This document shows positions 1-64,000 of a stretch of 64,000 bases of DNA, piece by piece. Position numbers and translations under genes: made by a program. Numbering within the stretch: the stretch's first letter is position 1; each line of letters starts with the position of its first letter. This stretch comes from an uncultured bacterium. GTDB lineage: Bacteria > Hydrothermota > UBA3072. The notes under the pieces are model-generated. The model was given only the letters and a program-made list of their open reading frames with translations. It was not told where the DNA came from and made no database searches. The stretch is from NCBI GenBank assembly GCA_964525555.1, contig CAZGHN010000006.1, positions 74,805-138,804 on the forward strand. Reading direction: 5' to 3'.

Positions 1-389
1 AACAATGGATAAAAGTAGATGTTGGCTCAACTAAAATATCTCCAAAAGGTAAATATGTTATGGTTTTAGACCGTTACCTGATTGATTTCACTGACGTTAA
101 ATCGGGGAAATCTCTCTGGCGAAAGAAAACAGGGGGCGAAGGCGGAATGGTTGAAGTCTTTTACGGCCTTGACGATGAATACATTGTTATAGAGGGACAG
201 TCAAACGAATACCTGACCTTCTTTTTGAATGAATATCGTGATTACAATATTTTTGTACTTAAATCGTCTTCGGGAGAAGTTGTAGGGAAATTTAAAGGAT
301 ATCAGCTTTCCTTCTCTAGTGAGTATAATATTTTATTTTTTAAAAATGGAGATACTCTTTTCTTTTACCAGCTTACTTTAGAGAAGTGA
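1..389 (+). CDS. hypothetical protein, C-terminal part (5' end outside window)
   Basis: Frame of ORF 60..389 stays open back to nt 3; no recognisable motif. Confidence 0.35.
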   Translation, partial: QWIKVDVGSTKISPKGKYVMVLDRYLIDFTDVKSGKSLWRKKTGGEGGMVEVFYGLDDEYIVIEGQSNEYLTFFLNEYRDYNIFVLKSSSGEVVGKFKGYQLSFSSEYNILFFKNGDTLFFYQLTLEK

Positions 390-460
390 CTGATGTCTTG
401 GTTAACCACAGATAGCCCAAACAATTTTGTTTTTTTAATTCAACATTCAAAATTCATAAT

Positions 461-532
461 TCAAAATTCTTAATCAATGCTTCGCATTGCTCCCTTGACT
501 TATGAGAATGATTTTTTAAATTTTATACTATG
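461..532. repeat. 72-bp interspersed element, copy 1 (palindrome CAATGC-TTC-GCATTG plus TTGACT and TATACT boxes)
   Basis: Exact 72-nt identity with 2046..2117; both copies preceded by TTCAAAAT oligo-repeats. Confidence 0.8.
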
Positions 533-1232
533 AGTATAAGAACAGTAATAGGAAAGTATAAACAGGAATCGGGCAAATTGTAAAAAGCATCGATGTTATA
601 ATAATTATCCATAATGTTACTCTCTGTAAAGTAGTTAAATTCTTTGCTCTATCACGTTTTATCAGTAGACCTACATCAAATATAAATAAAAGAGGTAAAA
701 CAAAAGGTGTGAATATAATAACAACCGAAAGTGGTAATATTTGAAGAGCATGACCAAAACCCATGAAAGTAAAGCTAAAGAAAAAGTAAAGCCATACCCA
801 TAAAACAATTTTAATTACTTTATCTCTTAAAAAAAGCTCCTCTTTTACATCCGAAAAAGAAAGCGACATTCCTGCAGGTTTCATTATCAGTGTTAGTAAA
901 CCAACTATAAGCCCTATCAATCCCCAGCCAATAGCGTTAACCAGCATTACCAGAGGATGAAAAAATCCTGTTTCAACATTATATTCGACCACTCCATTAA
1001 TTACATTGGAAACAGGATATATTTTTAACAGTAAACTTGGCCAATTGGCTATATAAAAAAGATTAGCGCCCACATTAACATAATCTTCTCCAACAGACAG
1101 AAATACACTTGTTGAGAGATCCCAAAATTTCAGTATCCAGAGCAACCCTATGAAAAATAACACTACAGTAATTATAAGTTTTGCTTTTTTAGATATTTTT
1201 TTCTTCATATATTTATTTTTACTAGTTCTCAT
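528..1232 (-). CDS. multi-pass integral membrane protein, function unknown
   Basis: 234-aa ORF with several long hydrophobic segments; lies between the two 72-bp repeat copies. Confidence 0.5.
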   Translation of the reverse strand: MRTSKNKYMKKKISKKAKLIITVVLFFIGLLWILKFWDLSTSVFLSVGEDYVNVGANLFYIANWPSLLLKIYPVSNVINGVVEYNVETGFFHPLVMLVNAIGWGLIGLIVGLLTLIMKPAGMSLSFSDVKEELFLRDKVIKIVLWVWLYFFFSFTFMGFGHALQILPLSVVIIFTPFVLPLLFIFDVGLLIKRDRAKNLTTLQRVTLWIIIITSMLFTICPIPVYTFLLLFLYS

Positions 1233-1346
1233 TTAAAAGTACTAAATTTCTATAAATTATCAACTCAACAACTAACACGAATGGTTTTTTTTGTTTTTGA
1301 CTTACGACTCGCTAAACCCGTAAAACTACGATCCACGATTCCGAAC

Positions 1347-1916
1347 TCAAAATCTATACGAAAGCGATAGTCCATAGCTTTCATGTTCTATATCGATTTC
1401 TGGCGATAGATAAAAACCTCTGTAATCACGAGCTGAACGATTGTATTTTTCGACCGAGTTCGGGCAGGTCCATATGTCAAACACAATAGACCCAAAGGTG
1501 GCCGCACCTGAAATTATTGTACCCCAAAGATACAAATCCTCATTTTCGAAATTTGCATCGTGTACATCACTAACAACGCTCAGGAGTCCGAAACTGCTCC
1601 AGAGAAAGGTGCCGGTACTGATTGCCCTAAAACCAGCAGACATGAGCCCTCTTTTTGTGTTTCCGGCATAGAAATGACCCACACTTGGTCCGACAACAAT
1701 CCCGGAGACGGATACCAAAAAACTTCCTCTGAATAAAAAATCGTTGTAATCCCCATTATCTAAACAGATACAAAACGCTATGCCGGAAAGAAATGTCGCC
1801 CCGATTGAGTAGGCAGTTGCAGTGGTTGAACTCTTTAACTCCAGTGATTTCCTCTCGTTGCCGTAAGTTACGCAGAAAGTAAATAACAATAACACTATTG
1901 AAATTTTATATTTCAT
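1347..1916 (-). CDS. small secreted outer-membrane beta-barrel-like protein
   Basis: Start placed at internal ATG 1916 preceded by AGGAGGG (1922-1928); signal-peptide-like N-terminus MKYKISIVLLLFTFCV; Gly/aromatic-rich; C-terminal ...LSYRF (terminal Phe typical of OMPs). Confidence 0.5.
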   Translation of the reverse strand: MKYKISIVLLLFTFCVTYGNERKSLELKSSTTATAYSIGATFLSGIAFCICLDNGDYNDFLFRGSFLVSVSGIVVGPSVGHFYAGNTKRGLMSAGFRAISTGTFLWSSFGLLSVVSDVHDANFENEDLYLWGTIISGAATFGSIVFDIWTCPNSVEKYNRSARDYRGFYLSPEIDIEHESYGLSLSYRF

Positions 1917-1954
1917 AATAACCCTCCTAATATCAAAGTACTTTGTTATATAAA

Positions 1955-1984
1955 GTAATATAATAATTTTTTTGGATTTGTCAA
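1955..1984 (-). promoter_or_regulatory. sigma70-like promoter (TTGACA-N16-TATATT) preceded by C-tract, for 1347..1916
   Basis: Minus strand reads CCCCACCCCCC-TTGACA-aatccaaaaaaattat-TATATT. Confidence 0.45.
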
Positions 1985-2045
1985 GGGGGGTGGGGGTGAC
2001 TGTTGGCTGGGTTTTTGTTTTCATTCAAAATTCAAAACTCAAAAT

Positions 2046-2117
2046 TCAAAATTCTTAATCAATGCTTCGCATTGCTCCCTTGACTTATGAGAATGATTTT
2101 TTAAATTTTATACTATG
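2046..2117. repeat. 72-bp interspersed element, copy 2; probable promoter/operator region of the 2207-6301 operon
   Basis: Identical to 461..532; lies about 90 nt upstream of 2207 on the same strand. Confidence 0.8.
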
Positions 2118-2206
2118 GGTATATGTTCTTATTTAGCTGTTCGACGATTTGACTGCTCTTTTATGTTTAAGAGCTATAAGTCTATTCAAAGGAGGTTTAT
2201 TGAAAA

Positions 2207-2872
2207 ATGATTGCAAAATTTAATCTATATGATTTCGTAGCAGCGGTAATACCTGGAATTCTATTTATCTGGGTATTTTCTTTGTTCTCGAGTTCCATAG
2301 ATATTCCTATTACTGGTGGACTTGCTGAAACCTCAATTCTTGTGGCTTTGGGATATGTGATTGGGATGATGCTACAAGGAATTAGCCAATTATTCACAGA
2401 AAAGATTTTATTGATACTTTGGGGTGGTTTTCCGTCTGCACGTTGGCTTCTCGAAGAGGATAATAAATTCAGCAGAGAATATAAAAACAAATTAAAAAAA
2501 TTAGTTGAAGATAAATATTCTGTTAAAATTGACGACAAACTGTCCAAAGAAGAACGTCTGAAGAAAAACCAAGAAGTTTTCTATCTTTGTTACAATGCCG
2601 TTGAAAAAGAGCGAATTAGCGACAGGCCTTATATATTCAATGCGCATTATGGTCTATTCAGATGCCTTCTAACCACATTTATTCTACTTTTTTTTGTTGA
2701 GCTGTACGCTCTTTTAATAGATAAACAGCAAAATAAAGCCGTTATCTATAGTGTTCTAATTCTTAGTATCATTGGTATAATAGTAAGTTATTTTCGTGCG
2801 AAACAGAGAGGCGAGGATTTTGCTAAATCTATCTATGATCTTTTTTTGGTGCGATTTTCAGAACGAGAGTAG
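2207..2872 (+). CDS. membrane protein (two N-terminal and two C-terminal TM helices), first gene of the MBL/E2-E1-JAB operon; possible effector
   Basis: Hydrophobic helices FVAAVIPGILFIWVFSLF, ILVALGYVIGMMLQGI, LLTTFILLFFVELYALLI, VIYSVLILSIIGIIVSYF; RBS AAAGGAGG before ATG; stop 16 nt before next gene. Confidence 0.55.
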   Translation: MIAKFNLYDFVAAVIPGILFIWVFSLFSSSIDIPITGGLAETSILVALGYVIGMMLQGISQLFTEKILLILWGGFPSARWLLEEDNKFSREYKNKLKKLVEDKYSVKIDDKLSKEERLKKNQEVFYLCYNAVEKERISDRPYIFNAHYGLFRCLLTTFILLFFVELYALLIDKQQNKAVIYSVLILSIIGIIVSYFRAKQRGEDFAKSIYDLFLVRFSERE

Positions 2873-2888
2873 CTAGGGAGGGTAATAG

Positions 2889-3956
2889 ATGTCAAACGTA
2901 GCAAAAGACATAATCATTCCAACTGAGCCTAATATCTTCCGAACAATATTCCTCTATGTCGGACAAGGAGACTCTACATTGCTAGTAGTCCCTGCGGGAG
3001 ACGGGTATAAGTATGTATTAATAGATTCAAATTATGACGAAGCCGCTGGTGGTATAGATATTATCAAACTCCTTGAGAACCTTTTCGAAGAAGAAGACGA
3101 AGGTTTAGATGTTTATATAAACACCCATCCCCATAAAGATCATCTCGGAAAGGTTAGGGAAATATATGAAAAGATAGGTATTGGCCAATTATGGCATTCA
3201 GGGCACAAGCCAGGCGGCGAGCATAATGAATCTTATAAAGACCTCGAATTTGTAATCAAAAAACTTGGGGAAGAAAATGTATTTCGCCTTCGAGGTAGCA
3301 GGGAAGAAAACAAATTAGATGAAGAAAAAATTATACTAGGCGACATAAATTACAACATTTTGGGCCCTGCCGATTATGTATCCGATGAAATAGAAGACGA
3401 AAAACCCAAAGAAAGATATACTAGGATTCATGAGCAATGCGCGGTAATTCGATTTAAATACGGAGAAGAAGAGAAACAGATACTCATTACTGGAGATGCA
3501 GATTACAAAGCATGGAAAGAACATATTACTGATTACCACGCGGATAGACTTCCTTCGACAGTGTTAAATGCTGCTCACCATGGTTCAAGGTCTTTTTTCT
3601 GGAAAGATGATAATATGGAGGAAGACCCTTACAAAAAACACTTAGAGAAAATCAAACCGACTTATATTACAGTTAGTGCCCCAAAAGAAAAGGAAAGTAG
3701 GCACGGCCACCCTCATAAAGAAGCCTTGAAGTTATACAAGGAAGAAGTAGGAACTGATGATAAGGTTTTTCATTTAGGCAAGAAAAGAGAATGCATAATT
3801 GTTGATATATACGCCGATGGTGATATAGACCTCTATCCTAATGATGAGTTGGTTAAGAGATATGGAAAAAAGAACGGAGACAATGGGGGTGACGACAAAA
3901 GAACAGGGATTCCGCCAACAGTCACAAAAATCGACAAGAAACCAATGGGTACTTGA
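2889..3956 (+). CDS. metallo-beta-lactamase-fold hydrolase (ComEC/Rec2-like MBL subfamily)
   Basis: GQGDS near N-terminus and HxHxDH motif THPHKDH (nt 3122-3142); later His/Asp ligands (HSGH, TGDADY, AAHHGS); strong RBS GGGAGGG; stop overlaps next start (TGATG). Confidence 0.75.
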   Translation: MSNVAKDIIIPTEPNIFRTIFLYVGQGDSTLLVVPAGDGYKYVLIDSNYDEAAGGIDIIKLLENLFEEEDEGLDVYINTHPHKDHLGKVREIYEKIGIGQLWHSGHKPGGEHNESYKDLEFVIKKLGEENVFRLRGSREENKLDEEKIILGDINYNILGPADYVSDEIEDEKPKERYTRIHEQCAVIRFKYGEEEKQILITGDADYKAWKEHITDYHADRLPSTVLNAAHHGSRSFFWKDDNMEEDPYKKHLEKIKPTYITVSAPKEKESRHGHPHKEALKLYKEEVGTDDKVFHLGKKRECIIVDIYADGDIDLYPNDELVKRYGKKNGDNGGDDKRTGIPPTVTKIDKKPMGT

Positions 3957-6301
3957 TGGAATGGTTCGCTCGTCACACTGGCTGGTTATATAGAGAAACA
4001 AGGGAACTTTCAAAAAATTCAATCTACAGTGAACAGCACCAATTTATAGACAAAACACTCATATCTAGCGGTAATATCTTAGTCCATAAGATAAAAACAG
4101 AATACTTTCCGATTTTAATCGTATATCCTGAAGCTACACCTTATGTCCCTCCTACGATATACCTTTTAGAAAATGAGATAAGTGAGGAAACAGCGAAAGA
4201 ATATTCGGAGCTTTCTCCTGAAGAGATAAGAAAAAGCGTAAAGGATAACATTGCATTTTTCTATAGGCGACATCAGAATGAAGATGGAAGCGTATGCTTT
4301 GTTGAAAGGGGTGACTTACATGATGAAAACCCAGAGAAATATCCTATTGAAAACATAATTAAAAGGTTGAGGGTATGGCTGTCTGGAAAGAAGATACCAA
4401 AGGACAGTCGTGAAGTTGAACTGTTTTATCATTTTCCAAACAGAACTTACGAAATTCAGTATCTCCTGCCGGATTTGTTCTTTGATAGGGAAATAGTAAA
4501 AGGAAAATTCTTTGCAGGACTGTCCAGCCTTATTACAGCAAAATACTTTACAGATGGTACCGAGAAAAGGACATTCATGGGAGTAATGATAGTCGGGGAA
4601 ACACAAGGAGGTGTGTCTCTTCCTCCCAAGTATTATGTAAAAAAACAGCTAATTCTATTTACTCACATTCCGGATATAGAGCATTTGATAACAAATAATG
4701 AGGAAAAAGCAAAGAAAATAGAAAATGGGGAATTAATAGAAGGACACTGGTGGAATATTACTAAAGAGCCTCTACCCTTTTCAAAATTAAATGAGCTTGC
4801 AAAATATATCGGTAACAATGATGAGGTAAAAGGATTTGATATGATGGTAGAAAGCTTAGAATCTGAATTGAAAGCATTTGAAGACTTCATTCACGTAGGA
4901 ATCAGATTTCCCGGAAGGTATAGAGAAAGAGATTGGCAAATGTTTAGACTCAACAAAGGAAGCCGTCCACCAATTATTGTATCCCAAAGGGAAGAATTGA
5001 AACAGCGGGTGCTCGATTACTCTATCGAAGCAGTGTATCAGGAGTATCTTACTGATGATTATTTCCACATGCGAAATAAGGGAAGAGCCGATAGAAGTAT
5101 CTTGAAGAATAAAACTATATCAATTATCGGTTGTGGTGCGCTTGGCTCTGAAACTACTGATGCACTGAGTAAAGCCGGAATAGGAAGATTTATTCTAGTA
5201 GATAGAGAAGTGATGAGGGCTCACAATACTGTTAGGCATAGTCTGGGTATAAATAAAGTAAGCATACCTAAGGCATGTGGTATGGCGGAACATTTGATTC
5301 TTCACAATCCTTTTATAAATATTGAATGGGAACATGAAGACATTCTGCTTGCCAAGATCGAAGATTATTTGCCCGAGGGTGCTATTGGGGTTTCAACCAT
5401 AGCTGATGACAATATAGAAGCTTACCTTAATGAAATAGCCATGAGTCAGGGAAGAACAATCTTCTATTGTAGGGCTTTGCGTGGTGGGAAAGCCGCGCGC
5501 ATATTCAGGGTCGTTCCGCAGATAGATGCATGCAAGACTTGTTTGGGGCTTTATCTCAGAGATAAAAATCCCTTTTTTATTAATATCCCAGAAGATGAGA
5601 GTCTTCCGGTTATAACAAATGAGTGCAACAACCCAGTAAGGCCTGCGAGTGCGGCCGATATGAAAATGATCTCTGGAGTTTTTGCGAGAATCATCATTGA
5701 TTTCCTACAGGGTAAGAGAACAGATAACAACCATTGGATTTGGACATCCGAATCTCTGGAAGGATTGAATATGGAAAATTCAACATATGGGTTTATAAAT
5801 GCAGAAAGCATAGCACCACACCCTCATTGTCTTGTTTGCCAGAAATTGGAAGACGCGAAAGTATATATTTTAAAAGATGTATTGGACTTCATGAAACGGG
5901 AAGCAACAAAATCTGGTAAAATCGAAACAGGGGGAGTTTTAATTGGACACATGTTGGCTAAAGGTGAGTATAAAATTTTAAAAGCAAGTAAGCCTGGCCC
6001 AAATGCTATAAGAACCGAGAATCGCTTTGAGAAAGATGAAAAATATTGTCAAAAAGTGCTTTTGGATGCTTTTGAAGAGCTCGATGATCAAGGCCTTTAT
6101 TTAGGAGAATGGCATTATCATCCTTTGGGTAGCAACGAACCAAGCGGAATAGATATCAATAGCCTAACAGAGATAGCAATTCAAGACAACTACCGGATAG
6201 ACAAACCAATAATGATAATATTATCACCGAAGTTGGAATATGCAATTACAATTCATAATAGGTTTGGCCGATGTGTTAAAATACCCTTGAAGATTGTATG
6301 A
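3956..6301 (+). CDS. E2(UBC-like)-E1(ThiF/MoeB-like)-JAB/MPN(JAMM) triple-domain ubiquitin-like conjugation enzyme
   Basis: N-terminal UBC-like signature YPEATPYVPP...RRHQNEDGSVCF (HPN-like motif plus Cys, nt 4271-4297); central Rossmann ISIIGCGALGSETTDALSKAGIGRFILVDREV (nt ~5123-5200); C-terminal JAMM motif E...HYHPLGSNEPSGID matching HxHx7Sx2D (nt 6113-6160). ATG 3956 used; ORF track begins at TTG 3953. Confidence 0.8.
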   Translation: MEWFARHTGWLYRETRELSKNSIYSEQHQFIDKTLISSGNILVHKIKTEYFPILIVYPEATPYVPPTIYLLENEISEETAKEYSELSPEEIRKSVKDNIAFFYRRHQNEDGSVCFVERGDLHDENPEKYPIENIIKRLRVWLSGKKIPKDSREVELFYHFPNRTYEIQYLLPDLFFDREIVKGKFFAGLSSLITAKYFTDGTEKRTFMGVMIVGETQGGVSLPPKYYVKKQLILFTHIPDIEHLITNNEEKAKKIENGELIEGHWWNITKEPLPFSKLNELAKYIGNNDEVKGFDMMVESLESELKAFEDFIHVGIRFPGRYRERDWQMFRLNKGSRPPIIVSQREELKQRVLDYSIEAVYQEYLTDDYFHMRNKGRADRSILKNKTISIIGCGALGSETTDALSKAGIGRFILVDREVMRAHNTVRHSLGINKVSIPKACGMAEHLILHNPFINIEWEHEDILLAKIEDYLPEGAIGVSTIADDNIEAYLNEIAMSQGRTIFYCRALRGGKAARIFRVVPQIDACKTCLGLYLRDKNPFFINIPEDESLPVITNECNNPVRPASAADMKMISGVFARIIIDFLQGKRTDNNHWIWTSESLEGLNMENSTYGFINAESIAPHPHCLVCQKLEDAKVYILKDVLDFMKREATKSGKIETGGVLIGHMLAKGEYKILKASKPGPNAIRTENRFEKDEKYCQKVLLDAFEELDDQGLYLGEWHYHPLGSNEPSGIDINSLTEIAIQDNYRIDKPIMIILSPKLEYAITIHNRFGRCVKIPLKIV

Positions 6302-6492
6302 TAAATAGATTTGCAAGAACCATTTTTAGAAATTAACAGACTTAGACATTGAAATGATTTCATAGATTCTTCGAATCAGTTGAATTGTCAAATCGTTGAA
6401 TAGTTGGATAGTAAGAAAAAACTTCGTGTCTTAGTGTCTTCGTGGCTAATTAGGGGTTGTGGGTTGCTGTCAGCCGTGAGCGGTCAATCGTC

Positions 6493-6520
6493 TTGACAAA
6501 TCGATTTATCTTTTTAATAT
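6493..6520 (+). promoter_or_regulatory. sigma70-like promoter TTGACA-N16-TAATAT for thi4
   Basis: TTGACA 6493-6498, TAATAT 6515-6520, RBS AAGGAGGG 6566-6573, ATG 6577. Confidence 0.5.
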
Positions 6521-6576
6521 CAATAAATTAAATATTTGATGAGTATATTCTTAAGTTTTAAGTCAAAGGAGGGTTA

Positions 6577-7368
6577 ATGAAGCTTGATGATGTAGAGATA
6601 TCGAAAGCGATAATTGATAACTACTACAAAAAATTGCTGGATTCCTTAGAGCTGGATGTGGCTCTTGTCGGGGCGGGTCCTTCAAATCTTATAGCTGGAA
6701 TACTTTTAGGAGAAAAGAAAATTAAAACTGCTGTTTTTGAATCAAAGCTCGCTCCGGGTGGAGGTGTTTGGGGTGGGGGAATGATGTTTAATGAGGTGGT
6801 TGTTCAGGATTCGGCTTTGCATATTTTGGATAAAGTCGGTGTGGATTATAAAGAAAAAAAGAAAGGATACTATACCGCGGACAGCGTTGAATTGGCTTCG
6901 ACTTTAATTTCAAAATGCGTTAAATCGGGAGTAAAAATATTTAACCTTATTAAAGTTGTGGATGTCATGTTCAGAGAGGAAGATGGCGAGAAAAAGGTTA
7001 ATGGACTTGTGCTTCAATGGTCTCCGATTGAGCATATTGGATTACACGTAGACCCCTTAACGGTAAGAGCTAAATTTGTTGTAGACGGAACCGGACATCC
7101 CGCAGAAGTTTGTTCTGTTCTTTCAAAGAAAATAGATGCGAGGCTCAGTACTAGAACGGGTAAAGTGATTGGTGAAATGTCTATGTGGGCTGATAGGGGG
7201 GAGGAATTGACTGTTAGTAATACTTCGGAGGTTTTTCCCGGTCTTTTTGTAACCGGTATGGCTGCAAATGCTGTAAAGGGCGCTCCGCGCATGGGTCCCA
7301 TTTTTGGAGGCATGTTGCTTTCGGGTGAGAAAGTCGCAAAGATTATCTCACAGAGGACACAACAGTAA
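6577..7368 (+). CDS. thi4: thiazole synthase, Thi4 family
   Basis: Dinucleotide-binding motif VALVGAGPSNLIAG; Thi4-like length and layout; next to thiE. Confidence 0.75.
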   Translation: MKLDDVEISKAIIDNYYKKLLDSLELDVALVGAGPSNLIAGILLGEKKIKTAVFESKLAPGGGVWGGGMMFNEVVVQDSALHILDKVGVDYKEKKKGYYTADSVELASTLISKCVKSGVKIFNLIKVVDVMFREEDGEKKVNGLVLQWSPIEHIGLHVDPLTVRAKFVVDGTGHPAEVCSVLSKKIDARLSTRTGKVIGEMSMWADRGEELTVSNTSEVFPGLFVTGMAANAVKGAPRMGPIFGGMLLSGEKVAKIISQRTQQ

Positions 7369-7449
7369 TTATGAATGTTGAATGTTAAATGTTGAATTCA
7401 AAACTCAAAATTCAAAATCCTAAATCCCAATTTGAAGGTTTAAAGCAGA

Positions 7450-8046
7450 ATGGATTTTAATTTCGGGGCATATGTTATAACGAGTAAAGATCACGTAAAA
7501 ATAGCCCGGGAGGCGTGCGAAGGCGGGGCACGCGTTGTTCAATATAGAGATAAAACTTCCATAAAGCAAGAAGTGTTGAATATTGCCGATAAAATCAGAG
7601 AGATAACGAGTAATTTTAATTCATTATTTATTGTTAATGATTTTATCGATATAGCTTTAATGTCGGGAGCGGATGGGGTTCATCTGGGACAGGATGATAT
7701 GCCGCTGCCGAGGGCAAGAAAAATCGTTCCTGATAATTTTATTATCGGTGTTTCCACCAATTCGTTGGAACAGGCGCTTAAGGCAGAAGAAGCCGGAGCC
7801 GATTATATCGGAATTGGTCCTGTTTTTGCTACGCCTACTAAAAAAAATTATAAGCCCATCGGGCTTTCTGCAGTTAAGGGAGTACTTGCCAGTGTAAGAA
7901 TTCCTGTTGTTGCTATTGGAGGTTTAAATCTTGATAATATCGGTGAGTTAACTGGAATAGGTGTTAGAAACGTTGCAATGGTAAGAGCCTTTCAAGAAAA
8001 TACAAGGGAAAAAGTCGAAAAAGTTAATTTTTTGCTGAAAGTATAG
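7450..8046 (+). CDS. thiE: thiamine-phosphate synthase
   Basis: ThiE-like TIM-barrel motifs GADGVHLGQDD and IGPVFATPTK. Confidence 0.8.
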   Translation: MDFNFGAYVITSKDHVKIAREACEGGARVVQYRDKTSIKQEVLNIADKIREITSNFNSLFIVNDFIDIALMSGADGVHLGQDDMPLPRARKIVPDNFIIGVSTNSLEQALKAEEAGADYIGIGPVFATPTKKNYKPIGLSAVKGVLASVRIPVVAIGGLNLDNIGELTGIGVRNVAMVRAFQENTREKVEKVNFLLKV

Positions 8047-8056
8047 AAAACATCCC

Positions 8057-8084
8057 TTGACATTAGAGAAATACTGTATAGATT
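8057..8084 (+). promoter_or_regulatory. candidate promoter cccTTGACA-N16-TAGATT for the por operon
   Basis: TTGACA 8057-8062; RBS AAAGGGAG before ATG 8107. Confidence 0.4.
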
Positions 8085-8106
8085 TGACTAAAAAGGGAGT
8101 TAAGTA

Positions 8107-8697
8107 ATGGCTAAGGATTTAATCGAGATTAGATGGCACGGCAGAGGAGGCCAGGGAGCTAAGACTGCTGCTTTGCTTTTCGGGGAAGCCGCCATCGATA
8201 CAGGTATGTATATTCAGGCATTTCCCGAATACGGCCCGGAGAGAACCGGCGCACCGGTCAACGCTTTCAATCGTTTGAGCGGAAAACCTATAAGATTGCA
8301 CAGCGGTGTTGACAGTCCACAGATTGTTCTGGTTCTCGACCCGAGTTTACTTGATACTGTGGATGTACTTAAAGGTCTGGGAGAAGGCGGCATTCTTATA
8401 GTTAATACTTCTGATTCGCCTGGAGAAATAAGAAAAAAATTGTCTGTTGATTCCAAAATAAAGGTTTATACTGTTGATGCTTCAAAAATAGCAATGGATA
8501 AAATAGGACTAAATAAACCCAATACTCCGATGCTCGGAGCATTATCTAAAGTTACGGATATTTTGGATTACAAGAAAATGCTTAAGAGTATCGAACATAA
8601 ATTGAAGATCAAATTCAGAGGTAAACCGGAAGAAATAGTGACAAAAAATATGGAAGCTATAAAAGCTGCTCATGAAGAAACGAAGGGAGAAGGCTGA
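8107..8697 (+). CDS. porG: pyruvate/2-oxoacid:ferredoxin oxidoreductase, gamma subunit
   Basis: N-terminal RWHGRGGQGAKTAA typical of POR gamma; gamma-delta-alpha-beta gene order. Confidence 0.8.
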   Translation: MAKDLIEIRWHGRGGQGAKTAALLFGEAAIDTGMYIQAFPEYGPERTGAPVNAFNRLSGKPIRLHSGVDSPQIVLVLDPSLLDTVDVLKGLGEGGILIVNTSDSPGEIRKKLSVDSKIKVYTVDASKIAMDKIGLNKPNTPMLGALSKVTDILDYKKMLKSIEHKLKIKFRGKPEEIVTKNMEAIKAAHEETKGEG

Positions 8698-8990
8698 TGG
8701 CAAAGAAGAAGGAAGGATGGAAAGAACTTCCTATTGGTGCGATTATAGTCGAACCCGGTTCAAGTGAAAAATTCAAGACCGGAGACTGGAGAGAAGGAAA
8801 GAAACCGTCTGTAGATAAGAATAAATGTACGAATTGTATGATATGTTGGATTTCCTGCCCTGATTCCGCGATTATTGTTAAAGACGGAGAAATGAAAGGT
8901 TTTAATCTGGATTATTGTAAAGGTTGCGCGATTTGTGCTTCACAATGTCCTGTTAAAGCCATAGAGATGGTCGACGAGGAGGAAGAATGA
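8697..8990 (+). CDS. porD: pyruvate/2-oxoacid:ferredoxin oxidoreductase, delta subunit (2x[4Fe-4S] ferredoxin)
   Basis: Two Cys clusters CTNCMICWISCP and CKGCAICASQCP. Confidence 0.8.
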   Translation: MAKKKEGWKELPIGAIIVEPGSSEKFKTGDWREGKKPSVDKNKCTNCMICWISCPDSAIIVKDGEMKGFNLDYCKGCAICASQCPVKAIEMVDEEEE

Positions 8991-10156
8991 AGGTTGCGGC
9001 TAAGACTGCCAATGAAGCTATGGCTGAAGCAATGAGACAGATAAACCCCGATGTGGTGGCTGCTTATCCTATAACACCTTCAACGGAGATAGTCCAGATT
9101 TTTTCGCAGTTTGTCGCGGATGGACTGGTCGACACTGAGTTTGTACCTGTCGAATCTGAACACTCGGCTGCAAGCGCCTGTACCGGTGCAGCTGCAGCTG
9201 GTGCAAGGGTAATGACTGCTACGGCATCTCAGGGCCTTGCTCTTATGAACGAGGTCCTTTTTGTTACAGCGGGACTTCGTCTTCCAATGGTTATTTGTGA
9301 GATAGCAAGAACCCTATCAGCTCCGATTAATATTCACTGCGATCATTCCGATACTATGGACCAGAGAGATACGGGATGGATGCAATTTTATGCGGAGGAT
9401 TCTCAGGAAGCTTACGACCTCGTTATACAGGCAATGAAGATTTCAGAAGAGGCGTTCCTGCCGGCTATGGTATCGGCAGATGCTTTTATTCTATCTCATT
9501 CTCTACAGCGAATAGATATGCTGGATGATAAAGAGGTGCAGGGTTTTATAGGTAAGCATAAATCTCCATTTAACCTTCTCGATACAGATAATCCTATTAC
9601 TGTTGGACCTCTTGACCTTCAGGATTATTATTTCGAGCATAAAAGATCTGAAGCCCAGGCTATGAAGGATTCGCATAAGCATGTAAAAAAGGTGTTTGGT
9701 GAATTTGGTAAGAAATTCGGAAGAAAGTATGGTATGATCGAAGAATATAAGATAAAAGATGCGGAAAGGGCTATTGTTATAATGGGCTCCACTGCAGGTA
9801 CAGCTAAAGAAGTGGTCGACATCTTAAGGGCTGATGGCGAGAAAGTAGGTCTTGTAAAAATCTGTACTTTTAGACCCTGGCCCACAGAGGAAGTAAATAA
9901 AGCATTGTCAAATGTTAAATATCTTGCCGTTATGGATAGGGCTGAAGGGATGAGTGGTTTTGGGGCTCCTCTTTTTACAGAGATACGCTCTTCCCTTTAT
10001 GATGGAAGCAAAAAGCCCGATACATACGGTTACGTATATGGATTGGGAGGAAGGGATGTGAAAACCGAAGACTTAAGATTAGTCTTTGATGATTTAAAAA
10101 AGGTGAAAAATGGTAAGAAACTTAATAGAAATAATTATTTGGGAGTGAGGGAATAG
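8987..10156 (+). CDS. porA: pyruvate/2-oxoacid:ferredoxin oxidoreductase, alpha subunit
   Basis: Length and domain order of POR alpha; overlapping start/stop with neighbours. Confidence 0.8.
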   Translation: MKVAAKTANEAMAEAMRQINPDVVAAYPITPSTEIVQIFSQFVADGLVDTEFVPVESEHSAASACTGAAAAGARVMTATASQGLALMNEVLFVTAGLRLPMVICEIARTLSAPINIHCDHSDTMDQRDTGWMQFYAEDSQEAYDLVIQAMKISEEAFLPAMVSADAFILSHSLQRIDMLDDKEVQGFIGKHKSPFNLLDTDNPITVGPLDLQDYYFEHKRSEAQAMKDSHKHVKKVFGEFGKKFGRKYGMIEEYKIKDAERAIVIMGSTAGTAKEVVDILRADGEKVGLVKICTFRPWPTEEVNKALSNVKYLAVMDRAEGMSGFGAPLFTEIRSSLYDGSKKPDTYGYVYGLGGRDVKTEDLRLVFDDLKKVKNGKKLNRNNYLGVRE

Positions 10157-10164
10157 GAGGTTTT

Positions 10165-11094
10165 ATGGGTGTAAATTTAAAAGAGTTATCTAAAAAAGAA
10201 GATTTGTTTGCCTCCGGGCATAGGGCATGCGCGGGTTGTGGTCCTGCGATAGCATTAAGACAGGCGCTTTTAGTTTCGGGAAAAGATACAATCGTGAGTT
10301 TTGCAACAGGTTGTATGGAAGTCGTATCTACAATATTCCCATACTCGTCCTGGAAAGTACCTTATATGCATTCTCTTTTTGAAAATTCTGCAGCTACAAT
10401 GAGTGGAATTGAGTCCGCTTATAATGCTTTAAAAAGAAAAGGGAAAGTAAAAAAGAATATAAACTTTATTGCATTCGGCGGAGACGGCGGAACTTATGAT
10501 ATTGGTCTGCAATCTCTATCAGGAGCAATGGAACGCGGGCATAACATGCTCTATATCTGTTACGATAACCAGGCTTACATGAATACCGGTATTCAGAGAT
10601 CCGGTGCTACTCCTTATGGCGCGAGCACAACAACCTCGCCGGCCGGAAAAGTAATTCCCGGTAAAAATAGACGTAGGAAAAACCTAACAGAAATTATGGC
10701 TGCGCATAATATTCCTTACGTTGCTCAAGCTTCTATCTCCGAATGGAGAGATTATATGACCAAGATAGAGAAAGCTCTTTCTCTTCCCGGTCCAAAATTT
10801 ATGGTCGTTTTTGCCCCATGTCAGCTTGGATGGTATTACAAAAAAGAAAACACAATTAAAATTGCCGATATGGCTGTTAAATCCAGATTTTGGCCGTTAT
10901 ATGAAGTAGAGAATGGTGTACATAAGATTACAAAGGATCCCAAAAAGGTTATTCCTGTTGAAGAATGGTTGAAGTTACAGGGAAGATTCAGGCATTTATT
11001 CAAAGGAGAAAACAGAAAAATTATTGAAGAAATCCAACAAGAAGTAGACGCCAACTGGGATAGATTAAAGAAGTTAGAGGAGGCAGGCGTTTAG
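10165..11094 (+). CDS. porB: pyruvate/2-oxoacid:ferredoxin oxidoreductase, beta subunit (TPP-binding)
   Basis: Cys ligands CAGCG...C and TPP motif GGDGG...YDNQAYMNTG. Confidence 0.8.
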   Translation: MGVNLKELSKKEDLFASGHRACAGCGPAIALRQALLVSGKDTIVSFATGCMEVVSTIFPYSSWKVPYMHSLFENSAATMSGIESAYNALKRKGKVKKNINFIAFGGDGGTYDIGLQSLSGAMERGHNMLYICYDNQAYMNTGIQRSGATPYGASTTTSPAGKVIPGKNRRRKNLTEIMAAHNIPYVAQASISEWRDYMTKIEKALSLPGPKFMVVFAPCQLGWYYKKENTIKIADMAVKSRFWPLYEVENGVHKITKDPKKVIPVEEWLKLQGRFRHLFKGENRKIIEEIQQEVDANWDRLKKLEEAGV

Positions 11095-11580
11095 ATGCCA
11101 ACTAAAGAAGAATCATTTGAAGCAGAATTTCAATCGATAAAAGATAATTTGGAAGACCTTTGCAGGGAGACAAAAGCGCTCTCGGTCTTGCTTATAGATA
11201 AGGCCGGGCAACTTATAACCTCTGCCGGGAATGTTTCTTCTATTGATATACCATCTTTTGCCACTCTATCGGCGGCTGATTTCGCAGCCACTTCAAATCT
11301 TGCAGATTTGATCGGAGAACATGATTTTTCAACTCTGTTTCACCAGGGAGTTCAAAAGAGTATTTATGTTTCATTAATTGCGGATAAGGTAATTCTTGCA
11401 GTTATTTTTACAAAGGAGACAACGCTGGGTTTGGTGCGTATAAAGGTTAAAAAAACGGCAGAAAAACTGGCAGGTTTGTTCGGAAAGATATTCGATGTTC
11501 TTGAGAGTGAGTATTCTGGAGCGGTAGATGATGATTTTATTAGTGAAGCGGAAACGGAACTTGATAGTCTTTTTGAATAA
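11095..11580 (+). CDS. mglB: Roadblock/LC7-domain protein (MglB-like GTPase-activating partner)
   Basis: Roadblock-like alpha/beta pattern; immediately upstream of MglA-like GTPase; start abuts porB stop. Confidence 0.6.
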   Translation: MPTKEESFEAEFQSIKDNLEDLCRETKALSVLLIDKAGQLITSAGNVSSIDIPSFATLSAADFAATSNLADLIGEHDFSTLFHQGVQKSIYVSLIADKVILAVIFTKETTLGLVRIKVKKTAEKLAGLFGKIFDVLESEYSGAVDDDFISEAETELDSLFE

Positions 11581-11592
11581 AATGGAGAAAAA

Positions 11593-12171
11593 ATGGCGCT
11601 TATAAATTATTCTTCGAAAGAGATAAATTGTAAAATAGTATATTACGGTCCTGGACTTGGCGGTAAAACTACGAATATCAAACACATATATTCAAAGGTA
11701 AATCCCGATCACAGGGGAAAATTGATGAGTCTCGATACAGAATTGGATAGAACACTTTTCTTTGATTTCTTACCTGTAGATTTGGGTACTGTTAAAGGTT
11801 TCTCAGTCCATTTTCATCTTTACACCGTTCCCGGTCAAGTTTATTATAATGCTTCCAGAAAACTTATATTGAAAGGTGTTGATGGGTTAATCTTTGTTGC
11901 CGATTCCCAGATAGAAAGATTTGAAGATAATATAGATTCGATGGAAAATCTTCACGACAATTTAAACGAATATCATAAGAAAGTTGAAGAGATACCTTTA
12001 GCAATTCAGTATAATAAAAGAGATTTGCCTAATATTGTTTCTCTTAATGAATTGGAAGACGCTTTGAATCCGCGAGGCGTTTTCTTCTGTGAAGGTGTTG
12101 CTGTAGAAGGTATTGGGGTTTTTGAACCTCTTAAAGAAGTTTCTAAAAAAGTCTTAAGAAAACTTAGATAG
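11593..12171 (+). CDS. mglA: MglA-like Ras-family small GTPase
   Basis: P-loop GPGLGGKTT, switch region and NKRD G4 motif. Confidence 0.7.
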   Translation: MALINYSSKEINCKIVYYGPGLGGKTTNIKHIYSKVNPDHRGKLMSLDTELDRTLFFDFLPVDLGTVKGFSVHFHLYTVPGQVYYNASRKLILKGVDGLIFVADSQIERFEDNIDSMENLHDNLNEYHKKVEEIPLAIQYNKRDLPNIVSLNELEDALNPRGVFFCEGVAVEGIGVFEPLKEVSKKVLRKLR

Positions 12172-12173
12172 CT

Positions 12174-12205
12174 TTAACGCGGCACAGCCGCGTTAATTTT
12201 GAATG
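12174..12205 (+). terminator. intrinsic terminator ending the por-mglBA operon
   Basis: Perfect 10-bp stem TTAACGCGGC-aca-GCCGCGTTAA followed by a T-rich run. Confidence 0.65.
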
Positions 12206-12235
12206 TTGAATTTTAAATTTTGAATTAGGAATTCC

Positions 12236-12583
12236 TTACAGTTTCTCTTTACTGGTTTTTACTATTGAGGTTAAAATTTTAATAATGTCATCAATTTCTT
12301 TAATATATATTTCAACATCACATTTTACAATTTGAGATCTTTGAATTAATCTTAGCCAATATTTAGTTTCACGAGCTTCTTTTGAAGAAATAGCCATTTT
12401 GTTTGTAAAGTCCTTTTTGCTCTGAGCCGCAGAAGCTTCTTCGATATTTGCTCCAATACTTGTTCCACTTCTTAGAACTTGCTTGGACAGAACGTATTCA
12501 TTATTTGCAATCATTTGTCTATACAGATCGATTATCTTTAATGCAAAATCAAAACTTTTATCTTTAATTAAATTCTCTTTCAT
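12236..12583 (-). CDS. four-helix-bundle protein (23S rRNA intervening-sequence protein family)
   Basis: Family-like motif GANIEEASAAQSKKDF...SSKEARETKYWLRLI. Confidence 0.65.
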   Translation of the reverse strand: MKENLIKDKSFDFALKIIDLYRQMIANNEYVLSKQVLRSGTSIGANIEEASAAQSKKDFTNKMAISSKEARETKYWLRLIQRSQIVKCDVEIYIKEIDDIIKILTSIVKTSKEKL

Positions 12584-12721
12584 TTTGTACCTTTTGTTAG
12601 TTCAGAATTCTAAATTAATAATTCATTACTTTTTTTAAGTTTTTCATTCAAAATTCAAAACTCAAAATTCAAAATTGTCATAGTTCATAATTATTATCAT
12701 TTTTGGATTTCTCTATATACT

Positions 12722-13888
12722 TTAGGTGGACTTAATTAATGGGATTATTTTGTTTTCCAGGATGGCGTCCCAGCTGAAATTATTGATTATTGTTCTTCTA
12801 TCTTGTACTATTTTATTATTCTCCAGAAATATATTGATAATTTTTGCTACTTTCTCAGGTTTTTCTTTGATATTAAAAAATATATGAGATTTGAAATGTT
12901 TTTCAATTTCTTTTAAAGGCGGAATGTCAGAAAGTGCAGCTGGCATTCGGAATAATGAAGCCTCAATGGCCGGTAATCCGAATCCTTCCATTTTGCTTGT
13001 AATAAGAAGAAAATCGCCCAGAAAATAGAAAGCTTGAATGTCTTTAATAGTACAATATTCGGAAAAAAGTATCAATTTAACCCCTTTTTTCTTTGCTCTT
13101 TCTTTAAGTTCGTTTCTATAAGATACGAAAGCAGGATTATGAGGATCGGGTGGGGCGGAGAGAAGTAGCAGCGGGGTTCCTTTTAATTTTGAAGTTATAT
13201 CGATTGCCAGCTCAAAATTTTTTCTTCTGGTAATCCTGGAAGGAAAAACGGCAACGGGATAGTAGGATAGTATTTTTAATTTTTTTGCAGTCTTTTTCAT
13301 GTCAGGTGGTAATATTACGTAAGGATCGATCCCATTGTGGATAACCTCTATTTGATTTTTCTTAATATTAAAGAAACTGGATAGTAATTGTTTTCTGTAA
13401 TTTGTTATTGTCACCCATTTTATTCCGGGAGTAGCATTGGATATGTATTTGAGTGGAGAATCCCCCGGAGAGGGTAAGTTGTATGTTGGATCGACATAAG
13501 AGAGATCATGAACCCAGGCTATAGTTTTTATTTCCTTTGACACCTGGATTAAAGCTGCGGTTGCTATTAGATTAAAATGCATTGTAAATATATTGTGGAC
13601 TATTAAAATATCGGAACCTTTTAATGCTTTAAGGATTTTCTTTTTTACTTTTTGGACTTCTTCGTTGAAATTTTCCGGTGTTTTACCTTTAAGTATTTTT
13701 CTGTTCATTTCTTTATAATAAGAAGATTTTAGTTCGGGAATAAATTTATCGGGTTTTCCGTCTCCAGCTATTATATTTACCTTAAAGTTTTTTTCCTTTA
13801 ATAATTTTGAGTGAATATCGACGGTTAGTTCTACCCCCCCGATTACCGGCAAGGCAGAATAATGGAGAATGGATACTACTTTCCCCAT
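12722..13888 (-). CDS. glycosyltransferase family 4 (GT-B fold)
   Basis: EGFGLPAIEA motif characteristic of GT4. Confidence 0.75.
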   Translation of the reverse strand: MGKVVSILHYSALPVIGGVELTVDIHSKLLKEKNFKVNIIAGDGKPDKFIPELKSSYYKEMNRKILKGKTPENFNEEVQKVKKKILKALKGSDILIVHNIFTMHFNLIATAALIQVSKEIKTIAWVHDLSYVDPTYNLPSPGDSPLKYISNATPGIKWVTITNYRKQLLSSFFNIKKNQIEVIHNGIDPYVILPPDMKKTAKKLKILSYYPVAVFPSRITRRKNFELAIDITSKLKGTPLLLLSAPPDPHNPAFVSYRNELKERAKKKGVKLILFSEYCTIKDIQAFYFLGDFLLITSKMEGFGLPAIEASLFRMPAALSDIPPLKEIEKHFKSHIFFNIKEKPEKVAKIINIFLENNKIVQDRRTIINNFSWDAILENKIIPLIKST

Positions 13889-15105
13889 TTTTCAAGAAGA
13901 TAGGATTTGTTCTCTTCGAAAGTAAGTGCAGCCTCTTCAATAAGATTTTCGAATTCGTCATTTTTCATTTTTATTGACGATTCGTAAAGAGAAGCCACTC
14001 TTAAATTATACAAAGGAAGCAGTGTGCTTATCAGTTTTGCGTGATGCCTTTTACAATGATGGAAAGCCGAGGCGAAATCATAAACAATTTTTGCCCAATT
14101 TTCATGATTAAGTAGAGAGTAATCTTTTTCTTTAGAAATTGTTTTTAAGAGTCTAAAAGAACGTTGGTTGAGGATATCATTCCATAATGAATGGAAATTT
14201 TTCCATCCTGATTTAAATGATTCGGCAAGGGAATTGAGGTCTATATCAAATTCTTCGGGTTCTAGTCCTATTTCTTCTCCTAGTATATCTACCTCTTCGG
14301 AGCCTTTTATTTTTTTCCATAAATCTTCAAAATCTCCCATCAGTTCAAAGGTTGTGATGACGACCTGAAGAAACATCGGTCCCAGCTGTTTTGATGGATC
14401 TTTTGCTTCGTGAAGTTTGGCTCCAAGTCTGGTTTGCCCCAATTTAAATCCGTTTTTGACAGCTGTTGTGGTTATCCAAGTATCGATACCGAATTTTGCT
14501 ACCTCCGTATCCCATCGTTTATCTTGCAATAAAGAGTTTACAAGATTAGCTGAAAATCCAAAATCCCCTCCTATAGGCTGTCTGACTCTTTTTCCCCATA
14601 TTGCTCGTATCAACATATAAGCAATATTGTTTGTAATTGTAGCATCGTATTTATATCTTTTATAATATGGAGCTATATAATCATAATCATCATTTATTAT
14701 TGGGCTGATGAGATTTTTCATCCATTTTGGTCCAATGGAGCGTAGGTCTGAATCTACCATAAGTGTTGCTTTGGCGTCAAGAAATTCCGCAGCTTCAAGG
14801 ATACCCCTTACAGCCGAACCCTTTCCGGGGTAACCTCTATATATGCTTACCGCTTTTTCAATGTAAGGAGGTAGTTCCGTGTTTTTTGCTACCTCTCTGG
14901 TGTCATCGACAGAACCACCGTCCGTAACCAGTATCAAACTCTTGAAGTCCTTCCAGTATTGGACTAATCCTTCTCCTATTTGTTTCATTACGAAGTCTAT
15001 AGTATCATCAACATTGTAAGAAGGAATACCGACTAATATATCAACTGATTTTATATCTTCGAGTCTTTTTCTTAAGTCGTCTCGTATTGCCGTTATGAGT
15101 TTCAT
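13876..15105 (-). CDS. GT-A fold glycosyltransferase (GT2/GT81-like)
   Basis: Motifs GIPSYNVDDTI, VTDGGSVDDT and DSD (DxD). Confidence 0.55.
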   Translation of the reverse strand: MKLITAIRDDLRKRLEDIKSVDILVGIPSYNVDDTIDFVMKQIGEGLVQYWKDFKSLILVTDGGSVDDTREVAKNTELPPYIEKAVSIYRGYPGKGSAVRGILEAAEFLDAKATLMVDSDLRSIGPKWMKNLISPIINDDYDYIAPYYKRYKYDATITNNIAYMLIRAIWGKRVRQPIGGDFGFSANLVNSLLQDKRWDTEVAKFGIDTWITTTAVKNGFKLGQTRLGAKLHEAKDPSKQLGPMFLQVVITTFELMGDFEDLWKKIKGSEEVDILGEEIGLEPEEFDIDLNSLAESFKSGWKNFHSLWNDILNQRSFRLLKTISKEKDYSLLNHENWAKIVYDFASAFHHCKRHHAKLISTLLPLYNLRVASLYESSIKMKNDEFENLIEEAALTFEENKSYLLEKWGK

Positions 15106-15106
15106 T

Positions 15107-16321
15107 CTACCTCCCGTTGAATTTATCGACTATATCAGGTATTCTCGAATTTAATAAATCGGGCATTGCAGAATCTATTCTTCCCCATGTAGGTATTAAA
15201 TGAGAACCCAGAGGGTGTTTGTTAAACTCTGATGCTGCTATGTCAAATGCCGTAGTGAACTTTTCAATTGCGATTATCTCTCTGTTTCTATCATACTTGA
15301 GACCGTTTATTAAAGCTAAATTCTTGTATTTTTCTACAAATTCCATGGCGTAATCATAATATGTTATTTTAAGAGTTCGTATCGTCTCAGAGGAGAAAAT
15401 TATTCCATCTTGAGAGAGTACTCTGAAAAACGTTCGTGCAATATCTATTGCCATTCTCATTATTCCCGATGTGATATTATCGGCATCGAATTCTTGATGT
15501 TTGTGGTCATATCTGTCTATTAAATCGACCTGACAAATGCTGGATAGATCCAGATTAGTGTAAATTTCACGCAATAGACCTATCTCTAGGCCCCAGTCTG
15601 AGGAAAAACGAACTCTTCGTGTTAGTTCCGTTGTCATTGCTACTTCTCCGGAAAGAGGATAGCGGAATGATTCGAGATAATCGAAAAACTCCCTGTTGCC
15701 GAAGATTTTCTTGAGTGCTTTTAAGAGTGGGGAAAAGAAAAGACGAACTGCTCTTCCGTGTAATACATCTGCAAATCTTGCGTAATAACCTTTTGCAAAA
15801 TCGTAATTGAGACGTTTGGAAAGAACGGGATAGGTAAGGCGCGCTAGAATATCTCTTGAGTATGAACGTATGTCGCAATCATGCAGGGTTACCATATAAA
15901 CTTCGCCTTTAGCCAGAATATATCCCATTGCCATCCAAACCCCTCTTCCTTTCCCTCTTTTACCGGGGTCAAGATCATCTTTCTTAAGCCTTTTGTAAAT
16001 ATCTTGAATTTGCGGAGAATCATTCCAGATAATGGTTGTTTTTGTCGGTATTTTAGAGAAAAATTTTCTTGCATGGTTAAACTGGGCCTTGTTTGCCTTA
16101 TCGAGAGAAACTACTACTTCGTGTATATAATCAGCTTTTTTTAATTGTTCCACAATTCCGGGAAGGCCTTTACCTTCGAGTTCCATGTAAAGAGAAGGCA
16201 GTAGAAGGGCAAATTTTCTTTCTTTAGAAATTTCTCGTACGCTGTTTTCTATTTTTTCAAGAGAATAGCTGGGTAATTTATGTAATGTTGTAATAATGCC
16301 ATTTTGAAAAAAATCAGACAT
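15107..16321 (-). CDS. glycosyltransferase, putative mannosyl-/glucosyl-3-phosphoglycerate synthase-like
   Basis: Overlaps by 8 nt with the MPGP-like HAD phosphatase gene; assignment is by context, no decisive motif. Confidence 0.4.
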   Translation of the reverse strand: MSDFFQNGIITTLHKLPSYSLEKIENSVREISKERKFALLLPSLYMELEGKGLPGIVEQLKKADYIHEVVVSLDKANKAQFNHARKFFSKIPTKTTIIWNDSPQIQDIYKRLKKDDLDPGKRGKGRGVWMAMGYILAKGEVYMVTLHDCDIRSYSRDILARLTYPVLSKRLNYDFAKGYYARFADVLHGRAVRLFFSPLLKALKKIFGNREFFDYLESFRYPLSGEVAMTTELTRRVRFSSDWGLEIGLLREIYTNLDLSSICQVDLIDRYDHKHQEFDADNITSGIMRMAIDIARTFFRVLSQDGIIFSSETIRTLKITYYDYAMEFVEKYKNLALINGLKYDRNREIIAIEKFTTAFDIAASEFNKHPLGSHLIPTWGRIDSAMPDLLNSRIPDIVDKFNGR

Positions 16322-17036
16322 ATTTCTCCTCCAGTACTTTTTCTACTACTTGTTTCCATACAAGCGGGCCAAAATCTTCGAAGCTTTTATATTTAGAGTT
16401 TTTTATATTGTTTTTACTATTCAATAATATCGGATAATCGCATTCATCCAGCATGGAATAATCGTTTGGAGAGTCTCCGATGCCGACTGAATATCCTTTC
16501 TTTTTTTTCTTAATTACCTTAACCGCTTTGCCTTTTGATGTTCCTCTGTATAATTGATAAAATTTCCCTCCCCAGTGAAGTGTGTAACCAAGTGATTTCA
16601 GCTCTTCGATGAATTCTTGATTTTCAGCGTTGAGAAATCGGAAAGGTTCTGAAAAATTTCTGTTTTTGGCGAGCGGTATCAAATGTTCGGGCAAACCGGT
16701 AAGTTCATGAATTTTTTCTTCAATCATTTCAGAAAATATCTCTATTCTTATATTATGTTCTTTTGCAATATGAAGTAAATCATTTTTTATCCCTGTAGAC
16801 TTTGTCCCTAATTCGTTTTTCTTGCCATCGATAACTACAAGTCCTCCGTTTTCGGCAGCATAGGGTCCTGTGAAGTTCATTTCTTTTAGGAAATAATCTA
16901 TTTCTGAGGATGTTTTGCTTGAGATAATAGATATTATGATTCCTTTATCAATTAAAGTATGTATAAAATCACGAATAGGAATCGCTGAAAATGTAGAATC
17001 CAGAAGGCAGTTGTCAAGATCTGTGAAAATTATCAT
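16314..17036 (-). CDS. HAD-IIB phosphatase, mannosyl-3-phosphoglycerate phosphatase (YedP/MpgP) family
   Basis: FTDLDNCLLD, SSKTSSEI, GIGDSPNDYSMLDECDYPILL align with YedP/MpgP motifs. Confidence 0.75.
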   Translation of the reverse strand: MIIFTDLDNCLLDSTFSAIPIRDFIHTLIDKGIIISIISSKTSSEIDYFLKEMNFTGPYAAENGGLVVIDGKKNELGTKSTGIKNDLLHIAKEHNIRIEIFSEMIEEKIHELTGLPEHLIPLAKNRNFSEPFRFLNAENQEFIEELKSLGYTLHWGGKFYQLYRGTSKGKAVKVIKKKKKGYSVGIGDSPNDYSMLDECDYPILLNSKNNIKNSKYKSFEDFGPLVWKQVVEKVLEEKYV

Positions 17037-18322
17037 TCAAGTACTCGTTTGAATATTTTTTCTTCATTTTTCAGATAACTTTTTGGATCGAACAGATTTT
17101 CCAGTTCCTCTTTGCTAATATATTTTTTAGCTCGTTTATCATTTTCTATTTTTTTCTTGAAATTACCACCCTTTTGCCAGACTTCCATTGCATTTTCCTG
17201 CACGATGTTGTAGGCTTCGTCTCTTTTAACCCCTTTATCAAGTAGGGTTATAAGCACTCTTTGAGAAAAAACGAGGCCGTTTGTTAACCAGATGTTTTTT
17301 TCTATGTTGTCTTTGTATATATTTATATCCTTAACTACGAAAGAAAGCTTCTTAAGCATATAAACTGTAAGCATTATGGCATCGGGAAAGTATATCCTTT
17401 CCGTGGAAGAGTGTGAAATGTCTCGCTCATTCCACAAAATTATATTTTCTAAAGCGGTTATTAAGTATGAACGAAGCAGGCGACTCATTCCGGATAGGCG
17501 TTCGCAAAGTATAGGGTTTCTCTTATGCGGCATTGCAGATGAGCCTTTCTGTCCTTTTTTGAAAGGTTCTTCTAATTCTCTTATTTCTGTCCGCTGCATA
17601 TGACGTATTTCATGTGCTATGTGTTCTATTGTTGTTCCTATGGTAGACAATGCAAATATGTATTCTGCGTACCTGTCTCGCGGAACTATTTGTGTTGAAA
17701 TAGGTTCCGGTTTTAAGTTTAGTTTTTTAAGAGCAAGTGCTTCTACTTCTGGATCAAGATGAGCAAAATTACCCATTGCGCCGGAAATTTTTCCGTATTC
17801 AGTTTCTTTCGAAGCTGTTTCAAAACGCTTATTTGCTCTTTTCATTTCCGAATACCAGGATAGAAACTTGAGTCCAAGGGATGTAGGTTCTCCGTGGATA
17901 CCATGGGTTCTCCCTACTATTGGTATTCCCTTACATTCGAGGGCTTTCTCTTTTAATAACTGAAGTATGTTTTTTATCTCCTTCTTTATAATTTTAGAAC
18001 ACTCTTTAACCTGAAGAGCGAAAGAGGTATCTACTATATCGGACGATGTTAGACCCTGGTGAAAAAAGCGTGTTGAATCTCCGCCTTTTTCTCCGACTGC
18101 CGTGATGAAAGATACGACATCATGTCTGGTCTCCTTTTCGATTTCTTTTATCCTTTCAGTAGAAACTTCGATTCCTTCTAATGATTTAGCTGTTCCGGAA
18201 GGTATTTGTCCCAGTTCTTCACGGGCGGAAAGAACGGCAAGTTCGACTTCAAACCACTTTTTGAATTTATTGTCATCCGACCAGATTTTGTCGATTTCTT
18301 CAATCGTATATCTTGGAATCAT
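17033..18322 (-). CDS. purB: adenylosuccinate lyase
   Basis: Fumarate-lyase signature GSSAMPHKRNP; PurB-like length. Confidence 0.85.
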   Translation of the reverse strand: MIPRYTIEEIDKIWSDDNKFKKWFEVELAVLSAREELGQIPSGTAKSLEGIEVSTERIKEIEKETRHDVVSFITAVGEKGGDSTRFFHQGLTSSDIVDTSFALQVKECSKIIKKEIKNILQLLKEKALECKGIPIVGRTHGIHGEPTSLGLKFLSWYSEMKRANKRFETASKETEYGKISGAMGNFAHLDPEVEALALKKLNLKPEPISTQIVPRDRYAEYIFALSTIGTTIEHIAHEIRHMQRTEIRELEEPFKKGQKGSSAMPHKRNPILCERLSGMSRLLRSYLITALENIILWNERDISHSSTERIYFPDAIMLTVYMLKKLSFVVKDINIYKDNIEKNIWLTNGLVFSQRVLITLLDKGVKRDEAYNIVQENAMEVWQKGGNFKKKIENDKRAKKYISKEELENLFDPKSYLKNEEKIFKRVLE

Positions 18323-18449
18323 TAAGCCCTCCTTAATATTTATGCTGTTTTTTCAGCTTTTAGATTATAAAAGTATATTTTGTAATGTCAAGTCCGAAAG
18401 AAGTTTGGGCCTTTGGTGTTTGCTCTCGCATTGTGATTGTAATAACCCC

Positions 18450-18477
18450 TTGACAAGGTTTGAAAAATCAGTATTAT
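18450..18477 (+). promoter_or_regulatory. promoter cccTTGACA-N16-TATTAT
   Basis: TTGACA 18450-18455, TATTAT 18472-18477, ATG 18488 (short leader). Confidence 0.45.
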
Positions 18478-18487
18478 TTATAATACT

Positions 18488-20104
18488 ATGAAGAAAATTA
18501 TAGAATATTTAAGTATAATTATAATAATTTTTTCATTTTTAATAGTTCCTAATTTTTATGCCCAGAGTTGTAGTTGGAGAAATTATATAGATCTTCCAAG
18601 TGCAAATATTACAGACGGTTTTTTTGTTAATCTTAATAGTGGTTATGCCCTCGCAAGTGACGTAGAGAAGAATTTTGATGTAAACGGTTCCATTGAATAC
18701 GGTATTGCAGGTTTTATTGCAGGTATAAAAATCTATACAGAGAAAACATTTTGTCTTGATTTAGGATATCAATTTATGGATGAGAGCGGAGGTTTTCCGA
18801 GTTTAGCAATTGGAGTTGAAAATATTACAAATAACAAATTTGTATCTCCTCTTGGAGATTCAGGTATGGTTGACGAAGTATATGCTTCCAGGCCTCCGGA
18901 GGTTGCTTCTGCTTATCTGGTTGCTACAAAAAGTTTTGGTAGTAACTTTGAAATGACTTTTGGTTTAGGACGAGGAAGATTTGTAGGTTACGGTCCTCGA
19001 AGTAAGTATTTAAACTTTGATGCCTTTTCCGATGAAAAGCACCCGGATTTTATGTTTGGGCTTTTTACCGGTATGAAGTTTTCTTTACCTGTTGGAGTTT
19101 CATTCATTATTGAAACTGATGGTAGGGACGCTAATGTAGGTTTGGGATATGAATCGGGTATATGGAAGAGTACTTTGAGTCTCGATAAATTCGAACACCT
19201 ATTTGCCAGCGATGGAAATCCGTTGATAAATGCGCCATGGGTGAGTTTATCTTTGTCGATTAATCCCGTTGGAGGTGGAGGGAAGAAGTCTCGGTCTACC
19301 GGAACATTAAGAATAGCTTTAAAGGATAAAGGTACCGGAAATCCTATTCAGGGTAAAATCATTGTGTCTCAAGGTAATGTTGAAAGGACTTTTGAAGTTT
19401 CGACTACACAGAAAAGAGTGCTTCAATTGAAAGCCGGTGTTTATAAAATAACTGTTTTTTCTGCAGGATATAAAATGAAAACAGCAAATATCCCGGTCAA
19501 AGCCGGGAAAGACATGGAATTTGATATTAGTTTATCAAAAGTTATAAATCCTGCAGTGAAACAATCCATGGATTTAACAAAAGCAGCAGCATTTGATTAT
19601 AAATATGGTCGGTTTAAGGAAGCAAAACAAAAACTTGAAGAAGCATTGACTTTATATCCCAATAATAAAAAAGCACAGAAAGGTTTACAATTGATTGATA
19701 AAGCCTTTGCAGATAATGTTAGTTCCTTGAAGAGTAAGGCAAGAGCTCGTGAGTCTGCCGGAGATATAAAAGGTGCGATAGCATTGTGGCAGGAAGTTGT
19801 TGCATGGGAGAAAGACCCGTCCGCAACACAGAAACATATACAATCTTTGAGAAATAAATTAGCCGCTGCGAGTAGAAAAAAACCGGTTAGAAGAACTACT
19901 ACTTCTAAGGTTACAAGGAGGGCTCCGGCAAAAAAGAAGCCTTCTCTGTCAAAACAACAAATAACAGACCTTTATACTAAAGGTCTTAGTGCTTATTTTG
20001 ACGGTAATTATAAAGAAGCAATAAAATATTTTCAACAAGTGCTTAGCGCAGATCCTTCTCACGCACAAGCTAAGCGTTATCTGGGAGAAGCCAAGAAACA
20101 TTAA
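18488..20104 (+). CDS. secreted protein with carboxypeptidase-regulatory-like domain and C-terminal TPR repeats
   Basis: Signal peptide; beta-sandwich-like segment; TPR-like helical repeats. Confidence 0.55.
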   Translation: MKKIIEYLSIIIIIFSFLIVPNFYAQSCSWRNYIDLPSANITDGFFVNLNSGYALASDVEKNFDVNGSIEYGIAGFIAGIKIYTEKTFCLDLGYQFMDESGGFPSLAIGVENITNNKFVSPLGDSGMVDEVYASRPPEVASAYLVATKSFGSNFEMTFGLGRGRFVGYGPRSKYLNFDAFSDEKHPDFMFGLFTGMKFSLPVGVSFIIETDGRDANVGLGYESGIWKSTLSLDKFEHLFASDGNPLINAPWVSLSLSINPVGGGGKKSRSTGTLRIALKDKGTGNPIQGKIIVSQGNVERTFEVSTTQKRVLQLKAGVYKITVFSAGYKMKTANIPVKAGKDMEFDISLSKVINPAVKQSMDLTKAAAFDYKYGRFKEAKQKLEEALTLYPNNKKAQKGLQLIDKAFADNVSSLKSKARARESAGDIKGAIALWQEVVAWEKDPSATQKHIQSLRNKLAAASRKKPVRRTTTSKVTRRAPAKKKPSLSKQQITDLYTKGLSAYFDGNYKEAIKYFQQVLSADPSHAQAKRYLGEAKKH

Positions 20105-21084
20105 TGCTGTATAAAGATGCAGGTGTTGATATCCGAAAGGCAACCGATGCTCTTTCGGAGATTAAACATTTAATAAAGAATACTTTAACAAGTAATGTTC
20201 TAACTTCCCCCGGACATTTCGGAGCAACATATAAAATTCCGTCAGGATATAAAAACCCTGTACTTGTTTCATCGATCGATAGCGTTGGGACCAAGGTACT
20301 TGTAGCTATCGAGCATGGCTATTATGAGGGTTTAGGACGTGATATTGTAAATCATTGCGTTGACGATATTTTAGTAATGGGTGCTAAACCTATGTATATT
20401 CTGGATTATTTTGCCTCAGGTAAGTTAGATAATAAGGTATTGATTGACGTTGTGAAGGGTATGGCCGATGCCTGTCAGGAAAATGAATGCTCTCTCATTG
20501 GAGGAGAAACCGCTGAGATGCCTGATTTGTATGAAAGTAATATATTTGATCTTGCCGTTCAGATAACAGGTATAGTTGAACAGGATAAAATAATAGACGG
20601 GAGTAAAATTGAGGAAGGAGATAAAGTTTTTGGTCTTGCTTCTTCTGGTTTTCATACTAATGGTTATTCTTTGATAAGAGCAATTATAAAAAAAGTCGGG
20701 CTTCCTTTAGGCGATTATATAGAAGAATTGAATGGGGTTCTGGGAGATTTATTACTTGTGCCTCATAAATCTTACTATAAAGAAGTTTTTCCGCATTTGA
20801 GTGAAATAAAAGGTATTTGCCATATAACCGGAGGAGGTTTTTACGGAAATATTCCTCGAATTTTACCGCAAGGGCTTTCTTGTTATATAGATTCCAGTAG
20901 TTTTAAAGTTCCCGAGCTTTTTAGATTCGTTCAAAAGAAGGGAGAAATACCGGAAAGAGAAATGTTTTCTGTATTTAATATGGGTATAGGAATGATTTTG
21001 GTCTGTGAGAGAGATATTGGAGTAGGAACTCAAATTGGTGAAATTAGAAAGGGTGAGGTATCGGTAGAAATTAATGAGGTTTGA
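20104..21084 (+). CDS. purM: phosphoribosylformylglycinamidine cyclo-ligase (AIR synthetase)
   Basis: N-terminal YKDAGVDI and PurM fold motifs. Confidence 0.85.
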   Translation: MLYKDAGVDIRKATDALSEIKHLIKNTLTSNVLTSPGHFGATYKIPSGYKNPVLVSSIDSVGTKVLVAIEHGYYEGLGRDIVNHCVDDILVMGAKPMYILDYFASGKLDNKVLIDVVKGMADACQENECSLIGGETAEMPDLYESNIFDLAVQITGIVEQDKIIDGSKIEEGDKVFGLASSGFHTNGYSLIRAIIKKVGLPLGDYIEELNGVLGDLLLVPHKSYYKEVFPHLSEIKGICHITGGGFYGNIPRILPQGLSCYIDSSSFKVPELFRFVQKKGEIPEREMFSVFNMGIGMILVCERDIGVGTQIGEIRKGEVSVEINEV

Positions 21085-21655
21085 CTTATTTAAAACAAGA
21101 AGAAATATAATATCGATTTTAGTGTCGGTAGTCATTGCGATTATTCTTTGGTATTATGCAAAAACTAATGAAACTATTGTTATTGAAAGTACTCTTATGG
21201 TGCAAATAAAAACCCCTAAAAATATAATTGTAAAAGGGGTATCTGCAGATTCAATTGTTTTGAGGATAAGAGCAAAAAAGAGACAGCTTAATATGTTGAA
21301 AAAAGTCTCTCCCATAATTAAATTATCATATGATTTTCCAGGTATTTATAAATTCAAACTTGAGGAGAGTAAACTTTCTTTTCCTATTCTTTTAGGTATC
21401 GATGATTTTGAAGTAGAATCTCCGGATTCTATTCAGGTAGAGCTTGACTCTTTAGTTAGAACGGAAGTTAGTATTACTTCCGTTAAAGGTAAAGCTTTTG
21501 AGCCTGATAAGGTTACAATAGTGGGTCCAAAAAGTATGGTGTCAAATATTGAATATCTTTCTCCTGATTCTATTCCAAAAGGAATTTTTACAACTATTAC
21601 AATAGATAATCCTTTAATCGAGGTTTTTCCGAATAAAATAAGAGTGAGACAGTGA
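21074..21655 (+). CDS. membrane-anchored hypothetical protein (YbbR-like?)
   Basis: N-terminal TM helix; translationally coupled between purM and tsaD. Confidence 0.4.
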   Translation: MRFDLFKTRRNIISILVSVVIAIILWYYAKTNETIVIESTLMVQIKTPKNIIVKGVSADSIVLRIRAKKRQLNMLKKVSPIIKLSYDFPGIYKFKLEESKLSFPILLGIDDFEVESPDSIQVELDSLVRTEVSITSVKGKAFEPDKVTIVGPKSMVSNIEYLSPDSIPKGIFTTITIDNPLIEVFPNKIRVRQ

Positions 21656-22629
21656 TAATCCTTGGACTAGAAACTTCTTGTGATGAGACAGGCGTAGCTC
21701 TTTTGGAAAACGAAAGGGTTTTAGCTAATAAAGTTTACTCTCAGCAGATTCATAGCAGGTTTGGTGGAGTTGTACCCGAGATAGCCTCGCGTGAACACAC
21801 CGAAAGATTACTTGCAATGACTAAAGAAATATTTGAAGAAAACAATATTTCCGTTAATGAAATTGATGGTATTGCTGTAACTTATGGTCCTGGTTTACTT
21901 TGTTCTCTTCTGATTGGTTTGAATTTCGTAAAAGGATTATCTTATTCAAGTGGAATTCCTTTTGTGGGTGTTAATCACCTTGAATCGCATATTTATTCGC
22001 CTTTTATTAGCTTTGATGAGTATTCTTATCCTTTTCTTTCTCTTTTGGTTTCAGGAGGACATACATCAATAGTGAAAGTTAATGATTTCAGAAACTATGA
22101 AGTCCTTGGTTCGACTCTTGATGATGCTTGCGGTGAGAGTTTTGATAAAGTTTCTAAACTTATCGGACTTGGATATCCCGGAGGTCCTGCAATTCAGAGT
22201 TTTGCTGAAGATGGAGACGAAAATGCCTTTAATTTCCCGGTTCCGGATCCCCAAGCTCTGGATTTTTCCTATTCTGGATTAAAGACCAGTGTTCTTTATA
22301 CATATCGGGATATGTCACAGGAGGAAAGAGTTTTAAGAATTCATGATATAGCTGCTTCTTTTCAAAAATCGGCAATAAGCTCATTGATTCTTAAATTAAA
22401 AAGAGCTATGAAGATAACGGGGATTAAAAAAGTAGCGGTAGCGGGCGGAGTTTCGGCAAATAAATTTTTAAGGAAGAGTCTTGAGGGATTGGATATACAA
22501 TGGATTGCACCCGAAAACCAATATACAGCCGATAACGGAGCAATGATTGGTTTTTTGGGTTATAAACTTTTAAAAGAAGGAATAACTTCAGACTTTAGTC
22601 TAAAAGCAGAACCACGTTTGTTTCTTTAA
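21652..22629 (+). CDS. tsaD: tRNA N6-adenosine threonylcarbamoyltransferase
   Basis: N-terminal ILGLETSCDETGVAL and Kae1/TsaD motifs. Confidence 0.85.
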   Translation: MIILGLETSCDETGVALLENERVLANKVYSQQIHSRFGGVVPEIASREHTERLLAMTKEIFEENNISVNEIDGIAVTYGPGLLCSLLIGLNFVKGLSYSSGIPFVGVNHLESHIYSPFISFDEYSYPFLSLLVSGGHTSIVKVNDFRNYEVLGSTLDDACGESFDKVSKLIGLGYPGGPAIQSFAEDGDENAFNFPVPDPQALDFSYSGLKTSVLYTYRDMSQEERVLRIHDIAASFQKSAISSLILKLKRAMKITGIKKVAVAGGVSANKFLRKSLEGLDIQWIAPENQYTADNGAMIGFLGYKLLKEGITSDFSLKAEPRLFL

Positions 22630-22658
22630 TTTTACCGCAGAAGACACAAAGAATAAAA

Positions 22659-22802
22659 ATAGGATTAGAAGCAGTGCAAGTCAGCAATTCTGGGATTATG
22701 GATTAAGTGGTAGTTTCTTTCTTAATCCTCGCTTTTCTTCGAAGCTTCTCATCTAATCCTTAATCCTAGCTCGACTACCAGGTGTTCTACTAATCCTCGA
22801 AA
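22659..22802. repeat. ~145-bp interspersed element (family R1, subtype i)
   Basis: Near-identical to 25128..25271 over about 110 bp; first ~55 bp shared with 28204.. and 29061.. Confidence 0.75.
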
Positions 22803-22854
22803 CCTTGCCCCCTAAACTTTAATCAACTACGAGCAAGGAACAAAGAACTCTTTA

Positions 22855-25002
22855 TTACCTTATCCTTATTACTTTCTTTGAAATTTTAATGTTTCCTGAT
22901 TTTAGTATACCAAAGTACAATCCCGACCCGAGTTTATTGCCTGAATGGTCGCTTCCGTCCCACAAAATAATTGTTGGAGAAGAGCTATTATTTTCTAAGG
23001 AAAAGGATTTTACCAGCTGTCCGTTTACGTTATAAATGGAAAAAGCGGCATCTTTTATGCTATTGTTACCGGCTAGATAGAGAATAAATTCCGTTCTATT
23101 GCTGAAAGGATTAAGCGAGATATTGAAACTTAGAGGTATTGAGTTGTTTGTAGGGGTTTCTATACCTGCTTCTTCATCCTGAAGGACCCAGACTGTTCCA
23201 CCCTCGTGACACATTACGTAGATTTTGTTCGTTTGCGAATTTACTCCAACTTCCCAGGGGGCATCTCCGACTTCGATAGTCGTAATCACGGAATCTGTAT
23301 TTCCGTCAATTACACTGGTATTGTCATTATACTCATTTGCTGCAAAGATGTGGTTCGACTGTGGGTTTACACCTAGTCCTTTTGGCCAGTTTTCGACATC
23401 AATAGTGTCAATCACTAAGTTAGTAGCCCCATCGATTACATGGATACTATCGCATGCAACATATATTCTGTTTGTCTGTGGGTTTATGGCGATCCCTTCA
23501 GGCCAGCTGCCGACCGCAATAGTGTCAATCACGGAGTCAATAGCACCATCGATTGCAACAACACTGTGATTATCCGATTCTGTCACATATATCCGGTTTG
23601 TTTCCGGATTTATGCACATTCCTGATAGCCAGCTTCCAATTGCAGCTGTATCAATAACGGAGTTAGTTGTGCCGTCGAGTACGACAACCTTAGTATTATC
23701 TTCTATTACATATATCCGGTTTGTTTGCGGATTTACGGACATATCTGATATCCAGCTTCCAATTGCAATAGTATCGATCAAGGTGTTAGTAGTTCCGTTA
23801 ATAACGCTAACCTCGTTCTCAGTTCCTACATATATCCGGTTTGTTTCCGGATTCACGCAAACTTCTGACGTATAACCTCCGAGTTCAATGCTGGTAATCA
23901 TGGAGTTGGTAACTCCGTCAATTACGTTGACGCTGTAGCTTTCTCCAGTTGTTACATAAGTTCGGTTTGTTTGTGGATTTACGGCAATATCATTGGGTTG
24001 AACTCCAAGCACGATAGTAGTAATGAGGGTGTGGGTAGTTGCGTCAATCACACTGGCAGTGTGGTTCCAATAATTCGCCGTATATATACGGTTCGTTTTC
24101 AGATTTATAGCAAGCTCCCGCGGTTCGCCTCCAAGTGCGATGGTATCAATAAGTGAATCGAGTGTTACATCAAACACGGTAATAGCGTAGTTGTTTCTGT
24201 CTAAAGAGTAAAGATGGTTGGTTTGTGGGTCTAGACTTATACTGGATGGTCTATGTCCGACATCAATAGTGTCAATCACAGAGTCAGTCTCACCGTCAAT
24301 TACAAAAATGTTACTATAATCATAATTTGCAACATAGATTAGATTTTTTATAGTATCTACCTCAACTCCGAGAGGTCGGTTTCCAACATCAATAGTGTCA
24401 ATCACGGAATCTATAGTTCCGTCAATTACGTGAACATCTTCATCAGCCCAGTTCGTTACATATATGCGCCTGGTTTTTGGATTTGCATCGATTCCATTTG
24501 GCATATTTCCAACCGTAATAGTAGTGATCAAAGAGTTGGTATTGGCATCGATAACACTAACATTGTCGTCACCTTCATTTGCCGTATAGATGAGGTTATT
24601 CTTTGGGTCTATGCTAATTTTATCGGGAGAGTTTCCGATTGCAATAGAATCAATTATGGAGTCAGTTGTCCCATCAATCACATAAATATTGTCGGTGGCC
24701 GGATTTGTCGTGTAAATAAGGTTTGTTTCAGAATTCACTCCGATTTCCCTTGCTGCGTTTGCTAATTCAATAGAGGCAATGACAGAATTGGTTGTACCGT
24801 CGATCACGGAAACATTGTCTGTGAATAAATTTACCACATAGATACGGTTTGTCGCATCATTTACATCAATTGCTGTAGGGCGCAATCCGTTTCCCGATTC
24901 TGGGCGAAGGTATATTGTATCAATAACCGTAACCTGGCTGAACCCAATAATTGTGTAACAGAATATTATAACTGACAATGCGCCTTTTTTTGAAAAAAAC
25001 AT
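22855..25002 (-). CDS. YVTN-family beta-propeller repeat protein with T9SS-type C-terminal sorting domain
   Basis: Many ~43-aa repeats (N..IYV.N..sv.ViDg.T); signal peptide from ATG 25002 with RBS AAGGAG; C-terminal beta-sandwich tail. Confidence 0.7.
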   Translation of the reverse strand: MFFSKKGALSVIIFCYTIIGFSQVTVIDTIYLRPESGNGLRPTAIDVNDATNRIYVVNLFTDNVSVIDGTTNSVIASIELANAAREIGVNSETNLIYTTNPATDNIYVIDGTTDSIIDSIAIGNSPDKISIDPKNNLIYTANEGDDNVSVIDANTNSLITTITVGNMPNGIDANPKTRRIYVTNWADEDVHVIDGTIDSVIDTIDVGNRPLGVEVDTIKNLIYVANYDYSNIFVIDGETDSVIDTIDVGHRPSSISLDPQTNHLYSLDRNNYAITVFDVTLDSLIDTIALGGEPRELAINLKTNRIYTANYWNHTASVIDATTHTLITTIVLGVQPNDIAVNPQTNRTYVTTGESYSVNVIDGVTNSMITSIELGGYTSEVCVNPETNRIYVGTENEVSVINGTTNTLIDTIAIGSWISDMSVNPQTNRIYVIEDNTKVVVLDGTTNSVIDTAAIGSWLSGMCINPETNRIYVTESDNHSVVAIDGAIDSVIDTIAVGSWPEGIAINPQTNRIYVACDSIHVIDGATNLVIDTIDVENWPKGLGVNPQSNHIFAANEYNDNTSVIDGNTDSVITTIEVGDAPWEVGVNSQTNKIYVMCHEGGTVWVLQDEEAGIETPTNNSIPLSFNISLNPFSNRTEFILYLAGNNSIKDAAFSIYNVNGQLVKSFSLENNSSSPTIILWDGSDHSGNKLGSGLYFGILKSGNIKISKKVIRIR

Positions 25003-25127
25003 ATACTTCTCCTTATTTTTACAGACAAATATATTTTGTTTTCCTATTATGTCAACCATTTACTTATAAAAATATCAGTTTATTACTTATAAGGTATTTT
25101 TGTTGCAGAGAGAACACAGAGAATAGA

Positions 25128-25271
25128 ATAGGATTAAAAGTAGAGCAAGTAGGATGTTCAAGGATTATGGATTAAGTGGTAGTTTCTTTCTTAATCCTCG
25201 CTTTTCTTCGAAGCTTCTCATCTAATCCTTAATCCTAGCTCGACTACCAGGTGTTCTACTAATCCTCGAAA
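25128..25271. repeat. ~145-bp interspersed element (family R1, subtype i)
   Basis: See 22659..22802; together they flank the YVTN gene as direct repeats. Confidence 0.75.
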
Positions 25272-25275
25272 TCTT

Positions 25276-26163
25276 TCATTCAAAATGTCTATATCCCCTT
25301 GGGGGAGTGAGTTCGTCGTCGATGTAAACACCTTTTCCGTTTGTTACATACCCGATTTCACGGACAAATTTCTCCTTTATATCATCCGGGGAGGTAAAAA
25401 GGAGTTCAAATTCTTCTCCTGATGTCAAAATTGATTCTTTTAAATCAAGAGAATGTTTTTTAGCAAATTGCTTACATTCAGGATGTTGAGGTATATTTTT
25501 GAAATATATATTAAGTCTTTTTCCGCTTTCTTTCGATATATGGTTGGAGTCTATTAAAAATCCATCTGATATATCTATCATAGAATTGATTCGGTATTTT
25601 TTTGTAAGCTTAATAGCTTCTTCGCATCTTATTTCAGGTTTTAGGTGATATTTGGTTACAGGGGATTTTACATTGTTCTGTAATGCGAAGAATCCCATAT
25701 AGGCTCCGCCAAGATTTCCGGTCAGGTAAATTTTATCATCTTTTTTTGCACTGGAGCGTAGTATTGGTTTTTTTGTAGTACCTACAACTGTAATAGATAG
25801 AAATAAAAAAGGGGATCTTGCTGTGTCTCCTCCCAGTAATTTGACGGAATATTTTTTCTCGAGGTATTGCATTCCGCGAAAAATTTCTTTGATTTCTTTA
25901 ATAGTTTGATTTTGTCTGATTCCAAGGTTTAGAAAATACGAATTTGGTTTGCCGCCTGAGGCTGAAATGTCAGATAGGGCAGAAGCCAGGGCTTTGTATC
26001 CGATATTATAAGGGGAAAAAATAGAGGGAGTAAAATGTACTCCCTCTATAAATGAATCTGTACTTACGATCTGTTTGCGGCTTATTTTAACTGTATCATT
26101 TCCAATCCAGGCTCTGTTTCTTCTTAGGGTCTGGATTATTTGTTGTTCCAGATCGTTAAATAT
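25276..26163 (-). CDS. thiL: thiamine-monophosphate kinase; N-terminus lacks a canonical start codon
   Basis: Frame open from stop at 26185-87; upstream part encodes IGNDTVKI...STDSFIEGVHF...YKALASALSD...GGDT matching ThiL; ORF track starts at internal ATG 25872. Confidence 0.6.
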   Translation of the reverse strand: MFNDLEQQIIQTLRRNRAWIGNDTVKISRKQIVSTDSFIEGVHFTPSIFSPYNIGYKALASALSDISASGGKPNSYFLNLGIRQNQTIKEIKEIFRGMQYLEKKYSVKLLGGDTARSPFLFLSITVVGTTKKPILRSSAKKDDKIYLTGNLGGAYMGFFALQNNVKSPVTKYHLKPEIRCEEAIKLTKKYRINSMIDISDGFLIDSNHISKESGKRLNIYFKNIPQHPECKQFAKKHSLDLKESILTSGEEFELLFTSPDDIKEKFVREIGYVTNGKGVYIDDELTPPRGYRHFE

Positions 26164-26168
26164 TTTTA

Positions 26169-26444
26169 CTACTTTACAGCGTCTTTAAGGCTTTTGCCTG
26201 CACGGAAAATAGGAACTTTTCGCGCTGGAACTCTTACTGTCTGATTCGGTTTCTGGGGATTCCTTGCGATTCTTGCTTTCCTGTGTTTGACGTCAAAAAC
26301 TCCAAACCCTACCATTACTACTCTGTCGCCCTTTTTCAGTGCCTTGACGATATTGTTGATGAGACTTTCTGTCATTTCTTTGGCTTCTGATTTTTTGCAC
26401 CCACAATCTTTCGCTACTGCGTCAATCAATTCCTTTTTATTCAT
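26169..26444 (-). CDS. hup: HU-family DNA-binding protein
   Basis: MNKKELIDAVA...GFGVF...PARKVP typical of HU/IHF. Confidence 0.85.
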   Translation of the reverse strand: MNKKELIDAVAKDCGCKKSEAKEMTESLINNIVKALKKGDRVVMVGFGVFDVKHRKARIARNPQKPNQTVRVPARKVPIFRAGKSLKDAVK

Positions 26445-26818
26445 TTAATAGCCTCCTTTTATTGTTACATAAGAAGTTTAAGCATTTTTGCTTATATGTC
26501 AAGGGTTTTTTTTAATATATGGTTAAAAATTTGCTAAAAGTCTTTTTTTATTTTTTAAACAAATTAGCTGTTTTTATGCAAATAAAACACAGAGCCAGCC
26601 TTTCTACGTGCCTTATTTTTTAGCCACAAAAGACACAGAGATTTTCTTTTATGTTTTTAAAGCTCAACGCACTACCTTGAATTAGCCGCAGATTTTCGCT
26701 TATAAATACGGGTTTCCCACCTACCCATTCTTTAATACTTTTTTGTTTTTAAATATTGAAATAAATTTTTTTAATCTGTGGGAATCCGTGGCTAATTTCG
26801 CCGGGGGTGGGGATGGGC

Positions 26819-26846
26819 TTGACAAGCGGGTTTTGATGGGTATATT
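26819..26846 (+). promoter_or_regulatory. strong sigma70-like promoter TTGACA-N16-TATATT with no ORF close downstream
   Basis: GTGGCTAA and GGGGGTGGGGATGGG tract immediately 5'; nearest + strand ORF starts at 27127. Confidence 0.45.
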
Positions 26847-27126
26847 CTATAAATCGACAAGGCCGATAAAATGTAAAAATAAAAATTCAAAATGGAAAAA
26901 TACAAATCAGAGTTCAAAAATATAAAAAAAAGAGAAATAACAAATTACACGAATAGCACAAAGGTTTTGGGGGGGTGGAGAAGAGATAATTTTACATTTT
27001 CATTTGTAATTTTGCTTTTTAAAATTTGATATTTTAATTATGAAAGAAATGAGATAATTTAAGTGAAATATTTTTTTGCAAGAAAAATAAAAAGTTAATT
27101 ATTTATAATGTAAAAACGGAGGATGC

Positions 27127-27381
27127 ATGCCGACATATGAATATGAGTGCTTAAAATGCAAGTATATATTCGAAAAATTTCAGGGAATAAAAGAGGAACC
27201 TTTGAAAAAATGTCCCAAGTGTGGTGGAAAAGTGAAAAGACTGATTGGTACAGGGGCAGGAATAATATTTAAAGGGAAAGGTTTTTATCATACTGATTAC
27301 AAAATATCGTCTAAAGATAGTATCGGTAAGAGAAAGTCGGAAATTAGTGAAAGTAAAAATTCGAGCAAGGATAAGGATTAA
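27127..27381 (+). CDS. FmdB-family zinc-ribbon protein
   Basis: MPTYEYECLKCKYIFE...CPKCGG. Confidence 0.7.
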   Translation: MPTYEYECLKCKYIFEKFQGIKEEPLKKCPKCGGKVKRLIGTGAGIIFKGKGFYHTDYKISSKDSIGKRKSEISESKNSSKDKD

Positions 27382-27401
27382 TAGTCATTAAAATATTAGT
27401 A

Positions 27402-28196
27402 ATGGGTTTTATCCTTTTTTTATCATTTATTTTTCTTGTATATTTGTATCTTAAGTATTATCAACACATTAAAATTTACGATCCCAGAGATAAATTATCT
27501 GCTTTTCCCGACGAGTTTGGAGTTGAATTTGAGGATGTAAATTTTTCCTCTCGAGATCAAGTATTGTTGAATGGTTGGTTTGTTAAGGGTGATTTAGATG
27601 ATGTTATTCTTTTCTGCCATGGTAATTATGGGAATATTTCAGTAAGAATAGATATTATTAAAGAATTGAATTTGCTTGGCTATAATGTTTTCATTTTTGA
27701 CTACAGAGGTTTTGGAATTAGTAATGGTGTGCCGAGTGAAAACGGTTTGTACTCCGATGGTCTGGGAGCTTACGATTACCTTAAAGAGAGGGGTTTTAGC
27801 GATAAAAATATTATAGTGTTCGGAAGATCCCTAGGAGCTGCGGTTGCTATCTTTCTTTGCGATTTAATTCATGGATTTAAGGGAATCATAATTGACAGCA
27901 CTTTCCAGTCATTACCGATCCTGGGTTATGATATACTTGGTTATAATCTTCCGAAGTTCTTAATATCGAATCGTTTCGAGTCTATTAAAAGGATAAAGAA
28001 CATAGAAATTCCGAAATTGATTATACATAGTGGGGAAGACGATTTAATACCTTTTCGCCATGGTGAAAAACTGTACGAGAAAGCAGTCGGACCTAAAGAG
28101 TTTCTTAAAATCCGGGGTTTGCATAATAATTGTATTTCGGAATCCAAAGATATTTATATGGCCGGGATCAAGGACTTTCTGAATAGTTTGGAATAA
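27402..28196 (+). CDS. membrane-anchored alpha/beta hydrolase
   Basis: N-terminal TM helix; nucleophile elbow GRSLG; downstream Asp/His. Confidence 0.65.
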   Translation: MGFILFLSFIFLVYLYLKYYQHIKIYDPRDKLSAFPDEFGVEFEDVNFSSRDQVLLNGWFVKGDLDDVILFCHGNYGNISVRIDIIKELNLLGYNVFIFDYRGFGISNGVPSENGLYSDGLGAYDYLKERGFSDKNIIVFGRSLGAAVAIFLCDLIHGFKGIIIDSTFQSLPILGYDILGYNLPKFLISNRFESIKRIKNIEIPKLIIHSGEDDLIPFRHGEKLYEKAVGPKEFLKIRGLHNNCISESKDIYMAGIKDFLNSLE

Positions 28197-28203
28197 ATTG
28201 GAG

Positions 28204-28348
28204 ATAGGATTAGAAGCAGTGCAAGTCAGCAGTTCTGGGATTATGGATTAAGTGGTAAGTTAAAATTTAGTCCAAAGTCCAAGGTCCTAAGTCCAAAGTC
28301 TTGAGTCAAAACTAAATCCTAAATCCCAAATCAAAACCCCTAGTATTA
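28204..28348. repeat. ~145-bp interspersed element (family R1, subtype ii)
   Basis: Near-identical to 29061..29204; together they flank gene 28440..28970 as direct repeats. Confidence 0.75.
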
Positions 28349-28439
28349 CTGATTTACTGATTCACTAATTTACTGATATACTGAAATTCCATTTCAAATA
28401 TTCAACAATTCGACCATTCAACTGATCCGAAGGATCTTT

Positions 28440-28970
28440 CTATCTAGAAGTTTTAAGGATTTGATCTAATAACTCATTATTTGTTTTTAATTCTTCCCAA
28501 ATAAGATCCGGGGAAGAGAAGCAGTCGAAAGGGTTTTTCTCATTCCATGAGATATGGTTTAAAGATAAATCTCCTTTTGGTCTAATGTAGAATCGGAATT
28601 CCCAGGTAAGTGGAGTTCCCAAATGGTAACTTATATAATATAAACGTATATATTTATTGCTGCCCGGAAGATAACTTGTGTTAATAAGGTTATATTCATA
28701 AAAATCTCCATATCGCCCATTCGGAGGTTCAATGAAAATACTGTCTAATTTAGTTCTATAATCATTTTTAGTTTTTTCTTTTGTGTCTTCATCCAAGTAA
28801 TAACCAGTTTCTTCAACTATCATTCGAGCGATTTTTTCTGTTCGTTTATTTTTGAGGTCATCGAAAAATTTTACAACAAATTCATTTACTTGTTTATCTG
28901 CTATTTGTTTATCTATTTTAGCTGTTATATATAAAGGAACGAACATAAGTATAAGAATATAAATTTTCAC
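28440..28970 (-). CDS. secreted hypothetical protein (GTG start) preceded by an rhs-core-like promoter module
   Basis: Signal peptide; upstream 28994-29025 is homologous to the rhs HLDRLGSP coding segment. Confidence 0.5.
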   Translation of the reverse strand: MKIYILILMFVPLYITAKIDKQIADKQVNEFVVKFFDDLKNKRTEKIARMIVEETGYYLDEDTKEKTKNDYRTKLDSIFIEPPNGRYGDFYEYNLINTSYLPGSNKYIRLYYISYHLGTPLTWEFRFYIRPKGDLSLNHISWNEKNPFDCFSSPDLIWEELKTNNELLDQILKTSR

Positions 28971-29060
28971 ATAGTCCTCCTTTTTTATTAATGAGTGTAA
29001 TAAGGGGTACCGAGTCTGTCAAGATGGGTTTAATTCTCACACTGAGACACAGAGACCAAA

Positions 29061-29204
29061 ATAGGATTAGAAGCAGTGCAAGTCAGCAGTTCTGGGATTA
29101 TGGATTAAGTGGTAAGTTAAAATTTAGTCCAAAGTCCAAGGTCCTAAGTCCAAAGTCTTGAGTCAAAACTAAATCCTAAATCCCAAATCCAAACCCCTAG
29201 TATT
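29061..29204. repeat. ~145-bp interspersed element (family R1, subtype ii)
   Basis: See 28204..28348. Confidence 0.75.
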
Positions 29205-29365
29205 GCCACAAAGTACACAAATAAAACAAAGATTTTTTTGTTTTAATTCAGAATTCATAGTTCAAAATTATCATCGTCCTTAATCCTGGCTTAACTTCTT
29301 GCTTTTCTTCTAATTACAAAACATTCCCCCCTTGCTCAAAGATTCAAAAAGAATATACTATTTAT

Positions 29366-30592
29366 ATGGAAAAGCTGTCTAATTTCGAGTTTTTTCTTGC
29401 TAAACGTTATATACGAATTAAAAAAGGCGAAGGTTTTAGGTCTTTGATTACTCTTTTTGCTGCAGGAGGAATCTGTCTTGGAGTTGCAACTCTTTTGGTC
29501 GTTTTATCCGTAATGAATGGTATGCAATCCGATCTTAAGCATAAGGTTCTTGGAGCGAGCGCTCCTTTAACGGTTTTAACTATTAATCAGGAAAATATAA
29601 AAGATTGGGAAAAGATTGCGGGCGACTTAAAAGAAAAAATACCTGAGATTCAGAATGCTACGCCATATATTTTTGAGAAAGCTCTTCTCAGATATGATAA
29701 AAGAACCGATGGAGCTATAATAAGAGGAGTAGATCCTGTTTCTTTTGGACTTGTTTCTGATATACCTAAGAATATAGAAGTCGGTGAATTTGATCTTTCG
29801 GGTAAGAGAGTTGTTCTTGGAAATTATCTTGCCAATCGCTTGTGGGCTCATGTAGGGGATACCATAACAATTTCATCTCCTTTTACTTCTGCGCCGACTC
29901 CCTTTGGGTTCCTTTTGCCTGCGGATGATTATATTCTGTCCGGAATATTCGATATGGGCATGTATGAATATAATGCTACACTCGCTATTATATCAGTTGA
30001 TAATGCGAGAAGGCTTTTTGGTATGAATGGGGTTTCGGGTATAGATTTTACTGTTGATGACCCCTATAAGGCTCCGGAACTTTCGATTGATATCGTTGCG
30101 GAGCTTGGATATCCTTATCGGGTGATTAATTGGATGGAAAGGAATAGAACTCTTCTTAGGGCTTTAGAAATCGAGAAAAAAGTAATGTTTATAATATTAA
30201 CTTTAATAATAATTGTTGCTGCTTTTAATATTATTTCTTCTTTGGTTCTTATCGTTCTAGGTAGAATGCGCGAAATAGGTATACTTAAAGCGCTCGGTTC
30301 TTCTTCTTCTTCAATTACAAGAATATTTCTTGTAGATGGGCTTATCGTTGGAGGTGGTGGTGCCCTTTTTGGTGTTTTAGTCGCCTTGATACTATGTTTT
30401 CTTCTTGGCAGGTATAAGTTTATCGATTTGCCTTCCGATATATATTTTCTTACAAAATTGCCTGTGGAAATGCAGTTATTCGATTTTCTTTTGGTATTTT
30501 TTTCTGCCATAATTTTATCTTTATTGGCAGCTTTATACCCGGCAAAGAAAGCCGCCAAACTTGACCCTGTGGAGGCGATCAGAAATGAGTGA
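29366..30592 (+). CDS. lipoprotein-releasing ABC transporter permease, LolC/LolE family
   Basis: FtsX-like permease with N-terminal TM, periplasmic domain and C-terminal three-TM bundle; paired with LolD-like ATPase. Confidence 0.75.
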   Translation: MEKLSNFEFFLAKRYIRIKKGEGFRSLITLFAAGGICLGVATLLVVLSVMNGMQSDLKHKVLGASAPLTVLTINQENIKDWEKIAGDLKEKIPEIQNATPYIFEKALLRYDKRTDGAIIRGVDPVSFGLVSDIPKNIEVGEFDLSGKRVVLGNYLANRLWAHVGDTITISSPFTSAPTPFGFLLPADDYILSGIFDMGMYEYNATLAIISVDNARRLFGMNGVSGIDFTVDDPYKAPELSIDIVAELGYPYRVINWMERNRTLLRALEIEKKVMFIILTLIIIVAAFNIISSLVLIVLGRMREIGILKALGSSSSSITRIFLVDGLIVGGGGALFGVLVALILCFLLGRYKFIDLPSDIYFLTKLPVEMQLFDFLLVFFSAIILSLLAALYPAKKAAKLDPVEAIRNE

Positions 30593-31271
30593 GATTATAA
30601 TATCTCTAAAAGACGTAAGTAAAGGTTTTCTTTCCGGAGCCGAAGAAATATCTGTTCTAAAAAGTGTAAATTTGGAAGTATGTAGAGGAGATTTTATAAC
30701 AATAAGCGGGCCATCGGGTTCAGGTAAGAGTACGCTTCTTCATATTTTGGGAGGACTTTTGCATCCTGATGAAGGAAATGTTTTACTTGAAGGTAAATCT
30801 TTGTATGATTATAAGGATAGAACACTTGCAAATATAAGAAATGAGAAGATAGGATTTATTTTTCAGTTTCATCACCTTCTCCTCGATTTTACAGTTGTTG
30901 AAAATTTGGCTATACCTCTTTTAATAAAAGGGGTAACTTTTAAGGAAGCTTACAAACAAGCAGAAAATTTACTTCTTCGCGTTGATCTTTCTTCCAGGAT
31001 GTATGCGAAACCTAGGACGCTATCAGGTGGAGAGAGGCAGCGAGTAGCGGTTCTTCGAGCTATTATAAACAATCCTTTGCTTTTACTTGCGGATGAGCCT
31101 ACTGGTGATTTGGATATGGCACATGCGGATGTGGTTTTAGATATGTTGACTCAAATCCATAAGGATAAAGGCATGACAGTTATACTTGTTAGTCATAATC
31201 AAAGGGTTGCAAAAATGGGACAAAAAACTTATAATTTACTTAAAGGGAAATTGAAAAAGAATGAAGTGTGA
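30585..31271 (+). CDS. lolD: lipoprotein-releasing ABC transporter ATP-binding protein
   Basis: Walker A GPSGSGKST, ABC signature LSGGERQRV, Walker B LLLADEPTGDLD; ATG 30585 overlaps permease stop. Confidence 0.8.
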   Translation: MSEIIISLKDVSKGFLSGAEEISVLKSVNLEVCRGDFITISGPSGSGKSTLLHILGGLLHPDEGNVLLEGKSLYDYKDRTLANIRNEKIGFIFQFHHLLLDFTVVENLAIPLLIKGVTFKEAYKQAENLLLRVDLSSRMYAKPRTLSGGERQRVAVLRAIINNPLLLLADEPTGDLDMAHADVVLDMLTQIHKDKGMTVILVSHNQRVAKMGQKTYNLLKGKLKKNEV

Positions 31272-31728
31272 TTTATGCGGAGCTAATGTAGCAAAATATA
31301 AATATTACGAAGTGGACTCTGATAAAGTTCGGGAAATAAACATTTGTGAACAGTGTGCCAGGGAAAAGGGAGTTGACGTTAAAAATAAAGATGATGTTAC
31401 GGAGATTAAAGACAAGGTGTGTCCAACTTGCGGATTGACTTTCTTTGAATATAAAAATTCTGGAAAGTTGGGATGTGTCGATTGCTATAAAGTTTTTTAT
31501 GATCAGGTTAAAACTTATCTGAAAGAGTTTCAATTGGGTGTTAATCACAAAGGTAAAGAACCAGTCAGAAATACAAAAGTCCTTTCTGTTAAAAAAGAAA
31601 TTTTGGAAATGAAGAAACAATTAGAAGATTATGTTGAAAGCGAGAAATTCGAAGAAGCGGTAAAGTTAAGAGATCAGATTGAAGAAAGAAAAGAAGAGCT
31701 TAAAACTATAAGGGGCAAAAATGATTGA
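31261..31728 (+). CDS. mcsA: McsA-like zinc-finger/UVR-domain protein
   Basis: Paired CxxC motifs (CDLCG...CEQC; CPTCG...CVDC) and C-terminal UVR-like helix; upstream of mcsB. Confidence 0.65.
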   Translation: MKCDLCGANVAKYKYYEVDSDKVREINICEQCAREKGVDVKNKDDVTEIKDKVCPTCGLTFFEYKNSGKLGCVDCYKVFYDQVKTYLKEFQLGVNHKGKEPVRNTKVLSVKKEILEMKKQLEDYVESEKFEEAVKLRDQIEERKEELKTIRGKND

Positions 31729-32761
31729 TTCTCTTGTTACTCGTTTCCCTGCCTGGCTTAAAAGAATTGGGCCTTATTCCGAGATGATACTGTTTTCCAA
31801 AATTTCTTTATATCGTAATCTTGGAGGATATAAGTTTAACAGTAAGACAACCGAAAAGGAAAAGGAAGAAATACTAAATTTCCTCTTTGAAGGTATATCT
31901 ACCCTTTCTTATTTTGAGAATTTTATTACTTTGAAAGATTTGAAAGAAAATGAAAAGGATTTTTTTATAGAAAGGAATTTTATAAAAAGAGAGGAGTCTA
32001 ATAAATTCGGGCAACTTGGTTTGGTTATAAATGATTCTCAAAACAGTGTACTTGTATTGAATTCAGACGAGCATCTTGAAATTTCTTCGGTGTTTTCTGA
32101 ATTGTCAATCAAAGAAGCTTATAATCAATGTGATGGTTTAGACGATGAACTTAACGAAGAATTTAGTTTTGCTTATGATAATGAATTAGGTTTTTTGACT
32201 TCATCAACCGATAAAGTCGGGACAGGCATGAAAATTTCCACCGTAGTTCATCTGCCGGCGCTTGTCATTACTGGTAAATTTGTGGATGTTATTGACGATC
32301 TTGAAGATTCTCTTTTTTCAATAGAGGGAGTTTTTAACATAGGTGAAAACGTGGAAGGGAGTTATTTTAAGATAAGCAACAAATTTACTCTGGGTGTCTC
32401 AGAAGAGGAAATACTAAAATTGTTTGAGAACAAGATTAAAGCTATAATTAAAGATGAAGTTGATAGCAGAGAGTATTTAACTCAGAAAGTCGGATATGAG
32501 ACTGAAGACAAAATTTGGAGATCTTATGGTATTCTTAAGAATGCAAGAATTTTATCGGTTACCGATTTTCTTAATTTGACATCGGCTGTAAGGCTCGGGA
32601 CTAGTTTAGGCATTATAAGAGATATTAGTATTGTGAATTTGAACGAATGGCTTTTTCAGGGCCTTCCCGGACACTTAAGGGTTCTAAATGAAGATGTTAG
32701 CAATGAAAAAGAAGAGAATATTCTTAGAGCCAAACTTATAAGAAATTATTTGGGAGGATAA
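31721..32761 (+). CDS. mcsB: protein-arginine kinase (ATP:guanido phosphotransferase)
   Basis: Phosphagen-kinase motifs DEHLEI and VGTGMKISTVVHLP. Confidence 0.75.
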   Translation: MIDSLVTRFPAWLKRIGPYSEMILFSKISLYRNLGGYKFNSKTTEKEKEEILNFLFEGISTLSYFENFITLKDLKENEKDFFIERNFIKREESNKFGQLGLVINDSQNSVLVLNSDEHLEISSVFSELSIKEAYNQCDGLDDELNEEFSFAYDNELGFLTSSTDKVGTGMKISTVVHLPALVITGKFVDVIDDLEDSLFSIEGVFNIGENVEGSYFKISNKFTLGVSEEEILKLFENKIKAIIKDEVDSREYLTQKVGYETEDKIWRSYGILKNARILSVTDFLNLTSAVRLGTSLGIIRDISIVNLNEWLFQGLPGHLRVLNEDVSNEKEENILRAKLIRNYLGG

Positions 32762-32765
32762 GAAT

Positions 32766-35216
32766 ATGTTTGGAGATGAAAAGTTTACGAAGAAATTGAT
32801 AGATGTGGTAAAATTAGCGAAAGACTTAGCTCAGGAATTCGGAGTAAAAGAAGTAACACCGGTTATTCTTTTACTTGCGATATTGAAACACGGAAACAAT
32901 ATTGCGATTACCGTTATCGAAGAAGTTGGAGTAGATATTGAATTGCTTGAAAATCGTGTTTTAAGAATTGTTAGCGGAAGCGGTGAGGTTTTAATTGCAG
33001 AGCAGCCAATGGGTTTGTCAGAGGATTCCCTTAATATTCTCGAACAAGCGAAAGAAGAGGCTATGATGCTTGGCAGGCAGATAATAGGTACAGAACACCT
33101 TCTTCTTGCGTTGCTTAAGGCTAGGGAAGAGGCATTTATAGAAGTGTTAAAGCCAGAAGAATTGGATTACTATTTGGCTAAACAAATGCTCCTTGATCTT
33201 TTTGATAAGGAAAGAATAAGCGATAAAAATAAAGAAAAGCCAAAATCCTCTGTTGATAGGGCGCTGGAATTTTATACGAGAGATCTTACCGAGCTTGCCA
33301 GAAAGGGAAAAATTGACCCTATCATTGGCAGGAAGGGCGAGATGGAACGGGTTATACAGACCTTATGCAGGAGAAAAAAGAATAATCCGGTCCTCGTCGG
33401 CGAGCCGGGTGTAGGAAAAACCGCTATTGTCGAAGGACTTGCTCAGAGAATTGTCTCCGGTTCCATACCTAAGATGTTACAGGGTAAGAAGATACTCTCT
33501 ATGGATCTCGCTTCAGTCATTGCCGGTACAAAATATCGTGGTCAATTTGAAAAGAGATTGAAACAAATTTTAGAATCTTTGAAAGATTCTGAAAACATTC
33601 TTTTTATCGATGAGATGCATACAATTGTTGGGGCGGGTGCAGCTGAGGGAGCCATAGATGCTTCTAATATGTTGAAGCCAATTCTTGCAAGAGGTGAGAT
33701 ACAGACTATTGGAGCTACTACAACTGAGGAATACAGGAAGTATATTGAGAAGGATGGCGCTCTGGAAAGAAGATTGCAGATGATTCTTATTGACCCTCCG
33801 ACTATAGATGAGACAATAGATATACTGGATGGTATTAAGCGCAAATATGAAGATTTTCATAAGGTTACTTATCCAGGTGAGGTTATTAAATCCGCAGTAA
33901 AGCTTTCCTGTCAGTATATAACAGACAGAAATCTTCCTGATAAAGCTATTGATGTTTTGGATGAGACGGGAGCTAAAGTGAGGTTAAGGGAGACAAAGGT
34001 TCCGGAAGAGATAGTAAAACTGGAGGCAGAACTCAGAGACGTAAAGGAAGAACTTATTAGGGTTAGGGAAGAGGGGAAATATGAAGTTGCGATTGAGTTA
34101 CGTGACAGAAGGGATGATATTGAAAAGAAATTAGAGGAAAGTCTGGAAGATTGGGGTAGATACGAGGGACTCAAACAGGTTAATGTCACCGAAGATGATA
34201 TAAGAGAAGTAATTTCTCTTTGGACTGGAATTCCTCTTAAGCGTCTCAGAGAAGAAGAAACAGAACGGCTTCTTTCTATGGAAGATGAAATTAAAAAAAG
34301 ACTTGTCGGACAGGATGAAGCGATCAGAGTTGTTTCTAAAGCAATCAGGAGAAGTAGGGCTGGTTTACGCGATTTAAGAAGGCCCTTAGGTGCTTTTCTA
34401 TTTCTTGGTCCTACGGGAGTGGGAAAAACCGAATTGGCTAAGCAGCTTGCCAAATTCCTTTTTAGTACAGAAGAAGCGCTTGTTAGAATAGATATGAGTG
34501 AATATATGGAGAGGTTTAATGTCTCTAAATTGATAGGAGCTCCTCCTGGATATGTAGGGTATGATGAAGGGGGTGTTTTAACTGAAGCTGTTAGAAGAAG
34601 ACCTTATTCTGTAATTCTTTTGGATGAGATAGAAAAATCTCATCCGGATGTCTATAACATTCTACTTCAGGTTTTTGATGAGGGTATGCTTACTGACGCT
34701 TATGGTAGAAAAGTTTCTTTTAAGAATACTGTTATAATTATGACATCGAATATAGGTACAAAAGAAATAATGCGCGGGGCGCATGTTGGCTTTAAAAAAC
34801 CTGATAAAAATGTTAAATACAAGGAGATGAAAGAATATCTTCTTGAAGAAATTAAAGAAAAATTCAATCCTGAATTTCTAAATAGGATTGATGAGAGTAT
34901 TGTTTTTCGTTCTCTTGATAAAGATATAATGTCTTCAATAGTTGATATATTTTTCAACGAAATAAGGGAAAGAGTTGAGGAAAAAGGTTTTGAAATTTCC
35001 CTTACGGATGAAGCAAAAGAATTTCTTATTGAAAAAGGTTTTGATCCCGAGTATGGGGCCAGGCCTTTAAAAAGAATCCTGCAAAGAAGTTTAGAAGACA
35101 AATTAGCAGAAGGGTTCTTAAAGGGAAAATGGGAAAAAGGAAATAAAATTGTTGTTTCAAGAGAGGAAAATGATTTAATTTTCTTCTCATCCCGTTCTGT
35201 AGCAGAAGTCATGTAA
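32766..35216 (+). CDS. clpC: ATP-dependent Clp protease ATP-binding subunit ClpC
   Basis: Clp_N repeats, two AAA+ modules ([15 protein letters not shown]; [12 protein letters not shown]), UVR linker. Confidence 0.85.
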
Positions 35217-35222
35217 TTTTAT

Positions 35223-36005
35223 ATGGGGAAAAGCATCTCAATCGTTAACCAGAAAGGTGGTGTAGGTAAAACAACTACTGCAGTTAATCTAGCCGCAGCA
35301 CTTGCTCTATATAATCAACGCTCTCTCATAATTGATATGGACCCACAGGCAAATGCTACTAGTGGGTTGGGTTTTACAGGTGTAACCCCAACTATTTATG
35401 ATGTCCTCGTGAAGGGAAGAAATCCGCAAAGTGTTATAAAAAAGACAGATGTCAAAAATCTTGATATTATTTCCTCGGATATTTCTCTTGTCGGAGCAGA
35501 GGTTGAACTTGTAGATGTCAGAGGAAGGGAAATGCAGCTAAAACGAAAGATTATGCCTCTAAAGAGGTATTATGATTTTATTTTAATTGATTCTCCGCCT
35601 TCACTTGGTTTGCTAACAGTAAATGCTCTTGTAAGCGCAGATTCTGTTTTGATCCCAATCCAGGCAGAATTTTATGCAATGGAAGGCTTAAGTAAACTTT
35701 TAAATACCGTAAGGAGTATTCAGCGCGAGTTGAATTCAAGGCTGACTATTGAGGGTGTACTTCTTACACTATTCGATACAAGATTGAATCTTGCTCATGA
35801 TGTTACTGATGAAGTTTGTAAATATTTTGGTGATAAAGTGTATGAGGTTATAATTCCCAGGAATGTTAAATTGGCGGAAGCTCCAAGTTATGGAAAACAC
35901 ATCTTTGATTATGATCTAAAATCCAGAGGGGCTGATGTTTATAGAAGATTAGCAGAAGAAGTTATGAGGAGAAATGGCAAGACGGGCGCTTGGCAAAGGA
36001 TTTGA
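35223..36005 (+). CDS. parA: chromosome partitioning ATPase ParA/Soj
   Basis: Deviant Walker A KGGVGKTTTAVNLA. Confidence 0.85.
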   Translation: MGKSISIVNQKGGVGKTTTAVNLAAALALYNQRSLIIDMDPQANATSGLGFTGVTPTIYDVLVKGRNPQSVIKKTDVKNLDIISSDISLVGAEVELVDVRGREMQLKRKIMPLKRYYDFILIDSPPSLGLLTVNALVSADSVLIPIQAEFYAMEGLSKLLNTVRSIQRELNSRLTIEGVLLTLFDTRLNLAHDVTDEVCKYFGDKVYEVIIPRNVKLAEAPSYGKHIFDYDLKSRGADVYRRLAEEVMRRNGKTGAWQRI

Positions 36006-36783
36006 TGCTCTTATTCCTACTGTAGAGGAAGATAAAATCCCGGTAGGGGAAATATTTCACTCTCCCTTACAGCCCAGAAGAAAAATAAATGAAGAGGATT
36101 TAAAGGATCTCATAGCTTCCATAAAACAGAACGGAATTTTGCAGCCTGTTTTACTGAGGAGAGTTGAAGACGGCAGGTGTGAGTTGGTTTACGGACACCG
36201 GCGTTTTGAGGCAGCAAAAAAGGCTGGGCTAAAAGAAATCCCTGCTGTTTTTAGAAGACTCTCTGATAGAGAAGTATTGGAGATTGCAATAATTGAGAAT
36301 GTACAAAGAGAAGATTTAAATCCTATTGAAGAAGCTGATGCTTATTATAACTTGAATGTAGAATTTAATCTTACGCAGGAGGAAATTGCCGAAAGAGTTG
36401 GAAAAGCAAGAACTACAATAACCAATAAGATGAGATTGCTAACGCTACCCGAAGAGGTTAAGAAAGCTTTATACGATAATAAGATAACTGAAGGACATGC
36501 AAGAGCACTTCTTGCTTTAAAAGATAAGAATAGAATTTTAAAGGAACTGAATAATATAATAAAAGGTGAGAAGACAGTAAGAGAAGCAGAGAGGGCATCC
36601 GGAGTAAAAAAGAAAAGAATAGAGTTGCCTTCTAAATATAAAGAATTAAGAGAAGAGCTTATGCATTTATTTAATACTGATGTTAAAATAAAAACAGGTA
36701 AAAAAAAGAATCAATTAATAATAGAGTTTTATTCTGATGAAGATTTGGAGAGAATATACAATTTAATAAAGGGCAAAAAATAA
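35974..36783 (+). CDS. parB: chromosome partitioning protein ParB/Spo0J
   Basis: ParB box GHRRFEAAK and HTH region. Confidence 0.85.
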   Translation: MARRALGKGFDALIPTVEEDKIPVGEIFHSPLQPRRKINEEDLKDLIASIKQNGILQPVLLRRVEDGRCELVYGHRRFEAAKKAGLKEIPAVFRRLSDREVLEIAIIENVQREDLNPIEEADAYYNLNVEFNLTQEEIAERVGKARTTITNKMRLLTLPEEVKKALYDNKITEGHARALLALKDKNRILKELNNIIKGEKTVREAERASGVKKKRIELPSKYKELREELMHLFNTDVKIKTGKKKNQLIIEFYSDEDLERIYNLIKGKK

Positions 36784-36913
36784 AAATCAAAAAAGATCTT
36801 AAAATACATTAACCACAGAGAACACAGAGGAATTAATTGTGATAAAAAAGAGAGAAACACCGGGAACACAGAGAAAAAACAAAAAGTTAATTAGTAATAT
36901 TATGATAGGTTAG

Positions 36914-37693
36914 GTGATGGGTATGAGGAAGTATACGATACAATTTATTCCTGAAAATGGTGATGTTAAAGAAATTCATCTATCTGGGAAAGTTATTGTT
37001 GTGCTTGGTATTGTTTCTTTTTTGATAATAGCTACCATTCTATATTTTTCTATAAATATTGGAAGATTGGCAGTAAATAAAATGGAATATAGTTTATTGA
37101 AGAATAGAGTTGCTAATCTTGAAAATAGAGGTCTGGAAATAGAGAAATTGAACAATAGAATAAAAAAATTCTATGATATTGCCGATAAATTGAATAAAGC
37201 ACTCGGTCTTGAAATTTCTCTTGAGGAGTTTTATAAGGCGGAGGAGGAGAAATTTACCTCAATAGAATCTTATAAGACAGATGAAATCGGCTCGTTAAAG
37301 GATGAAGCAGAGCGTTTACAGGATTTTGTGCCTAACATACTACCCACAGAAGAAGGATGGATAAGTAAAAGATTTTCTACGGACCATAAAGCAATAGATA
37401 TATCTTTAAAAGAAGGTACATCTATTTATTCTACTATGGAGGGTTCTGTTACTTTTGTGGGTGATAGAGAATATCTTGGATTAACGTTAGAAATAAATAA
37501 TGATGAGGGTTTTGCAATAAGGTTAAGTCATCTAAGTGAAGTTTTAGTTAAAAATGGACAAGAGGTCAAGAAAAACCAGCTGGTTGCTCTTTCTGGAAAT
37601 ACCGGAAGAAGTGATGCTCCTCATCTACACTATGGTTTACAAATGCAAGGGAAATGGGTTGACCCAATTAATTATTTACTTATTAGGAGGTAA
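36914..37693 (+). CDS. M23/LytM-family peptidase with N-terminal TM and coiled coil
   Basis: Catalytic region ...DAPHLHYGLQMQGKWVDP. Confidence 0.75.
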   Translation: MMGMRKYTIQFIPENGDVKEIHLSGKVIVVLGIVSFLIIATILYFSINIGRLAVNKMEYSLLKNRVANLENRGLEIEKLNNRIKKFYDIADKLNKALGLEISLEEFYKAEEEKFTSIESYKTDEIGSLKDEAERLQDFVPNILPTEEGWISKRFSTDHKAIDISLKEGTSIYSTMEGSVTFVGDREYLGLTLEINNDEGFAIRLSHLSEVLVKNGQEVKKNQLVALSGNTGRSDAPHLHYGLQMQGKWVDPINYLLIRR

Positions 37694-37695
37694 AT

Positions 37696-38058
37696 ATGCG
37701 ACAAGATGCAATAATGAATGTTTTCCATAAGGGTTCCACTGTTGATGGTAAAATAAGAATAAACGGATCTATACGAATAGATGGAAAACTAAAGGGAGAA
37801 GTTGAAGCGACAGATGCTGTCATTATAGGTGAAACAGGGATTATTGAAGGAGATATAAAAGCAAAGGAAGCAAATATTTCCGGTAAGTGCACAGGTCGTA
37901 TTGTGATTGAAAACTGTGTTCTTCTTCATGCTTCAGCTGAAATAAATGGGGATATCAAGTGTAAGAAATTAGTGGTCGATGAAGGTGTTACTATTGACGG
38001 TAATATAACTATGAGAGATAAGAGTAGGAATGTCCCGGAAGAAAAAGGAAAAATATAA
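37696..38058 (+). CDS. bactofilin (polymer-forming cytoskeletal protein)
   Basis: Beta-helical repeat pattern G.I.G.I...G typical of bactofilins. Confidence 0.7.
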   Translation: MRQDAIMNVFHKGSTVDGKIRINGSIRIDGKLKGEVEATDAVIIGETGIIEGDIKAKEANISGKCTGRIVIENCVLLHASAEINGDIKCKKLVVDEGVTIDGNITMRDKSRNVPEEKGKI

Positions 38059-38743
38059 TATTCGTCCGGTAGAAATTAAAGTTAACTATCTAAAGCTGGT
38101 TCCTGCTTCGGTATTGATAGAACAGGGGAATACTATTGTTCTAGTTTCTTCCACTCTTACTGATTCCGTGCCTACTTTTTTGAAAGGTTTGGGGCAAGGG
38201 TGGTTAACAGCTCAATATGGTATGCTGCCGAAAAGCTCTAACTCGAGATTAAATAGAGAAAGAAGCGGATTATCCGGAAGAAGTTATGAAATTCAACGAT
38301 TAATTGGAAGAGCGTTAAGACAGGCATTTAATTTGGAAGTCCTGGGAGAAAAGACTATTATTCTTGATTGTGATGTAATTCAGGCGGATGGAGGAACAAG
38401 AACAGCATCGATAACGGCTGGAATGGTGTCGGTTTATGAGCTTTTCCGTCAAATGGTTGAAATGAAGGAAATCAAAAAGATACCTATTAAACGTTGGATT
38501 GCAGCTATTTCGGGCGGTATAGTTAACGGTAAAATATTGCTGGACCTTAATTTCGAAGAAGATTCGAATGCGGATGCCGATATTAATCTTGCTATGGATG
38601 AAGACGGTAGAGTGATTGAGATTCAGGGAACTGCAGAAAGAAGTTCTTTTAGTTCAGAGCAACTTAATGAATTAATTGAGGTTGGTAAACAAGGAATAAA
38701 GGAACTCATTGCCAAGCAAAAAGAATCGCTCGGCTTAAAATAA
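38030..38743 (+). CDS. rph: ribonuclease PH
   Basis: N-terminal region aligns with RNase PH; DGGTRTASIT motif. Confidence 0.85.
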   Translation: MSRKKKEKYNIRPVEIKVNYLKLVPASVLIEQGNTIVLVSSTLTDSVPTFLKGLGQGWLTAQYGMLPKSSNSRLNRERSGLSGRSYEIQRLIGRALRQAFNLEVLGEKTIILDCDVIQADGGTRTASITAGMVSVYELFRQMVEMKEIKKIPIKRWIAAISGGIVNGKILLDLNFEEDSNADADINLAMDEDGRVIEIQGTAERSSFSSEQLNELIEVGKQGIKELIAKQKESLGLK

Positions 38744-38794
38744 GTTTCGAGTTACAAGTTTTGTGTTTCGTGTTTAATTTTCTATTCTTTATAT

Positions 38795-39838
38795 TTGGTA
38801 TCTCTAATGGAAAATAAAAGAGAAAATAATGGCATTGAAAATGTTTGGCGGGAAGATGTTAGGAGTGAGAATATTAGACTCGATACATATTTATCTAAAA
38901 GCAGTCTTCCATTTAGTAGAAGTAAGATAAAACAAAAAATTAAGAATAGGGAAATTCTTGTAAACGGGGAGCCCTCCAAACCCTCATATAGTGTTAAAAG
39001 GGGAGATATTATAGAAGCTGTATATGAACCCCAGGCTTCTTTTGAGATAAAGCCTCAGGAAATACCAATTTCCATAATATATGAAGATCAGGATATAATT
39101 GTTTTAAATAAGCAAAAAGACATGGTAGTGCACCCTGCTAAAGGAAACTCTGACGGTACACTTGTAAATGCTCTTCTTTACCATTGCTCTGACCTTTCGG
39201 AAGGTTCCGGTCTTGAAAGACCTGGCGTTATACATAGACTTGATGAAGATACGACCGGTGTTATAGTTTTCGCTAAAAGCCAGAGAGTGCACGCGAAAAT
39301 AGCGACCCAGTTTCAAAGGCGAGAAGTCGAAAAAATTTATCTTGCCGTAGTCTGGGGGACTCCTCCGATGAAAGAAGGAGAAATAAATTCACCTATAGGT
39401 AGAAGTTCTTTTGATAGAAAATTGATGTCGGTCACGCCTCTTAACTCCAGGGATTCCATTACTCGTTTTAAGGTTCTTCATTCGTATGGGTTTGCATCGA
39501 TTCTTAAAGTACAGCTTGAGACTGGAAGGACACATCAAATTAGGGTTCACCTTTCTCATTACGGATATCCCGTGATCGGAGATGCGGATTATGGAGGTAG
39601 AGATAAAAAAATTTTAAGAAGAATAGGACTTGACTATCGGTCCGCTTTTGATAAGATAATGGGAGTTATAGATAGACAGGCACTTCACGCTGCATCGATT
39701 GAATTTATGCATCCGGTGGAGAAAAAGAAAGTACGCTTTACCGCGCCGGTTCATGAAGATATGAAGAAGCTGATTGAATTTCTGAATGAAAATAATGCCA
39801 CTAAGACACGAAGACACAAAGGAGTATTGAATGATTAA
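38795..39838 (+). CDS. rluD: RluA/RluD-family 23S rRNA pseudouridine synthase
   Basis: S4 domain followed by HRLDEDTTGVIVFAK catalytic motif. Confidence 0.8.
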   Translation: MVSLMENKRENNGIENVWREDVRSENIRLDTYLSKSSLPFSRSKIKQKIKNREILVNGEPSKPSYSVKRGDIIEAVYEPQASFEIKPQEIPISIIYEDQDIIVLNKQKDMVVHPAKGNSDGTLVNALLYHCSDLSEGSGLERPGVIHRLDEDTTGVIVFAKSQRVHAKIATQFQRREVEKIYLAVVWGTPPMKEGEINSPIGRSSFDRKLMSVTPLNSRDSITRFKVLHSYGFASILKVQLETGRTHQIRVHLSHYGYPVIGDADYGGRDKKILRRIGLDYRSAFDKIMGVIDRQALHAASIEFMHPVEKKKVRFTAPVHEDMKKLIEFLNENNATKTRRHKGVLND

Positions 39839-39966
39839 ATTGTTAAATTATAAGGAAAGAAGAGTGTTTATCTTTATTGGATTATATGGGTACTTATTGA
39901 GCAGATCGCTTCAAAAAAATAACCCTGAAAACTTTGTGTTCTTTATGCCTTTGTGGCTAAAAAAAG

Positions 39967-42123
39967 ATGGATTTAATAATAGTTGAATCTCCGGCAAAAG
40001 CCAGAACAATTACCAATTATCTAAAGAAAACTAAGGTAATGGCAACAATGGGTCATATTAAGGATCTTCCGAAGAGTAAGATAGGTATAGATTTTGATAA
40101 TGGGTTCAATCCGGATTATAAAATAATAAAAGGGAAAGGAAAAATTGTAAAAGAGATAGTAAAAGCTAGTAAAAAGAGCGATAGGGTTTTTATAGCAACC
40201 GATCCGGATAGAGAAGGGGAGGCTATTGCCTATCATCTCCAGGAAGAACTGCCGGTTGCGCCCAAAAGAGTTATGTTCTATGAGATGACAAAAAACGGTA
40301 TAAATAAAGGCATCAGCGAACCTTGTGATGTCGATATGAATAAGGTTTTTTCTCAGCGTACAAGGAGAATTCTGGACAGATTAGTTGGGTATAAAATCAG
40401 TCCTTTGCTGTGGAAAGCTATTCGAAGGGGATTGTCTGCCGGGAGAGTTCAAAGTGTGGTTCTCCGGCTTATTTGCGAGAGGGAAGAGGAAATTGATAAT
40501 TTCGTGCCTGAGGATTACTGGGTATTCAAAGGTCTTTTTGTTCATCCCCACGGTGAATTCGAGGCAAATCTTGAAAAAATCGATGGGAAAAAGGCAAATA
40601 TCGCAACTAAAAAGGATGCTGAAAAAATTAAAAAAGCTTTGAAAAATGCTAGTTTTTCAGTTAAAGAATTCAATAAAAGTGACGTTAAGCAGTCTCCTTT
40701 TCCGCCTTTGATAACGAGTACTCTGCAAAGAGGTGCTTCCAACAATTTCGGGTTTCCTATAAAAAAGACAATGTATGTTGCGCAGCGCCTGTATGAGGGT
40801 ATTGCGCTTCCTGAGGGAACAACAGGTCTTATTACTTATATGAGAACAGATTCTTTTAGAATTTCCAAAGATGCCGAAGGAAGTATGCGAAAATTTATTA
40901 AGGATAATTATGGAGATAATTATCTGCCGGCAAAGCCCAATGTTTATAAATCAAAGAAAGGTGCGCAGGAAGCTCATGAGGCAATTAGACCGACAGATAT
41001 AACCAGGACACCGGAATCTATTAAAGAACATCTAAAGCCCGAGGAATATAAGCTCTATAAACTTATATGGGAAAGAGCGCTGGCCAGTCAGTTCGAAGAT
41101 GCTGTTTTTGATTCCAGAAAAGTTACGGTTGAAACTTCCTCTTATGAGTTCAAAGGTTCTTCAAAGAATTTGAAATTCGATGGATTTTATAAAATTCTTG
41201 CTCCTCCTAAGGAGCAAAATATTATACCCCTGATGGAAGTGGGTGATTCCGTAAGCCTTAAAAAACTTGATGACGAGAAAAAAACTACCGAACCTCCTGC
41301 AAGGTATTCCGAAGCTACAATGGTTAGAGAAATGGAAAAACGGGGGATAGGACGTCCAAGTACGTATTCTCCGACCATATCGACTCTTTTGGTAAGAACT
41401 TACATTAAAAAGATAAAAGGTTTTCTTGTGCCTCAGGAAATAGGTAAGATTGTAAATAAAGTTTTGGTTTCTAATTTTGGTTCAACGATTATAAATTGTG
41501 ATTTTACTTCTTCTATGGAAGAAGATTTGGATAAAATCGAGGAAGGTAAGGAAGACTGGCGTAAATCCGTCGAAGTTTTTTATGATTCTTTCAAGAATGA
41601 TCTTGAGGCAGTCGAGGAAAAAATTCCCGAGATTAGAGACAGTATAAGCGAAAAGACAGATAGAAAGTGTCCTAAATGCGGGAAAAATTTGATAGTAAAA
41701 TGGGGCCGTTACGGTAAATTTCTTGCTTGTCCGGGTTATCCGGAGGATTGCGAGGGCTATACTGAACCGCATGAAGATGACATTCTTAATGAGAAATGTC
41801 CTAAATGCGGGGGAAAGGTAATCCTACGTCAGGGGAGGTTCGGGAGGTTTAAAGCCTGCGGGAATTATCCCGAATGTGATTGGAGTGCTTCGGTTTCGAC
41901 CGGCGTAAAATGTCCCAAGTGCGGTAAAGGCGAATTTATTGAAAGAAAATCTAAAAAGGGGAGAGTTTTCTATCCTTGTTCTACCGAAGATTGCGATAAT
42001 GTTTTGTGGGATAAACCAGTTGGGGAAGAGTGCCCAAAATGTAATGCGCCTTTTATGGTTGAAAAGATGAACGCACGCCAGGATTATATTTACTGCCTTG
42101 AGTGTAAACATAAGGAAATGTAA
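39967..42123 (+). CDS. topA: DNA topoisomerase I
   Basis: Toprim start MDLIIVESPAKARTI; C-terminal repeated zinc ribbons CPKCG. Confidence 0.9.
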   Translation: MDLIIVESPAKARTITNYLKKTKVMATMGHIKDLPKSKIGIDFDNGFNPDYKIIKGKGKIVKEIVKASKKSDRVFIATDPDREGEAIAYHLQEELPVAPKRVMFYEMTKNGINKGISEPCDVDMNKVFSQRTRRILDRLVGYKISPLLWKAIRRGLSAGRVQSVVLRLICEREEEIDNFVPEDYWVFKGLFVHPHGEFEANLEKIDGKKANIATKKDAEKIKKALKNASFSVKEFNKSDVKQSPFPPLITSTLQRGASNNFGFPIKKTMYVAQRLYEGIALPEGTTGLITYMRTDSFRISKDAEGSMRKFIKDNYGDNYLPAKPNVYKSKKGAQEAHEAIRPTDITRTPESIKEHLKPEEYKLYKLIWERALASQFEDAVFDSRKVTVETSSYEFKGSSKNLKFDGFYKILAPPKEQNIIPLMEVGDSVSLKKLDDEKKTTEPPARYSEATMVREMEKRGIGRPSTYSPTISTLLVRTYIKKIKGFLVPQEIGKIVNKVLVSNFGSTIINCDFTSSMEEDLDKIEEGKEDWRKSVEVFYDSFKNDLEAVEEKIPEIRDSISEKTDRKCPKCGKNLIVKWGRYGKFLACPGYPEDCEGYTEPHEDDILNEKCPKCGGKVILRQGRFGRFKACGNYPECDWSASVSTGVKCPKCGKGEFIERKSKKGRVFYPCSTEDCDNVLWDKPVGEECPKCNAPFMVEKMNARQDYIYCLECKHKEM

Positions 42124-42140
42124 ACTGCTGAAAGCAGTTT
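42122..42140. terminator. hairpin between convergent topA and S8 peptidase genes (weak terminator candidate)
   Basis: AAACTGC-tgaaa-GCAGTTT stem-loop overlapping the topA stop; no clear T-tract. Confidence 0.3.
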
Positions 42141-42405
42141 ACAGTATATCAGTGAATTCGTGAATCAGTAAATTAGTATACTTATTTTACTAATAACTAA
42201 GTAATGTTGCCTTTGTGTGAGAAATTAGGTTTTAGGTCTTTGGTTTTGGGTTTTAGTAAAGAAGAAAATAAAATCTCTACATGTTCTACATGTTAAAAAT
42301 TAAATGGGGTGTGTTGTGTTTTAAATAAACACACATCATTCTTTTTTTCAGTGTGCTCTGAGTTTTTTTCTTTGTGCTCTCCGTGTCTTTGTGTGAGAAT
42401 CTATT

Positions 42406-44967
42406 TTATTTCGCTATTTTTATAATTTTCGTTTCTTCTACCTTTTCTCCGTCTATTTTTAAAACCGCGAAATAAACACCGGAAACGAGGTTCTCTCCCC
42501 ATTTCGTTGAGTAAGTACCAGGGTCCATTTTTTCATCCAGTAGAGTTGCCATTTTTCTTCCGGTTTTATCGAAAATAGATAAATTTATATCTGCTTTTGT
42601 TGTTATACTTAACTGTATATCCGTTTTATCTATAAAGGGGCTCTTGATGGATAAGTATTTATATTTACTTGCAGTTATATCATCTCCGTCAATGATGCCT
42701 CCTTGCGGAGCGAATCCTCCTACTGCGGCTACTGCAAAAGGTATTGAACCGTTAGGACAATTATAACCCTTAACAGTGATAGTGTAAGTACCGAATAGAC
42801 CGGAAGATAGCCATACTACTTCAACGTTATTTACCCTGTCTGCCGAGCCTCCTGTTTGGGAATATCCTCCGGAAAATACATTGCCTCTGTATCTATTGCT
42901 ATTGGGCGCTGTAACAATTAAATCCAGGTCGTTAATAAGTGTGGGATTCGCCAGTGTGCTTGCAGTCGTATCAGCCCATGCGAGAACAAATTTTAAAGGT
43001 TCTGTTGTGGTTGTAACATCGATTGTCATTACAGTTGAATCGTTTGTCGATACTCCTGAAGAGTTATCGTTTACGTACAGAAGTCTTGATTCTACCGAGA
43101 AATGAAGTGCATTATCGAGCACGACTCGTCCCCAGCCTTCTGCTCTACTTGGGACAGGATTCCCGTCATTCATATCAACTGAAGAGGCTATTAGTACTGC
43201 TTTAACGAGTGCCGCTGAAGGTGAAAGAGGTGTTCCCGATAGCGTGTCACCGGTCGGATAAAATCCGTCGAGAAAATACTGTCTAATCATAGCGCAGGCT
43301 CCTGATATTTGAGGAGCTGCCTGTGATGTTCCGACCATTCCTCCTAATTGTCCGTGAGCAGAATCTATAGCCCAGGTATATTCAGGATTTGCCCCCCAGA
43401 TAAAATGTCTGTAAGCTGAAAAAGGATCGGTACCTCCTGGAGCCACTACTTCGGGTTTTATTCTTCCGTCGGTTGTCCATCCTCTACCTGAAAAAGAAGC
43501 CATGGAATCTGGTGAAATGTCGTATGTCGGATTCCAGCACGCTCCTACTGCTATGCAGTTTTTAGCTGTCGCCGGACAACCTACGGTTGTATCTCTCGGA
43601 CCAAAATTGCCTGCCGAGAAGACAACGACAAAGTCTTTGTTATTCCAGACAGCATTATCAATATCTAATGCTGCTCCGAAATATTCTCCGAAGAGACTGG
43701 TGTAATCCCAGGAGTTTTGATGTATTCTTGAGTTATAGGTAGTATAAGCCTTGTTGAGAGAAGTAGCCAAGTTGAATGAACCCAGTTTACAGGAGTCATT
43801 TTGAGTATAACCCATATCCTGTATATATAGTCTTACAGGGAAATAATCCGGAGTATTTCCTCTTGTTTGTCCGCCCCAATCATATATTGACATTAAATTA
43901 GTACCTCTGGGATGATTATTAGCTATTGAAGGATTGGCGGCTACGATAGAAGAAACATTTGTTCCGTGGGAACATCCGCCTGGGGCAACAGGAGTTCTTG
44001 TTTCTACTAAATCTCCTCCTTCGTCTGTATATGCCTGTACAGATATGTGATTACTTCCAGGAGGGTCATCCTGTGGGTCCTGGAAAAATCCGCTCCAGTA
44101 ATCCAGTCCTGTATCAAAAATAGTTACGATTTCTCCTTTACCTGTTACTCCTTTATCCGCGAGTGTAATTCCGCTTGTTACCGTATCCCAGAGTTGTCCC
44201 AGGTCTATATCCGATGCCATTGTAAAGCTATCCAGAGGAACCTGAACTGAATATCTCCAGGTGGAGGAAGAAAGCACTTTTTTCGCGTATCGGACTATGG
44301 ATTCTACTCCCTTTATCTTTGCTAGCGCGTTTAGCGAATCGGGTCGTATTCTAACGATCATTCTGTTGTTATTTTTCTCTATTTGCTGTATATCCGAACC
44401 CCAGTTTTTCAGTTGTTCTGAGATATCATATATTGAAACACCTTCAAAAACTTGAACGGAAAGTTGAAGTAAAGGGTCATTTTCTCTCCATAATTCGTCT
44501 TTTCCGCAATTGCATTCCCCTTTGCTTATAATTTCTAATTGTCCATCTTTAAACCTTCCGGTAGCCATAGGAAGTTTATTTTCTATTTCTTCTTCTCTTG
44601 TTTTGTAAGCACTCGGATGAATTTTGTATTCTGGATGAAATAATCCTATCCATCTTACGAATGGTAATTGTTCTGCATTTGCCTTTTCTTCGGGTGTCAT
44701 CTCCACTATATACGCGAAATGGGGGATATAGTCGTGGAATACGCCTCCTGCCTCGGCTATTTTTTCTTTCCACTCGGTATAAATCGGTCCTGTGAATTGT
44801 AAGATATAATAGTTTTCTCCGTCTACTTCAGTTGCCTGCAGTGCACTTCGCAGTTTCGGAGTGCTTTTAAGCGGATCGAATTTGTTGTTTACAAGTGAAA
44901 TTGACATATCATTTGAAGCGAAAATAGAGTAAGTTATAAAAAGAAACATTACGAATAGTTTTTTCAT
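42406..44967 (-). CDS. subtilisin-like S8 serine peptidase with T9SS-type C-terminal sorting domain
   Basis: Catalytic triad contexts DTGLDYW, HGTNVSS, GTSQAAPQISG; signal peptide; C-terminal beta-sandwich tail. Confidence 0.8.
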   Translation of the reverse strand: MKKLFVMFLFITYSIFASNDMSISLVNNKFDPLKSTPKLRSALQATEVDGENYYILQFTGPIYTEWKEKIAEAGGVFHDYIPHFAYIVEMTPEEKANAEQLPFVRWIGLFHPEYKIHPSAYKTREEEIENKLPMATGRFKDGQLEIISKGECNCGKDELWRENDPLLQLSVQVFEGVSIYDISEQLKNWGSDIQQIEKNNNRMIVRIRPDSLNALAKIKGVESIVRYAKKVLSSSTWRYSVQVPLDSFTMASDIDLGQLWDTVTSGITLADKGVTGKGEIVTIFDTGLDYWSGFFQDPQDDPPGSNHISVQAYTDEGGDLVETRTPVAPGGCSHGTNVSSIVAANPSIANNHPRGTNLMSIYDWGGQTRGNTPDYFPVRLYIQDMGYTQNDSCKLGSFNLATSLNKAYTTYNSRIHQNSWDYTSLFGEYFGAALDIDNAVWNNKDFVVVFSAGNFGPRDTTVGCPATAKNCIAVGACWNPTYDISPDSMASFSGRGWTTDGRIKPEVVAPGGTDPFSAYRHFIWGANPEYTWAIDSAHGQLGGMVGTSQAAPQISGACAMIRQYFLDGFYPTGDTLSGTPLSPSAALVKAVLIASSVDMNDGNPVPSRAEGWGRVVLDNALHFSVESRLLYVNDNSSGVSTNDSTVMTIDVTTTTEPLKFVLAWADTTASTLANPTLINDLDLIVTAPNSNRYRGNVFSGGYSQTGGSADRVNNVEVVWLSSGLFGTYTITVKGYNCPNGSIPFAVAAVGGFAPQGGIIDGDDITASKYKYLSIKSPFIDKTDIQLSITTKADINLSIFDKTGRKMATLLDEKMDPGTYSTKWGENLVSGVYFAVLKIDGEKVEETKIIKIAK

Positions 44968-44990
44968 AAAACCTCCATGGTTATGCTTAT

Positions 44991-45019
44991 ATTATGCGAA
45001 ATTTTACTCGATATGTCAA
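44991..45019 (-). promoter_or_regulatory. promoter TTGACA-N17-CATAAT for the S8 peptidase gene
   Basis: Minus strand GTGGCAAAA...TTGACA(45019-45014)...CATAAT(44996-44991); RBS GGAGG before ATG 44967. Confidence 0.45.
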
Positions 45020-45043
45020 TGGTTTATTTTGCCACGAAGACAA

Positions 45044-45180
45044 ACAAAAAACATTTAACACAGAGTACACAGAGAAAAACAAAAAACACAGAGATCACAG
45101 AGAAAAAACTATGTTTCGTGTTTTTAAAACCCAACCCGCCTCAGTTAATTTTTCACATGTAGAACATGTAGGTATTGTAG
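45044..45180. repeat. ~137-bp interspersed element (family R2): four CACAGAG boxes plus conserved block with CATGT-AGA-ACATG palindrome
   Basis: Over 90 percent identical to 60998..61134; both sit just upstream of promoters of secreted-protein genes. Confidence 0.8.
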
Positions 45181-45411
45181 TTTTGTTTTTTACAATTTAA
45201 CTATTTTTCTATTTAACAATTCAACTGATTCGAAGAATCTATAACACTGATTCACCGATTCACTATTTTACTGAATCACTGCTGTCTATTGATGCAATTT
45301 TTTCATAAGTGATACCGTTGATATTTTCATTGGTGACCCCAATTATACGCCAATTACGCAATTACAGAAGATTCAAAACCAATTTCATTGATATTGAATA
45401 TCAAAGTAATC

Positions 45412-46716
45412 TTAGTCAGATACCTTGGGTTCCCATAATTTTAGTTCGCTTATACATGCGTCATTATATTTGGAACCCTTGTATATATCTTTAATAATGA
45501 ATTTGACGGATTTAGTAACATGTGGTTCGATTTTAATCTTTTGTAAATCCATAGTATCTTTTAAATCTAGATTCATTGTTGAGCCATCCGAGAATGATAT
45601 CTCAAGGGTTTTTATTCTATTATTGGCATTAAATATGGCTTTTGATTTAGAGTAACCTGAAATGATATCAATTCTTTCGATATTATATTCCTCATCGAAA
45701 TCCAATTGTATCCATTCGCCTATACCGTCTCCTTCCGAACCTTCAACCCAGGCTGTATTATCATCATTATCAAATATATTGTCTATATCATATAAAAACT
45801 TGTTATTTTTATCGGTAAGAGTAGAAGAGCAGGTCACTTTCATATGATGTCTTTGAATTAACCCTTCGTTTTTCTTTAATTCCGCGATAATATTGTCTAA
45901 GTCTAACTCATAACAATCGACAAGTAGCCCGTTATCTCTGTTTTTCTCAAGGAAATCTATGACTTCCGGATTACAGATTTCTTCTATGTGAGAAAGGAAA
46001 TCATCAATTGGATAATAAACATCAGGTTTATTTATACTTTCTTCGAACGAATTAAGAATAAAATTAAGATTTTTCTCGTACTCATGATTGACCAGACAAT
46101 AAGCTTCCGCAATCGCTAATTCCTCTCTTATTCCCTTTGGCTTGAAATTCTTTAAAACTTCTACAATCCTTTTATCTCGTAATTCTGCCAATCTCCATAA
46201 AATTGGTAATGTAGATATATTTTTACTTTTAAACGGACCATCGAATGGACTCTTATTATCTTTATTGTGTAATTCATTATAGAGTTCTTGCATAAGATAG
46301 TCAAAAACTTTTGGTTTATTTATCTTCTCTAAAATAGATAAAGCAATATATAATGAATATTCACCTTTTTCGATATATCTCTTAACTTTACTATATAAAT
46401 TTGATTTTCTATCTGATGATATTTCTTTTAGAATCGACTCAAATAAATGTAATAATTTCTTTTCTTCAATATCGTCAGATAGCGAAAAGCTTTCAATTAT
46501 ACTTTTACTGGCTTCATCTGTACCAATCTCAATTAAATTTTCATAAGCTTGTTTTATTTTTTGATGATCTTCTTTGGTATTGATGCCTTCTGCAAGAATA
46601 TTTCTAATAATATTAGCGTGACGTTCAACATCTAAATCTTGTGATTTGTCTCCATTTGCTGATAATTGATAGCAAGAGCTAACAAAACATAGAATTATAA
46701 GGATACACGTTTTCAT
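45412..46716 (-). CDS. lipoprotein with helical N-terminal region and C-terminal galactose-binding/discoidin-like domain
   Basis: Lipobox LCFVSSC; C-terminal NTAWVEGSEGDGIGEWIQLDF...ISELKLW. Confidence 0.45.
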   Translation of the reverse strand: MKTCILIILCFVSSCYQLSANGDKSQDLDVERHANIIRNILAEGINTKEDHQKIKQAYENLIEIGTDEASKSIIESFSLSDDIEEKKLLHLFESILKEISSDRKSNLYSKVKRYIEKGEYSLYIALSILEKINKPKVFDYLMQELYNELHNKDNKSPFDGPFKSKNISTLPILWRLAELRDKRIVEVLKNFKPKGIREELAIAEAYCLVNHEYEKNLNFILNSFEESINKPDVYYPIDDFLSHIEEICNPEVIDFLEKNRDNGLLVDCYELDLDNIIAELKKNEGLIQRHHMKVTCSSTLTDKNNKFLYDIDNIFDNDDNTAWVEGSEGDGIGEWIQLDFDEEYNIERIDIISGYSKSKAIFNANNRIKTLEISFSDGSTMNLDLKDTMDLQKIKIEPHVTKSVKFIIKDIYKGSKYNDACISELKLWEPKVSD

Positions 46717-46784
46717 ATTCTATACTCCTTTTTTAGATTTAACGCTCAGTGTTAAGTAATTCATGGTTCTAAGATTTATCAGCG

Positions 46785-47738
46785 TTATTCCCAATAATAG
46801 TTGGGTCCGGCAAGGTCGGTTTTCGGATTAAACACCCGGGTGTTATCTGTTGGTGAAAGCAAAGATTGTAATGTATTATCTTCGGTAAACATTATATAAA
46901 TGTTATCTTCTTTAGGGTCGAAATCTTTGAAGTTCGCGTAAAAAGCTTTTTCATCTTCTCTGCTCATGAAAAGTACGCATCCTGCACTTTTTTCACCAAA
47001 GTGAAATAAACATAAAGTTTTATAATTTTTACCCGAGGCTGATTGAGTCACTGTTAATGAAATTTTAGTCCCTATTTCATTTGGCCACAAGTCTTTTCCA
47101 CCACGATCAGAAGCGTCAAGATTAGCTATATAAAGTGGAACTCCCTTGTTGGTTTTTGTAAATGTATTACTTTCCTTAAACACACCAGCATATTTAACAT
47201 TTGATGGCACAGATAAATATGGCTTGCCATTTTCTGCTGATGTATTTGCTTGACTATTTACCCTAAATTGAGAATTTAAGATAAATTTGTCATCCGCTGT
47301 CAGCCTTAGATTATCACAGTAACCTCCCGAATACCCAACATAATTCCTTACTACATTAATATTATAATCGGTTAAGCCACCAAGGTCAATTCGATTAATC
47401 GGATCATTTGTCGCGTACACATAAGGATTTAGACTTTGTGGGCCGGTTAAAAATAAATCTTGAGGCATAAGCGTATGCGGATCAGGGGTTATAAATCTCC
47501 CGGTATTACTGCTATAATACCTTGCTCCAAAGTAATTGAATCCAGACTTATCTTTTTCCTTTCCGGTGAAATCCCTATTGTCTTCAAGTGTTCCTGAAGT
47601 GCTTAAATTTATACCAAAACTCTCATATGACTTCTCCTTCACAATATCATCCTCATCTGTAATCATAATGGGGGAACCCAGTCTGTCAAGATGATAGAAA
47701 TACAATTTCCCATCCTTTTCTTTGGCAAGGAGGCGGTT
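46785..47738 (-). CDS. orphan rhs C-terminal cassette (start-less): core end (YFYHLDRLGSP...DPINRIDLGGL) plus unique toxin tip
   Basis: Frame opens directly after a stop; homology to rhs begins at NRLLAKEKDGKLYFYHLDRLGSP; no ATG or RBS. Confidence 0.6.
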   Translation of the reverse strand, partial: NRLLAKEKDGKLYFYHLDRLGSPIMITDEDDIVKEKSYESFGINLSTSGTLEDNRDFTGKEKDKSGFNYFGARYYSSNTGRFITPDPHTLMPQDLFLTGPQSLNPYVYATNDPINRIDLGGLTDYNINVVRNYVGYSGGYCDNLRLTADDKFILNSQFRVNSQANTSAENGKPYLSVPSNVKYAGVFKESNTFTKTNKGVPLYIANLDASDRGGKDLWPNEIGTKISLTVTQSASGKNYKTLCLFHFGEKSAGCVLFMSREDEKAFYANFKDFDPKEDNIYIMFTEDNTLQSLLSPTDNTRVFNPKTDLAGPNYYWE

Positions 47739-47755
47739 TTAAAAGAATTTAATAT

Positions 47756-48781
47756 TTATTTTTTAAGGTTAACCAGAAAAACTTTGTCCTTTGAATCTTT
47801 ATCACGCATTAAAAAAACTATCTTCAAACCATCAGGAGACCATTTAGCTGCATGGTTTTTCCTGTATTCTTCTTTGAACCCAAATATTTTCACTGATTTT
47901 CCGGTCTCTAAAGAATATATAAAGACTCCTTCGATAGTTGAATATACCAATTTTTTATCATCCGGAGAAAATGCGCCTGGTGCGAAACCTGGTAGGTATC
48001 GAAAATTATCATCGTTAAAACTAAATAACTTAATATATTTTAAAGTATTAACATTGTAAATCCAATATTCATAAACCGAATTCTCATTTTCAGAAGGCCG
48101 ATAACTAGCATAAAATAAGAACATATTTCCGTCCGAGGACCATACTGGATCCGGATAAGCGGATTTTAAGTCTGTAAGACCGGGAATAACTACTTTTTTG
48201 AATTTCTGCTCTTCCAGATTAAAAAACCACATTCTTTCATCGTAATTTGGTTCTCCCGTCAATGAATCCCTTGGATTACATAAGTCTATAACAATAAAAA
48301 GATCGGTCCGAGTTCCAAAATTTATAGCGCTATTATCGCTGGCATACCTTTGGAATCCCTCAGGGAGACTAACGCTTTTCTTCTCTCCTGACGGATATTT
48401 TATTCTAAGTGTATCTTTATATATCCTGACCACGTATTCCCTGCAGGGACTTACAGCCCAATCATATCCAAACTTCTTAATCGTGTCTACATCAAAGACT
48501 TCTTTTATATTCTCCTTGTTCTTACAATTATCATAGTATAATCTTATAAACTCCATTTCATTAATGCGTAAAGAATCTTTAGTTTCCAGGTCAAGAAGAT
48601 AATATTCGTTATAAGGTTTATATATGGTTTTACCAGAACCTCTATATAGGATTTTATTGGATTCAGTCCACTCATATAGGTATTCTATCTTGTCCGCTTC
48701 AAATATTGCCTGAGCTTTGTAATAGTCAGAGCTACACATACTTATGGTTAGACAGATTAAATTAAGATTAAATAGAAACAT
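47756..48781 (-). CDS. PD40/TolB-like beta-propeller lipoprotein (candidate immunity protein)
   Basis: Start at ATG 48781 with RBS GGAGGA; lipobox LTISMC; repeated SPDG/SSDG motifs. Confidence 0.55.
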   Translation of the reverse strand: MFLFNLNLICLTISMCSSDYYKAQAIFEADKIEYLYEWTESNKILYRGSGKTIYKPYNEYYLLDLETKDSLRINEMEFIRLYYDNCKNKENIKEVFDVDTIKKFGYDWAVSPCREYVVRIYKDTLRIKYPSGEKKSVSLPEGFQRYASDNSAINFGTRTDLFIVIDLCNPRDSLTGEPNYDERMWFFNLEEQKFKKVVIPGLTDLKSAYPDPVWSSDGNMFLFYASYRPSENENSVYEYWIYNVNTLKYIKLFSFNDDNFRYLPGFAPGAFSPDDKKLVYSTIEGVFIYSLETGKSVKIFGFKEEYRKNHAAKWSPDGLKIVFLMRDKDSKDKVFLVNLKK

Positions 48782-48862
48782 CTTGTTTCTCCTCCAATTT
48801 TTCATTTTTTTATATTAAAGATAATACATTTCTATACTTATTCATACTTACCTTAACTCATT

Positions 48863-50383
48863 TCACAATGGAGAAATATAAGGTTCAGGCTCGAAAGACT
48901 CAAAAATCGCTTGCGGTGGATCTTTCATTACTTCGCAATCCTCAGGCGTCTCTTCTGAATCATTCTTTTCGAGTTCATCAATTTGACCTGTTAAATCTTT
49001 CATATCATCATTTGATAACCTTATACACCCATTGGTAGCCCTCAGTTCTTCTGTAGCCTCGGAGAGTTTTCCTCCATGGATTCTAAATAAATCACGATTA
49101 GACTTCTTTGCTTCGCCTGATTTTGGGTCAAGAAGTATTTTTCCGTTAGGACCAAAAGAGCTTAATTTTTTCCCTGTCAATTTCGATGTACTTTGTCTTC
49201 CTGTTATGTCGTAAGTTCCGTAAGGGGTATCTCCATTTTCAGCCATCCTGTCTCTATGATTTCCTCTCCCTAAGGCATCCCAGCTTTTAACAACAATTCC
49301 CTGTCTATTGCGTAAGTATAACCTACCAGTCGTACTACGGTCGTCAGAAAAAGCAACATCTATAGACCATAAACCATTCGGGTCTACACGCGTAAGTGGC
49401 GCATTTAAACAATACACATAAGGATTCAGTTCCTGTGGGTTAGCTAACTTCAATCCTCCAGGCATCAATGTATGCGGATCGGGGGTCAGGAATCTTCCGA
49501 TACTACTACTATAATACCTCGCACCAAAGTAATTGAATCCAGACTTATCTTTTTCTTTACCGGTGAAATCCCGATTGTCTTCGTTAACACCCGTACTACT
49601 AAGGGCAGTACCGAAACTCTCATAAGATTTTTCCTTCACAATATCATCCTCATCTGTAATCATAATGGGGGAACCCAGTCTGTCAAGATGATAATAATAG
49701 ATGTGTCCGTCTTCATCTTTGGCAAGGAGACGGTTTCCCGCATAGAAATACTTCTTCGGAGGAGTTCGCTCTGAACCCGATTCGCATCGGGCGTTATCCA
49801 CCCATAATTTTCCGCCGCCTAACATTCTTGCTATATGAAACTTAAAATTAGCCGCGCCTGAAGGGATATCTCCAGGATTTATCGTTACTGAAATCTTCAT
49901 CCAGTTATTTGTGCCTGTTATTATAGCCGATGATTTCCCTCCGAAACTCTGGGACCAATCCGCACTCCAGAAATCGACCATTACTTTCACTCCTCCCGAT
50001 AGATTTTGAGTCTTTACCCAGACGGAAGCGGTAAAGGGTTTTTTTACCTCTGATAATGAATTATGCTGTATCATGAGTTCCGTTGTGCCCATAGATTGAA
50101 AGAATGGGGAGTATAGGCAATATTTACCTTCCTGGGATTGCTGGGAGGTCACAGACCAATTAAAATCACCTTCCCATTGTCCCCAGCCCGTCTTATCTCC
50201 TGTTTCAAATCCGGGATTTTCAAGAATATTAGGTGAATCATCATCTTCTAAGATGAGGTTGCCCGCGTTATCATGGAAATAATTAATTATTTCAGTATTC
50301 GAAGTAGGACAGTCGGTGATCTCCTGACGAATTCTCGGATATCCTTTATAGGAATATTTATAATTACACAAATATGTCCCGGA
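48863..50383 (-). CDS. orphan rhs C-terminal cassette (start-less): CBM4/9-like domain, rhs core end, L,D-transpeptidase-fold toxin tip
   Basis: Homology to full-length rhs from YKGYPRIRQEIT onward; YYYHLDRLGSP...DPNGL; tip contains HGG-x17-TNGCIRL (YkuD catalytic signature); only a TTG at 50371, no RBS. Confidence 0.6.
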   Translation of the reverse strand, partial: SGTYLCNYKYSYKGYPRIRQEITDCPTSNTEIINYFHDNAGNLILEDDDSPNILENPGFETGDKTGWGQWEGDFNWSVTSQQSQEGKYCLYSPFFQSMGTTELMIQHNSLSEVKKPFTASVWVKTQNLSGGVKVMVDFWSADWSQSFGGKSSAIITGTNNWMKISVTINPGDIPSGAANFKFHIARMLGGGKLWVDNARCESGSERTPPKKYFYAGNRLLAKDEDGHIYYYHLDRLGSPIMITDEDDIVKEKSYESFGTALSSTGVNEDNRDFTGKEKDKSGFNYFGARYYSSSIGRFLTPDPHTLMPGGLKLANPQELNPYVYCLNAPLTRVDPNGLWSIDVAFSDDRSTTGRLYLRNRQGIVVKSWDALGRGNHRDRMAENGDTPYGTYDITGRQSTSKLTGKKLSSFGPNGKILLDPKSGEAKKSNRDLFRIHGGKLSEATEELRATNGCIRLSNDDMKDLTGQIDELEKNDSEETPEDCEVMKDPPQAIFESFEPEPYISPL

Positions 50384-50405
50384 CTAAAATGTGTAGTTAA
50401 GTGAT

Positions 50406-50726
50406 CTACTCGATTTCTATCTCAATCCCGCCTATTTTTCGGGAAAGGAAATTGTAGAAAAGTCCTCCTAATAATCCAAATAAAAATCCACCAGTACCAT
50501 ACATAATTGGAAATAAAATGAAGCTTACTCTTCTATATATCCAGGATAGTATTGTCCCAGACAGCATAGGAGAATATCTTCCATATTCTGTTCCTATATA
50601 TATGCCTATTATTACGCCTGGAATAAGATAAAGAAAAGCGCAAATCTTCGCTACTGAAAGTACTCCTACTTTTTTTATCTCTACTACCTTTTTACCCTGT
50701 AATTCTTCTTCTTGTAAAGCTATCAT
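50406..50726 (-). CDS. small two-TM membrane protein (candidate immunity protein)
   Basis: 106 aa with two hydrophobic helices; lies between toxin cassettes. Confidence 0.4.
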   Translation of the reverse strand: MIALQEEELQGKKVVEIKKVGVLSVAKICAFLYLIPGVIIGIYIGTEYGRYSPMLSGTILSWIYRRVSFILFPIMYGTGGFLFGLLGGLFYNFLSRKIGGIEIEIE

Positions 50727-50742
50727 TATTTATTATCCCCTG

Positions 50743-51834
50743 TTATTTTTGAGGATACCAGGAGATTTCTCCGCAAGAATAAGCGTGAATCCCTATAATT
50801 TTTCTCTTATTTGTCCCGTTGTTATTCATAACCCAGATTTCAGTATATTTATCATCCTCTATCTCTTCTACAATATATGCGATAAATTTATCATCAGGTG
50901 ATACCATGGGAGAATACTCATATATATCTGGCGAATTTGTCAGGTTCTTTTGGTTTTTACCATCACTATCCATCACAAAAATTTCACTTGGGAAATCTTT
51001 GGTTTCCCTTTTTATACTCCAGTCTATACATCTGCTAAAATAGATTTTCTTGCCGTCATTAGACCAACAAGGATCAAAATCAGGAAGATTATTATTTGTC
51101 AGTCTTTTATATTTTCCGTTCTCTATATTTATTACAAAGATCTCTGAGATAGAAGATTCAAAGGCAGTTCTACTTAGAGAGTCCGGAAGGGTGTAAGGGA
51201 GCCTTGTTTGTTCCGCTTCTAATTGTGTACTAAAAGCAATTTCTTTTTCATCCGGAGAAAGAGCAAAATCACCATAAAAGTTAGCTAATTCAGGACTTAT
51301 TTTCATGGCATTAAAAGAGATTTTGGACTGGACAGTGTCATGAACTATAAACTCATATCCGTCAAGATTAAATATAATCTTTCCTGAAGAAGTAGGTGCT
51401 ATAGAACAAATAATTCCATCTAGGTCTTTATATTTCTCTCTCTCGCTTTTTGGAAGGTTTTCCCAGCATCTAATTATTCTTCTTGTTCCCGTTGTATTCA
51501 TAATATAAATATCTGGATCATCTTGCCAACCCACAATACCATCGTCATATAAACCGGTCTCAAACCTTGTCCCAAGAAATAAAATTCCCGAGCCATCTGG
51601 TAACCAGACAGGATCTTCCAGAGGGTATCTTGTATTAGTTAACTGATATAGAGTATGAGGCGAATCTACTTTAACTGCAAATATCTGGGGATCTTTAATC
51701 GGATTACTGTTTGTATCCGCGGTAAAGAGTATAGTATTTGTGAAATCCACATTAGCCGGCAATTTCTCTACTTCAGCGTTACATCCGGTTAAGATTACAA
51801 TGAAAAGAAAGAAGACATTTATTTTTTTAATCAT
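50743..51834 (-). CDS. PD40/TolB-like beta-propeller lipoprotein (candidate immunity protein)
   Basis: Start at ATG 51834 with RBS GAGGAG, 11 nt after the stop of cassette 51845..53086; lipobox ILTGC; repeated LPDG/SNDG/SPDD motifs. Confidence 0.55.
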   Translation of the reverse strand: MIKKINVFFLFIVILTGCNAEVEKLPANVDFTNTILFTADTNSNPIKDPQIFAVKVDSPHTLYQLTNTRYPLEDPVWLPDGSGILFLGTRFETGLYDDGIVGWQDDPDIYIMNTTGTRRIIRCWENLPKSEREKYKDLDGIICSIAPTSSGKIIFNLDGYEFIVHDTVQSKISFNAMKISPELANFYGDFALSPDEKEIAFSTQLEAEQTRLPYTLPDSLSRTAFESSISEIFVINIENGKYKRLTNNNLPDFDPCWSNDGKKIYFSRCIDWSIKRETKDFPSEIFVMDSDGKNQKNLTNSPDIYEYSPMVSPDDKFIAYIVEEIEDDKYTEIWVMNNNGTNKRKIIGIHAYSCGEISWYPQK

Positions 51835-51844
51835 TATGCTCCTC

Positions 51845-53086
51845 TTACCAGTTTTGAATATCCTGAGGTATGACTTGAATATTTCCGTTATCATAAGACC
51901 CAATTGGACTATAACCACTAACTGCGTTATAATGTTGAAGGAAATCATTATCATATTTGCCTCCACCTCTTTTAATAAGACTCTTCGGATCTTTTCCTCG
52001 ATGTACTTCCTTTACAAATTTTTTCATTCTTGCAAGTTCTATCTCTGCTACCTCTGCTCCGTTCTTCTGGTCTTTATAAACTTTACTAAGATCTAGCCGG
52101 TCGTAACCCTCATAACCTGGCACTATTGCTTCCTCATGTTTGTGAGCAAACATTCCCATGCAGATTTTATCTATATCCCCTTCGCGGATTGTATTCATAG
52201 TACTAAAAAGGGTAACAATTCCCCAGAAAGCAGTAGTTGGAACGCCGGTAAATGCCGCCCCAGCCCAAAACCAATCTTCACCTGTTACAATTTCTGCGGA
52301 GGGGTAAGGTATCTCTTCAGGAGCTGTGGTTAAAGCTCCTGGGAAACGTCTCCTAAGGGTTAAAAATACACTACCCATTGGTACTATCGAACCAGCTGTT
52401 TCAGCCGTCCCTCGACCCAAAGTTACCCTATATACCATATTATCTGTAGTAGTGCGGAATAGGCCTTTCTTATCCACATAATACAACGGATCATTTGTGC
52501 AATAAACATACGGATTAAATGTTTGCGGGTCCGAAAGTTCCAAATTCCCCGGCATAAGCGTATGCGGATCAGGGGATATAAATCTTCCGGTATTACTACT
52601 ATAATACCTCGCACCAAAGTAATTGAATCCCGACTTATCTTTCTCTTTACCAGTAAACTCCCTATTATCCTCATGAGTCCCACTTGATGAGACCACCGCT
52701 CCAAACCCTTCATACGTTTTATCTTTCACAATATCATCCTCATCTGTAATCATAATGGGGGAACCGAGTCTGTCAAGATGATAATAATAGAGATGACCGT
52801 CTTCTTCTTTGGCAAGGAGACGGTTTCCCGCATAGAAATACTTCTTCGGAGGAGTTCGCTCTGAACCCGATTCGCATCGGGCGTTATCCACCCATAATTT
52901 TCCTGAACCGGATAGTTTTATAAGCATTACCTTAAGGGCTTCTACTTCCCATTCGGGCATATTTCCTTCATCTACCGTTAACAATATCTTTTGCCAGTTG
53001 TTTGTTCCTGTTATTGGATTAGATGTTATAAATTTGTTATGACCGATAGAGAGTAAGAATTGTCCAATGTCGAGATGCGACCCCAA
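51845..53086 (-). CDS. orphan rhs C-terminal cassette (start-less): partial CBM-like domain, rhs core end, unique toxin tip
   Basis: YYYHLDRLGSP...NDPLYYVDKKGL; frame opens after stop at 53087-89 (TTG only); 5' end abuts tandem repeat 53079..53151. Confidence 0.6.
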   Translation of the reverse strand: MGSHLDIGQFLLSIGHNKFITSNPITGTNNWQKILLTVDEGNMPEWEVEALKVMLIKLSGSGKLWVDNARCESGSERTPPKKYFYAGNRLLAKEEDGHLYYYHLDRLGSPIMITDEDDIVKDKTYEGFGAVVSSSGTHEDNREFTGKEKDKSGFNYFGARYYSSNTGRFISPDPHTLMPGNLELSDPQTFNPYVYCTNDPLYYVDKKGLFRTTTDNMVYRVTLGRGTAETAGSIVPMGSVFLTLRRRFPGALTTAPEEIPYPSAEIVTGEDWFWAGAAFTGVPTTAFWGIVTLFSTMNTIREGDIDKICMGMFAHKHEEAIVPGYEGYDRLDLSKVYKDQKNGAEVAEIELARMKKFVKEVHRGKDPKSLIKRGGGKYDNDFLQHYNAVSGYSPIGSYDNGNIQVIPQDIQNW

Positions 53087-53151
53087 TTACACACGACCCC
53101 AATTACACGACCCCAATTACAACCCCAATTACACACGACCCCAATTACACA
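53079..53151. repeat. tandem repeat, about five copies of a 13-16-bp unit GACCCCAATTACAC(AC)
   Basis: Direct reading of 53079-53151, ending in inverted GGGGTC. Confidence 0.8.
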
Positions 53152-53576
53152 AGGGGTCAACTTTATTGTATCCAAATTTAAAAATCACTTTGCTGTGATC
53201 AATATAAAATAATTTGCTGCGATTAATAATCCCCTCCTTAATTTAAGATTCTTTATAATTAAAAAATATGTATTTGAAAATAAATGTCAATAGTGGTATG
53301 CAGGGAATATATCGAACGAAGAATTATAAAAAATAGAAGAGGAATCACCCAGAAATGTTTTTAATATTAATTTAAACAGGAGGTAAAAAAAGATTAATTT
53401 AACCCCACCCCTTGACACTTTTCAAAGAAGGTCTGACCCTGTTGCCCCCACTGTTGCCCCCAGAGAAAAGAACGCACGTTAATCTTGACCCTAGATACAT
53501 AGATACACTCATTATACTCCAGCATCATAATCTTAAACCCTTGATTTTTATTTGTAAACCAATATTATTAAAAGAC

Positions 53577-54755
53577 ATGAAAGAAGTAAATTTAGGAAAG
53601 AGAATAAAAAAACTGTTCCTTTTTCATATAGTATTTCTTGGTGTAATAGTATTTATTTCGTGTTCACGAGAACAAGGAAACAATGCAACAGTGAAAGTTG
53701 AAATTCCAATCGATTCTAAATCTAATATATATGAACTAATTTTAAAAGAAAAAATTGATTTTAGTCATTTAATCAAAAAAGCTGACTCATTATTTGATGT
53801 TGGAGAATATGTTAAAGCCGAATCTCTATATAATAAAGCGCACAATCTTTCGCTGGAATCCGGTAATAAAAAATTAATCGGAGTTACTTTAATTGGTATC
53901 GGAGCGTCTAAAGATAGACAATTTGAATATGAAGAAGCCATTGAGATATTTAACAACACAATGGAATATAAAAGTTTAATGGATAATCCTAGTTTATATC
54001 TATTGTTTTTTAACAAAGGTGTTTCTTTACAAAAAACAGATAAGCTGGAAGGCGCATTAAATTCATATAAGAATGCAATTCTAATAGATTCTAACTTAAC
54101 GGAAGCTTACATTAATCTGGCAAAAATTTACTATAGTGAAAATCAAAAAGATAAAGCATTTAAGGAACTTTCTAAAGCGATTGATTTAGGTTCTAAATAT
54201 TATGATGCTTACTTAGGAAGAGGTATTATCTATCTTAAGAAAGAAGAATATCAGAAAGCTTTAAAAGACCTCAATTTCGCTATAAAGCTGAATCCAAAAT
54301 CTGTTAAAGCCTATAAAGCACGTGGAATGATTTATGGCGATGAAGGAAAGATTGAAAAAGCTTTATCTGACTTTAATAAAGCTATAGAATTGGAACCCAA
54401 AAATTCCGACCTTTATTCTTTAAAAGCGTTTATTTTTTACGAAAAGGAAAGTTACAATAAAGCTCTCCGAAACTTAAATAAAGCAATTGAATTAAATTCT
54501 AATTCTCACAAAGATTACCACCTTAGAGGTATTATTTATGGGAAGAAAGGTAAATATGATCAAGCAATAGATGAATTTACCAAAGCAATCAATTTAGAAC
54601 CCCAAAGTTATGAATCATATTATTTCAGAGGTTTGTCTTACGCTAATAAAGGTAATTATAAAGAAGCAATAACTGATTACAAAAAAACATTAGATTTGAA
54701 TCCAAGATTTGATGAAGCACAGGAAAGGCTAAGAGAATTAAAACAATTTAAGTAA
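53577..54755 (+). CDS. TPR-repeat lipoprotein
   Basis: Start at ATG 53577 (signal/lipobox VFISCS) instead of track TTG 53412; at least eight TPR-like 34-aa repeats. Confidence 0.65.
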   Translation: MKEVNLGKRIKKLFLFHIVFLGVIVFISCSREQGNNATVKVEIPIDSKSNIYELILKEKIDFSHLIKKADSLFDVGEYVKAESLYNKAHNLSLESGNKKLIGVTLIGIGASKDRQFEYEEAIEIFNNTMEYKSLMDNPSLYLLFFNKGVSLQKTDKLEGALNSYKNAILIDSNLTEAYINLAKIYYSENQKDKAFKELSKAIDLGSKYYDAYLGRGIIYLKKEEYQKALKDLNFAIKLNPKSVKAYKARGMIYGDEGKIEKALSDFNKAIELEPKNSDLYSLKAFIFYEKESYNKALRNLNKAIELNSNSHKDYHLRGIIYGKKGKYDQAIDEFTKAINLEPQSYESYYFRGLSYANKGNYKEAITDYKKTLDLNPRFDEAQERLRELKQFK

Positions 54756-54957
54756 GCTTAAAACAAAGAAAATATAAGAAATTATTATAACTTCGATTAT
54801 TTATTAAATATATCAGTAGTTGTAGTTTATATTTGAAGTTTTTCTGTCGTTCTCTCTTTTTATCTCCTCTAAATCATGTTGCAGAAATATAAGACATCTA
54901 ATATAGTTTTTTTAAGTATTTTTTAGTAAAACGAACTACGGCTATCTCCTTTCTAGC

Positions 54958-55233
54958 TTACATTGTTTTAATAAAAACATAAAAAAGAAAAAATCCTATA
55001 CAAACGCAAAGAAAACCCATTACCCTAATGTATATAATATACGATTTGCTTTTCACCCAATCTACATAGGAAGAAATATCAACGTAACGATTCCGATTGA
55101 ATATAGACATATTATATATGGCTAAATTTTGAGTCTTATAGGGGAACAGCAATACTAATACCCCCACACTGATGAGAAAGAAACCGAATAACAGAACCTT
55201 CACATTAACAAGATTTTCTGAACCCATTGGCAC
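54958..55233 (-). CDS. small two-TM membrane protein immediately after rhs (candidate immunity protein)
   Basis: 91 aa, two hydrophobic helices; starts 16 nt after the rhs stop. Confidence 0.45.
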   Translation of the reverse strand: MPMGSENLVNVKVLLFGFFLISVGVLVLLFPYKTQNLAIYNMSIFNRNRYVDISSYVDWVKSKSYIIYIRVMGFLCVCIGFFLFYVFIKTM

Positions 55234-55248
55234 TCTCTCCTTTAAATC

Positions 55249-58200
55249 TTACCACTCAATTTCTTCAAACCTATAAATCTTCCCAGAATCCCAGTAATAA
55301 GTCGCACCTAACATAGGAACATAAACACCACCTTCCGTAGTCCAACCACTTCCAAAGAAATAATCTCCTTGAACGCCAATTATAGAGCCTCCGGCTGTCT
55401 CAATAGACTTTCTGGTCAGGCATTTTGAAAGTTCGTCTTCAGTTGGCGCTCGACGCCATCGGTTCATCTTACACATAGTACCCGCTGACAAACTACCAGA
55501 TAAAGGTATTAAAGATTTTCCCAGCTGTGGGCCATGTCCAAAGTACACATTCCCATACCTATCCAACTTTAAATTTATACTATATCCAATAATAGATCCT
55601 AAATTAATAGTAAGATTAAGATAATCAGGCCATTGTCCTCTCCAAAACTCATTAACAGCTTCTTGCATCGTAGGTCCTTGATAAATACCAAGATAAAAAC
55701 CCAAATAATTGAAAAAATGATACGGATCCATACTTGATGCGGTAACGATAATAGGATCCATTAAAAATATATCATCACCTATTTGGGTCGGTTCCAATCC
55801 CCATGGGTCAAAGAAATTTACTGGATCGTTATGGCAATACACATAAGGATTAAGTGTCTGCGGACGCTCTAAATTCACAAGTAGTGGATACAAGTTAATC
55901 GGATCAGGTGTAAAAAACCTACCGATATCCGCACTGTAATACCTCGCTCCAAAATAATGGAAACCGGTCTTATCTTTTTCTTTCCCAGTGAATTCACGGT
56001 TGTCATTATATGTACCATTGGACCAGCGTAAATTCCCAAACGCCTCATATAATCTTTCTTTTACAACATTACCATCTTCATCTGTTATCATAAGCGGTGA
56101 ACCGAGACGGTCAAGATGATAAAAATGAAGGTCTCCGTCATTTTCAGTCGCAAGAAGACGGTTCCCCGCATAGATATATCTTTTGGGAGCTGTAGTCTCA
56201 CTATCGTCATCCTCGAGAATGAGATTACCCGCGATATCATAGAAGTAATTAAAAATTTCCTTAGTTCCTGCCGGATACTGTGTAATTTTCTGTCTTATTC
56301 GCTGACTCCCTTTGTAATAATAATTGTACACTCTATCGGTTTCCATTGAATTAAGCGAAACAAGATTTCCATCCACATCATAGGTAAGACTGGCATCTTC
56401 CGAGACGCTGGTAAATCCATTTATCCTGCCATTTTCATCGTATGAATAGTTAAATTCACCGTCATTCTTTAACCTGTTGGTTCCGGAATAATAAGTATAA
56501 TTAGTACTATTGACGCTTTTCCTATTTCCGACCGTATCATAGGTGAAAATGAGTGTGTAACCCGGAATATAGGGATAACGACCGTAATAAATATTTTTCT
56601 TATCCTGCGTAAGTCTTCCGAGTTTATCGTATTGGTAAGATTTTACAATATCTCCAGGCCCGTCATCATGCCTGACTTCTTGATACACCTCTCCTCGTTT
56701 ATTGTAGCAAAATTGTGCTATATAGGGGTTGGCGGAAGGAATATTCTTTATTTCCATCCAGTACATCCAATTCCTTGGTCTATATGCAAATGTATCGGTA
56801 ATTCCACCGGGGAAATTTATGCCTCTTAAGAGGCCTGCTGCTGTGGATGAAAGATTGATCGTTTTGTAATCGTTAATTTCTACCGACGAGATATTGCCAA
56901 GTTTATCATATTCATATTCGACTTTGTACTCGTCCGGGTATTCCAGTTTAGTTAATCTTCCCCACAGATCGTAGGAATATTTGAATGTCTGTTCATCTAT
57001 ATCACCAATTAATGGTATTACAAGCTTTTCCCCAAGGTTTCCGAATTTATCGTAAAAATATACTTCCCTTACATTTGGATTTTGGAAACCCGTAAGTCTT
57101 CCTTTTGGAAAATTTAATCCTGAAGGTGCAGTATAAGGTGTACCTTTTATAGTATAGTTATCGTAGAAATATTCCTCCAGTGTATCAGGGAAAAACATGT
57201 AGCTTAATGAATCGTTTGTTATCACAAGGACTGATTTAATTGAATCTAGCCAGTTTTGTGATCCATGTGCAGGATAACCAGGAATAGCGGAATCAGTATG
57301 TTGGATCGCCATCCCACAAATAGTATTCCCAATATAATCCTCGCCTGGGTAAAGAAGAAAAGAATGATCTTGTTGCCAGGTTTTATTAATTGAAGAAAAG
57401 CCTTCTTGAATGGTGAACTCGCTACCAAAAGTATCGGCCGGATTTTCGAAATACACGAATAATGAACATATTCCGAAATAATTAGGAGGGTCAAATACCC
57501 AGGTTTTTGAATTAAATCTTATCCTTATCTCTTCACCTTCATCTTGCATTACATTTGCATCCTCAATGTCCCAGTATAGCCGACCAAGTTCGCGGTGGGG
57601 ATACATCCAGCTTTTACCAGGCACATACAATAAAGTGTCTTCAACCATATAGAATAGTGTATCCGGAGCAGGATCATGTATAGCCGGATTGATTTTGGTT
57701 TTTAATCTACCAAGATTATCATAAGTATAATAGATTGAATCACCGATATTTGTTCTACGAAGCTTTAAATTCCCATCAGGATAATATTCGAATGAATCTA
57801 CGCCTCTGTCAGGACCTTCTCTACGGATTAGTTCACCTAACCAGTTATAGTTAAAATCAGTGAATTTTCCTTCTGCGCCTTCAATTTCTATTAAGTTTCC
57901 GTTTGCGTCGTAATCGTAATAAGTATGATAATCGAGAGCATCTATGACCTCTACCAAGCTGCCTGTTGCATCGTTAATTAATGTGGTATAATATCCTTTC
58001 TCATCTCTTACATCTGTTATATTCCCATTATATTCATAGGTAACAAATTCGGCTCCAGGATCTTCAGAGCTTTTGGGATATTCTATCTCGGTTACTCTTC
58101 CAAGTGCATCGAAAGTCTTTTTTACTGTGTCCGCGTTTGCTGCACTGTTAAACCGTAGTGCTGTTTCCTTATTCATACGCCCATTATTATCATAAAAATA

Positions 58201-60846
58201 TTCCTTTATTACATGCTCGCCAGGATCTCCTAATACCGAATCTTGTTTAAGCCTTCCTAACTGGTCGTAACAGTAGATTATAGTGCTTGAGTCCGAAGAA
58301 GAAGAAAAAGATTTTGCTTTTGCAATCCTGTCGAAATCGTCATATTTATATTTGTTTAAAACATCGCTGCCGATTTTATCCAGAGTAAGTCTTCCGTAAC
58401 AATCATATTCGAATTCTCTTGAAACTTCATTCTTATCAGTGTGCCCTATAAGTTGCCCATCCGAATTAAAGTCGAAGTCCTCTTTTGAGCCATCAGGATA
58501 TATTACTGTGTCAGGGAATACCTCATTAGAACAGTAATCGAATTGAGATTCCTCTCCCATGTAATCTCGCATTTTTACTAGATTCCCGCAAATGTCATAC
58601 CAGTATTCCTGTGTACGGGATTCGGAATTGTTTGTCCATTCTATTTTCTTGGTGAGGTTCCCGCGGATTTTAAAATCAGCACCAAAGTCTTCAGAATCAT
58701 GAAAACCCGGGTTAGAAATGTTGCTTAAATTAGTTTCATCATACCGAAAATAAGTTTTTCCTATTCTTTGTCCTGTAATTTTAAATTTGTGTATTGCTAT
58801 CGGAAGATTGCACAACACACGATGATGGAAATTCCAACCTCCTTCTCCACCATAGCAATCCTCACACCATTCTGCAAGCTCGATATATAGAGCATCTACT
58901 TCATGTTTAAAATGCTTTATCTCTTTCCAGCTGTCATCTAAATCCAGGTCCTCGTAAGAAATTTTTTCGTTATCAACCTTATCTAAGTCTAAGCCTGGCA
59001 TAATAGCTGTAGTAAATACAGTTAGCAAGTATGGAAAATCAAATTCTTCAATACTTTCCCATCCTATACCTGTACATTCCACATCCCCTCGATAAATGTA
59101 TTCTCTTATATTACCAAACCTATCATAACTGTTATATTCGTATAGTTCTACAATATCTCCAATACCTACCTCAAGATCAGATGGATCTTTCTGTACGGCT
59201 TTGCATTTCAATGTTGGGCGTAAATGAATTGGCGGCATAAACAAATAGAGACTATCTATTGCCCAATATAAACGCGTCAATTCTAAAGTGTCTCCTTCTT
59301 TATCAAATTTTACTACCTTGTAAGGTTTACCGTAAATAAATTTCCTTGCCTTAGGGATGACCCTTTCGGAGATTACCACCTCATCTCTACCTTCATGTTC
59401 GAAAAATCTGTAATGATCCCCATTCTCCAGATATTCATTATTAATATGCCAGTAAACTATACTATCTCCTTCGGGCATAACAACCGCGCATTTTTTATAC
59501 ATGGGATAATATCCAAATATTTGCGAATTTACCCCATGAGACCAATTATCTTTAAAATCTCCATGAGTACATTCCATTTCACCTACAGAACTCACCGCGA
59601 GTGAATCATGACCTGGATAATGATATTCATACACTAAAGTTTTGGAATCCTCAGAAAGAAAAACTTCTTTCTTTTTGATTCTGCGGTATTTGGTAGGCGC
59701 GGCGATGCCTGAGCCAGACACCGTCTCATACTCATAACTGTATTCCGCGCCGTCAGGAGTGATAAATCTGACGAGTTCCCCTGTATTATTATCATAAAAA
59801 AACTGATAAGAAGGTTTCATTTTTTGCCCTTCAAAATGAAAAGATATCGAATCCAGAAGTGCGTGTTCACGAACATACCAGTATTCAATTGCATCGTCTA
59901 AATGTTTAGCCGTATAGTAGAATTTAACCTTGTAACAACCATCGTTTATCCAATGAACTAAGCTATCAATAAGATAAAACTTATCCCAACAAGGCCTATC
60001 TGGGTAAATAGGGTCTAACATTTTAGGATAAAATTTACAGTGAGAGGTAGGAGTAATAATACTATCGGGGATTCTGCCAGCCGGAGGGCAAGGGGCCGCA
60101 TCCTGCCAGGTAAATCGCACATAATTGCCATTCCTGTCCTCCATCTCTGTTAGCATATAATCAAGTCTGCGTCTCTTCTCCGGTTCTGATGGGTACTCAG
60201 GATCGGGACCGTAATCCAGTATATTCTCGAAGGTATATTTATATTCTGGCGTTGCAACAAAAGCTCTAAGATTACTTGCGAAACCAATCCAATTTTTTTC
60301 ACCTAAAACATGCCACAACCAAGCATCAAAAACATTGAAAGTTTTTTGCACAGTGTAAAACTGCCCATTAATACACGTGAAACCCACATCGCCCGTAGCA
60401 ATATTGCCAGTTCCCGGGGATCCGGGAACAGAAAATTCTCCCGGCATTACATTCCAACCTAAACCACAGGTACCTATATCCCCAGTAACCAAAAAAGCAT
60501 CATTTAGCGCCACATTAGAATGCGAATAGCAATCACCTGGAGTGAGCTGCGTCACCGATAAGGGAGAACCTCGATAGGTTAAATATACATTATAATCTTT
60601 ATTTCCTCTCATTGGCAAACTTGTAAGTTTTATTTTGAGAGACACAGTCCCGTTTGAAACATCTATATTTTCCGCAACAGTATTAGTCGATATGGTCGTT
60701 TTGTTAAAACCTACCGAGTATGCATCAAAACCGTGTGAATACATATCCTCAGTAATTTCATCAGAGGTTTTTATTTCAAGCGAATCATAAGCGGCAAGGG
60801 GGTTAGCTACGGAACTCCCAATGTTGCCAAATAAAAATACTATCAT
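55249..60846 (-). CDS. rhs: full-length RHS/YD-repeat polymorphic toxin
   Basis: 1865 aa; many YD repeats (e.g. YEYDANGNLIEI); core end FYHLDRLGSPLMITDEDG...DPWGL followed by a ~230-aa unique C-terminal tip. Confidence 0.85.
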   Translation of the reverse strand: MIVFLFGNIGSSVANPLAAYDSLEIKTSDEITEDMYSHGFDAYSVGFNKTTISTNTVAENIDVSNGTVSLKIKLTSLPMRGNKDYNVYLTYRGSPLSVTQLTPGDCYSHSNVALNDAFLVTGDIGTCGLGWNVMPGEFSVPGSPGTGNIATGDVGFTCINGQFYTVQKTFNVFDAWLWHVLGEKNWIGFASNLRAFVATPEYKYTFENILDYGPDPEYPSEPEKRRRLDYMLTEMEDRNGNYVRFTWQDAAPCPPAGRIPDSIITPTSHCKFYPKMLDPIYPDRPCWDKFYLIDSLVHWINDGCYKVKFYYTAKHLDDAIEYWYVREHALLDSISFHFEGQKMKPSYQFFYDNNTGELVRFITPDGAEYSYEYETVSGSGIAAPTKYRRIKKKEVFLSEDSKTLVYEYHYPGHDSLAVSSVGEMECTHGDFKDNWSHGVNSQIFGYYPMYKKCAVVMPEGDSIVYWHINNEYLENGDHYRFFEHEGRDEVVISERVIPKARKFIYGKPYKVVKFDKEGDTLELTRLYWAIDSLYLFMPPIHLRPTLKCKAVQKDPSDLEVGIGDIVELYEYNSYDRFGNIREYIYRGDVECTGIGWESIEEFDFPYLLTVFTTAIMPGLDLDKVDNEKISYEDLDLDDSWKEIKHFKHEVDALYIELAEWCEDCYGGEGGWNFHHRVLCNLPIAIHKFKITGQRIGKTYFRYDETNLSNISNPGFHDSEDFGADFKIRGNLTKKIEWTNNSESRTQEYWYDICGNLVKMRDYMGEESQFDYCSNEVFPDTVIYPDGSKEDFDFNSDGQLIGHTDKNEVSREFEYDCYGRLTLDKIGSDVLNKYKYDDFDRIAKAKSFSSSSDSSTIIYCYDQLGRLKQDSVLGDPGEHVIKEYFYDNNGRMNKETALRFNSAANADTVKKTFDALGRVTEIEYPKSSEDPGAEFVTYEYNGNITDVRDEKGYYTTLINDATGSLVEVIDALDYHTYYDYDANGNLIEIEGAEGKFTDFNYNWLGELIRREGPDRGVDSFEYYPDGNLKLRRTNIGDSIYYTYDNLGRLKTKINPAIHDPAPDTLFYMVEDTLLYVPGKSWMYPHRELGRLYWDIEDANVMQDEGEEIRIRFNSKTWVFDPPNYFGICSLFVYFENPADTFGSEFTIQEGFSSINKTWQQDHSFLLYPGEDYIGNTICGMAIQHTDSAIPGYPAHGSQNWLDSIKSVLVITNDSLSYMFFPDTLEEYFYDNYTIKGTPYTAPSGLNFPKGRLTGFQNPNVREVYFYDKFGNLGEKLVIPLIGDIDEQTFKYSYDLWGRLTKLEYPDEYKVEYEYDKLGNISSVEINDYKTINLSSTAAGLLRGINFPGGITDTFAYRPRNWMYWMEIKNIPSANPYIAQFCYNKRGEVYQEVRHDDGPGDIVKSYQYDKLGRLTQDKKNIYYGRYPYIPGYTLIFTYDTVGNRKSVNSTNYTYYSGTNRLKNDGEFNYSYDENGRINGFTSVSEDASLTYDVDGNLVSLNSMETDRVYNYYYKGSQRIRQKITQYPAGTKEIFNYFYDIAGNLILEDDDSETTAPKRYIYAGNRLLATENDGDLHFYHLDRLGSPLMITDEDGNVVKERLYEAFGNLRWSNGTYNDNREFTGKEKDKTGFHYFGARYYSADIGRFFTPDPINLYPLLVNLERPQTLNPYVYCHNDPVNFFDPWGLEPTQIGDDIFLMDPIIVTASSMDPYHFFNYLGFYLGIYQGPTMQEAVNEFWRGQWPDYLNLTINLGSIIGYSINLKLDRYGNVYFGHGPQLGKSLIPLSGSLSAGTMCKMNRWRRAPTEDELSKCLTRKSIETAGGSIIGVQGDYFFGSGWTTEGGVYVPMLGATYYWDSGKIYRFEEIEW

Positions 60847-60943
60847 TAATAAATTCGTTTAATACCTCCTTACTAAATATTGTTTCCATAAAAATTAATT
60901 AACATGTTATAATTTTGATAATTTTAGTAACATTACAAAAATT

Positions 60944-60980
60944 ATTGTAGGGAAAATGAAACTTTTGTCAAGAGGTTTTT
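60944..60980 (-). promoter_or_regulatory. promoter GTGGCTAA-N9-TTGACA-N16-TACAAT for rhs
   Basis: Minus strand reading of 60980-60944. Confidence 0.45.
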
Positions 60981-60997
60981 TTAGCCACACCCACCAC

Positions 60998-61134
60998 CAA
61001 AAAACATTCACCACAGAGAACACAGAGAAAAAGAAAAAACACAGAGCACACTGAGAAAAAAACTATGTTTCGTGTTTTTAAAACCCAACCCACCTCAGTT
61101 AATTTTTCACATGTAGAACATGTAGAAATTGTAG
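60998..61134. repeat. ~137-bp interspersed element (family R2), copy upstream of rhs
   Basis: See 45044..45180. Confidence 0.8.
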
Positions 61135-61253
61135 ATACTGTGTTCTCTTTGATTATTTTACTAATTAACAAATATACTAATCAACCAATTAACAGATTCG
61201 AAGAATTTTTGAATCTAAATCAAAAGATGCAATTTTTTCTTAGGCGGTACCAA

Positions 61254-61826
61254 TTATCCTCCATGCATTTTTCTTGATTCTACAATTATTGTATCCGCGT
61301 TAATTATTATGTTTAGTCCTGTTTTTATTTTTTTAAGTTCGGCTCCCATATATTTTACATTTGGAGGATATTTGATCTGGTCGCCAAAATCAAAAATCCT
61401 CATTTTATATCCTTCTTTAGCATCACCAAATAAAACAAAATGAATTACAACTTCATCACCCGAATTAAAACAGGCAATATAATATAATTGGATTGCCCGC
61501 TGTCCTAAAACAGGCAGATATGAATCAAAAACAATCTCTTTTATACCTCCAGATTCCTCGAAGTAAACTTTTTCCATCGCATCTCTGAATTCTTCAAAAG
61601 TAAATTCTTTTAAAAGATCCGGATGAAATTGTAGAAAAACTTCTTTATAATTCTTATTGAAAAGTCCAAAAAGAACCTTGTTGGTAATCGTTACTGCCTT
61701 AAAAGTGTCGTGTTCCAGCTGGCGAACACAATGAGATAGGACAATGATGGACGAAATTAAGATTAAAATTATAAAAGAACACTTTTTCTTCATATATTTA
61801 GTATATTTAGGGTCAAATCGCGGCAT
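61254..61826 (-). CDS. secreted/lipoprotein-like hypothetical protein preceded by an rhs-core-like promoter module
   Basis: RBS AGGAGG 61835-61840; upstream 61853-61881 encodes HLDRLGHPY-stop, homologous to the rhs core segment. Confidence 0.5.
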   Translation of the reverse strand: MPRFDPKYTKYMKKKCSFIILILISSIIVLSHCVRQLEHDTFKAVTITNKVLFGLFNKNYKEVFLQFHPDLLKEFTFEEFRDAMEKVYFEESGGIKEIVFDSYLPVLGQRAIQLYYIACFNSGDEVVIHFVLFGDAKEGYKMRIFDFGDQIKYPPNVKYMGAELKKIKTGLNIIINADTIIVESRKMHGG

Positions 61827-62200
61827 TGCATTATCCTCCTTTTTTATTAATGATTTTAATAAGGGTGTCCAAGCCTGTCAAGATGGGTTGAATAAGGTTA
61901 GGTTGTTAGAAGGTTAGGTGGTTTCAAAAAAAATCCGATCCAACAGTGTTTTATAACTAGTTCCTGGTACCCGGTACCTGATATCTAAAATTGACCATAG
62001 AGATCGCAGAGATTTTTAAATGTTGGTCTGTTGATCTGTTAGTCTGTTTTTTCCCCACCTACACACTAACTTTATTTATCTTTTGACCCATGACTCAAGA
62101 CGCGGGACTCACCGACTCGGTTGAAATTGTCAAGCGTTGAGATTTACCCCCAATTATTTACGTATGTACCCTCGTCTATATGAGAAGATCGTCTCTCGTG

Positions 62201-62683
62201 TTATTTATACACTAAAATAAAAATCAAAATCTCCCAGAAAGGTACAGTTAAAATCAAAACAACGCTGGAGATCCTTAACCTTTTATTTTTTCTTTCTATT
62301 TCCTCCGTTATTTTTTCCCTTTTGCTTAACACTTCCGAAGAAAAATGATAACAAGAAATTCCACTTAAAAAAAGTGCTATGGTTAAAGGAAATATATACA
62401 TCATGAAACTTCCCGGAATATTACCGAACTCGGGGACAATATCTAATATCTCCTCAACACATATCAAAAGTATGATGTAAATAACCCCTATCGCCATAGG
62501 TATACTAACCAATTTATTGGTTATCCTTAAAAACTTTTTTACTTTTTCATTCCCTATAAAAGGAAAGAAAGGACGATATAGTTTCACAACAGCACCTACG
62601 TATTTATCTGCAAAGAAAAAGAAAGTTAAAAATAAAAGATAGAAACAGTAAATCCCTAAAGCGGCTAAGACTTTAATTGCCAT
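62201..62683 (-). CDS. four-TM membrane protein immediately after an rhs toxin tip (candidate immunity protein)
   Basis: 160 aa with several hydrophobic helices; begins 4 nt after the stop of 62687.. Confidence 0.5.
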   Translation of the reverse strand: MAIKVLAALGIYCFYLLFLTFFFFADKYVGAVVKLYRPFFPFIGNEKVKKFLRITNKLVSIPMAIGVIYIILLICVEEILDIVPEFGNIPGSFMMYIFPLTIALFLSGISCYHFSSEVLSKREKITEEIERKNKRLRISSVVLILTVPFWEILIFILVYK

Positions 62684-62686
62684 TTA

Positions 62687-64000
62687 TTATTTTCCCTCCC
62701 ATACAATAAAGGCAGAGGCGCCTAAACCACCGACAACAAAGACTCCTGACTCCACATAAAATCCACTCCACCATGGGTTAGCGGGACCCCAACCCACCTG
62801 AGTACCTAAAACAAATCCTGCTTGAACACTTATGTTCAAACCAGGAGAAGGCTCCTTATAGCCATCATTTACCATTACCATGGCACCCGGAGGTATACTT
62901 ACACTTGGAGAGATCCCAAGATAATAATATGGTTTTCCATCGTCAGTGATTATTTTTCCTCCAGTAATTATTACTACACTTACACCTAAATCTACGTAAT
63001 CAACCGAAGGATCCTCCTCAAAGTGCTTGGCAAACGTTGCCCAGTCTGGATCCTTTTTTGTATCGTCTTGACCCTTTTCATTAAAAACACCCGTCTGAGC
63101 ATTAGTACTGGTATTATCAGCAGCAACAAAAGCCCAGGAAGGGTTATCGAAATACATAATTGAACCAGACCCATACTGATTAATTATATCCTGCTGCCTT
63201 TTATAATCCCAATACGCAATGGGATCTTCTTCATAGCTTATTGGTGACTCTTGTAATCCTAATAAATCCACATATTTAAGTGGGCTATTTCTACAGTAAA
63301 TATACGGATTTAAACTCTGTGGAATTGCCAATGTAAGCCCAGCGGGCGTAAGCGTATGCGGATCAGGGATCAGGAATCTTCCGATGTCGCCGCTGTAATA
63401 TCTCGCGCCGAAGTAATGAAATCCTGTCGGGTCTTTTTCCTTTCCCGTGAATTCTCGGTTATCTTCGAGTGTACCTGAAGAAGATACTAAGTTACCAAAT
63501 GCTTCGTATTCTCTCCGTTTTACCACAATACCATTCTCATCTGTAATCATAATCGGAGAACCAAGACGGTTAAGATGATAGAAATGAAGCTCTCCGTCGA
63601 TTTCGGATGCAAGGAGACGGTTTCCAGCATAATAGTATTTCGTTTCAGGTGTTCGCTCGGTTCCCGATTCACATCTGGCGTTATCAACCCATAGTTGTCC
63701 ACTTCCTAACATTCTTGCTATATGAAATTTGAAATTAACCGCGCCGGAAGGTATATCTCCAGGATTTATCGTTACTGAAATCTTTTGCCAGTTATGTGTG
63801 CCTGTTATTATTGCCGATGATTTGCCTCCATAACTCTGAGACCAATCCTCACTCCAGAAATCGACCATTACCTTCACTCCTCCCGATAAATTCTTAGTCT
63901 TTACCCAGACGGAAGCGGTAAAGGATTTTTTTACCTTTGATAATGAAAATTGCTGTATCATGAGTTCCATTGTGCCCATCGTTTGAAAATATGGGGAGTA
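62687..64000 (-). CDS. rhs: RHS toxin C-terminal region (CBM4/9-like domain, core end, unique tip); N-terminus beyond window end
   Basis: Frame open to nt 64000 (YSPYFQTMGTMELMIQQ parallels the orphan cassettes); HFYHLNRLGSP...VDLLGL then a unique ~200-aa tip. Confidence 0.7.
   Translation of the reverse strand, partial: YSPYFQTMGTMELMIQQFSLSKVKKSFTASVWVKTKNLSGGVKVMVDFWSEDWSQSYGGKSSAIITGTHNWQKISVTINPGDIPSGAVNFKFHIARMLGSGQLWVDNARCESGTERTPETKYYYAGNRLLASEIDGELHFYHLNRLGSPIMITDENGIVVKRREYEAFGNLVSSSGTLEDNREFTGKEKDPTGFHYFGARYYSGDIGRFLIPDPHTLTPAGLTLAIPQSLNPYIYCRNSPLKYVDLLGLQESPISYEEDPIAYWDYKRQQDIINQYGSGSIMYFDNPSWAFVAADNTSTNAQTGVFNEKGQDDTKKDPDWATFAKHFEEDPSVDYVDLGVSVVIITGGKIITDDGKPYYYLGISPSVSIPPGAMVMVNDGYKEPSPGLNISVQAGFVLGTQVGWGPANPWWSGFYVESGVFVVGGLGASAFIVWEGK

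Follow-up and report, generated by a model that had tools for sequence, protein, structure and literature searches.

Genes at the locus

The DNA analysed here, a stretch of 64,000 nucleotides from an uncultured bacterium (referred to below as the window), contains a 75-nt sequence, R, in two identical direct copies at 458–532 and 2043–2117, spaced by 1585 nt. A sequence-only reading had recorded the identity as running over 461–532 and 2046–2117, which is correct, the exact match being slightly longer. Copy 1, on the plus strand, lies between the stop codon of an upstream plus-strand gene (3–389) and that of a convergent gene (528–1232), and copy 2 lies on the same strand ahead of a plus-strand operon. 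As that reading had also described, a segment of about 1.5 kb with two genes separates the copies; both ORFs (528–1232 and 1347–1916) are on the minus strand. No homologues of the upstream gene were found.

The product of 528–1232 is a multi-pass membrane protein of 234 aa, in line with the earlier call of a multi-TM protein, with 24 homologues at 42–100% identity. The true start of this gene is probably the MKKK codon at 1211. It is read as an orphan immunity gene, the partner toxin being of the Rhs type and ending in a PLA2-like domain. Among relatives, a homologue lies directly behind a 1654-aa RHS/YD-shell protein in locus L019 and behind orphan fragments carrying the same type of toxin tip in L006 and L016; altogether, homologues follow Rhs toxins or orphan toxin tips in L006–L011, L016 and L019, and one stands alone in L005. 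The toxin tip has the signature CCxxHDxC, and its matches to PF00068 are weak. At the DNA level, homology of the immunity gene to relatives is confined to 547–1273. Neither an Rhs gene nor a toxin fragment was found in the window.

The gene 1347–1916 encodes a secreted or membrane protein of 189 aa with 34 homologues, the alignment of which begins at MKYK. In relatives, these homologues occur alone or as tandem paralogues near genes for TonB receptors or OMPs. The AF2 model (pLDDT 77) has five helices and a C-terminal β-hairpin, and a fold search of the PDB with this model returned nothing significant; the protein is predicted to be helical and not a β-barrel, contrary to its earlier description as a small OMP-like protein. 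Neither the 234-aa nor the 189-aa protein has a match in Pfam, NCBIfam or PADLOC. The 189-aa gene is unrelated to the neighbouring immunity gene, and the bracketed genes are unrelated modules.

The operon behind copy 2 starts with a Csx27-family membrane protein (2207–2872, plus strand; PADLOC Csx27, 3e-13, and PDC-M48A), which scores 29 bits, below cutoff, against NCBIfam NF040557. It is followed by a metallo-β-lactamase (MBL)-fold protein (2889–3956, plus strand; PF00753, PADLOC PDC-M48B; 63.6 bits against NF058524, the 6A-MBL enzyme, cutoff 220) and by an E2-E1(ThiF)-JAB fusion (3953–6301, plus strand; PF00899, PF14464 and the PADLOC E1-E2 and JAB models; 133.5 bits against NF058523, 6A-MBL cap2_3, cutoff 320). 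The operon shares with the 6A-MBL and Csx27-MBL-ubiquitin-like operons an MBL protein, an E2-E1-JAB fusion and a Csx27-family membrane protein, but all three proteins fall under the NCBIfam equivalog cutoffs, so that it is a distant relative with the same domain architecture and not an equivalog; this comparison covers the operon, not R. Csx27-family proteins associate with ubiquitin-system components (summary in PMC8209922), and 6A-MBL is among the jumbo-phage defence systems (bioRxiv 10.1101/2025.09.30.679545). DNA homology of the operon to the relatives L012 and L014 is confined to about 2193–6323.

Architecture of the repeat

With its flank, R reads from left to right as a heptamer array, a 15-bp palindrome abutting the –35 hexamer of a putative sigma70-type promoter, and a second palindrome over the predicted start site. 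Gapless similarity between the copies extends over 112 nt (427–538 and 2012–2123; 94% identity), with mismatches, in copy 1 numbering, at 429, 432, 437, 444, 453, 457 and 533. All six on the left-hand side are inside the 31-nt heptamer array (427–457 and 2012–2042, both plus strand) and none is inside the 75-nt core, a confinement with a probability of about 6e-4 if divergence is assumed to be uniform.

The array is of the ATTCAAA type, and TRF delimits about 4.6 heptamer copies ahead of each R, at 437–469 and 2023–2054. Arrays of the same type are also present at 7395–7418, 12195–12226 and 12646–12676, which makes five in the window, and 2018–2053 is 100% identical to 12641–12676 (36 nt). The earlier remark that oligo-repeats precede each copy thus holds for both, but repeats of this kind are generic to the genome's spacers. 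The heptamer array is absent from the loci of the relatives, and the heptamer unit, as (AATTCAA)x6, was matched in a spacer of a Nostoc flagelliforme plasmid.

Palindrome 1 (CAATGC-TTC-GCATTG), which had been pointed out previously, spans 475–489 in copy 1 and 2060–2074 in copy 2 and ends 5 nt before the –35 hexamer. Allowing up to two mismatches, CAATGCTTCGCATTG occurs in the window at these two positions only, where 0.07 occurrences are expected by chance; a search of the fetched loci with a free spacer gave nothing beyond three chance matches. Palindrome 2 (TATACT-ATG-AGTATA, 524–538) closes copy 1 and can form a hairpin of 9 bp. The predicted start lies within it, and so do the last codon and the stop of the minus-strand ORF 528–1232, at least in part. 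Copy 2 has an imperfect version, in which TATACT-ATG occupies 2109–2117, the exact repeat stopping inside the palindrome, at 532 in copy 1. Palindrome 1 is a candidate operator or activator site, and both palindromes are plausible as putative operator sites for a regulator.

Each copy contains a promoter-like core, found by promoter scan as CCCTTGACT-16-TAAATT, with TTGACT at 495 and 2080–2085, TAAATT at 517–522 and 2102–2107, a spacer of 16 nt and agreement at 9 of the 12 consensus positions. In copy 1, this core, (CCC)TTGACT-16-TAAATT, occupies 495–522 on the plus strand, and its predicted start at about 529–531 would send transcription antisense into 528–1232; for copy 2, the start is predicted at about 2114–2116. 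The site has a sigma70-type form, i.e., a –35 hexamer near TTGACA, a spacer within 16–18 nt and a TAnnnT –10 hexamer. Previously, TTGACT (495 and 2080) and TATACT (524 and 2109) had been noted as lying 23 nt apart, which is true as stated; the conclusion drawn from it, that this is not a canonical sigma70 promoter, was wrong, because TAAATT at the 16-nt spacing had been missed.

Sigma70-like matches as a class are not above the shuffled level in 1–8000 (24 found vs. 26.9 expected), so that a 9/12 match is weak by itself. The R promoter fits the genome's own pattern, cCTTGAC[AT]-16/17-TAnnnT, which is strongly enriched in non-coding DNA: 13 of the 22 matches to TTGAC[AT]-15..18-TAnnnT, as well as eight of the nine occurrences of CCTTGAC in the window, fall in non-coding DNA, which makes up 11% of the window. 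Most of the 11 intergenic matches outside R are 38–204 nt before a same-strand start codon, and two are about 600 nt away. The –35 hexamer of copy 2 is 127 nt ahead of the ATG at 2207, and copy 2 is likely to be the promoter of the Csx27-like/MBL/E2-E1-JAB defence operon. From copy 1, it is 1712 nt to the next gene on the plus strand, and the first plus-strand ORF of at least 40 aa is found at 1441, antisense inside another gene. Of the two copies, only copy 2 heads a transcription unit, that of the operon; copy 1 is directed at the convergent gene from its 3' side. The proposal of a regulator site common to two transcription units finds no support in the form given: only copy 2 precedes a same-strand gene, the minus-strand gene 1347–1916 has its own strong promoter, (CCCCCC)TTGACA-16-TATATT (1957–1984, minus strand; 11/12 consensus positions), and no gene for a DNA-binding regulator was recognised within 8 kb. 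Promoter activity and operator function of R are predictions from these motifs. A second TTGACT is present outside R at 2149, with a 19-nt spacer to TATAAG, and could be the real promoter of the operon instead.

Folding of R is not strong, with a z-score of –2.4 in copy 1, one of +0.3 in copy 2 and two short local hairpins only, whereas 22658–22806 folds at –41.9 kcal/mol (z –3.7). Neither an element-wide hairpin nor terminal inverted repeats were found in R. A structured RNA, be it a riboswitch, an sRNA or a leader, is argued against by these unremarkable folds together with the lack of any Rfam match to R, both at gathering scores and with the threshold relaxed to E≤1. No tRNA genes were found. 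An intrinsic terminator was discarded because no U-tract follows either hairpin. A leaderless small ORF from the shared ATG was also rejected, as its length is not conserved (17 vs. 31 codons in the two copies); by our own estimate, such ORFs would be open by chance with a likelihood of about 10%. R is best explained as intergenic, promoter-bearing DNA and as neither a mobile element nor an RNA gene.

Distribution of the repeat

The sequence-only reading had raised the possibility of a generic repeat present at dozens of unrelated sites. This was checked within the 64-kb window, where the 75-nt core occurs twice only. No further copy, diverged ones included, was found by nhmmer or short-word blastn in the window or in any of the fetched loci. 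A 19-mer of the palindrome region had three matches among 185,579 reference genomes, roughly what chance predicts for a word of this length, and these were in unrelated bacteria with flanks lacking similarity. A 26-mer from R had no match in JGI metagenomes, a 25-mer had none in viral contigs, and plasmid and phage collections contained nothing of R beyond the heptamer array in the Nostoc plasmid. R is absent from the loci L012–L014, and the other repeat modules of the window are likewise absent from the loci of relatives. The GC profile gave no clear foreign signature. An independent Logan contig of 5.3 kb (SRR14802572, k=31) is identical to 2094–7385 of the window; look-ups of the exact E2-E1-JAB, 234-aa and 189-aa proteins were without success.

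Repeats in a similar arrangement occur elsewhere. In the window, two other pairs of near-identical repeats, 28204–28347/29061–29204 and 22658–22806/25127–25275, each surround a single minus-strand gene; in the latter pair, mismatches are confined to a generic left module, with about 110 identical bases to its right. The toxin-immunity arrays of relatives contain inter-cassette repeats of 100–300 nt that are 97–100% identical and carry TTGAC promoters. In relatives, the two bracketed genes and the operon are each found in other contexts without R, and the genes flanking R are all modular and mobile in nature.

Origin of the repeat pair

The pair has the look of a local duplication of recent date, in a genome with spacers made of reshuffled repeats, and not of a special new element. 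We consider it somewhat more probable than not that R is spacer DNA with a promoter, of which recombination made a second copy nearby while a variable island was being put together as a mosaic. The second option of the sequence-only reading, a footprint left by insertion or duplication of a cassette, fits the modules that stand independently in other contexts in relatives, the perfect 75-nt core beside a diverged array, and the bracket pattern seen twice more in the window and in relatives. The tested proteins of the window are each a singleton at 90% identity, and neither a cassette-free allele nor a close relative was present in searchable data; insertion or duplication has therefore been deduced from the anatomy only. 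Identity between the copies ends a few bases from the predicted start, which indicates that a promoter was copied and not a transcribed leader.

Under local duplication, copy 2 would drive the Csx27-like/MBL/E2-E1-JAB operon, and copy 1 would be its recent local duplicate, a direction of copying that we infer, as we do the mechanism. A mosaic of 1.5 kb, composed of the orphan Rhs-PLA2 immunity gene and the gene for the helical membrane protein, would have come between the upstream gene and the operon, and recombination or gene conversion seeded in the generic heptamer array might have copied the adjacent 75 nt. Copy 1, which is directed antisense into the inserted genes, may add read-through to the operon or may be an idle by-product.

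Another explanation, which we regard as unlikely, is that R is a regulated operator-promoter kept twice on purpose, with one regulator binding the palindromes at both copies. Copy 2 would then induce the operon, and copy 1 would silence the immunity and 189-aa genes by antisense transcription, read through into the operon, or both. The 6-3-6 palindromes are at classical positions, 5 nt before the –35 hexamer and over the start site; no terminator-like site was found on the plus strand between the copies; and the operon in L012 is likewise preceded by two palindromes, AGGCAGATCTGCCT and AGGCAGATTTGCCT, with a sequence different from those in R. Drift is seen in the array but not in the core beside it, which is perfectly conserved; recency, however, explains perfect identity equally well, and other repeat pairs of the window share this pattern of identity without any promoter. 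No regulator gene was found nearby, and neither the rest of the window nor the related loci contain the palindrome.

It is improbable to much the same degree that R belongs to a genome-wide family of mosaic intergenic repeats like BIME, REP or Correia elements, the two copies being close to each other through gene conversion and without insertion of genes. The spacers of this genome do reuse modules: 23 of the 33 short-period arrays are in non-coding DNA, a 55-nt module occurs four times and a 78-nt module three times, and the array of copy 2 is shared with 12641–12676. Identity within pairs drops with distance: it is 99–100% for members less than 2.5 kb apart, 96% for a pair separated by 16 kb and 85% for one separated by 33 kb. 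The Logan contig begins at 2094, where 2088 would be expected, a hint that the sample may contain another copy or a variant. However, no third copy of the core, even a diverged one, is present in 64 kb, the core is without matches in reference genomes, JGI metagenomes or viral contigs, and such an element would be expected to have the overall hairpin or terminal inverted repeats that R lacks.

Slightly less credible still is the view that, in this uncultured lineage, modular intergenic repeats, made up of heptamer and octamer arrays and of longer modules, serve as landing pads for homology-seeded insertion or exchange of short gene modules. If this were true, each event would leave a near-identical duplicate of 75–150 nt on each side, the 64 kb would have seen no fewer than three such events, with the arrangement of R, cassette and R among them, and excision of the cassette could still be possible. 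In a variant of the landing-pad reading, the duplicated promoter-operator would couple induction of the operon to antisense silencing of the orphan immunity gene.

That the copies are att-like sites of an excisable 1585-bp cassette, composed of one R and two genes in the style of an integron or rAID-1 and able to integrate and excise by site-specific or homologous recombination, seems very doubtful. Tyrosine-recombinase core sites need a palindrome spacer longer than the 3 nt present here, and scans of the bracketed segment, of 1–8000 and of 38 ORFs of the window detected no recombinase. The direct repeats do flank an orphan immunity gene, as the near-identical inter-cassette repeats do in the toxin-immunity arrays of relatives, and RecA-mediated excision can act on a perfect direct repeat of 75 nt. 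In the rAID-1 arrays of orphan immunity genes, the intergenic sequences are repetitive in a manner that recalls integrons (Ross et al., bioRxiv 10.1101/471110), and the resemblance to them lies in an orphan immunity gene flanked by a repeated intergenic sequence; here, no XerD-type recombinase and no co-oriented multi-gene array are seen, and the repeat is a predicted promoter for a neighbouring operon. An array of the attC or rAID-1 kind, with co-oriented and mostly promoterless cassettes that each end in the repeat, is not seen: there are two copies only, 1347–1916 has its own 11/12 promoter, and this gene has no relation to immunity genes. An integrative element bounded by att sites would encode an integrase or recombinase, whereas the bracketed segment encodes the 234-aa and 189-aa proteins only.

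An assembly artefact, in which a loop on a collapsed repeat was wrongly threaded, is hardly to be believed: the source contig is metagenome-assembled and the independent k=31 assembly of SRR14802572 breaks inside R, but analogous bracket repeats are present in several independent JGI assemblies of relatives, and an exact repeat of only 75 nt with distinguishable flanks can be spanned by 100–150-nt reads or large k-mers.

Relation to known systems and significance

In orphan arrays of Rhs and other polymorphic toxins, near-identical, promoter-carrying non-coding segments of 100–300 nt separate short gene modules, and one of the genes bracketed here comes from an immunity family found in the arrays of relatives. 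The present locus differs in that the promoter of R points away from the immunity gene toward an unrelated defence operon, that only two copies exist, and that the window is devoid of the toxin part. Enterobacterial BIMEs and Neisseria Correia elements are mosaic intergenic repeats that are able to carry promoters. R is similarly modular, with a generic array and a specific module, is located in spacers and contains promoter hexamers, whereas its core is not palindromic overall, has neither terminal inverted repeats nor a target duplication, and is seen twice in the window.

R would show where a distant 6A-MBL-like (Csx27/MBL/E2-E1-JAB) operon has its probable promoter and operator, and it dates as very recent a rearrangement in the variable island to which the orphan Rhs-immunity gene belongs. 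More broadly, repeat modules that can be reused make up the spacers of this genome, and single genes are repeatedly found between neighbouring spacers with near-identical copies. If a specific process of insertion or conversion is behind this, it would be a useful handle on the shuffling of accessory genes in an uncultured lineage; on present data, the pattern remains one of ordinary genome mosaicism.

Heptanucleotide arrays known as STRR were reportedly described in cyanobacteria by Mazel and colleagues in 1990. The left flank of R resembles them as a tandem heptamer array confined to non-coding DNA, a likeness that covers the flank only and not the 75-nt core. STRR serves as a target for fingerprinting (PMC5088731). 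The relatives of the present host carry Por_Secre_tail domains and come from salt-marsh-type metagenomes, and to judge from these features the host looks non-cyanobacterial.

Structure of the duplicated element and its predicted promoter

The duplicated intergenic element R is present in two copies. The sequence-only reading reported that 461-532 is identical to 2046-2117, and the exact match is in fact longer, forming a core of 75 nt (458-532 and 2043-2117) that cannot be of chance origin in 64 kb with 36.5% G+C. Gapless similarity covers 112 nt (427-538 versus 2012-2123, 94%), with mismatches at 429, 432, 437, 444, 453, 457, and 533. From left to right, each copy is composed of a heptamer array (ATTCAAA-type, about 4.6 units), corresponding to the oligo-repeats already noted upstream of each copy, palindrome 1, TTGACT-16-TAAATT, and palindrome 2. 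Palindrome 1, CAATGCTTCGCATTG, has a 6-3-6 arrangement, its last base lies 5 nt short of TTGACT, and it occurs in the window, with up to two mismatches allowed, at 475-489 and 2060-2074 only (0.07 expected). Palindrome 2, TATACT-ATG-AGTATA, is a perfect 6-3-6 in copy 1 and 5-5-5 in copy 2. All six left-hand mismatches fall within the heptamer array, for which p is about 6e-4 under uniform divergence.

The promoter scan finds TTGACT and TAAATT, 16 nt apart, in each copy. This pair was overlooked in the sequence-only reading, which combined TTGACT with a TATACT one base past TAAATT and, at a spacing of 23 nt, saw no canonical sigma70 promoter. If TAAATT serves as the -10 hexamer, transcription is predicted to start at about 529-531 (copy 1) and 2114-2116 (copy 2). 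Since the identity of the copies ends at 532/2117, almost exactly at the predicted start site, the duplicated unit would be a promoter with its upstream region, not the transcribed leader. Generic sigma70-like matches are not in excess in 1-8000 (24 versus 26.9 expected from shuffled sequence), and thus the hexamers alone do not carry the promoter argument, which relies on the extended, C-rich TTGAC pattern of the window's spacers and on position. Non-coding DNA, 11% of the window, contains 13 of the 22 matches to TTGAC[AT]-15..18-TAnnnT and 8 of the 9 to CCTTGAC. Eleven of the 13 non-coding matches to the hexamer pattern are found outside R, most of them 38-204 nt upstream of a same-strand start codon and two at about 600 nt, and a C-rich run ahead of TTGAC is common to most of them; R agrees with this pattern as CCCTTGACT. 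In functional terms, R is comparable to any regulated sigma70 promoter.

Copy 2 is located between divergent units, the minus-strand gene 1347-1916, which has its own promoter (11/12 consensus, 1984-1957, minus strand, promoter scan), and the plus-strand defence operon, which starts at 2207 and is preceded by GGAGG at 2191-2195. Copy 1 is flanked by two stops, that of the plus-strand gene upstream (389) and that of the convergent gene 528-1232, and it overlaps the last codons of the latter gene. No plus-strand ORF headed by copy 1 was found, leaving unsupported the earlier proposal of a regulator site shared by two transcription units, and the promoter/terminator scan gave no plus-strand terminator-like site between the copies. 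A 31-codon ORF (2115-2210) opens at the ATG closing the exact repeat and ends with a stop that overlaps the first start codon of the operon (ATGA); it is unconserved in relatives, and by our own estimate the frame would stay open by chance in about 10% of cases.

Operon, bracketed genes, and relatives

The operon encodes a Csx27-family membrane protein, an MBL-fold protein, and an E2-E1(ThiF)-JAB fusion. The latter two match NCBIfam 6A-MBL models with scores under the cutoffs, and the operon is therefore taken to be distantly related to an already known class of defence operons, predicted or validated. Two 14-nt palindromes, AGGCAGATCTGCCT and AGGCAGATTTGCCT, are found at about 200-270 of L012, ahead of a related operon.

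The first bracketed gene, 528-1232 (minus strand), encodes a 234-aa multi-pass membrane protein, as had been read from the sequence, and has 24 homologues, nearly all with 74-100% identity. In L019, the homologue lies 28 nt after a full-length RHS/YD-shell protein (L019 1008-5972), and in L006-L011 and L016 it is preceded by orphan fragments (L006 7166-7903, L016 5484-5972). The C-terminal tip after DPxGL is common to the L019 Rhs protein and the L006 and L016 fragments (72-82% identical among the three), has a CCxxHDxC motif with weak PLA2 matches in Pfam (PF00068/PF08398), and is in these three loci always followed by the 528-1232-type membrane protein. Because the homologues follow an Rhs protein or fragments sharing one toxin tip, gene 528-1232 is best read as the putative cognate immunity gene of an Rhs-PLA2 toxin, orphaned here, and the PLA2-like tip and this family constitute a candidate toxin-immunity pair. 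The L019 Rhs array also contains a Y1-transposase gene (PF01797, 331 aa, 10343-11338).

The second gene, 1347-1916 (189 aa), has 34 homologues, either solitary or in tandem paralogous copies near TonB-receptor/OMP genes, and none of them adjoins the immunity gene. Its product had been described as a small OMP-like protein, a description not borne out by the AF2 model (pLDDT 77), which consists of five helices and a C-terminal hairpin with no barrel; a PDB fold search with this model gave no match. A homologue search with the partial upstream gene 3-389 yielded none.

DNA homology to the immunity-gene loci of relatives is limited to 547-1273 (L005) or 547-1209, and that to the operon loci L012-L014 (72-75% protein identity) to about 2193-6323, with unrelated flanks; R and its palindrome are absent from the compared loci of both kinds. 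Since homology is piecewise and R is absent in relatives, 390-6323 is taken to be a mosaic in which three or more modules have moved independently, with R specific to this genome. Searches of 185,579 reference genomes (three 19-mer matches, at chance level), JGI metagenomes, and viral contigs did not recover the R core. All tested window proteins are singletons at 90% identity in a cluster look-up.

Origin of the duplication

A local, recent promoter duplication that accompanied the placement of two genes is the simplest account and probably the correct one. In copy 2, R would serve the defence operon as its promoter region, possibly regulated via the two palindromes. It would have been duplicated with its left junction in the generic heptamer array, serving as the homology source, and its right junction at the start-site palindrome, as two unrelated genes were placed between the upstream gene and the operon. 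Either copy could be the original. From copy 1, antisense transcription may run into the inserted genes and continue as far as the operon; alternatively, this copy may be inactive. The cassette insertion or duplication footprint envisaged earlier is supported by this anatomy and by the comparison with relatives. The two L012 palindromes suggest that Csx27-like/MBL/E2-E1-JAB operons are operator-controlled, by differing sites in different genomes.

That a two-copy operator-promoter is kept on purpose, with an antisense function, is doubtful, as no regulator gene is recognised within 8 kb. Equally doubtful is a mosaic repeat of genome-wide spread whose copies in neighbouring spacers have been homogenised; R as a repeat is like mosaic intergenic repeats, but no third copy of its core is seen in the window. 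Att-like sites of an excisable cassette are improbable, no recombinase being seen in 1-8000 or in the 38 window ORFs scanned, and an assembly loop is very improbable. The k=31 Logan contig L001 begins at 2094, 6 nt past the 2088 predicted by a two-copy repeat, which may point to another copy, or a strain variant, that is present in the sample and shares R through 2123.

R is an instance of an already known kind of feature; it also resembles the duplicated, promoter-bearing segments between cassettes in polymorphic-toxin arrays. In the toxin-immunity arrays of relatives, inter-cassette repeats of 100-300 nt are 97-100% identical and carry TTGAC promoters. Other assignments were rejected: a MITE/REP element (R lacks terminal repeats and a hairpin spanning its whole length), an integron- or rAID-like site (no array, a cassette with its own promoter, and no recombinase in the ORFs scanned), an integrative element (no integrase inside the bracketed segment), and a structured RNA (no Rfam match).

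Spacer arrays and other bracketing repeats

More unusual than R itself are the modular, array-rich spacers and the local bracketing by repeats, which recurs in the window. Tandem arrays of period 7-9 lie in non-coding DNA in 23 of 33 cases (11% of the window; binomial p about 4e-15), for example at 6373-6444, 7372-7425, 12195-12233, 28269-28422, 42142-42294, 45245-45365, 61012-61135, and 61896-62048, with units including ATTCAAA, TGAATGT, GAATAGTT, CTTCGTGT, AGTCCAA, CTAAATC, TTACTGAT, and CACAGAGAA. Relatives also have tandem arrays, of differing units. The heptamer array 2018-2053 is identical to 12641-12676. These arrays and the heptamer flank of R are like cyanobacterial STRR arrays, and the unit of the flank is also found in a Nostoc plasmid spacer, although the lineage looks non-cyanobacterial.

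Two further local direct-repeat pairs each bracket a single minus-strand ORF: 28204-28347/29061-29204 (144 nt, one mismatch, 99%) around ORF 28440-28970, and 22658-22806/25127-25275 (149 nt) around an NHL/beta-propeller ORF (22855-25059). A 55-nt module, ATAGGATTAGAAGCAGTGCAAGTCAGCAGTTCTGGGATTATGGATTAAGTGGTA, occurs four times in the window and is common to both pairs. In the 22658-22806 pair, 10 of the 11 mismatches fall in the first 35 nt, the generic module, followed by about 110 identical nt, the same distribution pattern as in R. Identity between paired repeats is 99-100% below 2.5 kb, 96% at 16 kb, and 85% at 33 kb. A 78-nt spacer repeat adjoining CACAGAG-type arrays is present three times (45103-45180, 61057-61134, and, inverted, 42269-42347; 96% and 80% identity). 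The repeat 22658-22806 looks MITE- or REPIN-like; it forms a single long hairpin (-41.9 kcal/mol, z -3.7), the ends of which are GGATTAG...CTAATCC.

A gene for a PF05635 protein ('23S rRNA intervening-sequence protein', four-helix bundle; 12236-12583, minus strand) has inverted heptamer arrays on either side (12195-12226 and 12646-12676). The promoter/5'-UTR segments 28970-29034 and 61829-61893, upstream of ORFs 28440-28970 and 61254-61826, neither of which has Pfam matches, are 85% identical. A 1.5-kb stretch without an ORF of at least 110 aa (25873-27401) contains matches to the extended promoter pattern on both strands, at 26502 (minus) and 26819 (plus).

Follow-up and report, generated by a model that had tools for sequence, protein, structure and literature searches.

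The window, by which is meant the whole 64,000-nt stretch of DNA analysed here, comes from an uncultured candidate division WOR-3 bacterium and is ∼36.5% GC, ∼90% coding and ∼10% intergenic, in agreement with the AT-rich genome described in an earlier reading made from this DNA without knowledge of its origin (the sequence-only reading). Its TopA has a 100% identical counterpart on a 163-kb NCBI contig. The named relatives closest to the window are "candidate division WOR-3 bacterium" MAGs, and WOR-3 is now listed as phylum Caldifarciminota. A tRNA scan of the window found no genes and an Rfam search gave no matches. We know of no experimental knowledge of WOR-3 promoters, the phylum having no cultured model organisms, and a literature search on WOR-3 intergenic repeats or promoters, and on CCCTTGACA, found nothing relevant. 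The promoters discussed below are all predictions from sequence, and the evidence is computational throughout. Syntenic loci in relatives were gathered by exact look-ups of TopA and MacB homologues; the resulting clade sample comprises ∼175 kb from ∼7 genomes, and, because paralogous or orthologous copies are among the promoter instances, counts are not independent.

Near its left end the window carries a three-gene operon (2207-6301) that encodes a Csx27/PDC-M48A-like membrane protein, a PDC-M48B-like metallo-beta-lactamase-fold protein and an E1(ThiF)-JAB fusion, and that matches candidate anti-phage defence models. In a metagenome scan the ThiF-JAB protein was found at four loci (68-75% identity) in unrelated genomic contexts, and the operon therefore appears to be a mobile defence-type island. 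A scan of genome contigs for Thi4 gave matches solely in distant phyla, at no more than 76% identity, and this gene is evidently horizontally mobile. Farther to the right, two accessory genes are bracketed by ∼145-nt direct repeats: that of an NHL beta-propeller protein (22855-25059; repeats 22658-22806 and 25127-25275, 93% identical) and that of a 176-aa protein (28440-28970; repeats 28204-28347 and 29061-29204, 99% identical). Both repeat pairs have in common a 55-nt core that begins with ATAGGATTAGAAGCAGTGCAAGTCAGCA. Neither bracketed gene is present at the orthologous position in the related loci L097 and L098, an absence suggesting that they were inserted as cassettes when recombination took place at a dispersed repeat. 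Five copies of a sequence beginning ATC-TTGACA-GACTSGGTWCCCC, all on the minus strand (29017, 47684, 49681, 52771 and 61876), are conserved in both spacer and boxes. Two of them precede small genes without known function that have identical ribosome-binding sites, and the other three are at the 5' ends of tandem paralogous ORFs whose N-termini are common to the RHS-repeat protein region; these copies could represent an in-spacer operator or the 5' end of a duplicated cassette.

Table 1. G/C-rich tracts and predicted promoter elements in the window
Feature	Position	Strand	Remarks
G6TG5TG tract	1985..1998	-	G6TG5 at 1985-1996; C-rich CACCCCCACCCCCC when read on the promoter strand; contiguous with -35 box TTGACA at 1979-1984
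Predicted promoter TTGACA(1984-1979)-16 nt-TATATT(1962-1957)	1957..1984	-	Consensus scan, 11/12
CCC-TTGACT-16 nt-TAAATT	2077..2107	+	Within a 112-nt dispersed repeat (family D10)
G/T-rich module GGGGTTGTGGGTTG	6453..6466	+	26 nt 5' of TTGACA at 6493; preceded by GTGGCTAA (6442-6449)
Predicted promoter of thi4, TTGACA-16 nt-TAATAT	6493..6520	+	Consensus scan
CCC-TTGACA-16 nt-TAGATT	8054..8084	+	Predicted promoter of 4-subunit 2-oxoacid:ferredoxin oxidoreductase-like operon
CCCC-TTGACA-16 nt-TATTAT	18446..18477	+	Predicted promoter of gene for 538-aa TPR protein (TPR538)
A8-CCC-TTGACA-16 nt-TAAACT	26475..26505	-	Predicted HU gene promoter; kept in L097 and L098
G5TG4ATGGG tract	26803..26817	+	One C between tract and TTGACA at 26819
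Predicted promoter TTGACA-16 nt-TATATT	26819..26846	+	Consensus scan, 11/12
G7TGGAG tract	26969..26980	+	No nearby -35 box; indel difference in the middle of a dispersed AT-rich element
C6-TTGCTC-16 nt-TATACT	29326..29359	+	Predicted promoter of MacB/LolC-type permease gene; 6 nt 5' of ATG
CCCCACCCC + TTGACA	53403..53417	+	C4AC4 tract (53403-53411) adjoins TTGACA at 53412
CCC-TTGATT-16 nt-TATTAT	53538..53568	+	Read straight from the sequence; 8 nt 5' of ATG 53577
Predicted promoter of RHS-repeat gene, TTGACA-16 nt-TACAAT	60944..60971	-	Consensus scan
G/T-rich module, reverse complement GGTGGTGGGTGTGG	60985..60998	-	Overlaps GTGGCTAA (60981-60988)

The sequence-only reading pointed to five places where G/C homopolymer tracts lie directly next to TTGACA -35 boxes. 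Tracts are present at all five (Table 1), but adjacency holds for only three of them (1985-1998, 26803-26817 and 53403-53411). The tract at 6453-6466 is not directly next to its box, because it lies too far upstream (26 nt), and that at 60985-60998 is 13 nt upstream of the minus-strand TTGACA at 60966-60971. The latter is no homopolymer tract, since its longest run is 3; both modules are better described as G/T-rich oligomers. The minus-strand promoter reported together with a tract at 1981-2005 is present, with G6TG5 adjoining TTGACA and a TATATT -10 after 16 nt, and it is predicted to serve a 189-aa protein gene (1347-1916, minus strand). Three cccTTGACA sequences, at 8054, 18447 and 53408, had been located correctly and called well-spaced promoters; the first two do have a -10 after 16 nt, but the box at 53412 has none at any allowed spacing (TGACCC at 16 nt), is missing from the consensus scan matches, and is probably not an active promoter. 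The element at 53538-53568 is, from its sequence and position, more likely than the 53412 box to be the promoter of the TPR lipoprotein gene that starts at ATG 53577. The promoter at 26819 has an orthologue in L098/L099, which adjoins a Zn-ribbon/hydrolase operon there and is predicted to drive it.

When any 10 nt with 8 or more G, or with 8 or more C, count as a tract, the window contains nine, of which five are in coding DNA and four in the ∼10% of the sequence that is intergenic. The window and seven related loci together have 11 intergenic tracts, and four of these lie upstream of TTGAC[AT] at a distance of 10 nt or less, where random intergenic placement expects 0.29; none of 2000 trials gave four, and the observed number is thus ∼14-fold higher. 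This excess makes some selective link between tracts and promoters conceivable. The other seven tracts are away from any -35 box (among the relatives alone, one of seven is near a box), and promoter-free sites include L090 12264, which is a convergent intergenic region, L091 12815, L092 15969 and position 26969 of the window. Gaps between tract and box are 0, 0, 1-6, 8, 13 and 26 nt, on either strand. G/C runs of at least 5 between genes are also ∼12-fold more frequent than composition predicts (13 observed versus 1.1 expected). Adjacency of tract and box is thus beyond chance yet a minority behaviour.

A much shorter C-run behaves quite differently from the long tracts. The sequence CCCTTGAC occurs seven times in the window, always between genes, against 1.11 expected (none of 100 shuffles gave seven), and across the clade there are 14 copies in 15.9 kb of intergenic DNA versus one in 159 kb of coding DNA, a count that took in two added relatives and that represents ∼8 independent promoter families. 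TTGACA alone is merely ∼5-fold enriched between genes in the same clade set. In the window and the relatives with which it has 81-91% TopA identity, intergenic TTGAC[AT] is preceded by CCC in 10 of 37 cases (27%) and by at least the adjoining C in 21 (57%), the intergenic background for C being 15%; in coding DNA the corresponding figures are 0/76 and 11/76. Among AT-rich loci of other phyla (297 kb) CCC precedes only one of 293 TTGAC[AT], and in 43 kb from the distant WOR-3 loci L088 (73% TopA identity) and L039 the signal is absent. In eight independent promoter families CCC adjoins TTGAC[AT] or TTGC, and in all except 53409 TAnnnT follows after 16 nt. One of the CCC boxes resides in a D10 repeat (Table 1), whose second copy (427-538) has CCCTTGAC at 492-499.

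Four sets of orthologous promoters (HU, TPR, gltX and MacB) keep the CCC, and the DNA upstream of it diverges. The C-run of the TPR538 promoter is C4, C4 and C3 in the window, L097 and L098, respectively, and that of the MacB promoter is C6, C5 and C4 in three genomes, where it stands before the weak hexamers TTGCTC, TTGCCC and TTGCTG. In the nine sequences made up by the HU, TPR538 and MacB promoters of three genomes each, CCCTTG, a spacer A-tract and the -10 are invariant. The gltX promoters of three genomes are invariant from GCCCTTGACT on and unalignable further upstream; the invariant block runs from GCCCTTGACTTGT through a TATATA -10 to the start codon. Being specific to intergenic DNA and kept at orthologous promoters, the CCC behaves as one would expect of a promoter determinant and, as far as such comparisons can tell, of a promoter element under selection. 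The association of G/C tracts with promoters that the sequence-only reading proposed is therefore upheld for the short C-run, but not for the long tracts as required promoter parts.

Two other features of these promoters were observed. The A4-5 run in the spacer, ∼4-5 nt upstream of the -10, is invariant in the HU, TPR538 and MacB promoters of three genomes and may be another clade-specific promoter feature. In addition, the -10 lies only 6-10 nt before the start codon, with no Shine-Dalgarno sequence, at MacB (29354-29368), TPR538 (18472-18490) and TPR447 (53563-53579). This closeness and the lack of a Shine-Dalgarno sequence suggest leaderless or near-leaderless mRNAs, which would exist beside genes with strong AAGGAGG sites.

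The E. coli sigma-70 -35 consensus is tcTTGACAt, and its 5' flank is weakly conserved. The WOR-3 clade promoters resemble it in the TTGACA hexamer, the 16-17 nt spacer, the TAnnnT -10 and the preference for C right 5' of the hexamer; however, their flank is far stronger, with a conserved CCC or CTC, and the C-run is kept even before a weak hexamer (CCCC-TTGCTC at MacB). An UP element is an A/T-rich alpha-CTD site at a fixed position between -40 and -60. It too lies upstream of the -35 box, and in several clade promoters an A-tract occupies roughly -39 to -46 (A8-CCC-TTGACA at HU), but the cited tracts are of the opposite, G/C-rich composition, variably placed and unconserved. The proposal that they are UP-element-like fails because both composition and position are wrong: G or C makes up 80% or more of the tracts, and they lie on both strands with gaps of 0 to 26 nt.

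Comparison of relatives and of repeat copies shows the long tracts to be labile, and they are not conserved at orthologous promoters, a statement that the comparisons support directly at 26803 and at the relatives' gltX promoter. At 26819 the window reads ...GCCGGGGGTGGGGATGGGC-TTGACA-16 nt-TATATTCT and the L098/L099 orthologue ...GCACTGTGGGC-TTGACA-16 nt-TATATTCT; immediately upstream of the box (...GGGGGTGGGGATGGGC-TTGACA versus ...CACTGTGGGC-TTGACA) the proximal GGGC alone is common to them. The DNA 5' of the gltX core is GTGGTGGGGGGAGGTGG in L086, GAGGGTGG in L092 and, in L091, a tandem repeat of the GACTC type. Repeat family D12 has two copies, at 45021-45108 and 60974-61061, which differ exactly at the 60985 tract (CCACACCCACCACC versus CCACGAAGACAAAC), the paralogous copy at 45021-45108 having GTTTGTCTTCGTGG where the 60985-60998 module sits. 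A dispersed AT-rich element of ∼170 nt, with five copies in four genomes, carries a G-rich insertion in two copies (G7TGGAG at window 26969 and GTGGTTAGGGTAGGGG in L086) and none in the other three. Near-identical strains (99.9-100% identity over 7-12 kb) show no intergenic indels, the sole long tract covered being that at 6453 (L001).

The ∼170-nt element itself lies at 26868-27060 in the window, at 8700-8870 and 14090-14260 in L086, at 17420-17560 in L097 and at 19340-19470 in L098. It has conserved arms, which pair in a 14-bp long-range stem (with one compensatory pair), and a variable centre. The window copy sits between the 26819 promoter and the Zn-ribbon gene, and in L098 the orthologous promoter is 25 nt from that gene. 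The element resembles a small insertion element or else a structured leader.

These tracts lie in intergenic DNA that, throughout the clade, is built of concatenated imperfect tandem repeats with 7-9-nt periods together with dispersed repeat families. Tandem units include ATTCAAA, AGTCCAA, CTAAATC, TTACTGAT, CACAGAGAA, ACATGTAGA, CGACCCCAATTACACA and CTGTTGCCCCCA, and Tandem Repeats Finder reports dozens of 7-9-nt arrays. Periodicity at lags of 5-9 nt marks 6.8% of intergenic DNA, the share being 0.005% in coding DNA and 0.01% when the intergenic DNA is shuffled, in a test for which the cited G/C tracts themselves are too short to score. An unbiased 7-mer scan for intergenic enrichment ranks CTTGACA (48-fold), CACAGAG (25-fold), GTGGCTA (18-fold) and GGGGTGG (16-fold), and the G-rich words are therefore one class among many. 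The orientation of repeat words shows no bias relative to flanking transcription (17 sense and 22 antisense for CACAGAG-like words, 8 and 8 for ATTCAAA), and the idea that they act at the RNA level was rejected on that ground.

Examples of such mosaic regions are 430-474, 2015-2059, 7372-7425, 12195-12233, 28269-28422, 42142-42294, 45046-45281, 53078-53151, 61012-61189 and 61896-62048. The words CACAGAG, ATCTGCGT, CATGTAG, ATTCAAA and ACTGATT recur in relatives with 81-91% TopA identity and are absent in the 73% relative. The region at 53078-53151, just after the start region of the minus-strand ORF 51845-53086, consists of five tandem copies of CGACCCCAATTACACA (14-16-nt units), and its G-rich strand supplies one of the two loose G-quadruplex motifs that the window has in all. 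Exact copies of GTGGCTAA are present at 6442, 26620 (minus strand), 26788, 39953 and 60981 (minus strand), all five between genes, with a relative copy at L086 9990; CTNTGTG-type repeats usually come before it and an A/T run after it, and a copy 6 nt 5' of the topA start codon is kept in L086. It was considered as a promoter-linked motif and set aside, as it lies anywhere between 8 and 43 nt from the -35 box and similar copies face in either direction. The GGTGG words were rejected as Chi-like, CtsR-box or Shine-Dalgarno sequences in general; the few instances right before start codons are plausible ribosome-binding sites.

Several known systems resemble this arrangement in part. The cyanobacterial STRR sequences are usually 7-bp repeats of unknown function (PMC2670836), and the clade repeats are like them in having 7-9 nt tandem units, in being confined to intergenic DNA, and in forming several families that occupy many loci and are common to related genomes. 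They differ in host (WOR-3/Caldifarciminota, apparently anaerobic), in their units, in their mosaic concatenation and in including G/C-rich units; they do not belong to the STRR families of heterocystous cyanobacteria (units CCCCAGT, etc.), and the likeness is an analogy that implies no homology. The BIMEs of E. coli are mosaic intergenic repeats in which REP-type palindromes are combined. Clade intergenic regions are likewise put together from a small number of modules that recur in varied combinations and orientations, but these modules are tandem oligomers rather than REP-type palindromes, and no RAYT-type transposase was found in the window.

The long tracts might nevertheless act on the promoters beside which some of them lie. 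They could be selected modulators, in which a rigid G·C block alters upstream wrapping or alpha-CTD contacts and thereby tunes the promoters of mostly accessory genes. The excess of tracts within 10 nt of TTGAC[AT] (4/11 against 0.29 expected) would fit this explanation, as would the presence of a tract at three high-scoring predicted promoters and of a GAGG(G)TGGAAA block, homologous in part, that L086 and L092 have 5' of their gltX promoters. However, the distance to the box varies from 0 to 26 nt, the G-rich strand is on the non-template side at 26803 and the opposite one at 1985 and 53403, tracts are missing at the orthologous promoters in L098 and L091, and 7/11 tracts are not at promoters at all, so that we consider such a role unlikely. 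The tracts were also proposed to be regulator binding sites, and a sequence-specific regulator or nucleoid protein that reads GGGTGG/CCACCC-type words could account for the 16-fold intergenic enrichment of GGGGTGG/CCACCCC, its presence in six different intergenic regions, and the (A/G)GGTGG found in most tracts. However, the tracts have no common geometry, neither a dyad nor a direct-repeat arrangement, they keep no fixed place with respect to promoters or genes, and they are not conserved at orthologous sites; they are found in convergent regions and in a dispersed repeat as well, and some matches resemble Shine-Dalgarno sequences, for example, GGGTGGAGGG just 5' of a start codon (L097 19728). 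Regulator binding is thus quite improbable.

Slipped-strand mispairing offers a different role, in which the homopolymer runs would be phase-variable contingency loci that switch the adjoining accessory genes. Phase-variable poly-G and poly-C promoter tracts are known in Neisseria and Bordetella, and such homopolymers are typically at least 8 long, uninterrupted, and in the spacer or in coding sequence. The present runs of G or C also lie by promoter elements of accessory or surface-protein genes (the 189-aa gene by the defence island, the RHS-repeat gene and the TPR lipoprotein gene), and the length of the MacB C-run varies between species (C6/C5/C4). They are shorter, however (the longest are 6-7 nt), and interrupted, and they are upstream of the -35 box rather than in the spacer, which makes phase variation unlikely; there is, moreover, no length polymorphism or other intergenic indel among the near-identical strains, in which the 6453 tract was the one long tract covered. 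Altogether we give this explanation very little weight. Least credible, and in our opinion very improbable, is that the tracts form G-quadruplex or i-motif structures which regulate transcription, the first of which the sequence-only reading had put forward. G-quadruplex prediction on both strands of the 64 kb found no canonical motif (G3+ with loops of up to 7 nt). With loops of up to 12 nt only two sites qualify, the repeat array at 53097-53142 and 26803-26830, and in the latter the -35 box is inside one loop. When G-quadruplex energies are included, the ViennaRNA prediction for the G6TG5 at 1985 is a two-tetrad structure, which favours this explanation; marginal ones are predicted at 26805 and 60981 (gain <2 kcal/mol), but none at 6453, 53403 or 26969. 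G-quadruplex motifs upstream of AT-rich elements have been used for promoter prediction in GC-rich bacteria (G4PromFinder, PMC5801747), and a few promoters here similarly have G-runs upstream of an AT-rich -10; this genome is AT-rich, though, and the relaxed G2-4 motif of that method is not enriched at promoters (it is present at 4/15 predicted promoters, and 14.6% of intergenic windows drawn at random have it), while its coverage of intergenic DNA (5.4%) equals that of coding DNA (5.6%). The G-rich strand, in addition, differs from site to site.

The explanation that we favour, with moderate confidence, is that two things are superimposed in this DNA: a clade-specific C-rich extension of the -35 box, and labile, slippage-type G/C expansions in repeat-mosaic intergenic DNA. 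The clade promoters would be of the sigma-70 type (TTGACA, 16-17 nt spacer, TAnnnT), with a -35 element extended 5' by a short C-run to a consensus of C-C/T-C-TTGAC, and this extension would be under purifying selection. RNA polymerase would read the C-run and hexamer jointly, and the simplest places for this would be region 4 of the housekeeping sigma factor or the junction of sigma4 and alpha-CTD, although CCC could instead be the site of some factor other than sigma. The long tracts (G6TG5, G5TG4ATGGG, C4AC4 and GGGGTTGTGGGTTG) would be one flavour of the low-complexity, short-period modules of the intergenic DNA, arising by local slippage or duplication, turning over fast, and not being required parts of promoters; slippage is inferred here solely from between-species length differences. 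For some expansions, the conserved C/G run at a -35 box appears to have been the seed, and the adjacency of tract and box that remains would be due to this.

More speculatively, a WOR-3/Caldifarciminota subclade might possess a lineage-specific 9-bp -35 element (CCCTTGACA) that is read by the housekeeping holoenzyme, together with an independent, STRR-analogous vocabulary of modules that expand from seeds, promoter C/G runs among them, reshuffle between loci, and maybe act as recombination landing pads for accessory cassettes; we put this broader picture forward only tentatively, as possible rather than probable.

For WOR-3 genomes, the CCC-TTGAC signature provides a simple rule for locating promoters and operon starts, and it hints at a lineage-specific contact between sigma and DNA. 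The tracts are a caution that repeat dynamics can give rise, as by-products, to striking G/C sequences in AT-rich intergenic DNA which are not regulators. The repeat mosaic in which they lie adds a second, independent case to the STRR phenomenon, itself poorly understood, and it could help to explain how such repeats originate.

Follow-up and report, generated by a model that had tools for sequence, protein, structure and literature searches.

The locus considered here, within a window of 64,000 nucleotides (the whole stretch of DNA that was analysed), encodes a complete ubiquitin-like conjugation apparatus beside an MBL-fold protein and a membrane protein, with no evident ubiquitin-like (Ubl) partner. 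This raises the question of what the apparatus conjugates, and whether the module is a new one. The reading that we favor, with a probability of about 70%, is that of a three-gene anti-phage conflict module of the 6A-MBL class, operating through conjugation of the MBL protein itself and horizontally acquired by a WOR-3-lineage bacterium.

The three co-oriented genes of the proposed operon are all located in the list of open reading frames on the plus strand, to which all coordinates refer unless otherwise indicated. They encode a Csx27-family membrane protein with four transmembrane (TM) helices (2207-2872, 221 aa), a ComEC-like MBL-fold phosphodiesterase/nuclease (2889-3956, 355 aa), and an E2-E1-JAB triple-module protein, a Cap2+Cap3-like fusion (3956-6301, 781 aa). 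A ribosome-binding site, AAAGGAGG, is found at 2188-2195, 5' of the Csx27-family gene. The junction between the MBL and fusion genes reads ...GGT ACT TGA TGG..., with the stop codon at 3954-3956 and the ATG at 3956-3958, which confirms the suggested translational coupling through TGATG at 3954-3958; such an overlap, or a gap of <10 nt, recurs in the related loci. The length of 782 aa given previously for the fusion corresponds to the mechanical call from a TTG at 3953 (3953-6301). A product of 781 aa is likelier, because the database protein and all homologues begin at the ATG at 3956 (consensus MSWF...), and residue numbers of the fusion follow this numbering. The genes flanking the operon in the window are of housekeeping type and do not form a defence island.

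The fusion consists of a UBC-like E2 domain (residues ~1-160, 3956-4435), an alpha/beta middle domain (~161-345, 4436-4990) that joins it to a ThiF/Cap2-type E1 adenylation domain (~365-630, 5048-5845), and a JAB/JAMM metallopeptidase domain (~640-781, 5873-6298). The presence in one chain of an E2 with its cysteine, a ThiF-type E1 and a complete JAMM motif, as recognized in the sequence-only reading, is borne out by 105 full-length homologues (45-76% identity), in which the motifs are invariant or nearly so. In the E2 domain, these are R105-H106-Q107-N...G111-S112-x-C114 (4268-4300 from H106; codon of the catalytic Cys114 at 4295-4297). The E1 domain conserves G392-C-G-A-x-G-S398 (the Rossmann GCGALGS, 5129-5149), D484, the CxxC pairs 526/529 and 625/628 (5531-5542 and 5828-5839), and C557 (5624-5626), the candidate catalytic cysteine, while the JAMM residues are E657 (5924-5926) and H720-x-H722-x7-S730-x2-D733 (6113-6154).

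The relationship of this toolkit to Cap2 and Cap3 of CBASS, also pointed out before, is supported by several matches. The predicted structure of the N-terminus is a UBC/E2 fold similar to that of Cap2, the Pfam ThiF match covers residues 377-592, and the E1 region matches Cap2 structures in the PDB. The PADLOC models for CBASS Cap2 and Cap3 match at 1e-28 to 1e-29, those for CBASS E1-E2 down to 4e-28. The JAB domain is matched by Pfam Prok-JAB (2e-9), PADLOC JAB (3.7e-29), NCBIfam Cap3 (3.4e-14) and TIGR02256.

The metal site of the MBL protein is intact: the metal-binding motif H80-P-H82-K-D84-H85 (3126-3143) and the residues H181, D203, H230-H231 and H274 are invariant in 38 aligned homologues. 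The structures closest to this protein are nucleases and phosphodiesterases, the nuclease domain of ComEC being the most similar, and the PADLOC and NCBIfam models of the LmuA, RTasMBL and Avs1a MBLs give weak matches. The related ComEC-like MBLs of AVAST, Hachiman and Lamassu act as nucleases on dsDNA.

Residues 329-355 of the MBL (3873-3953) form a C-terminal tail that is disordered in the structure model (pLDDT <50) and consists of a Gly/Asp/Asn-rich linker, variable in the alignment, followed by a motif that homologue comparison shows to be conserved, K-I-D-K-K-P-M-G354 (3927-3950). The window protein ends in ...KIDKKPMG-T. Its Gly354 (codon 3948-3950), the predicted site of adenylation and conjugation, corresponds to the quasi-terminal glycine that the family conserves, and Thr355 (codon 3951-3953) is proposed to be a removable trailing residue. 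Of the 120 database homologues, 102 have the motif; 33 of the 102 end precisely with it, the remainder carrying mostly 1-3 variable trailing residues, with one outlier that has a 21-residue extension. At the genomic loci, KxDxKPMG lies at the C-terminus or 1-6 residues short of the end in 26 of 27 cases, and 14 of the 27 proteins terminate at the motif glycine. The roughly 10-15% of homologues that lack the motif are mostly truncated, a few being full length; it is also lacking in second, non-coupled MBL paralogues of the same loci, and more distant relatives terminate in ...KPMA or ...AAA. The earlier remark on the lack of a neighbour with a Gly-Gly end is correct to the letter, yet overlooks this glycine.

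A profile search of six proteins detected neither beta-grasp nor CD-NTase families among them, in agreement with the view that the locus has no CD-NTase and no separate Ubl gene. The MBL protein, previously listed as one possible substrate, is almost certainly the one that is conjugated, acting as a Ubl surrogate tagged via its tail glycine. This is the best-supported reading in view of the conserved glycine, the disordered tail and the parallel with the cGAS enzymes of type II CBASS. The C-terminal Gly/Ala of these enzymes is conserved only in the company of Cap2 and Cap3, and a linear fusion is cut by Cap3 exactly at the cGAS C-terminus, a pattern that the MBL tail mirrors.

The suggestion that the module is undescribed is not upheld. 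The pairing of an MBL gene with an E2-E1-JAB gene was classified by Iyer, Burroughs and Aravind (2006) as operon type 6a, usually of two genes, and the three-gene locus is a divergent copy of the anti-phage system described under this type. The names given to it in later literature are the anti-phage "6A-MBL" system and the "MBL pathway", and citing papers present it as an anti-phage E2-E1 conjugation system with reported anti-phage activity; van den Berg et al. (2024) reportedly named it and tested it in Pseudomonas aeruginosa. The NCBIfam models of this system are the top matches of both proteins, namely 6A-MBL_cap2_3 for the fusion (9.3e-39, 133.5 bits against a cut-off of 320) and 6A-MBL_enzyme for the MBL (63.6 bits against 220). 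Because these matches are the best ones yet fall well under the equivalog cut-offs, the window operon can be assigned, as far as profile scores go, to a divergent clade of 6A-MBL, and the function is therefore not simply transferable from the characterised system. The window locus shares with that system the single E2-E1-JAB polypeptide encoded beside a specialised MBL-fold protein and the mobile, patchy distribution. Apart from the scores, it differs in the length of the fusion (781 aa, compared to 665 model positions), in the third gene for a Csx27-like 4-TM protein that the window clade usually has, and in its host, an uncultivated WOR-3-like bacterium.

Judged by its profile matches, the 4-TM partner is a member of the Csx27 family. 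It aligns over its full length to Csx27 HMMs (PADLOC Csx27, 3e-13, residues 3-197; NCBIfam CAS_Csx27, 8e-7, 29.3 bits, under the cut-off of 65), and PADLOC PDC-M48A matches at 3e-5. According to hydropathy, 2+2 TM helices flank a Lys-rich cytoplasmic loop of ~80 residues. Four TM helices are also characteristic of Csx27, the accessory protein of type VI-B1 CRISPR-Cas13b (family analysis by Makarova et al. 2019), and the occurrence beside a ComEC-like MBL and domains of the ubiquitin system is as reported for the wider family; unlike in the type VI-B1 setting, however, no Cas13b or CRISPR array adjoins the window gene. The homologues of this protein have diverged strongly and share very few conserved positions, and the family offers no conserved lysine or recognisable domain in support of a particular role. 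A 2019 paper reportedly linked the Csx27 family to ComEC-like components of competence and to multidomain proteins of the ubiquitin system.

In the related loci, the Csx27-family protein represents the "third component", the part of the system that varies. Its homologues adjoin the MBL/E2-E1-JAB pair, on either side, in ~20 of 30 loci, while a patatin is found in 3 and a second MBL in 4, and several loci apparently have the two core genes only. In 25 of the 30, the gene immediately 5' of the fusion is an intact MBL gene with coupled stop and start; in one more, the MBL gene is fragmented. TM+MBL pairs (PADLOC PDC-M48A/B) recur alongside the core genes. The distribution is patchy and crosses phyla, members from distant phyla being 70-76% identical, and includes plasmid-borne and decayed copies; the contexts include a type I R-M/Fic/AAA_15-21 island, a locus with HicA and IS91, and plasmids with integrases and a KAP NTPase.

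In the mechanism that we propose, the "ubiquitin tail" would be part of the ComEC-like MBL itself, in the form of a flexible stretch of ~27 linker residues that closes with KIDKKPMG. Removal of Thr355 by the JAB domain would expose Gly354, which the E1 domain of the fusion would adenylate before holding the MBL as a thioester. The thioester would then be passed to Cys114 of the E2 domain, from which the MBL would be ligated to an amine, probably a lysine, of a target. Conjugation may prime or relocalise the MBL, the proposed enzymatic payload, whose most likely activity, as in ComEC and the MBL pronucleases associated with defence, is that of a Zn-dependent DNase, and the JAB domain may also undo the conjugation. 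The Csx27-like protein would be an exchangeable membrane component, replaced elsewhere by patatin phospholipases or joined by a second MBL, and could act as a membrane-damaging co-effector or as a membrane anchor or target. We infer every biochemical step of this scheme, along with the DNase activity, the role of the TM protein and the anti-phage function of the clade. No phage-detection sensor is evident in the system.

The likeness to type II CBASS (CD-NTase, effector, Cap2 E2-E1 and Cap3 JAB) extends from the homologous E2-E1 and JAB modules to a substrate that is an enzyme with a flexible, Gly/Ala-ending tail instead of a beta-grasp Ubl, a peptidase able to cut exactly after this residue, and exchangeable membrane and patatin partners. 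The same conjugation could accordingly serve a CBASS-like signalling system, in which the MBL is a signal-making or signal-processing enzyme boosted by conjugation and the TM protein or patatin is the killer. Such a system, which we consider unlikely, would fit the MBL having the operon position and tail chemistry of a CD-NTase, the third gene being exchanged among CBASS effector classes, and the grouping by Ye et al. of "Type II CBASS, Pycsar and MBL pathways" as conjugating "their respective signaling enzymes". However, the window system has a ComEC-type hydrolase in place of the CD-NTase, and the reaction of the MBL fold is a hydrolysis rather than a nucleotide cyclisation, in line with its structural neighbours. 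The partners have no recognisable ligand-sensor domain, including one for cyclic nucleotides, the patatins match no effector model of PADLOC, those for CBASS included, and the two-gene loci, together with the usual two-gene form of type 6a, argue that the MBL itself is the payload. Further differences from type II CBASS are the fusion of E2-E1 and JAB in one chain and the many substrates of the MBL clade that are pro-forms with 1-6 extra residues. Unlike the window locus, Bil and Bub operons have a gene for a beta-grasp Ubl and encode E1 and E2 as individual proteins, and Bub uses a serine in place of cysteine, whereas the cysteines of the window clade are invariant.

A device for DNA uptake and degradation, reportedly hypothesized in 2019 by Makarova, Gao, Zhang and Koonin, would make the Csx27-like protein a DNA conduit and the MBL the enzyme that degrades one strand, under regulation by E2-E1-JAB. 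The Csx27 homology, the similarity to the ComEC nuclease domain and the recurring TM+MBL pairs are compatible with this prediction, which is summarised in the citing literature. We nevertheless regard it as improbable, since the loci examined contain no other competence genes, the TM gene can be replaced by that of a patatin, which is no channel, the patchy, plasmid-borne and partly decayed distribution is typical of defence genes, and anti-phage activity of 6A-MBL is reported in later literature. The gene grammar also matches that of the protease-MBL pronuclease pairs of AVAST, Hachiman, Lamassu and DRT (HamM, Avs1a), with a ComEC-like MBL directly upstream of a peptidase-enzyme fusion. Trypsin-like proteases cleave these latent MBLs, which as cleaved forms are Zn-dependent dsDNA nucleases, and the weak HMM cross-matches of the window MBL point in the same direction. 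It is very improbable, though, that JAB cleavage simply unmasks a latent MBL DNase, with E2-E1 as sensor or scaffold only and no conjugation: about one-third of the MBL family already ends at the glycine and leaves nothing to cleave, a variable peptide of 1-6 residues cannot mask an active site, and the invariant E1 ATP-binding residues and E1 and E2 cysteines argue for real adenylation and thioester chemistry. Moreover, the window peptidase is a JAMM enzyme with E1/E2 instead of a trypsin, caspase or subtilisin type, and its control element is a C-terminal Gly tail instead of active-site-blocking insertions. Finally, the Pfam ThiF match and the genes for thiazole synthase (thi4, 6577-7368) and thiamine-phosphate synthase (thiE, 7450-8046), directly downstream on the same strand, could suggest an ordinary ThiF/MoeB sulfur-carrier activator with a degenerate E2. 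All equivalog models of that kind score far under their cut-offs (e.g., 52.6 vs 159 bits), the E2 motif is invariant, and the fused E2 and JAB domains have no sulfur-transfer role. The window thi4 product is of the sulfide-dependent type, which does not use ThiS/ThiF. Homologues of Thi4, ThiE and PorG are missing from all 30 related loci; the thiamine genes are a coincidental presence, and this housekeeping reading is effectively refuted by the scores and by their absence elsewhere.

The conjugation module is preceded by an intergenic repeat of ~103 nt (copy 2, 2021-2123), previously described as a duplicated 72-bp element with an operator-like site. The duplication is real, but the copies measure ~103-112 nt (at least 94% identity) and lie 1585 nt apart, not in tandem. 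Copy 1 (436-538), probably outside the system, is situated in the gap between the convergent genes 60-389 (+) and 528-1232 (-), and the two copies bracket two minus-strand membrane-protein genes. Within copy 2, where the promoter of the operon probably lies, a heptamer array occupies 2022-2056, followed by the palindrome CAATGC-TTC-GCATTG at 2060-2074 and, at 2080-2107, by a sigma-70-like site, TTGACT-16-TAAATT. A regulatory role can only be suggested, because the repeat is missing upstream of the homologous operons in the related loci compared; the "operator" is a host-genome repeat and not a conserved feature of the 6A-MBL-like system. The 5' part of the repeat, the (AATTCAA)n heptamer array, occurs at no fewer than six intergenic sites in the window.

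ORF calling places three co-oriented, closely packed genes on the plus strand between 2207 and 6301, encoding a membrane protein of 221 aa (2207-2872), an MBL-fold protein of 355 aa with a Pfam Lactamase_B match (2889-3956), and an E2-E1-JAB protein of 781 aa (3956-6301), in which Pfam assigns ThiF to residues 377-592 and Prok-JAB to residues 642-758. The stop codon of the MBL gene overlaps the ATG of the fusion gene in the sequence TGATG. The three-gene operon described in the sequence-only reading is confirmed with small corrections: the 782 aa given there for the fusion protein correspond to the mechanical ORF, which begins at TTG 3953, whereas the true start is almost certainly ATG 3956, giving 781 aa, because the recorded protein has this length and the homologues all begin with MSWF or MEWF.

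On the evidence of model matches and gene order, the operon appears to be a new, divergent representative of a class already described, 6A-MBL (operon type 6a of Iyer et al.), in a three-gene form with a Csx27-like protein. The adjacent, co-transcribed and specialised MBL gene by which this class is recognised is present. The best match of the fusion protein is NCBIfam 6A-MBL_cap2_3 (9.3e-39, 133.5 bits vs an equivalog cut-off of 320) and that of the MBL is 6A-MBL_enzyme (1.7e-17, 63.6 bits vs 220), the curated cut-offs being those of NF058523 and NF058524. Both proteins score well below these values and are therefore divergent relatives, not orthologues, of the characterised 6A-MBL proteins. 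The PADLOC models for CBASS Cap2 and Cap3 also match the fusion protein, at 1e-28 to 1e-29, so that the earlier interpretation as a Cap2/Cap3-like conjugation conflict module was right in kind, while its description as an undescribed conflict or signalling module does not hold. The system is cited as a known kind by Ye et al.; under the name '6A-MBL', a review (2026) and a preprint (2025) count it with the defences of Pseudomonas aeruginosa against jumbo phages. A false lead is thereby removed, and a poorly understood pathway gains a clean, testable picture, in which the biochemistry, the conjugation target and the part played by the membrane protein are inferred.

When 105 full-length homologues of the fusion protein (45-76% identity) are aligned with MAFFT, the catalytic features of all three domains are invariant or nearly so. 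These are the E2-type R-H106-Q-N...G-S-x-C114, the Rossmann motif GCGALGS (392-398) with D484, the CxxC pairs 526/529 and 625/628 with C557 between them, and the full JAMM set of E657, H720xH722, S730, and D733. The E2 domain has no Pfam match and one match only among the PADLOC HMMs (E 0.0025), and its assignment is settled by structure comparison alone. Among the phage genomes searched, the full-length fusion gene is absent and the matches are partial, to E1 or JAB. An ordinary ThiF/MoeB sulfur-carrier activator was considered and rejected, the best NCBIfam ThiF model reaching 52.6 bits vs a cut-off of 159. A role in thiamine or molybdopterin synthesis was likewise rejected, because of the NCBIfam scores and because the linkage is not conserved; thi4, thiE, and por genes lie downstream of the operon, and homologues of thi4, thiE, and porG occur in 0 of 30 related loci. 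The enzymes of the ThiF/MoeB kind thus differ from the present one both in the equivalog-level match and in the conserved thiamine/molybdopterin linkage.

A Cap2-like E2-E1 and a Cap3-like JAB are common to type II CBASS and the present operon, but the CBASS operons contain a CD-NTase (cGAS/DncV-like), whereas none is found here: Pfam and PADLOC on the three genes, and Pfam on three upstream ORFs, give no hidden Ubl or CD-NTase, which bears out the earlier observation that both are missing. Bil and Bub operons have a separate beta-grasp Ubl, E1, and E2, whereas here E2 and E1 are fused and neither the operon nor its flanks contain a Ubl-like ORF or family match. The conserved C-terminal Gly/Ala of type II CBASS is shared at the sequence level, but is located on the MBL instead of on a CD-NTase.

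The MBL ends in a variable linker rich in Gly, Asp, Asn, and Lys, followed by a conserved (K/R)(I/V/L)DxKPMG motif. The motif Gly is the final residue in 14 of 27 loci; the others carry 1-6 unrelated residues after it (T in the window, and A, D, H, QQ, GSQ, IRK, YDGTLV, and others in related loci). The same tail is present in 102 of 120 database MBL homologues, 33 of which stop exactly at the Gly while most of the others extend 1 to 3 residues beyond it; a further handful of the 120 have PFG, SMG, or AMG, and more distant representatives terminate in ...KPMA or ...AAA. The specific MBL family is small: with E values of at most 1e-30, it forms 31 clusters at 50% identity. In the AF2 model (pLDDT 85.5, pTM 0.87) the core is confident, and the tail, residues 329-355, has a pLDDT below 50. 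The second MBL paralogues of related loci, which are uncoupled to the fusion gene, are without the tail. This pattern is that of the type II CBASS cGAS, for which Jenson et al. report that only operons containing Cap2 and Cap3 conserve the C-terminal Gly/Ala, that Cap2 forms a thioester with this end of cGAS, and that Cap3 cuts linear fusions precisely there. Read most simply, the MBL itself would be the conjugated moiety, and the earlier guess of an unconventional substrate, with the MBL as one candidate, was right in kind, given the conserved C-terminal Gly, the disordered tail, and the paralogues without it. The fused JAB would mature pro-forms, such as the PMG-T of the window, and would also reverse the conjugation. 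In the 6A-MBL class the bacterial E1-E2 machinery would then tag whole enzymes, not ubiquitin-like domains, the signature of the tag being a disordered tail with KPMG at its end, which is often made as a pro-form with 1-6 further residues; from this signature both tasks of the JAB, maturation and reversal, are predicted.

The membrane protein has, according to its hydropathy, TM helices in a 2+2 arrangement with a Lys-rich loop between the pairs, and shows near-full-length homology to the Csx27 4-TM family. The PADLOC Csx27 model matches residues 3-197 (3.1e-13, model positions 2-184 of 206), and the NCBIfam Csx27 model matches residues 3-195 (8.2e-7) with 29.3 bits vs a cut-off of 65, that is, below equivalog level. 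The PADLOC candidate-system protein PDC-M48A is matched as well. The homology is thus shared with the type VI-B CRISPR accessory, but the equivalog score and the adjacency to cas13b or CRISPR are not: no cas13b adjoins the gene, whose neighbours are the MBL gene and membrane-protein genes, and the 64-kb window contains no CRISPR-like array. The Csx27 family was reportedly tied by Makarova and colleagues in 2019 to multidomain proteins of ubiquitin systems and to competence components. We also considered a conserved lysine of the TM loop as the acceptor of the conjugate, and rejected it, the family alignment containing none.

When genomes were scanned at one per species, 31 loci with the fusion gene were obtained, 30 of which were analysed. 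An intact MBL homologue lies directly 5' of the fusion gene in 25 of the 30 and a fragmented one in one more, the MBL stop and the fusion start overlapping or being separated by a few bases. What the third gene encodes, and where it lies, varies. About 20 loci have a gene for a Csx27-like 2+2-TM protein, upstream in the close relatives of the window and downstream in Bacteroidota and Paenibacillus, and in three a patatin-like protein takes its place. Four loci have a second MBL paralogue (L006 3069-3932, L019 11438-12292, L020 10301-11182, and L021 10366-11391), strongly matched by PDC-M48B, the MBL counterpart of PDC-M48A (down to 2.6e-42), and lacking the KPMG tail. This paralogue is usually beside the Csx27-like TM gene, so that PDC-M48, a candidate two-gene system (TM + MBL), looks like an add-on module of the 6A-MBL core.

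As to what conjugation would act upon, the reading we prefer is a DNase payload, with the modification setting how active it is or where it is located. In AVAST, Hachiman, Lamassu, and DRT, fused proteases are accompanied by ComEC-like MBLs that are Zn-dependent DNases in a latent form, and the analogy is favoured because the window MBL cross-matches these defence-MBL models weakly (LmuA 3e-8, Avs1a 3.5e-3) and its metal ligands H80xH82xD84H85, H181, D203, H230-H231, and H274 are invariant in the alignment. The resemblance does not extend to the partner: pronuclease modules of the HamM/Avs1a type combine a trypsin-, caspase-, or subtilisin-like protease with cleavable active-site insertions, whereas the partner peptidase here is a JAMM enzyme. 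We rank second the alternative that the MBL is a signalling enzyme feeding a TM or patatin effector. With its exchangeable Csx27-like, patatin, and second-MBL partners, the clade is suited to asking how conjugation affects a ComEC-type nuclease, as well as what Csx27-family proteins do.

A further reading, which we regard as a long shot, concerns the acceptor. Gly354 of the MBL would be joined by the E2-E1 to the Csx27-like membrane protein, or to a membrane lipid as with Atg8. Channel and nuclease, as the two halves of a split ComEC-like device, would thereby be covalently assembled at the inner membrane, where the assembly would destroy incoming phage DNA at entry and afterwards be dismantled by the JAB. 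If this were true, conjugation would build an effector complex instead of priming a signalling enzyme, and the Csx27 family would gain its first function that accounts for its occurrence next to Cas13b.

The hosts of the related loci include Desulfobacterota-type MAGs, Atribacterota, Bacteroidota, Paenibacillus/Aneurinibacillus, a Citrobacter MAG, and others. One locus is set in a type I R-M/Fic/AAA_15-21 island and another beside HicA and IS91; Paenibacillus polymyxa and Hymenobacter have plasmid copies, with integrases and a KAP NTPase nearby. In two loci the copies are frameshifted or decayed (L010 1208-3568 and L029 6849-10348), the fusion gene being split into 2-4 ORFs and, in L029 on the Niabella defluvii chromosome, the MBL gene into two. 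The closest named relatives of the bacterial TopA of the window (39967-42123) are candidate division WOR-3 proteins (73% and 69% identity), from which the host is judged to be a bacterium of the WOR-3 lineage, whereas the nearest relatives of the operon, at 70-76%, are in other phyla, which points to horizontal transfer of the operon.

The duplicated element with a palindrome noted upstream in the sequence-only reading is real, as a direct repeat of about 103-112 nt with at least 94% identity (436-538 and 2021-2123), the copies being 1585 nt apart; as a conserved operator it was rejected. Palindrome and repeat are absent from all fetched related loci, the repeat element thus being a feature of the genome of the window and not of the system; no alignment is obtained for the regions upstream of the closest homologous operons, and a heptamer array that occurs genome-wide makes up part of the element. 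The copies bracket two minus-strand genes for multi-pass membrane proteins with no Pfam family (528-1232 and 1347-2024), which were rejected as parts of the system, having no homologues in the 30 related loci. The repeat may reflect duplication or insertion of this two-gene segment. The organism's public short-read assembly has a break within the repeat. In copy 2, the palindrome CAATGC-TTC-GCATTG abuts a promoter-like site, TTGACT-16-TAAATT, about 100 nt before the TM gene, and this copy may well be the promoter of the operon. An imperfect inverted repeat with the core GTCAAATCGT (2130-2153 vs 6387-6410, 19 of 24 positions complementary) flanks the operon almost exactly, and a match as good arises in only 1 of 200 shuffles of the flanking sequences; as terminal inverted repeats of the cassette it was set aside, since nothing similar surrounds the operon in five related loci.

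The heptamer array at the 5' end of the repeat element has 16 matches vs 0.02 expected (21-mer, at most 3 mismatches). Arrays of 4-5 tandem copies of AATTCAA or AACTCAA are found at 437-471, 2022-2056, 7378-7422, 12192-12233 (minus strand), 12645-12672, and 29245-29265; they are intergenic, at six or more sites in the window, several between convergent genes. This genome-wide motif may be a sequence associated with terminators, a stretch of curved DNA, or an array for a regulator. A different heptamer, AGTCCAA/AGTCCTA, forms near-identical arrays of about 4.6 copies at 28269-28311 and 29126-29168, 857 nt apart, bracketing a stretch without an ORF of at least 180 aa. Rfam and tRNA scans of the window are empty. 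Elsewhere in the window, the translations suggest by eye a Roadblock/LC7-sized ORF (11095-11580) followed by a small Ras/MglA-like GTPase ORF (11593-12171), the latter without an NCBIfam match, and a beta-propeller protein with a T9SS C-terminal sorting domain, which like the TopA is a clue to the host, is encoded at 22855-25059. Finally, five tandem copies of the 14-16-nt unit CGACCCCAATTACACA are found at 53078-53151, within the intergenic region that precedes a gene starting at 53412.

Follow-up and report, generated by a model that had tools for sequence, protein, structure and literature searches.

A porGDAB oxidoreductase operon predicted to continue into an mglBA polarity GTPase pair in an uncultured bacterium

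Results

Six closely spaced genes join porGDAB to mglBA

The window analysed here, a 64,000-nucleotide stretch from an uncultured WOR-3-type bacterium, carries at 8107-12171 six genes in the order porG-porD-porA-porB-mglB-mglA, all on one strand and with spacing of -4 to +12 nt (Table 1). The gene order and the abutting or overlapping start and stop codons given in a preliminary description of this DNA match the ORF coordinates exactly, and domain and structure matches confirm the identities of the genes. The porB stop and the mglB start are contiguous (TAGATG), and thi4-thiE lies upstream of por. Downstream of mglA there is a hairpin with a 10-bp stem at 12174-12196, followed by UUUUG, whose predicted fold of -15.1 kcal/mol stands apart from that of shuffled sequences (z = -3.08). 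The hairpin named as a strong intrinsic terminator in that description is real, although "strong" is slightly generous for such a short U-tract. It is not conserved throughout the close relatives, in which mglA often overlaps a convergent glycosyltransferase gene.

Table 1. Genes and putative signals of the por-mglBA region
Feature	Position	Strand	Description
Sigma-70-like promoter	8057-8084	+	TTGACA-16 nt-TAGATT; 10/12 in a consensus scan; includes the conserved ATACTGTATAG block
porG (porC)	8107-8697	+	Gamma subunit of a four-subunit 2-oxoacid:ferredoxin oxidoreductase
porD	8697-8990	+	Delta subunit; 1-nt overlap with porG
porA	8987-10156	+	Alpha subunit; 4-nt overlap with porD
porB	10165-11094	+	TPP-binding beta subunit; 8-nt gap after porA
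mglB Shine-Dalgarno GAGGAGG	11077-11083	+	Read from the sequence; within the last porB codons (...LEEAGV and stop)
mglB	11095-11580	+	Roadblock/LC7 GTPase-activating protein; 0-nt gap after porB
mglA	11593-12171	+	Ras-like polarity GTPase, group 1 MglA type; 12-nt gap after mglB
Intrinsic-terminator-like hairpin	12174-12205	+	10 pairs, 6 GC; short U run

The first four genes have the gamma-delta-alpha-beta order of PorGDAB, with POR, two [4Fe-4S], POR_N plus PFOR_II, and TPP-binding domains, respectively. The porG product matched Pfam POR (2.9e-42) and TIGR02175 (199.6 bits; cut-off 81.1), while the porD product matched Pfam Fer4 families and TIGR02179 (99.8; cut-off 60.05) and contains two CxxCxxCxxxCP motifs, that is, two [4Fe-4S] ferredoxin motifs. 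The porA product showed POR_N (2.3e-72) and PFOR_II (1.5e-27) in Pfam, and its top NCBIfam match, PorA_Arch, scored 494.7 bits, less than the equivalog cut-off of 550. In the porB product, which carries TPP_enzyme_C (Pfam), the PorB model NF008819 scored 401.6 against a cut-off of 405 and the VOR-beta model scored lower, at 341. Overall, POR models outscored VOR models for the por products of the window, and pyruvate is the likely substrate, the PorA and PorB scores lying just under their equivalog cut-offs. A VOR-like paralogue found in relatives, por2, passes the VOR-beta cut-off (422 versus 405). Subunit order and domain set are the same as in porGDAB of Thermotoga, Pyrococcus, and methanogens, and the PorC, PorD, PorA, and PorB models of this type are the top NCBIfam matches of the window genes. 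We know of no por operon in which GTPase genes have been described.

MglA and MglB are the model bacterial Ras-like polarity switch, and nearly all knowledge of it comes from Myxococcus. The window MglB matched Robl_LC7 (PF03259; 39.3 bits, cut-off 23) and the M. xanthus MglB structure 6izw_B over residues 5-160 (E = 4.5e-30), a match that takes in the C-terminal extension; against the NCBIfam equivalog NF052242 (Thermus-type MglB), a narrow model, it reached 89.1 bits, under the cut-off of 200. MglA matched M. xanthus MglA (6hjh_A) over residues 1-191 of 192 (E = 1.6e-76), and the following elements are kept: the P-loop GxxxxGK[ST] (GPGLGGKT, residues 19-26), the intrinsic arginine finger R53 in TELDRTLFFDF, the switch II TxxGQ motif (LYTVPGQ), and the NKxD guanine-specificity motif in YNKRD. 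T78, a Thr in place of the Ras Asp, and the catalytic Gln, Q82, align column for column with M. xanthus MglA. Judged by these matches, both window proteins are canonical, full-length orthologues of their Myxococcus counterparts, with the mglB-then-mglA order also in common. Compared with M. xanthus mglBA, the window pair differs in that no separate promoter was detected for it and in that it is joined behind the last gene of a por operon. The same two-protein switch occurs in a non-myxobacterium, Thermus thermophilus (3T12, 1J3W), whose proteins match those of the window (MglA, E = 9.9e-70; MglB, 1e-12 to 3e-13) but whose genomic context is unlike it. Genes for Frz, RomR/RomX, type IV pili, and gliding are all absent from the 64-kb window. 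By homology, MglAB may specify front and rear, or the identity of the poles, for a polar machine, with type IV pili the probable candidate.

The por-mglBA linkage is conserved in distant relatives

Searching related genomes placed por immediately 5' of mglBA in about 26 distinct relatives from three deep clades, comprising WOR-3 MAGs and MAGs labelled Edwardsbacteria or Zixibacteria, all taxon labels used here being those of the submitters. Neighbour-joining trees of PorA and MglBA, both built on short proteins, are concordant, and the flanking genes differ between loci (ruvB, for instance, precedes por in L094). The linkage is long-inherited and not due to chance. In 22 loci, with MglB identities of 60-93%, the porB-mglB junction measures -1 to +1 nt and is accompanied by a conserved Shine-Dalgarno sequence, which is kept in all loci of clade iii, where the gap from porB stop to mglB start has the same range. 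Clade i, with gaps of up to 130-290 nt, has hairpins in this interval, and L161 shows that mglBA in that clade must have its own promoter. Since the clade i gaps are long and contain hairpins, and L161 points to a separate mglBA promoter, the operon status of por-mglBA is lineage-specific. Selection for co-regulation would equally keep por and mglBA together in three deep clades while their flanks changed.

The preliminary description had reasoned that a GTPase pair located elsewhere in relatives would count against its reading, and this was found in part: among other WOR-3 lineages, some have mglBA behind recR and some behind glycosyltransferase genes (the latter in a closed WOR-3 genome), alongside the relatives in which it stays with por. 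In a TA06-labelled lineage, mglBA is divergent from a minus-strand thiC, and among strains with identical MglB, one has an RM/KAP (defence-type) block at the site that por occupies in two others. Conversely, por1 orthologues occur without mglBA in other lineages and are followed by rho, pgpA, or serS. The dnaX-ybaB-recR genes are a co-transcribed cluster in E. coli that is widely conserved in bacteria; nearly every Gemmatimonadota and Krumholzibacteriota locus has them directly 5' of (mglB)-mglA, as do L146, L147, L155, L157, and L158. An Edwardsbacteria MAG has ybaB-recR-por-mglB, Eisenbacteria have dnaX-ybaB-recR-por without mglBA, and Stahlbacteria have dnaX-ybaB-por-rho; in several candidate phyla por sits within an old dnaX-ybaB-recR-mglBA block. 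The string carries mglBA or por-mglBA at its 3' end in Gemmatimonadota, Krumholzibacteriota, Edwardsbacteria, and some WOR-3-like lineages, and its conservation beside mglBA or por is as deep as the por-mglBA linkage itself; in the window's own lineage, however, it no longer adjoins por-mglBA.

The por promoter is retained upstream of mglBA after loss of por

Within the operon we counted 5 terminator-like sites against 4.7 expected from shuffled sequences, indicating no excess, and porB and mglB leave neither a terminator nor any space between them. In a sister subclade porGDA and most or all of porB are deleted, while mglBA and the promoter are kept. The promoter block is conserved in the window, L002, and L094 as well as in the por-deleted L007, L008, L093, L096, and L098, with an identity of 0.82 compared to 0.39-0.41 in the flanks. 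In L007, the promoter and about 10 porG codons run, in a different frame, into the last 90 codons of porB, and this remnant (the last ~273 nt) still abuts mglB; in L008, L093, L095, L096, L098, and L099, the promoter and the porG start are followed by decayed DNA and then by mglBA. Because this subclade keeps the promoter, conserved, before mglBA (six loci), the comparison suggests that mglBA is transcribed from the por promoter. Together with the gaps of at most 12 nt and the mglB ribosome-binding site inside porB, these results bear out the earlier proposal of a single unit: co-transcription of porGDAB-mglBA, as predicted from sequence, is well supported, and translation of mglB is probably coupled to that of porB.

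Discussion

The por-mglBA arrangement appears unreported, in keeping with the initial impression that the linkage is unusual. In the survey by Wuichet and Sogaard-Andersen, the neighbourhoods of group 1 MglA "vary widely", with none conserved (PMC4316618). In the Streptomyces conservon cvnABCD, a group 2 MglA-like GTPase and a Roadblock protein lie inside a larger conserved operon (PMC4316618), so there is precedent for a multigene operon that is conserved and includes an MglA/MglB-type pair, as in the window. In the conservon, the partners are a histidine kinase and CvnC, signalling proteins for which complex formation has been demonstrated, whereas the partners in the window form a metabolic enzyme and no interaction is indicated.

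We consider it likely that porGDAB-mglBA is one unit explained by history and promoter dependence, with no need for a link between POR and MglAB. Transcription would start at the conserved promoter and end at the hairpin downstream of mglA, giving one polycistronic unit in which mglB would be translationally coupled to porB through the abutting stop and start codons and the ribosome-binding site inside porB. In this region of bacterial phylogeny, the mglBA pair would close an old string of housekeeping genes, dnaX-ybaB-recR-(por)-mglBA, and in the window lineage it would stay locked to the por promoter because it has no demonstrable promoter of its own. As a result, the polarity module would be expressed constitutively alongside a heavily used catabolic enzyme. 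The data neither require nor indicate any connection, by signalling or by contact, between POR and MglA/MglB, and a direct link is probably absent.

The preliminary description went further and tied metabolic state to polarity or motility. Such a functional link is speculation, and it is unlikely that the operon exists because the MglA/MglB switch and POR work together, be it that the flux through pyruvate and ferredoxin adjusts cell polarity, pili, or motility or that MglAB positions or regulates POR. The adjacency held in three deep clades while both flanks changed, the tight translational coupling predicted in the window clade, and the lack of any other reported conserved neighbourhood for group 1 MglA (PMC4316618) are in favour of this idea, but mglBA and the por promoter outlived porGDA and most or all of porB in the sister subclade, and an RM/KAP block replaces por in one strain with identical MglB. 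Moreover, mglBA is located elsewhere in many WOR-3 lineages, por1 is followed by rho, pgpA, or serS in others, and the unrelated dnaX-ybaB-recR adjoins mglBA just as deeply. The 120 best MglB homologues, 158-173 aa in length, include no fusion protein, and the literature searched contained nothing on a POR-MglAB link. A related and quite unlikely reading, for WOR-3, Edwardsbacteria, and adjacent candidate phyla and, beyond them, for Gemmatimonadota and Krumholzibacteriota, is that MglA/MglB is a housekeeping polarity module with its expression hard-wired to por or dnaX-ybaB-recR growth operons, and perhaps not a dedicated motility regulator.

It is very unlikely that por and mglBA are adjacent but separate units, with a promoter in the 3' third of porB driving mglBA and the por transcript mostly ending or being processed before mglB. 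A weak promoter-like sequence (ATTACA-16-TAAAAT, 9/12 matches) does occur inside porB at 10835-10862, but sites of this quality are not enriched (21 versus 17.3 +/- 3.9 in shuffled sequence) and neither L094 nor L007 conserves its hexamers. The sequence coincides with a slight rise in synonymous-site conservation (0.70-0.75 versus a mean of 0.62; porB codons 211-235 and 261-285) and may be an additional internal promoter, the L007 deletion left exactly the porB 3' end, and clade i mglBA evidently has its own promoter; against this, L008, L096, and L098 retain the por promoter whereas their remnant of porB has decayed, and porB and mglB abut with no terminator between them. The chance that the arrangement reflects random juxtaposition or a chimeric contig is close to nil, as more than 30 independent assemblies, produced from different samples with different pipelines, share the identical junction.

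These comparisons reveal two conserved contexts of mglBA in poorly studied phyla: por-mglBA, a probable promoter-sharing operon, and dnaX-ybaB-recR-mglBA, the deeper context in which por appears to be embedded. Both lead to testable predictions on how the switch is expressed in organisms not known to glide, and the natural por deletions act like a promoter-mapping experiment. If the housekeeping reading were true, energy metabolism or replication would proportionally determine the identity of the poles, the pili, or the organisation of the cell cycle; in its strongest version, MglA-GTP or MglB would act directly on POR or on its localisation. Rag/Ragulator are eukaryotic Roadblock-GTPase nutrient sensors and offer a loose analogy to the idea of a MglAB-POR connection. 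If a metabolic tie is true, the operon would be a prokaryotic parallel to such nutrient sensing; if there is none, it would cleanly illustrate how unrelated genes are kept together by operon "lock-in".

A six-gene unit from porG to mglA

ORF listing and profile searches bore out the preliminary description of a porG-porD-porA-porB-mglB-mglA unit, which was correct as stated. All four Por proteins passed the subfamily models of pyruvate/2-ketoisovalerate-type 2-oxoacid:ferredoxin oxidoreductases; their top scores, to POR models, were slightly below the equivalog cut-offs (PorA, 494.7 versus 550; PorB, 401.6 versus 405). Residues 1-191 of the 192 in MglA align to the Myxococcus xanthus MglA structures (E = 1.6e-76), with the P-loop, R53, the diagnostic T78-x-x-G-Q82 and the NKRD motif all present, and residues 5-160 of the Roadblock protein align to M. 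xanthus MglB (E = 4.5e-30). POR and MglAB each belong to a well-known family and are ordinary examples of it. The window has a G+C content of about 36%, and the genomes closest to it are MAGs that bear the label candidate division WOR-3 (Caldifarciminota in the current NCBI taxonomy).

Features of the window discussed in the text
Feature	Position	Strand	Remarks
Candidate defence-type cluster	2207-6301	+	three genes
Csx27-like, PDC-M48A-like protein	2207-2872	+	first gene of candidate cluster
Metallo-beta-lactamase-fold protein	2889-3956	+	second gene of candidate cluster; matches PDC-M48B
782-aa fusion	3953-6301	+	PADLOC 'E1-E2' and 'JAB' models; ThiF aa 377-592, Prok-JAB aa 642-758
thi4 and thiE	6577-8046	+	thiamine biosynthesis; directly 5' of the TPP-dependent por operon
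Sigma-70-like promoter	8057-8084	+	TTGACA-16-TAGATT; 23 nt 5' of porG
porG	8107-8697	+	first gene of unit
porD	8697-8990	+	1-nt overlap with porG
porA	8987-10156	+	4-nt overlap with porD
porB	10165-11094	+	8-nt gap from porA
Shine-Dalgarno of mglB	11077-11083	+	GAGGAGG, within final porB codons
mglB	11095-11580	+	0 nt from porB (stop TAG 11092-11094, ATG 11095 next)
mglA	11593-12171	+	12-nt gap from mglB
Hairpin 3' of mglA	12174-12196	+	10 bp, then short U run; -15.1 kcal/mol, z = -3.1
23S-rRNA-intervening-sequence-family (four-helix-bundle) protein	12236-12583	-	between mglA and convergent glycosyltransferase genes
RHS-repeat protein	55249-60846	-	1865 aa

Inside the unit, promoter-like and terminator-like matches did not exceed their frequency in shuffled sequence. 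A promoter or terminator inside the unit that would separate mglBA from the por transcript is a minor alternative: porB and mglB have no space between them, and the sole promoter-like site in porB (10835-10862), although it coincides with mildly raised synonymous conservation in a profile that has mild peaks only, is weak, lies within chance expectation, and has hexamers that are not conserved in the related loci L094 and L007.

L002-L006 and L082-L091, all close relatives, share the thi4-thiE-por arrangement, and the Thi4 of the window is an archaeal/eukaryote-type thiazole synthase. No Rfam family and no tRNA was found anywhere in the window, and a TPP riboswitch upstream of thi4/por was likewise not found. 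Only the window, L092 and L097 carry the 23S-rRNA-intervening-sequence-family gene after mglA. The other close relatives lack the terminator hairpin, and their mglA either overlaps a glycosyltransferase gene or faces one directly.

Conservation of the por-mglBA linkage

We sampled 80 genome loci by MglA and 80 metagenome loci by MglB, and mapped all the window genes onto them by tblastn; each collection scan covered the best 80 loci, and the frequencies reported here are those of samples, not censuses. Of the fetched loci, 35 have por immediately before mglBA, and exact-protein look-up added six further places; after removal of near-duplicates this gave 26 distinct PorA sequences with the operon followed by mglB. 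Three deep groups were seen, named here by the submitters' labels on the MAGs: clade i (Zixibacteria, GCA_003501845, and Edwardsbacteria, GCA_040755715), clade ii (WOR-3, e.g. GCA_023129615), and clade iii, which comprises the window and its relatives as far as L009, L010 and L100 (PorA 67-72% identical to that of the window). The same groups were recovered in the MglB+MglA tree and in the PorA tree, both built by neighbour-joining on short proteins, indicating that the six genes were inherited as a block. The genes flanking this block vary from clade to clade. PorB proteins at 62-65% identity also occur in MAGs labelled Firmicutes, and the divergences are therefore large. An assembly chimera is ruled out by the recurrence of the por-mglBA junction in many assemblies.

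Several clade ii loci (L118, L132, L136, L137 and L169) carry a short co-oriented ORF starting about 10-15 nt past mglA, possibly the module's third gene in this clade; the N-terminus of its product, M-S/T-D/E-(I/V)-x-R-L-K-C-x-x-C-G, suggests a zinc ribbon. The Edwardsbacteria MAG has a RelB-like antitoxin gene between porG and porD and an MJ0235/TumE toxin-antitoxin pair after mglB, at the expected place of mglA (L164 3844-4071 and 7731-8385; L165), with no mglA seen up to the contig end.

Natural deletions that retain the por promoter

At every clade iii locus the porB stop lies -1 to +1 nt from the mglB start, and the GGAGGAGG motif within porB is conserved. The relative L094 has the gene order fabH-por2GDAB-yebC-ruvCAB-porGDAB-mglBA, where por2 is a VOR-like paralogue, and the lineage sister to it has lost the por genes. 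In L007, the por promoter survives with about 10 codons from the start of porG, which are joined out of frame to the final 90 codons of porB, a remnant that still abuts mglB. Six further loci (L008, L093, L095, L096, L098 and L099) have kept the promoter together with the region of the porG start codon; decayed DNA of 150-200 nt separates these from mglBA. Across the deletion lineages a 30-nt promoter block, which matches the porG promoter of the window and of L094, is 0.82 identical, whereas the flanking DNA reaches 0.39-0.41, indicating that the por promoter has been kept under selection with mglBA as its sole remaining cargo. These natural deletions are the most telling evidence, strong if indirect and drawn from sequence comparison, that the por promoter drives mglBA in the intact operon.

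The L007 allele (9154-9498) consists of the por promoter, a 21-codon porG' leader ORF, and the out-of-frame yet open 90-codon porB 3' remnant, which has an SD-like GGGAGG before an internal ATG and ends exactly at the TTG start of mglB; this layout may preserve translational coupling.

Clades i and ii have porB and mglB 13 to about 290 nt apart. In the clade i locus L161, MglB is identical, but a minus-strand block of >7 kb stands at the place of por in L162 and L163, and mglBA in L161 must have its own promoter, since the homology to these two loci extends only about 190 nt upstream from mglB. The minus-strand island of L161 (1-6653), on a contig otherwise matching L162/L163, encodes an MmeI-type RM enzyme, a KAP NTPase and an AAA_16/guanylate-cyclase protein, and may be a defence-island insertion or replacement.

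Linkage and function

The preliminary description had also proposed that the operon may link metabolism to polarity or motility. This was unsupported by the comparison, and a direct metabolic input into polarity seems to us unlikely. The pair survives without adjacent por genes in the deletion lineages, in which the operon deleted was POR-like and the por2 remaining nearby is VOR-like (beta subunit profile score 422 versus a VOR cut-off of 405). A location of the GTPase pair elsewhere in relatives, the observation that the same description had set against its claim, was made in some of them: a large WOR-3 clade has mglBA behind a glycosyltransferase cluster (closed genome CP070705), and in a TA06-labelled lineage mglBA is divergent from minus-strand thiC. 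Conversely, orthologues of the por operon exist without mglBA, the next gene being rho (Stahlbacteria, WOR-3 Cruoil), pgpA (Eisenbacteria) or serS (Firmicutes), and the 120 best MglB homologues (158-173 aa) include no fusion to a Por subunit.

A control for deep synteny points to shared ancestry instead of a direct tie. The genes dnaX-ybaB-recR directly precede (mglB)-mglA in essentially every sampled Gemmatimonadota and Krumholzibacteriota locus (within L011-L080; ORF and Pfam checks), and also in several WOR-3-like lineages (L146, L147, L155, L157 and L158). Together with the orders ybaB-recR-porGDAB-mglB in the Edwardsbacteria MAG, dnaX-ybaB-recR-porGDAB in Eisenbacteria and dnaX-ybaB-porGDAB in Stahlbacteria, this places por inside an old housekeeping synteny block ending in mglBA. 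Adjacency alone is weak evidence of a link between POR and MglAB, because unrelated replication/recombination genes have been kept beside mglBA at least as deeply as por. The por2 genes near mglBA in Krumholzibacteriota are not the same linkage, since a deaminase gene and dnaX-ybaB-recR intervene and por2 is VOR-like. In many Gemmatimonadota a predicted membrane protein of ~104 aa replaces mglB between recR and mglA (L012 9508-9822).

A systematic survey of prokaryotic Ras-like GTPases (PMC4316618) described the neighbourhoods of group 1 MglA as ones that 'vary widely' and include a PATAN-domain gene only occasionally. Literature searches on MglA/MglB with ferredoxin oxidoreductase returned only unrelated papers, apparently on E. 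coli mgl genes; WOR-3 with MglA gave no match, hits to the word 'recruit' crowded out those to recR, and the recent WOR-3 papers checked make no mention of MglA, GTPases or a por-mglBA operon. The conserved operon and the deeper dnaX-ybaB-recR-mglBA string appear to be unreported.

Other features of the window

The 782-aa protein of the candidate defence cluster looks like a ubiquitin-like conjugation and deconjugation enzyme in one chain, its two PADLOC models being what we take to be the CBASS Cap2/Cap3 type; no cyclase gene is visible with the cluster. The RHS-repeat protein is a likely polymorphic toxin, and small unannotated ORFs at the 3' end of its gene (e.g. 54958-55233) could be immunity genes.

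Proposed mode of expression

We propose that the six genes would be read as one transcript starting at the promoter upstream of porG, and that mglB would be translated by ribosomes terminating on porB or re-initiating at the start codon that abuts its stop. Together, MglA and MglB would then serve as a GTP/GDP polarity switch of the usual kind. Pili are present in sy37, the only WOR-3 strain in culture, which showed no motility (PMC12285271), and no genes for type IV pili, gliding, Frz or RomR were found within the 64-kb window. The linkage would persist because mglBA in the window lineage depends on the por promoter ('lock-in'), and the result would be co-expression of mglBA with a central catabolic enzyme. 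What appears new here is a conserved genomic context and a probable mode of expression for the known MglAB module.
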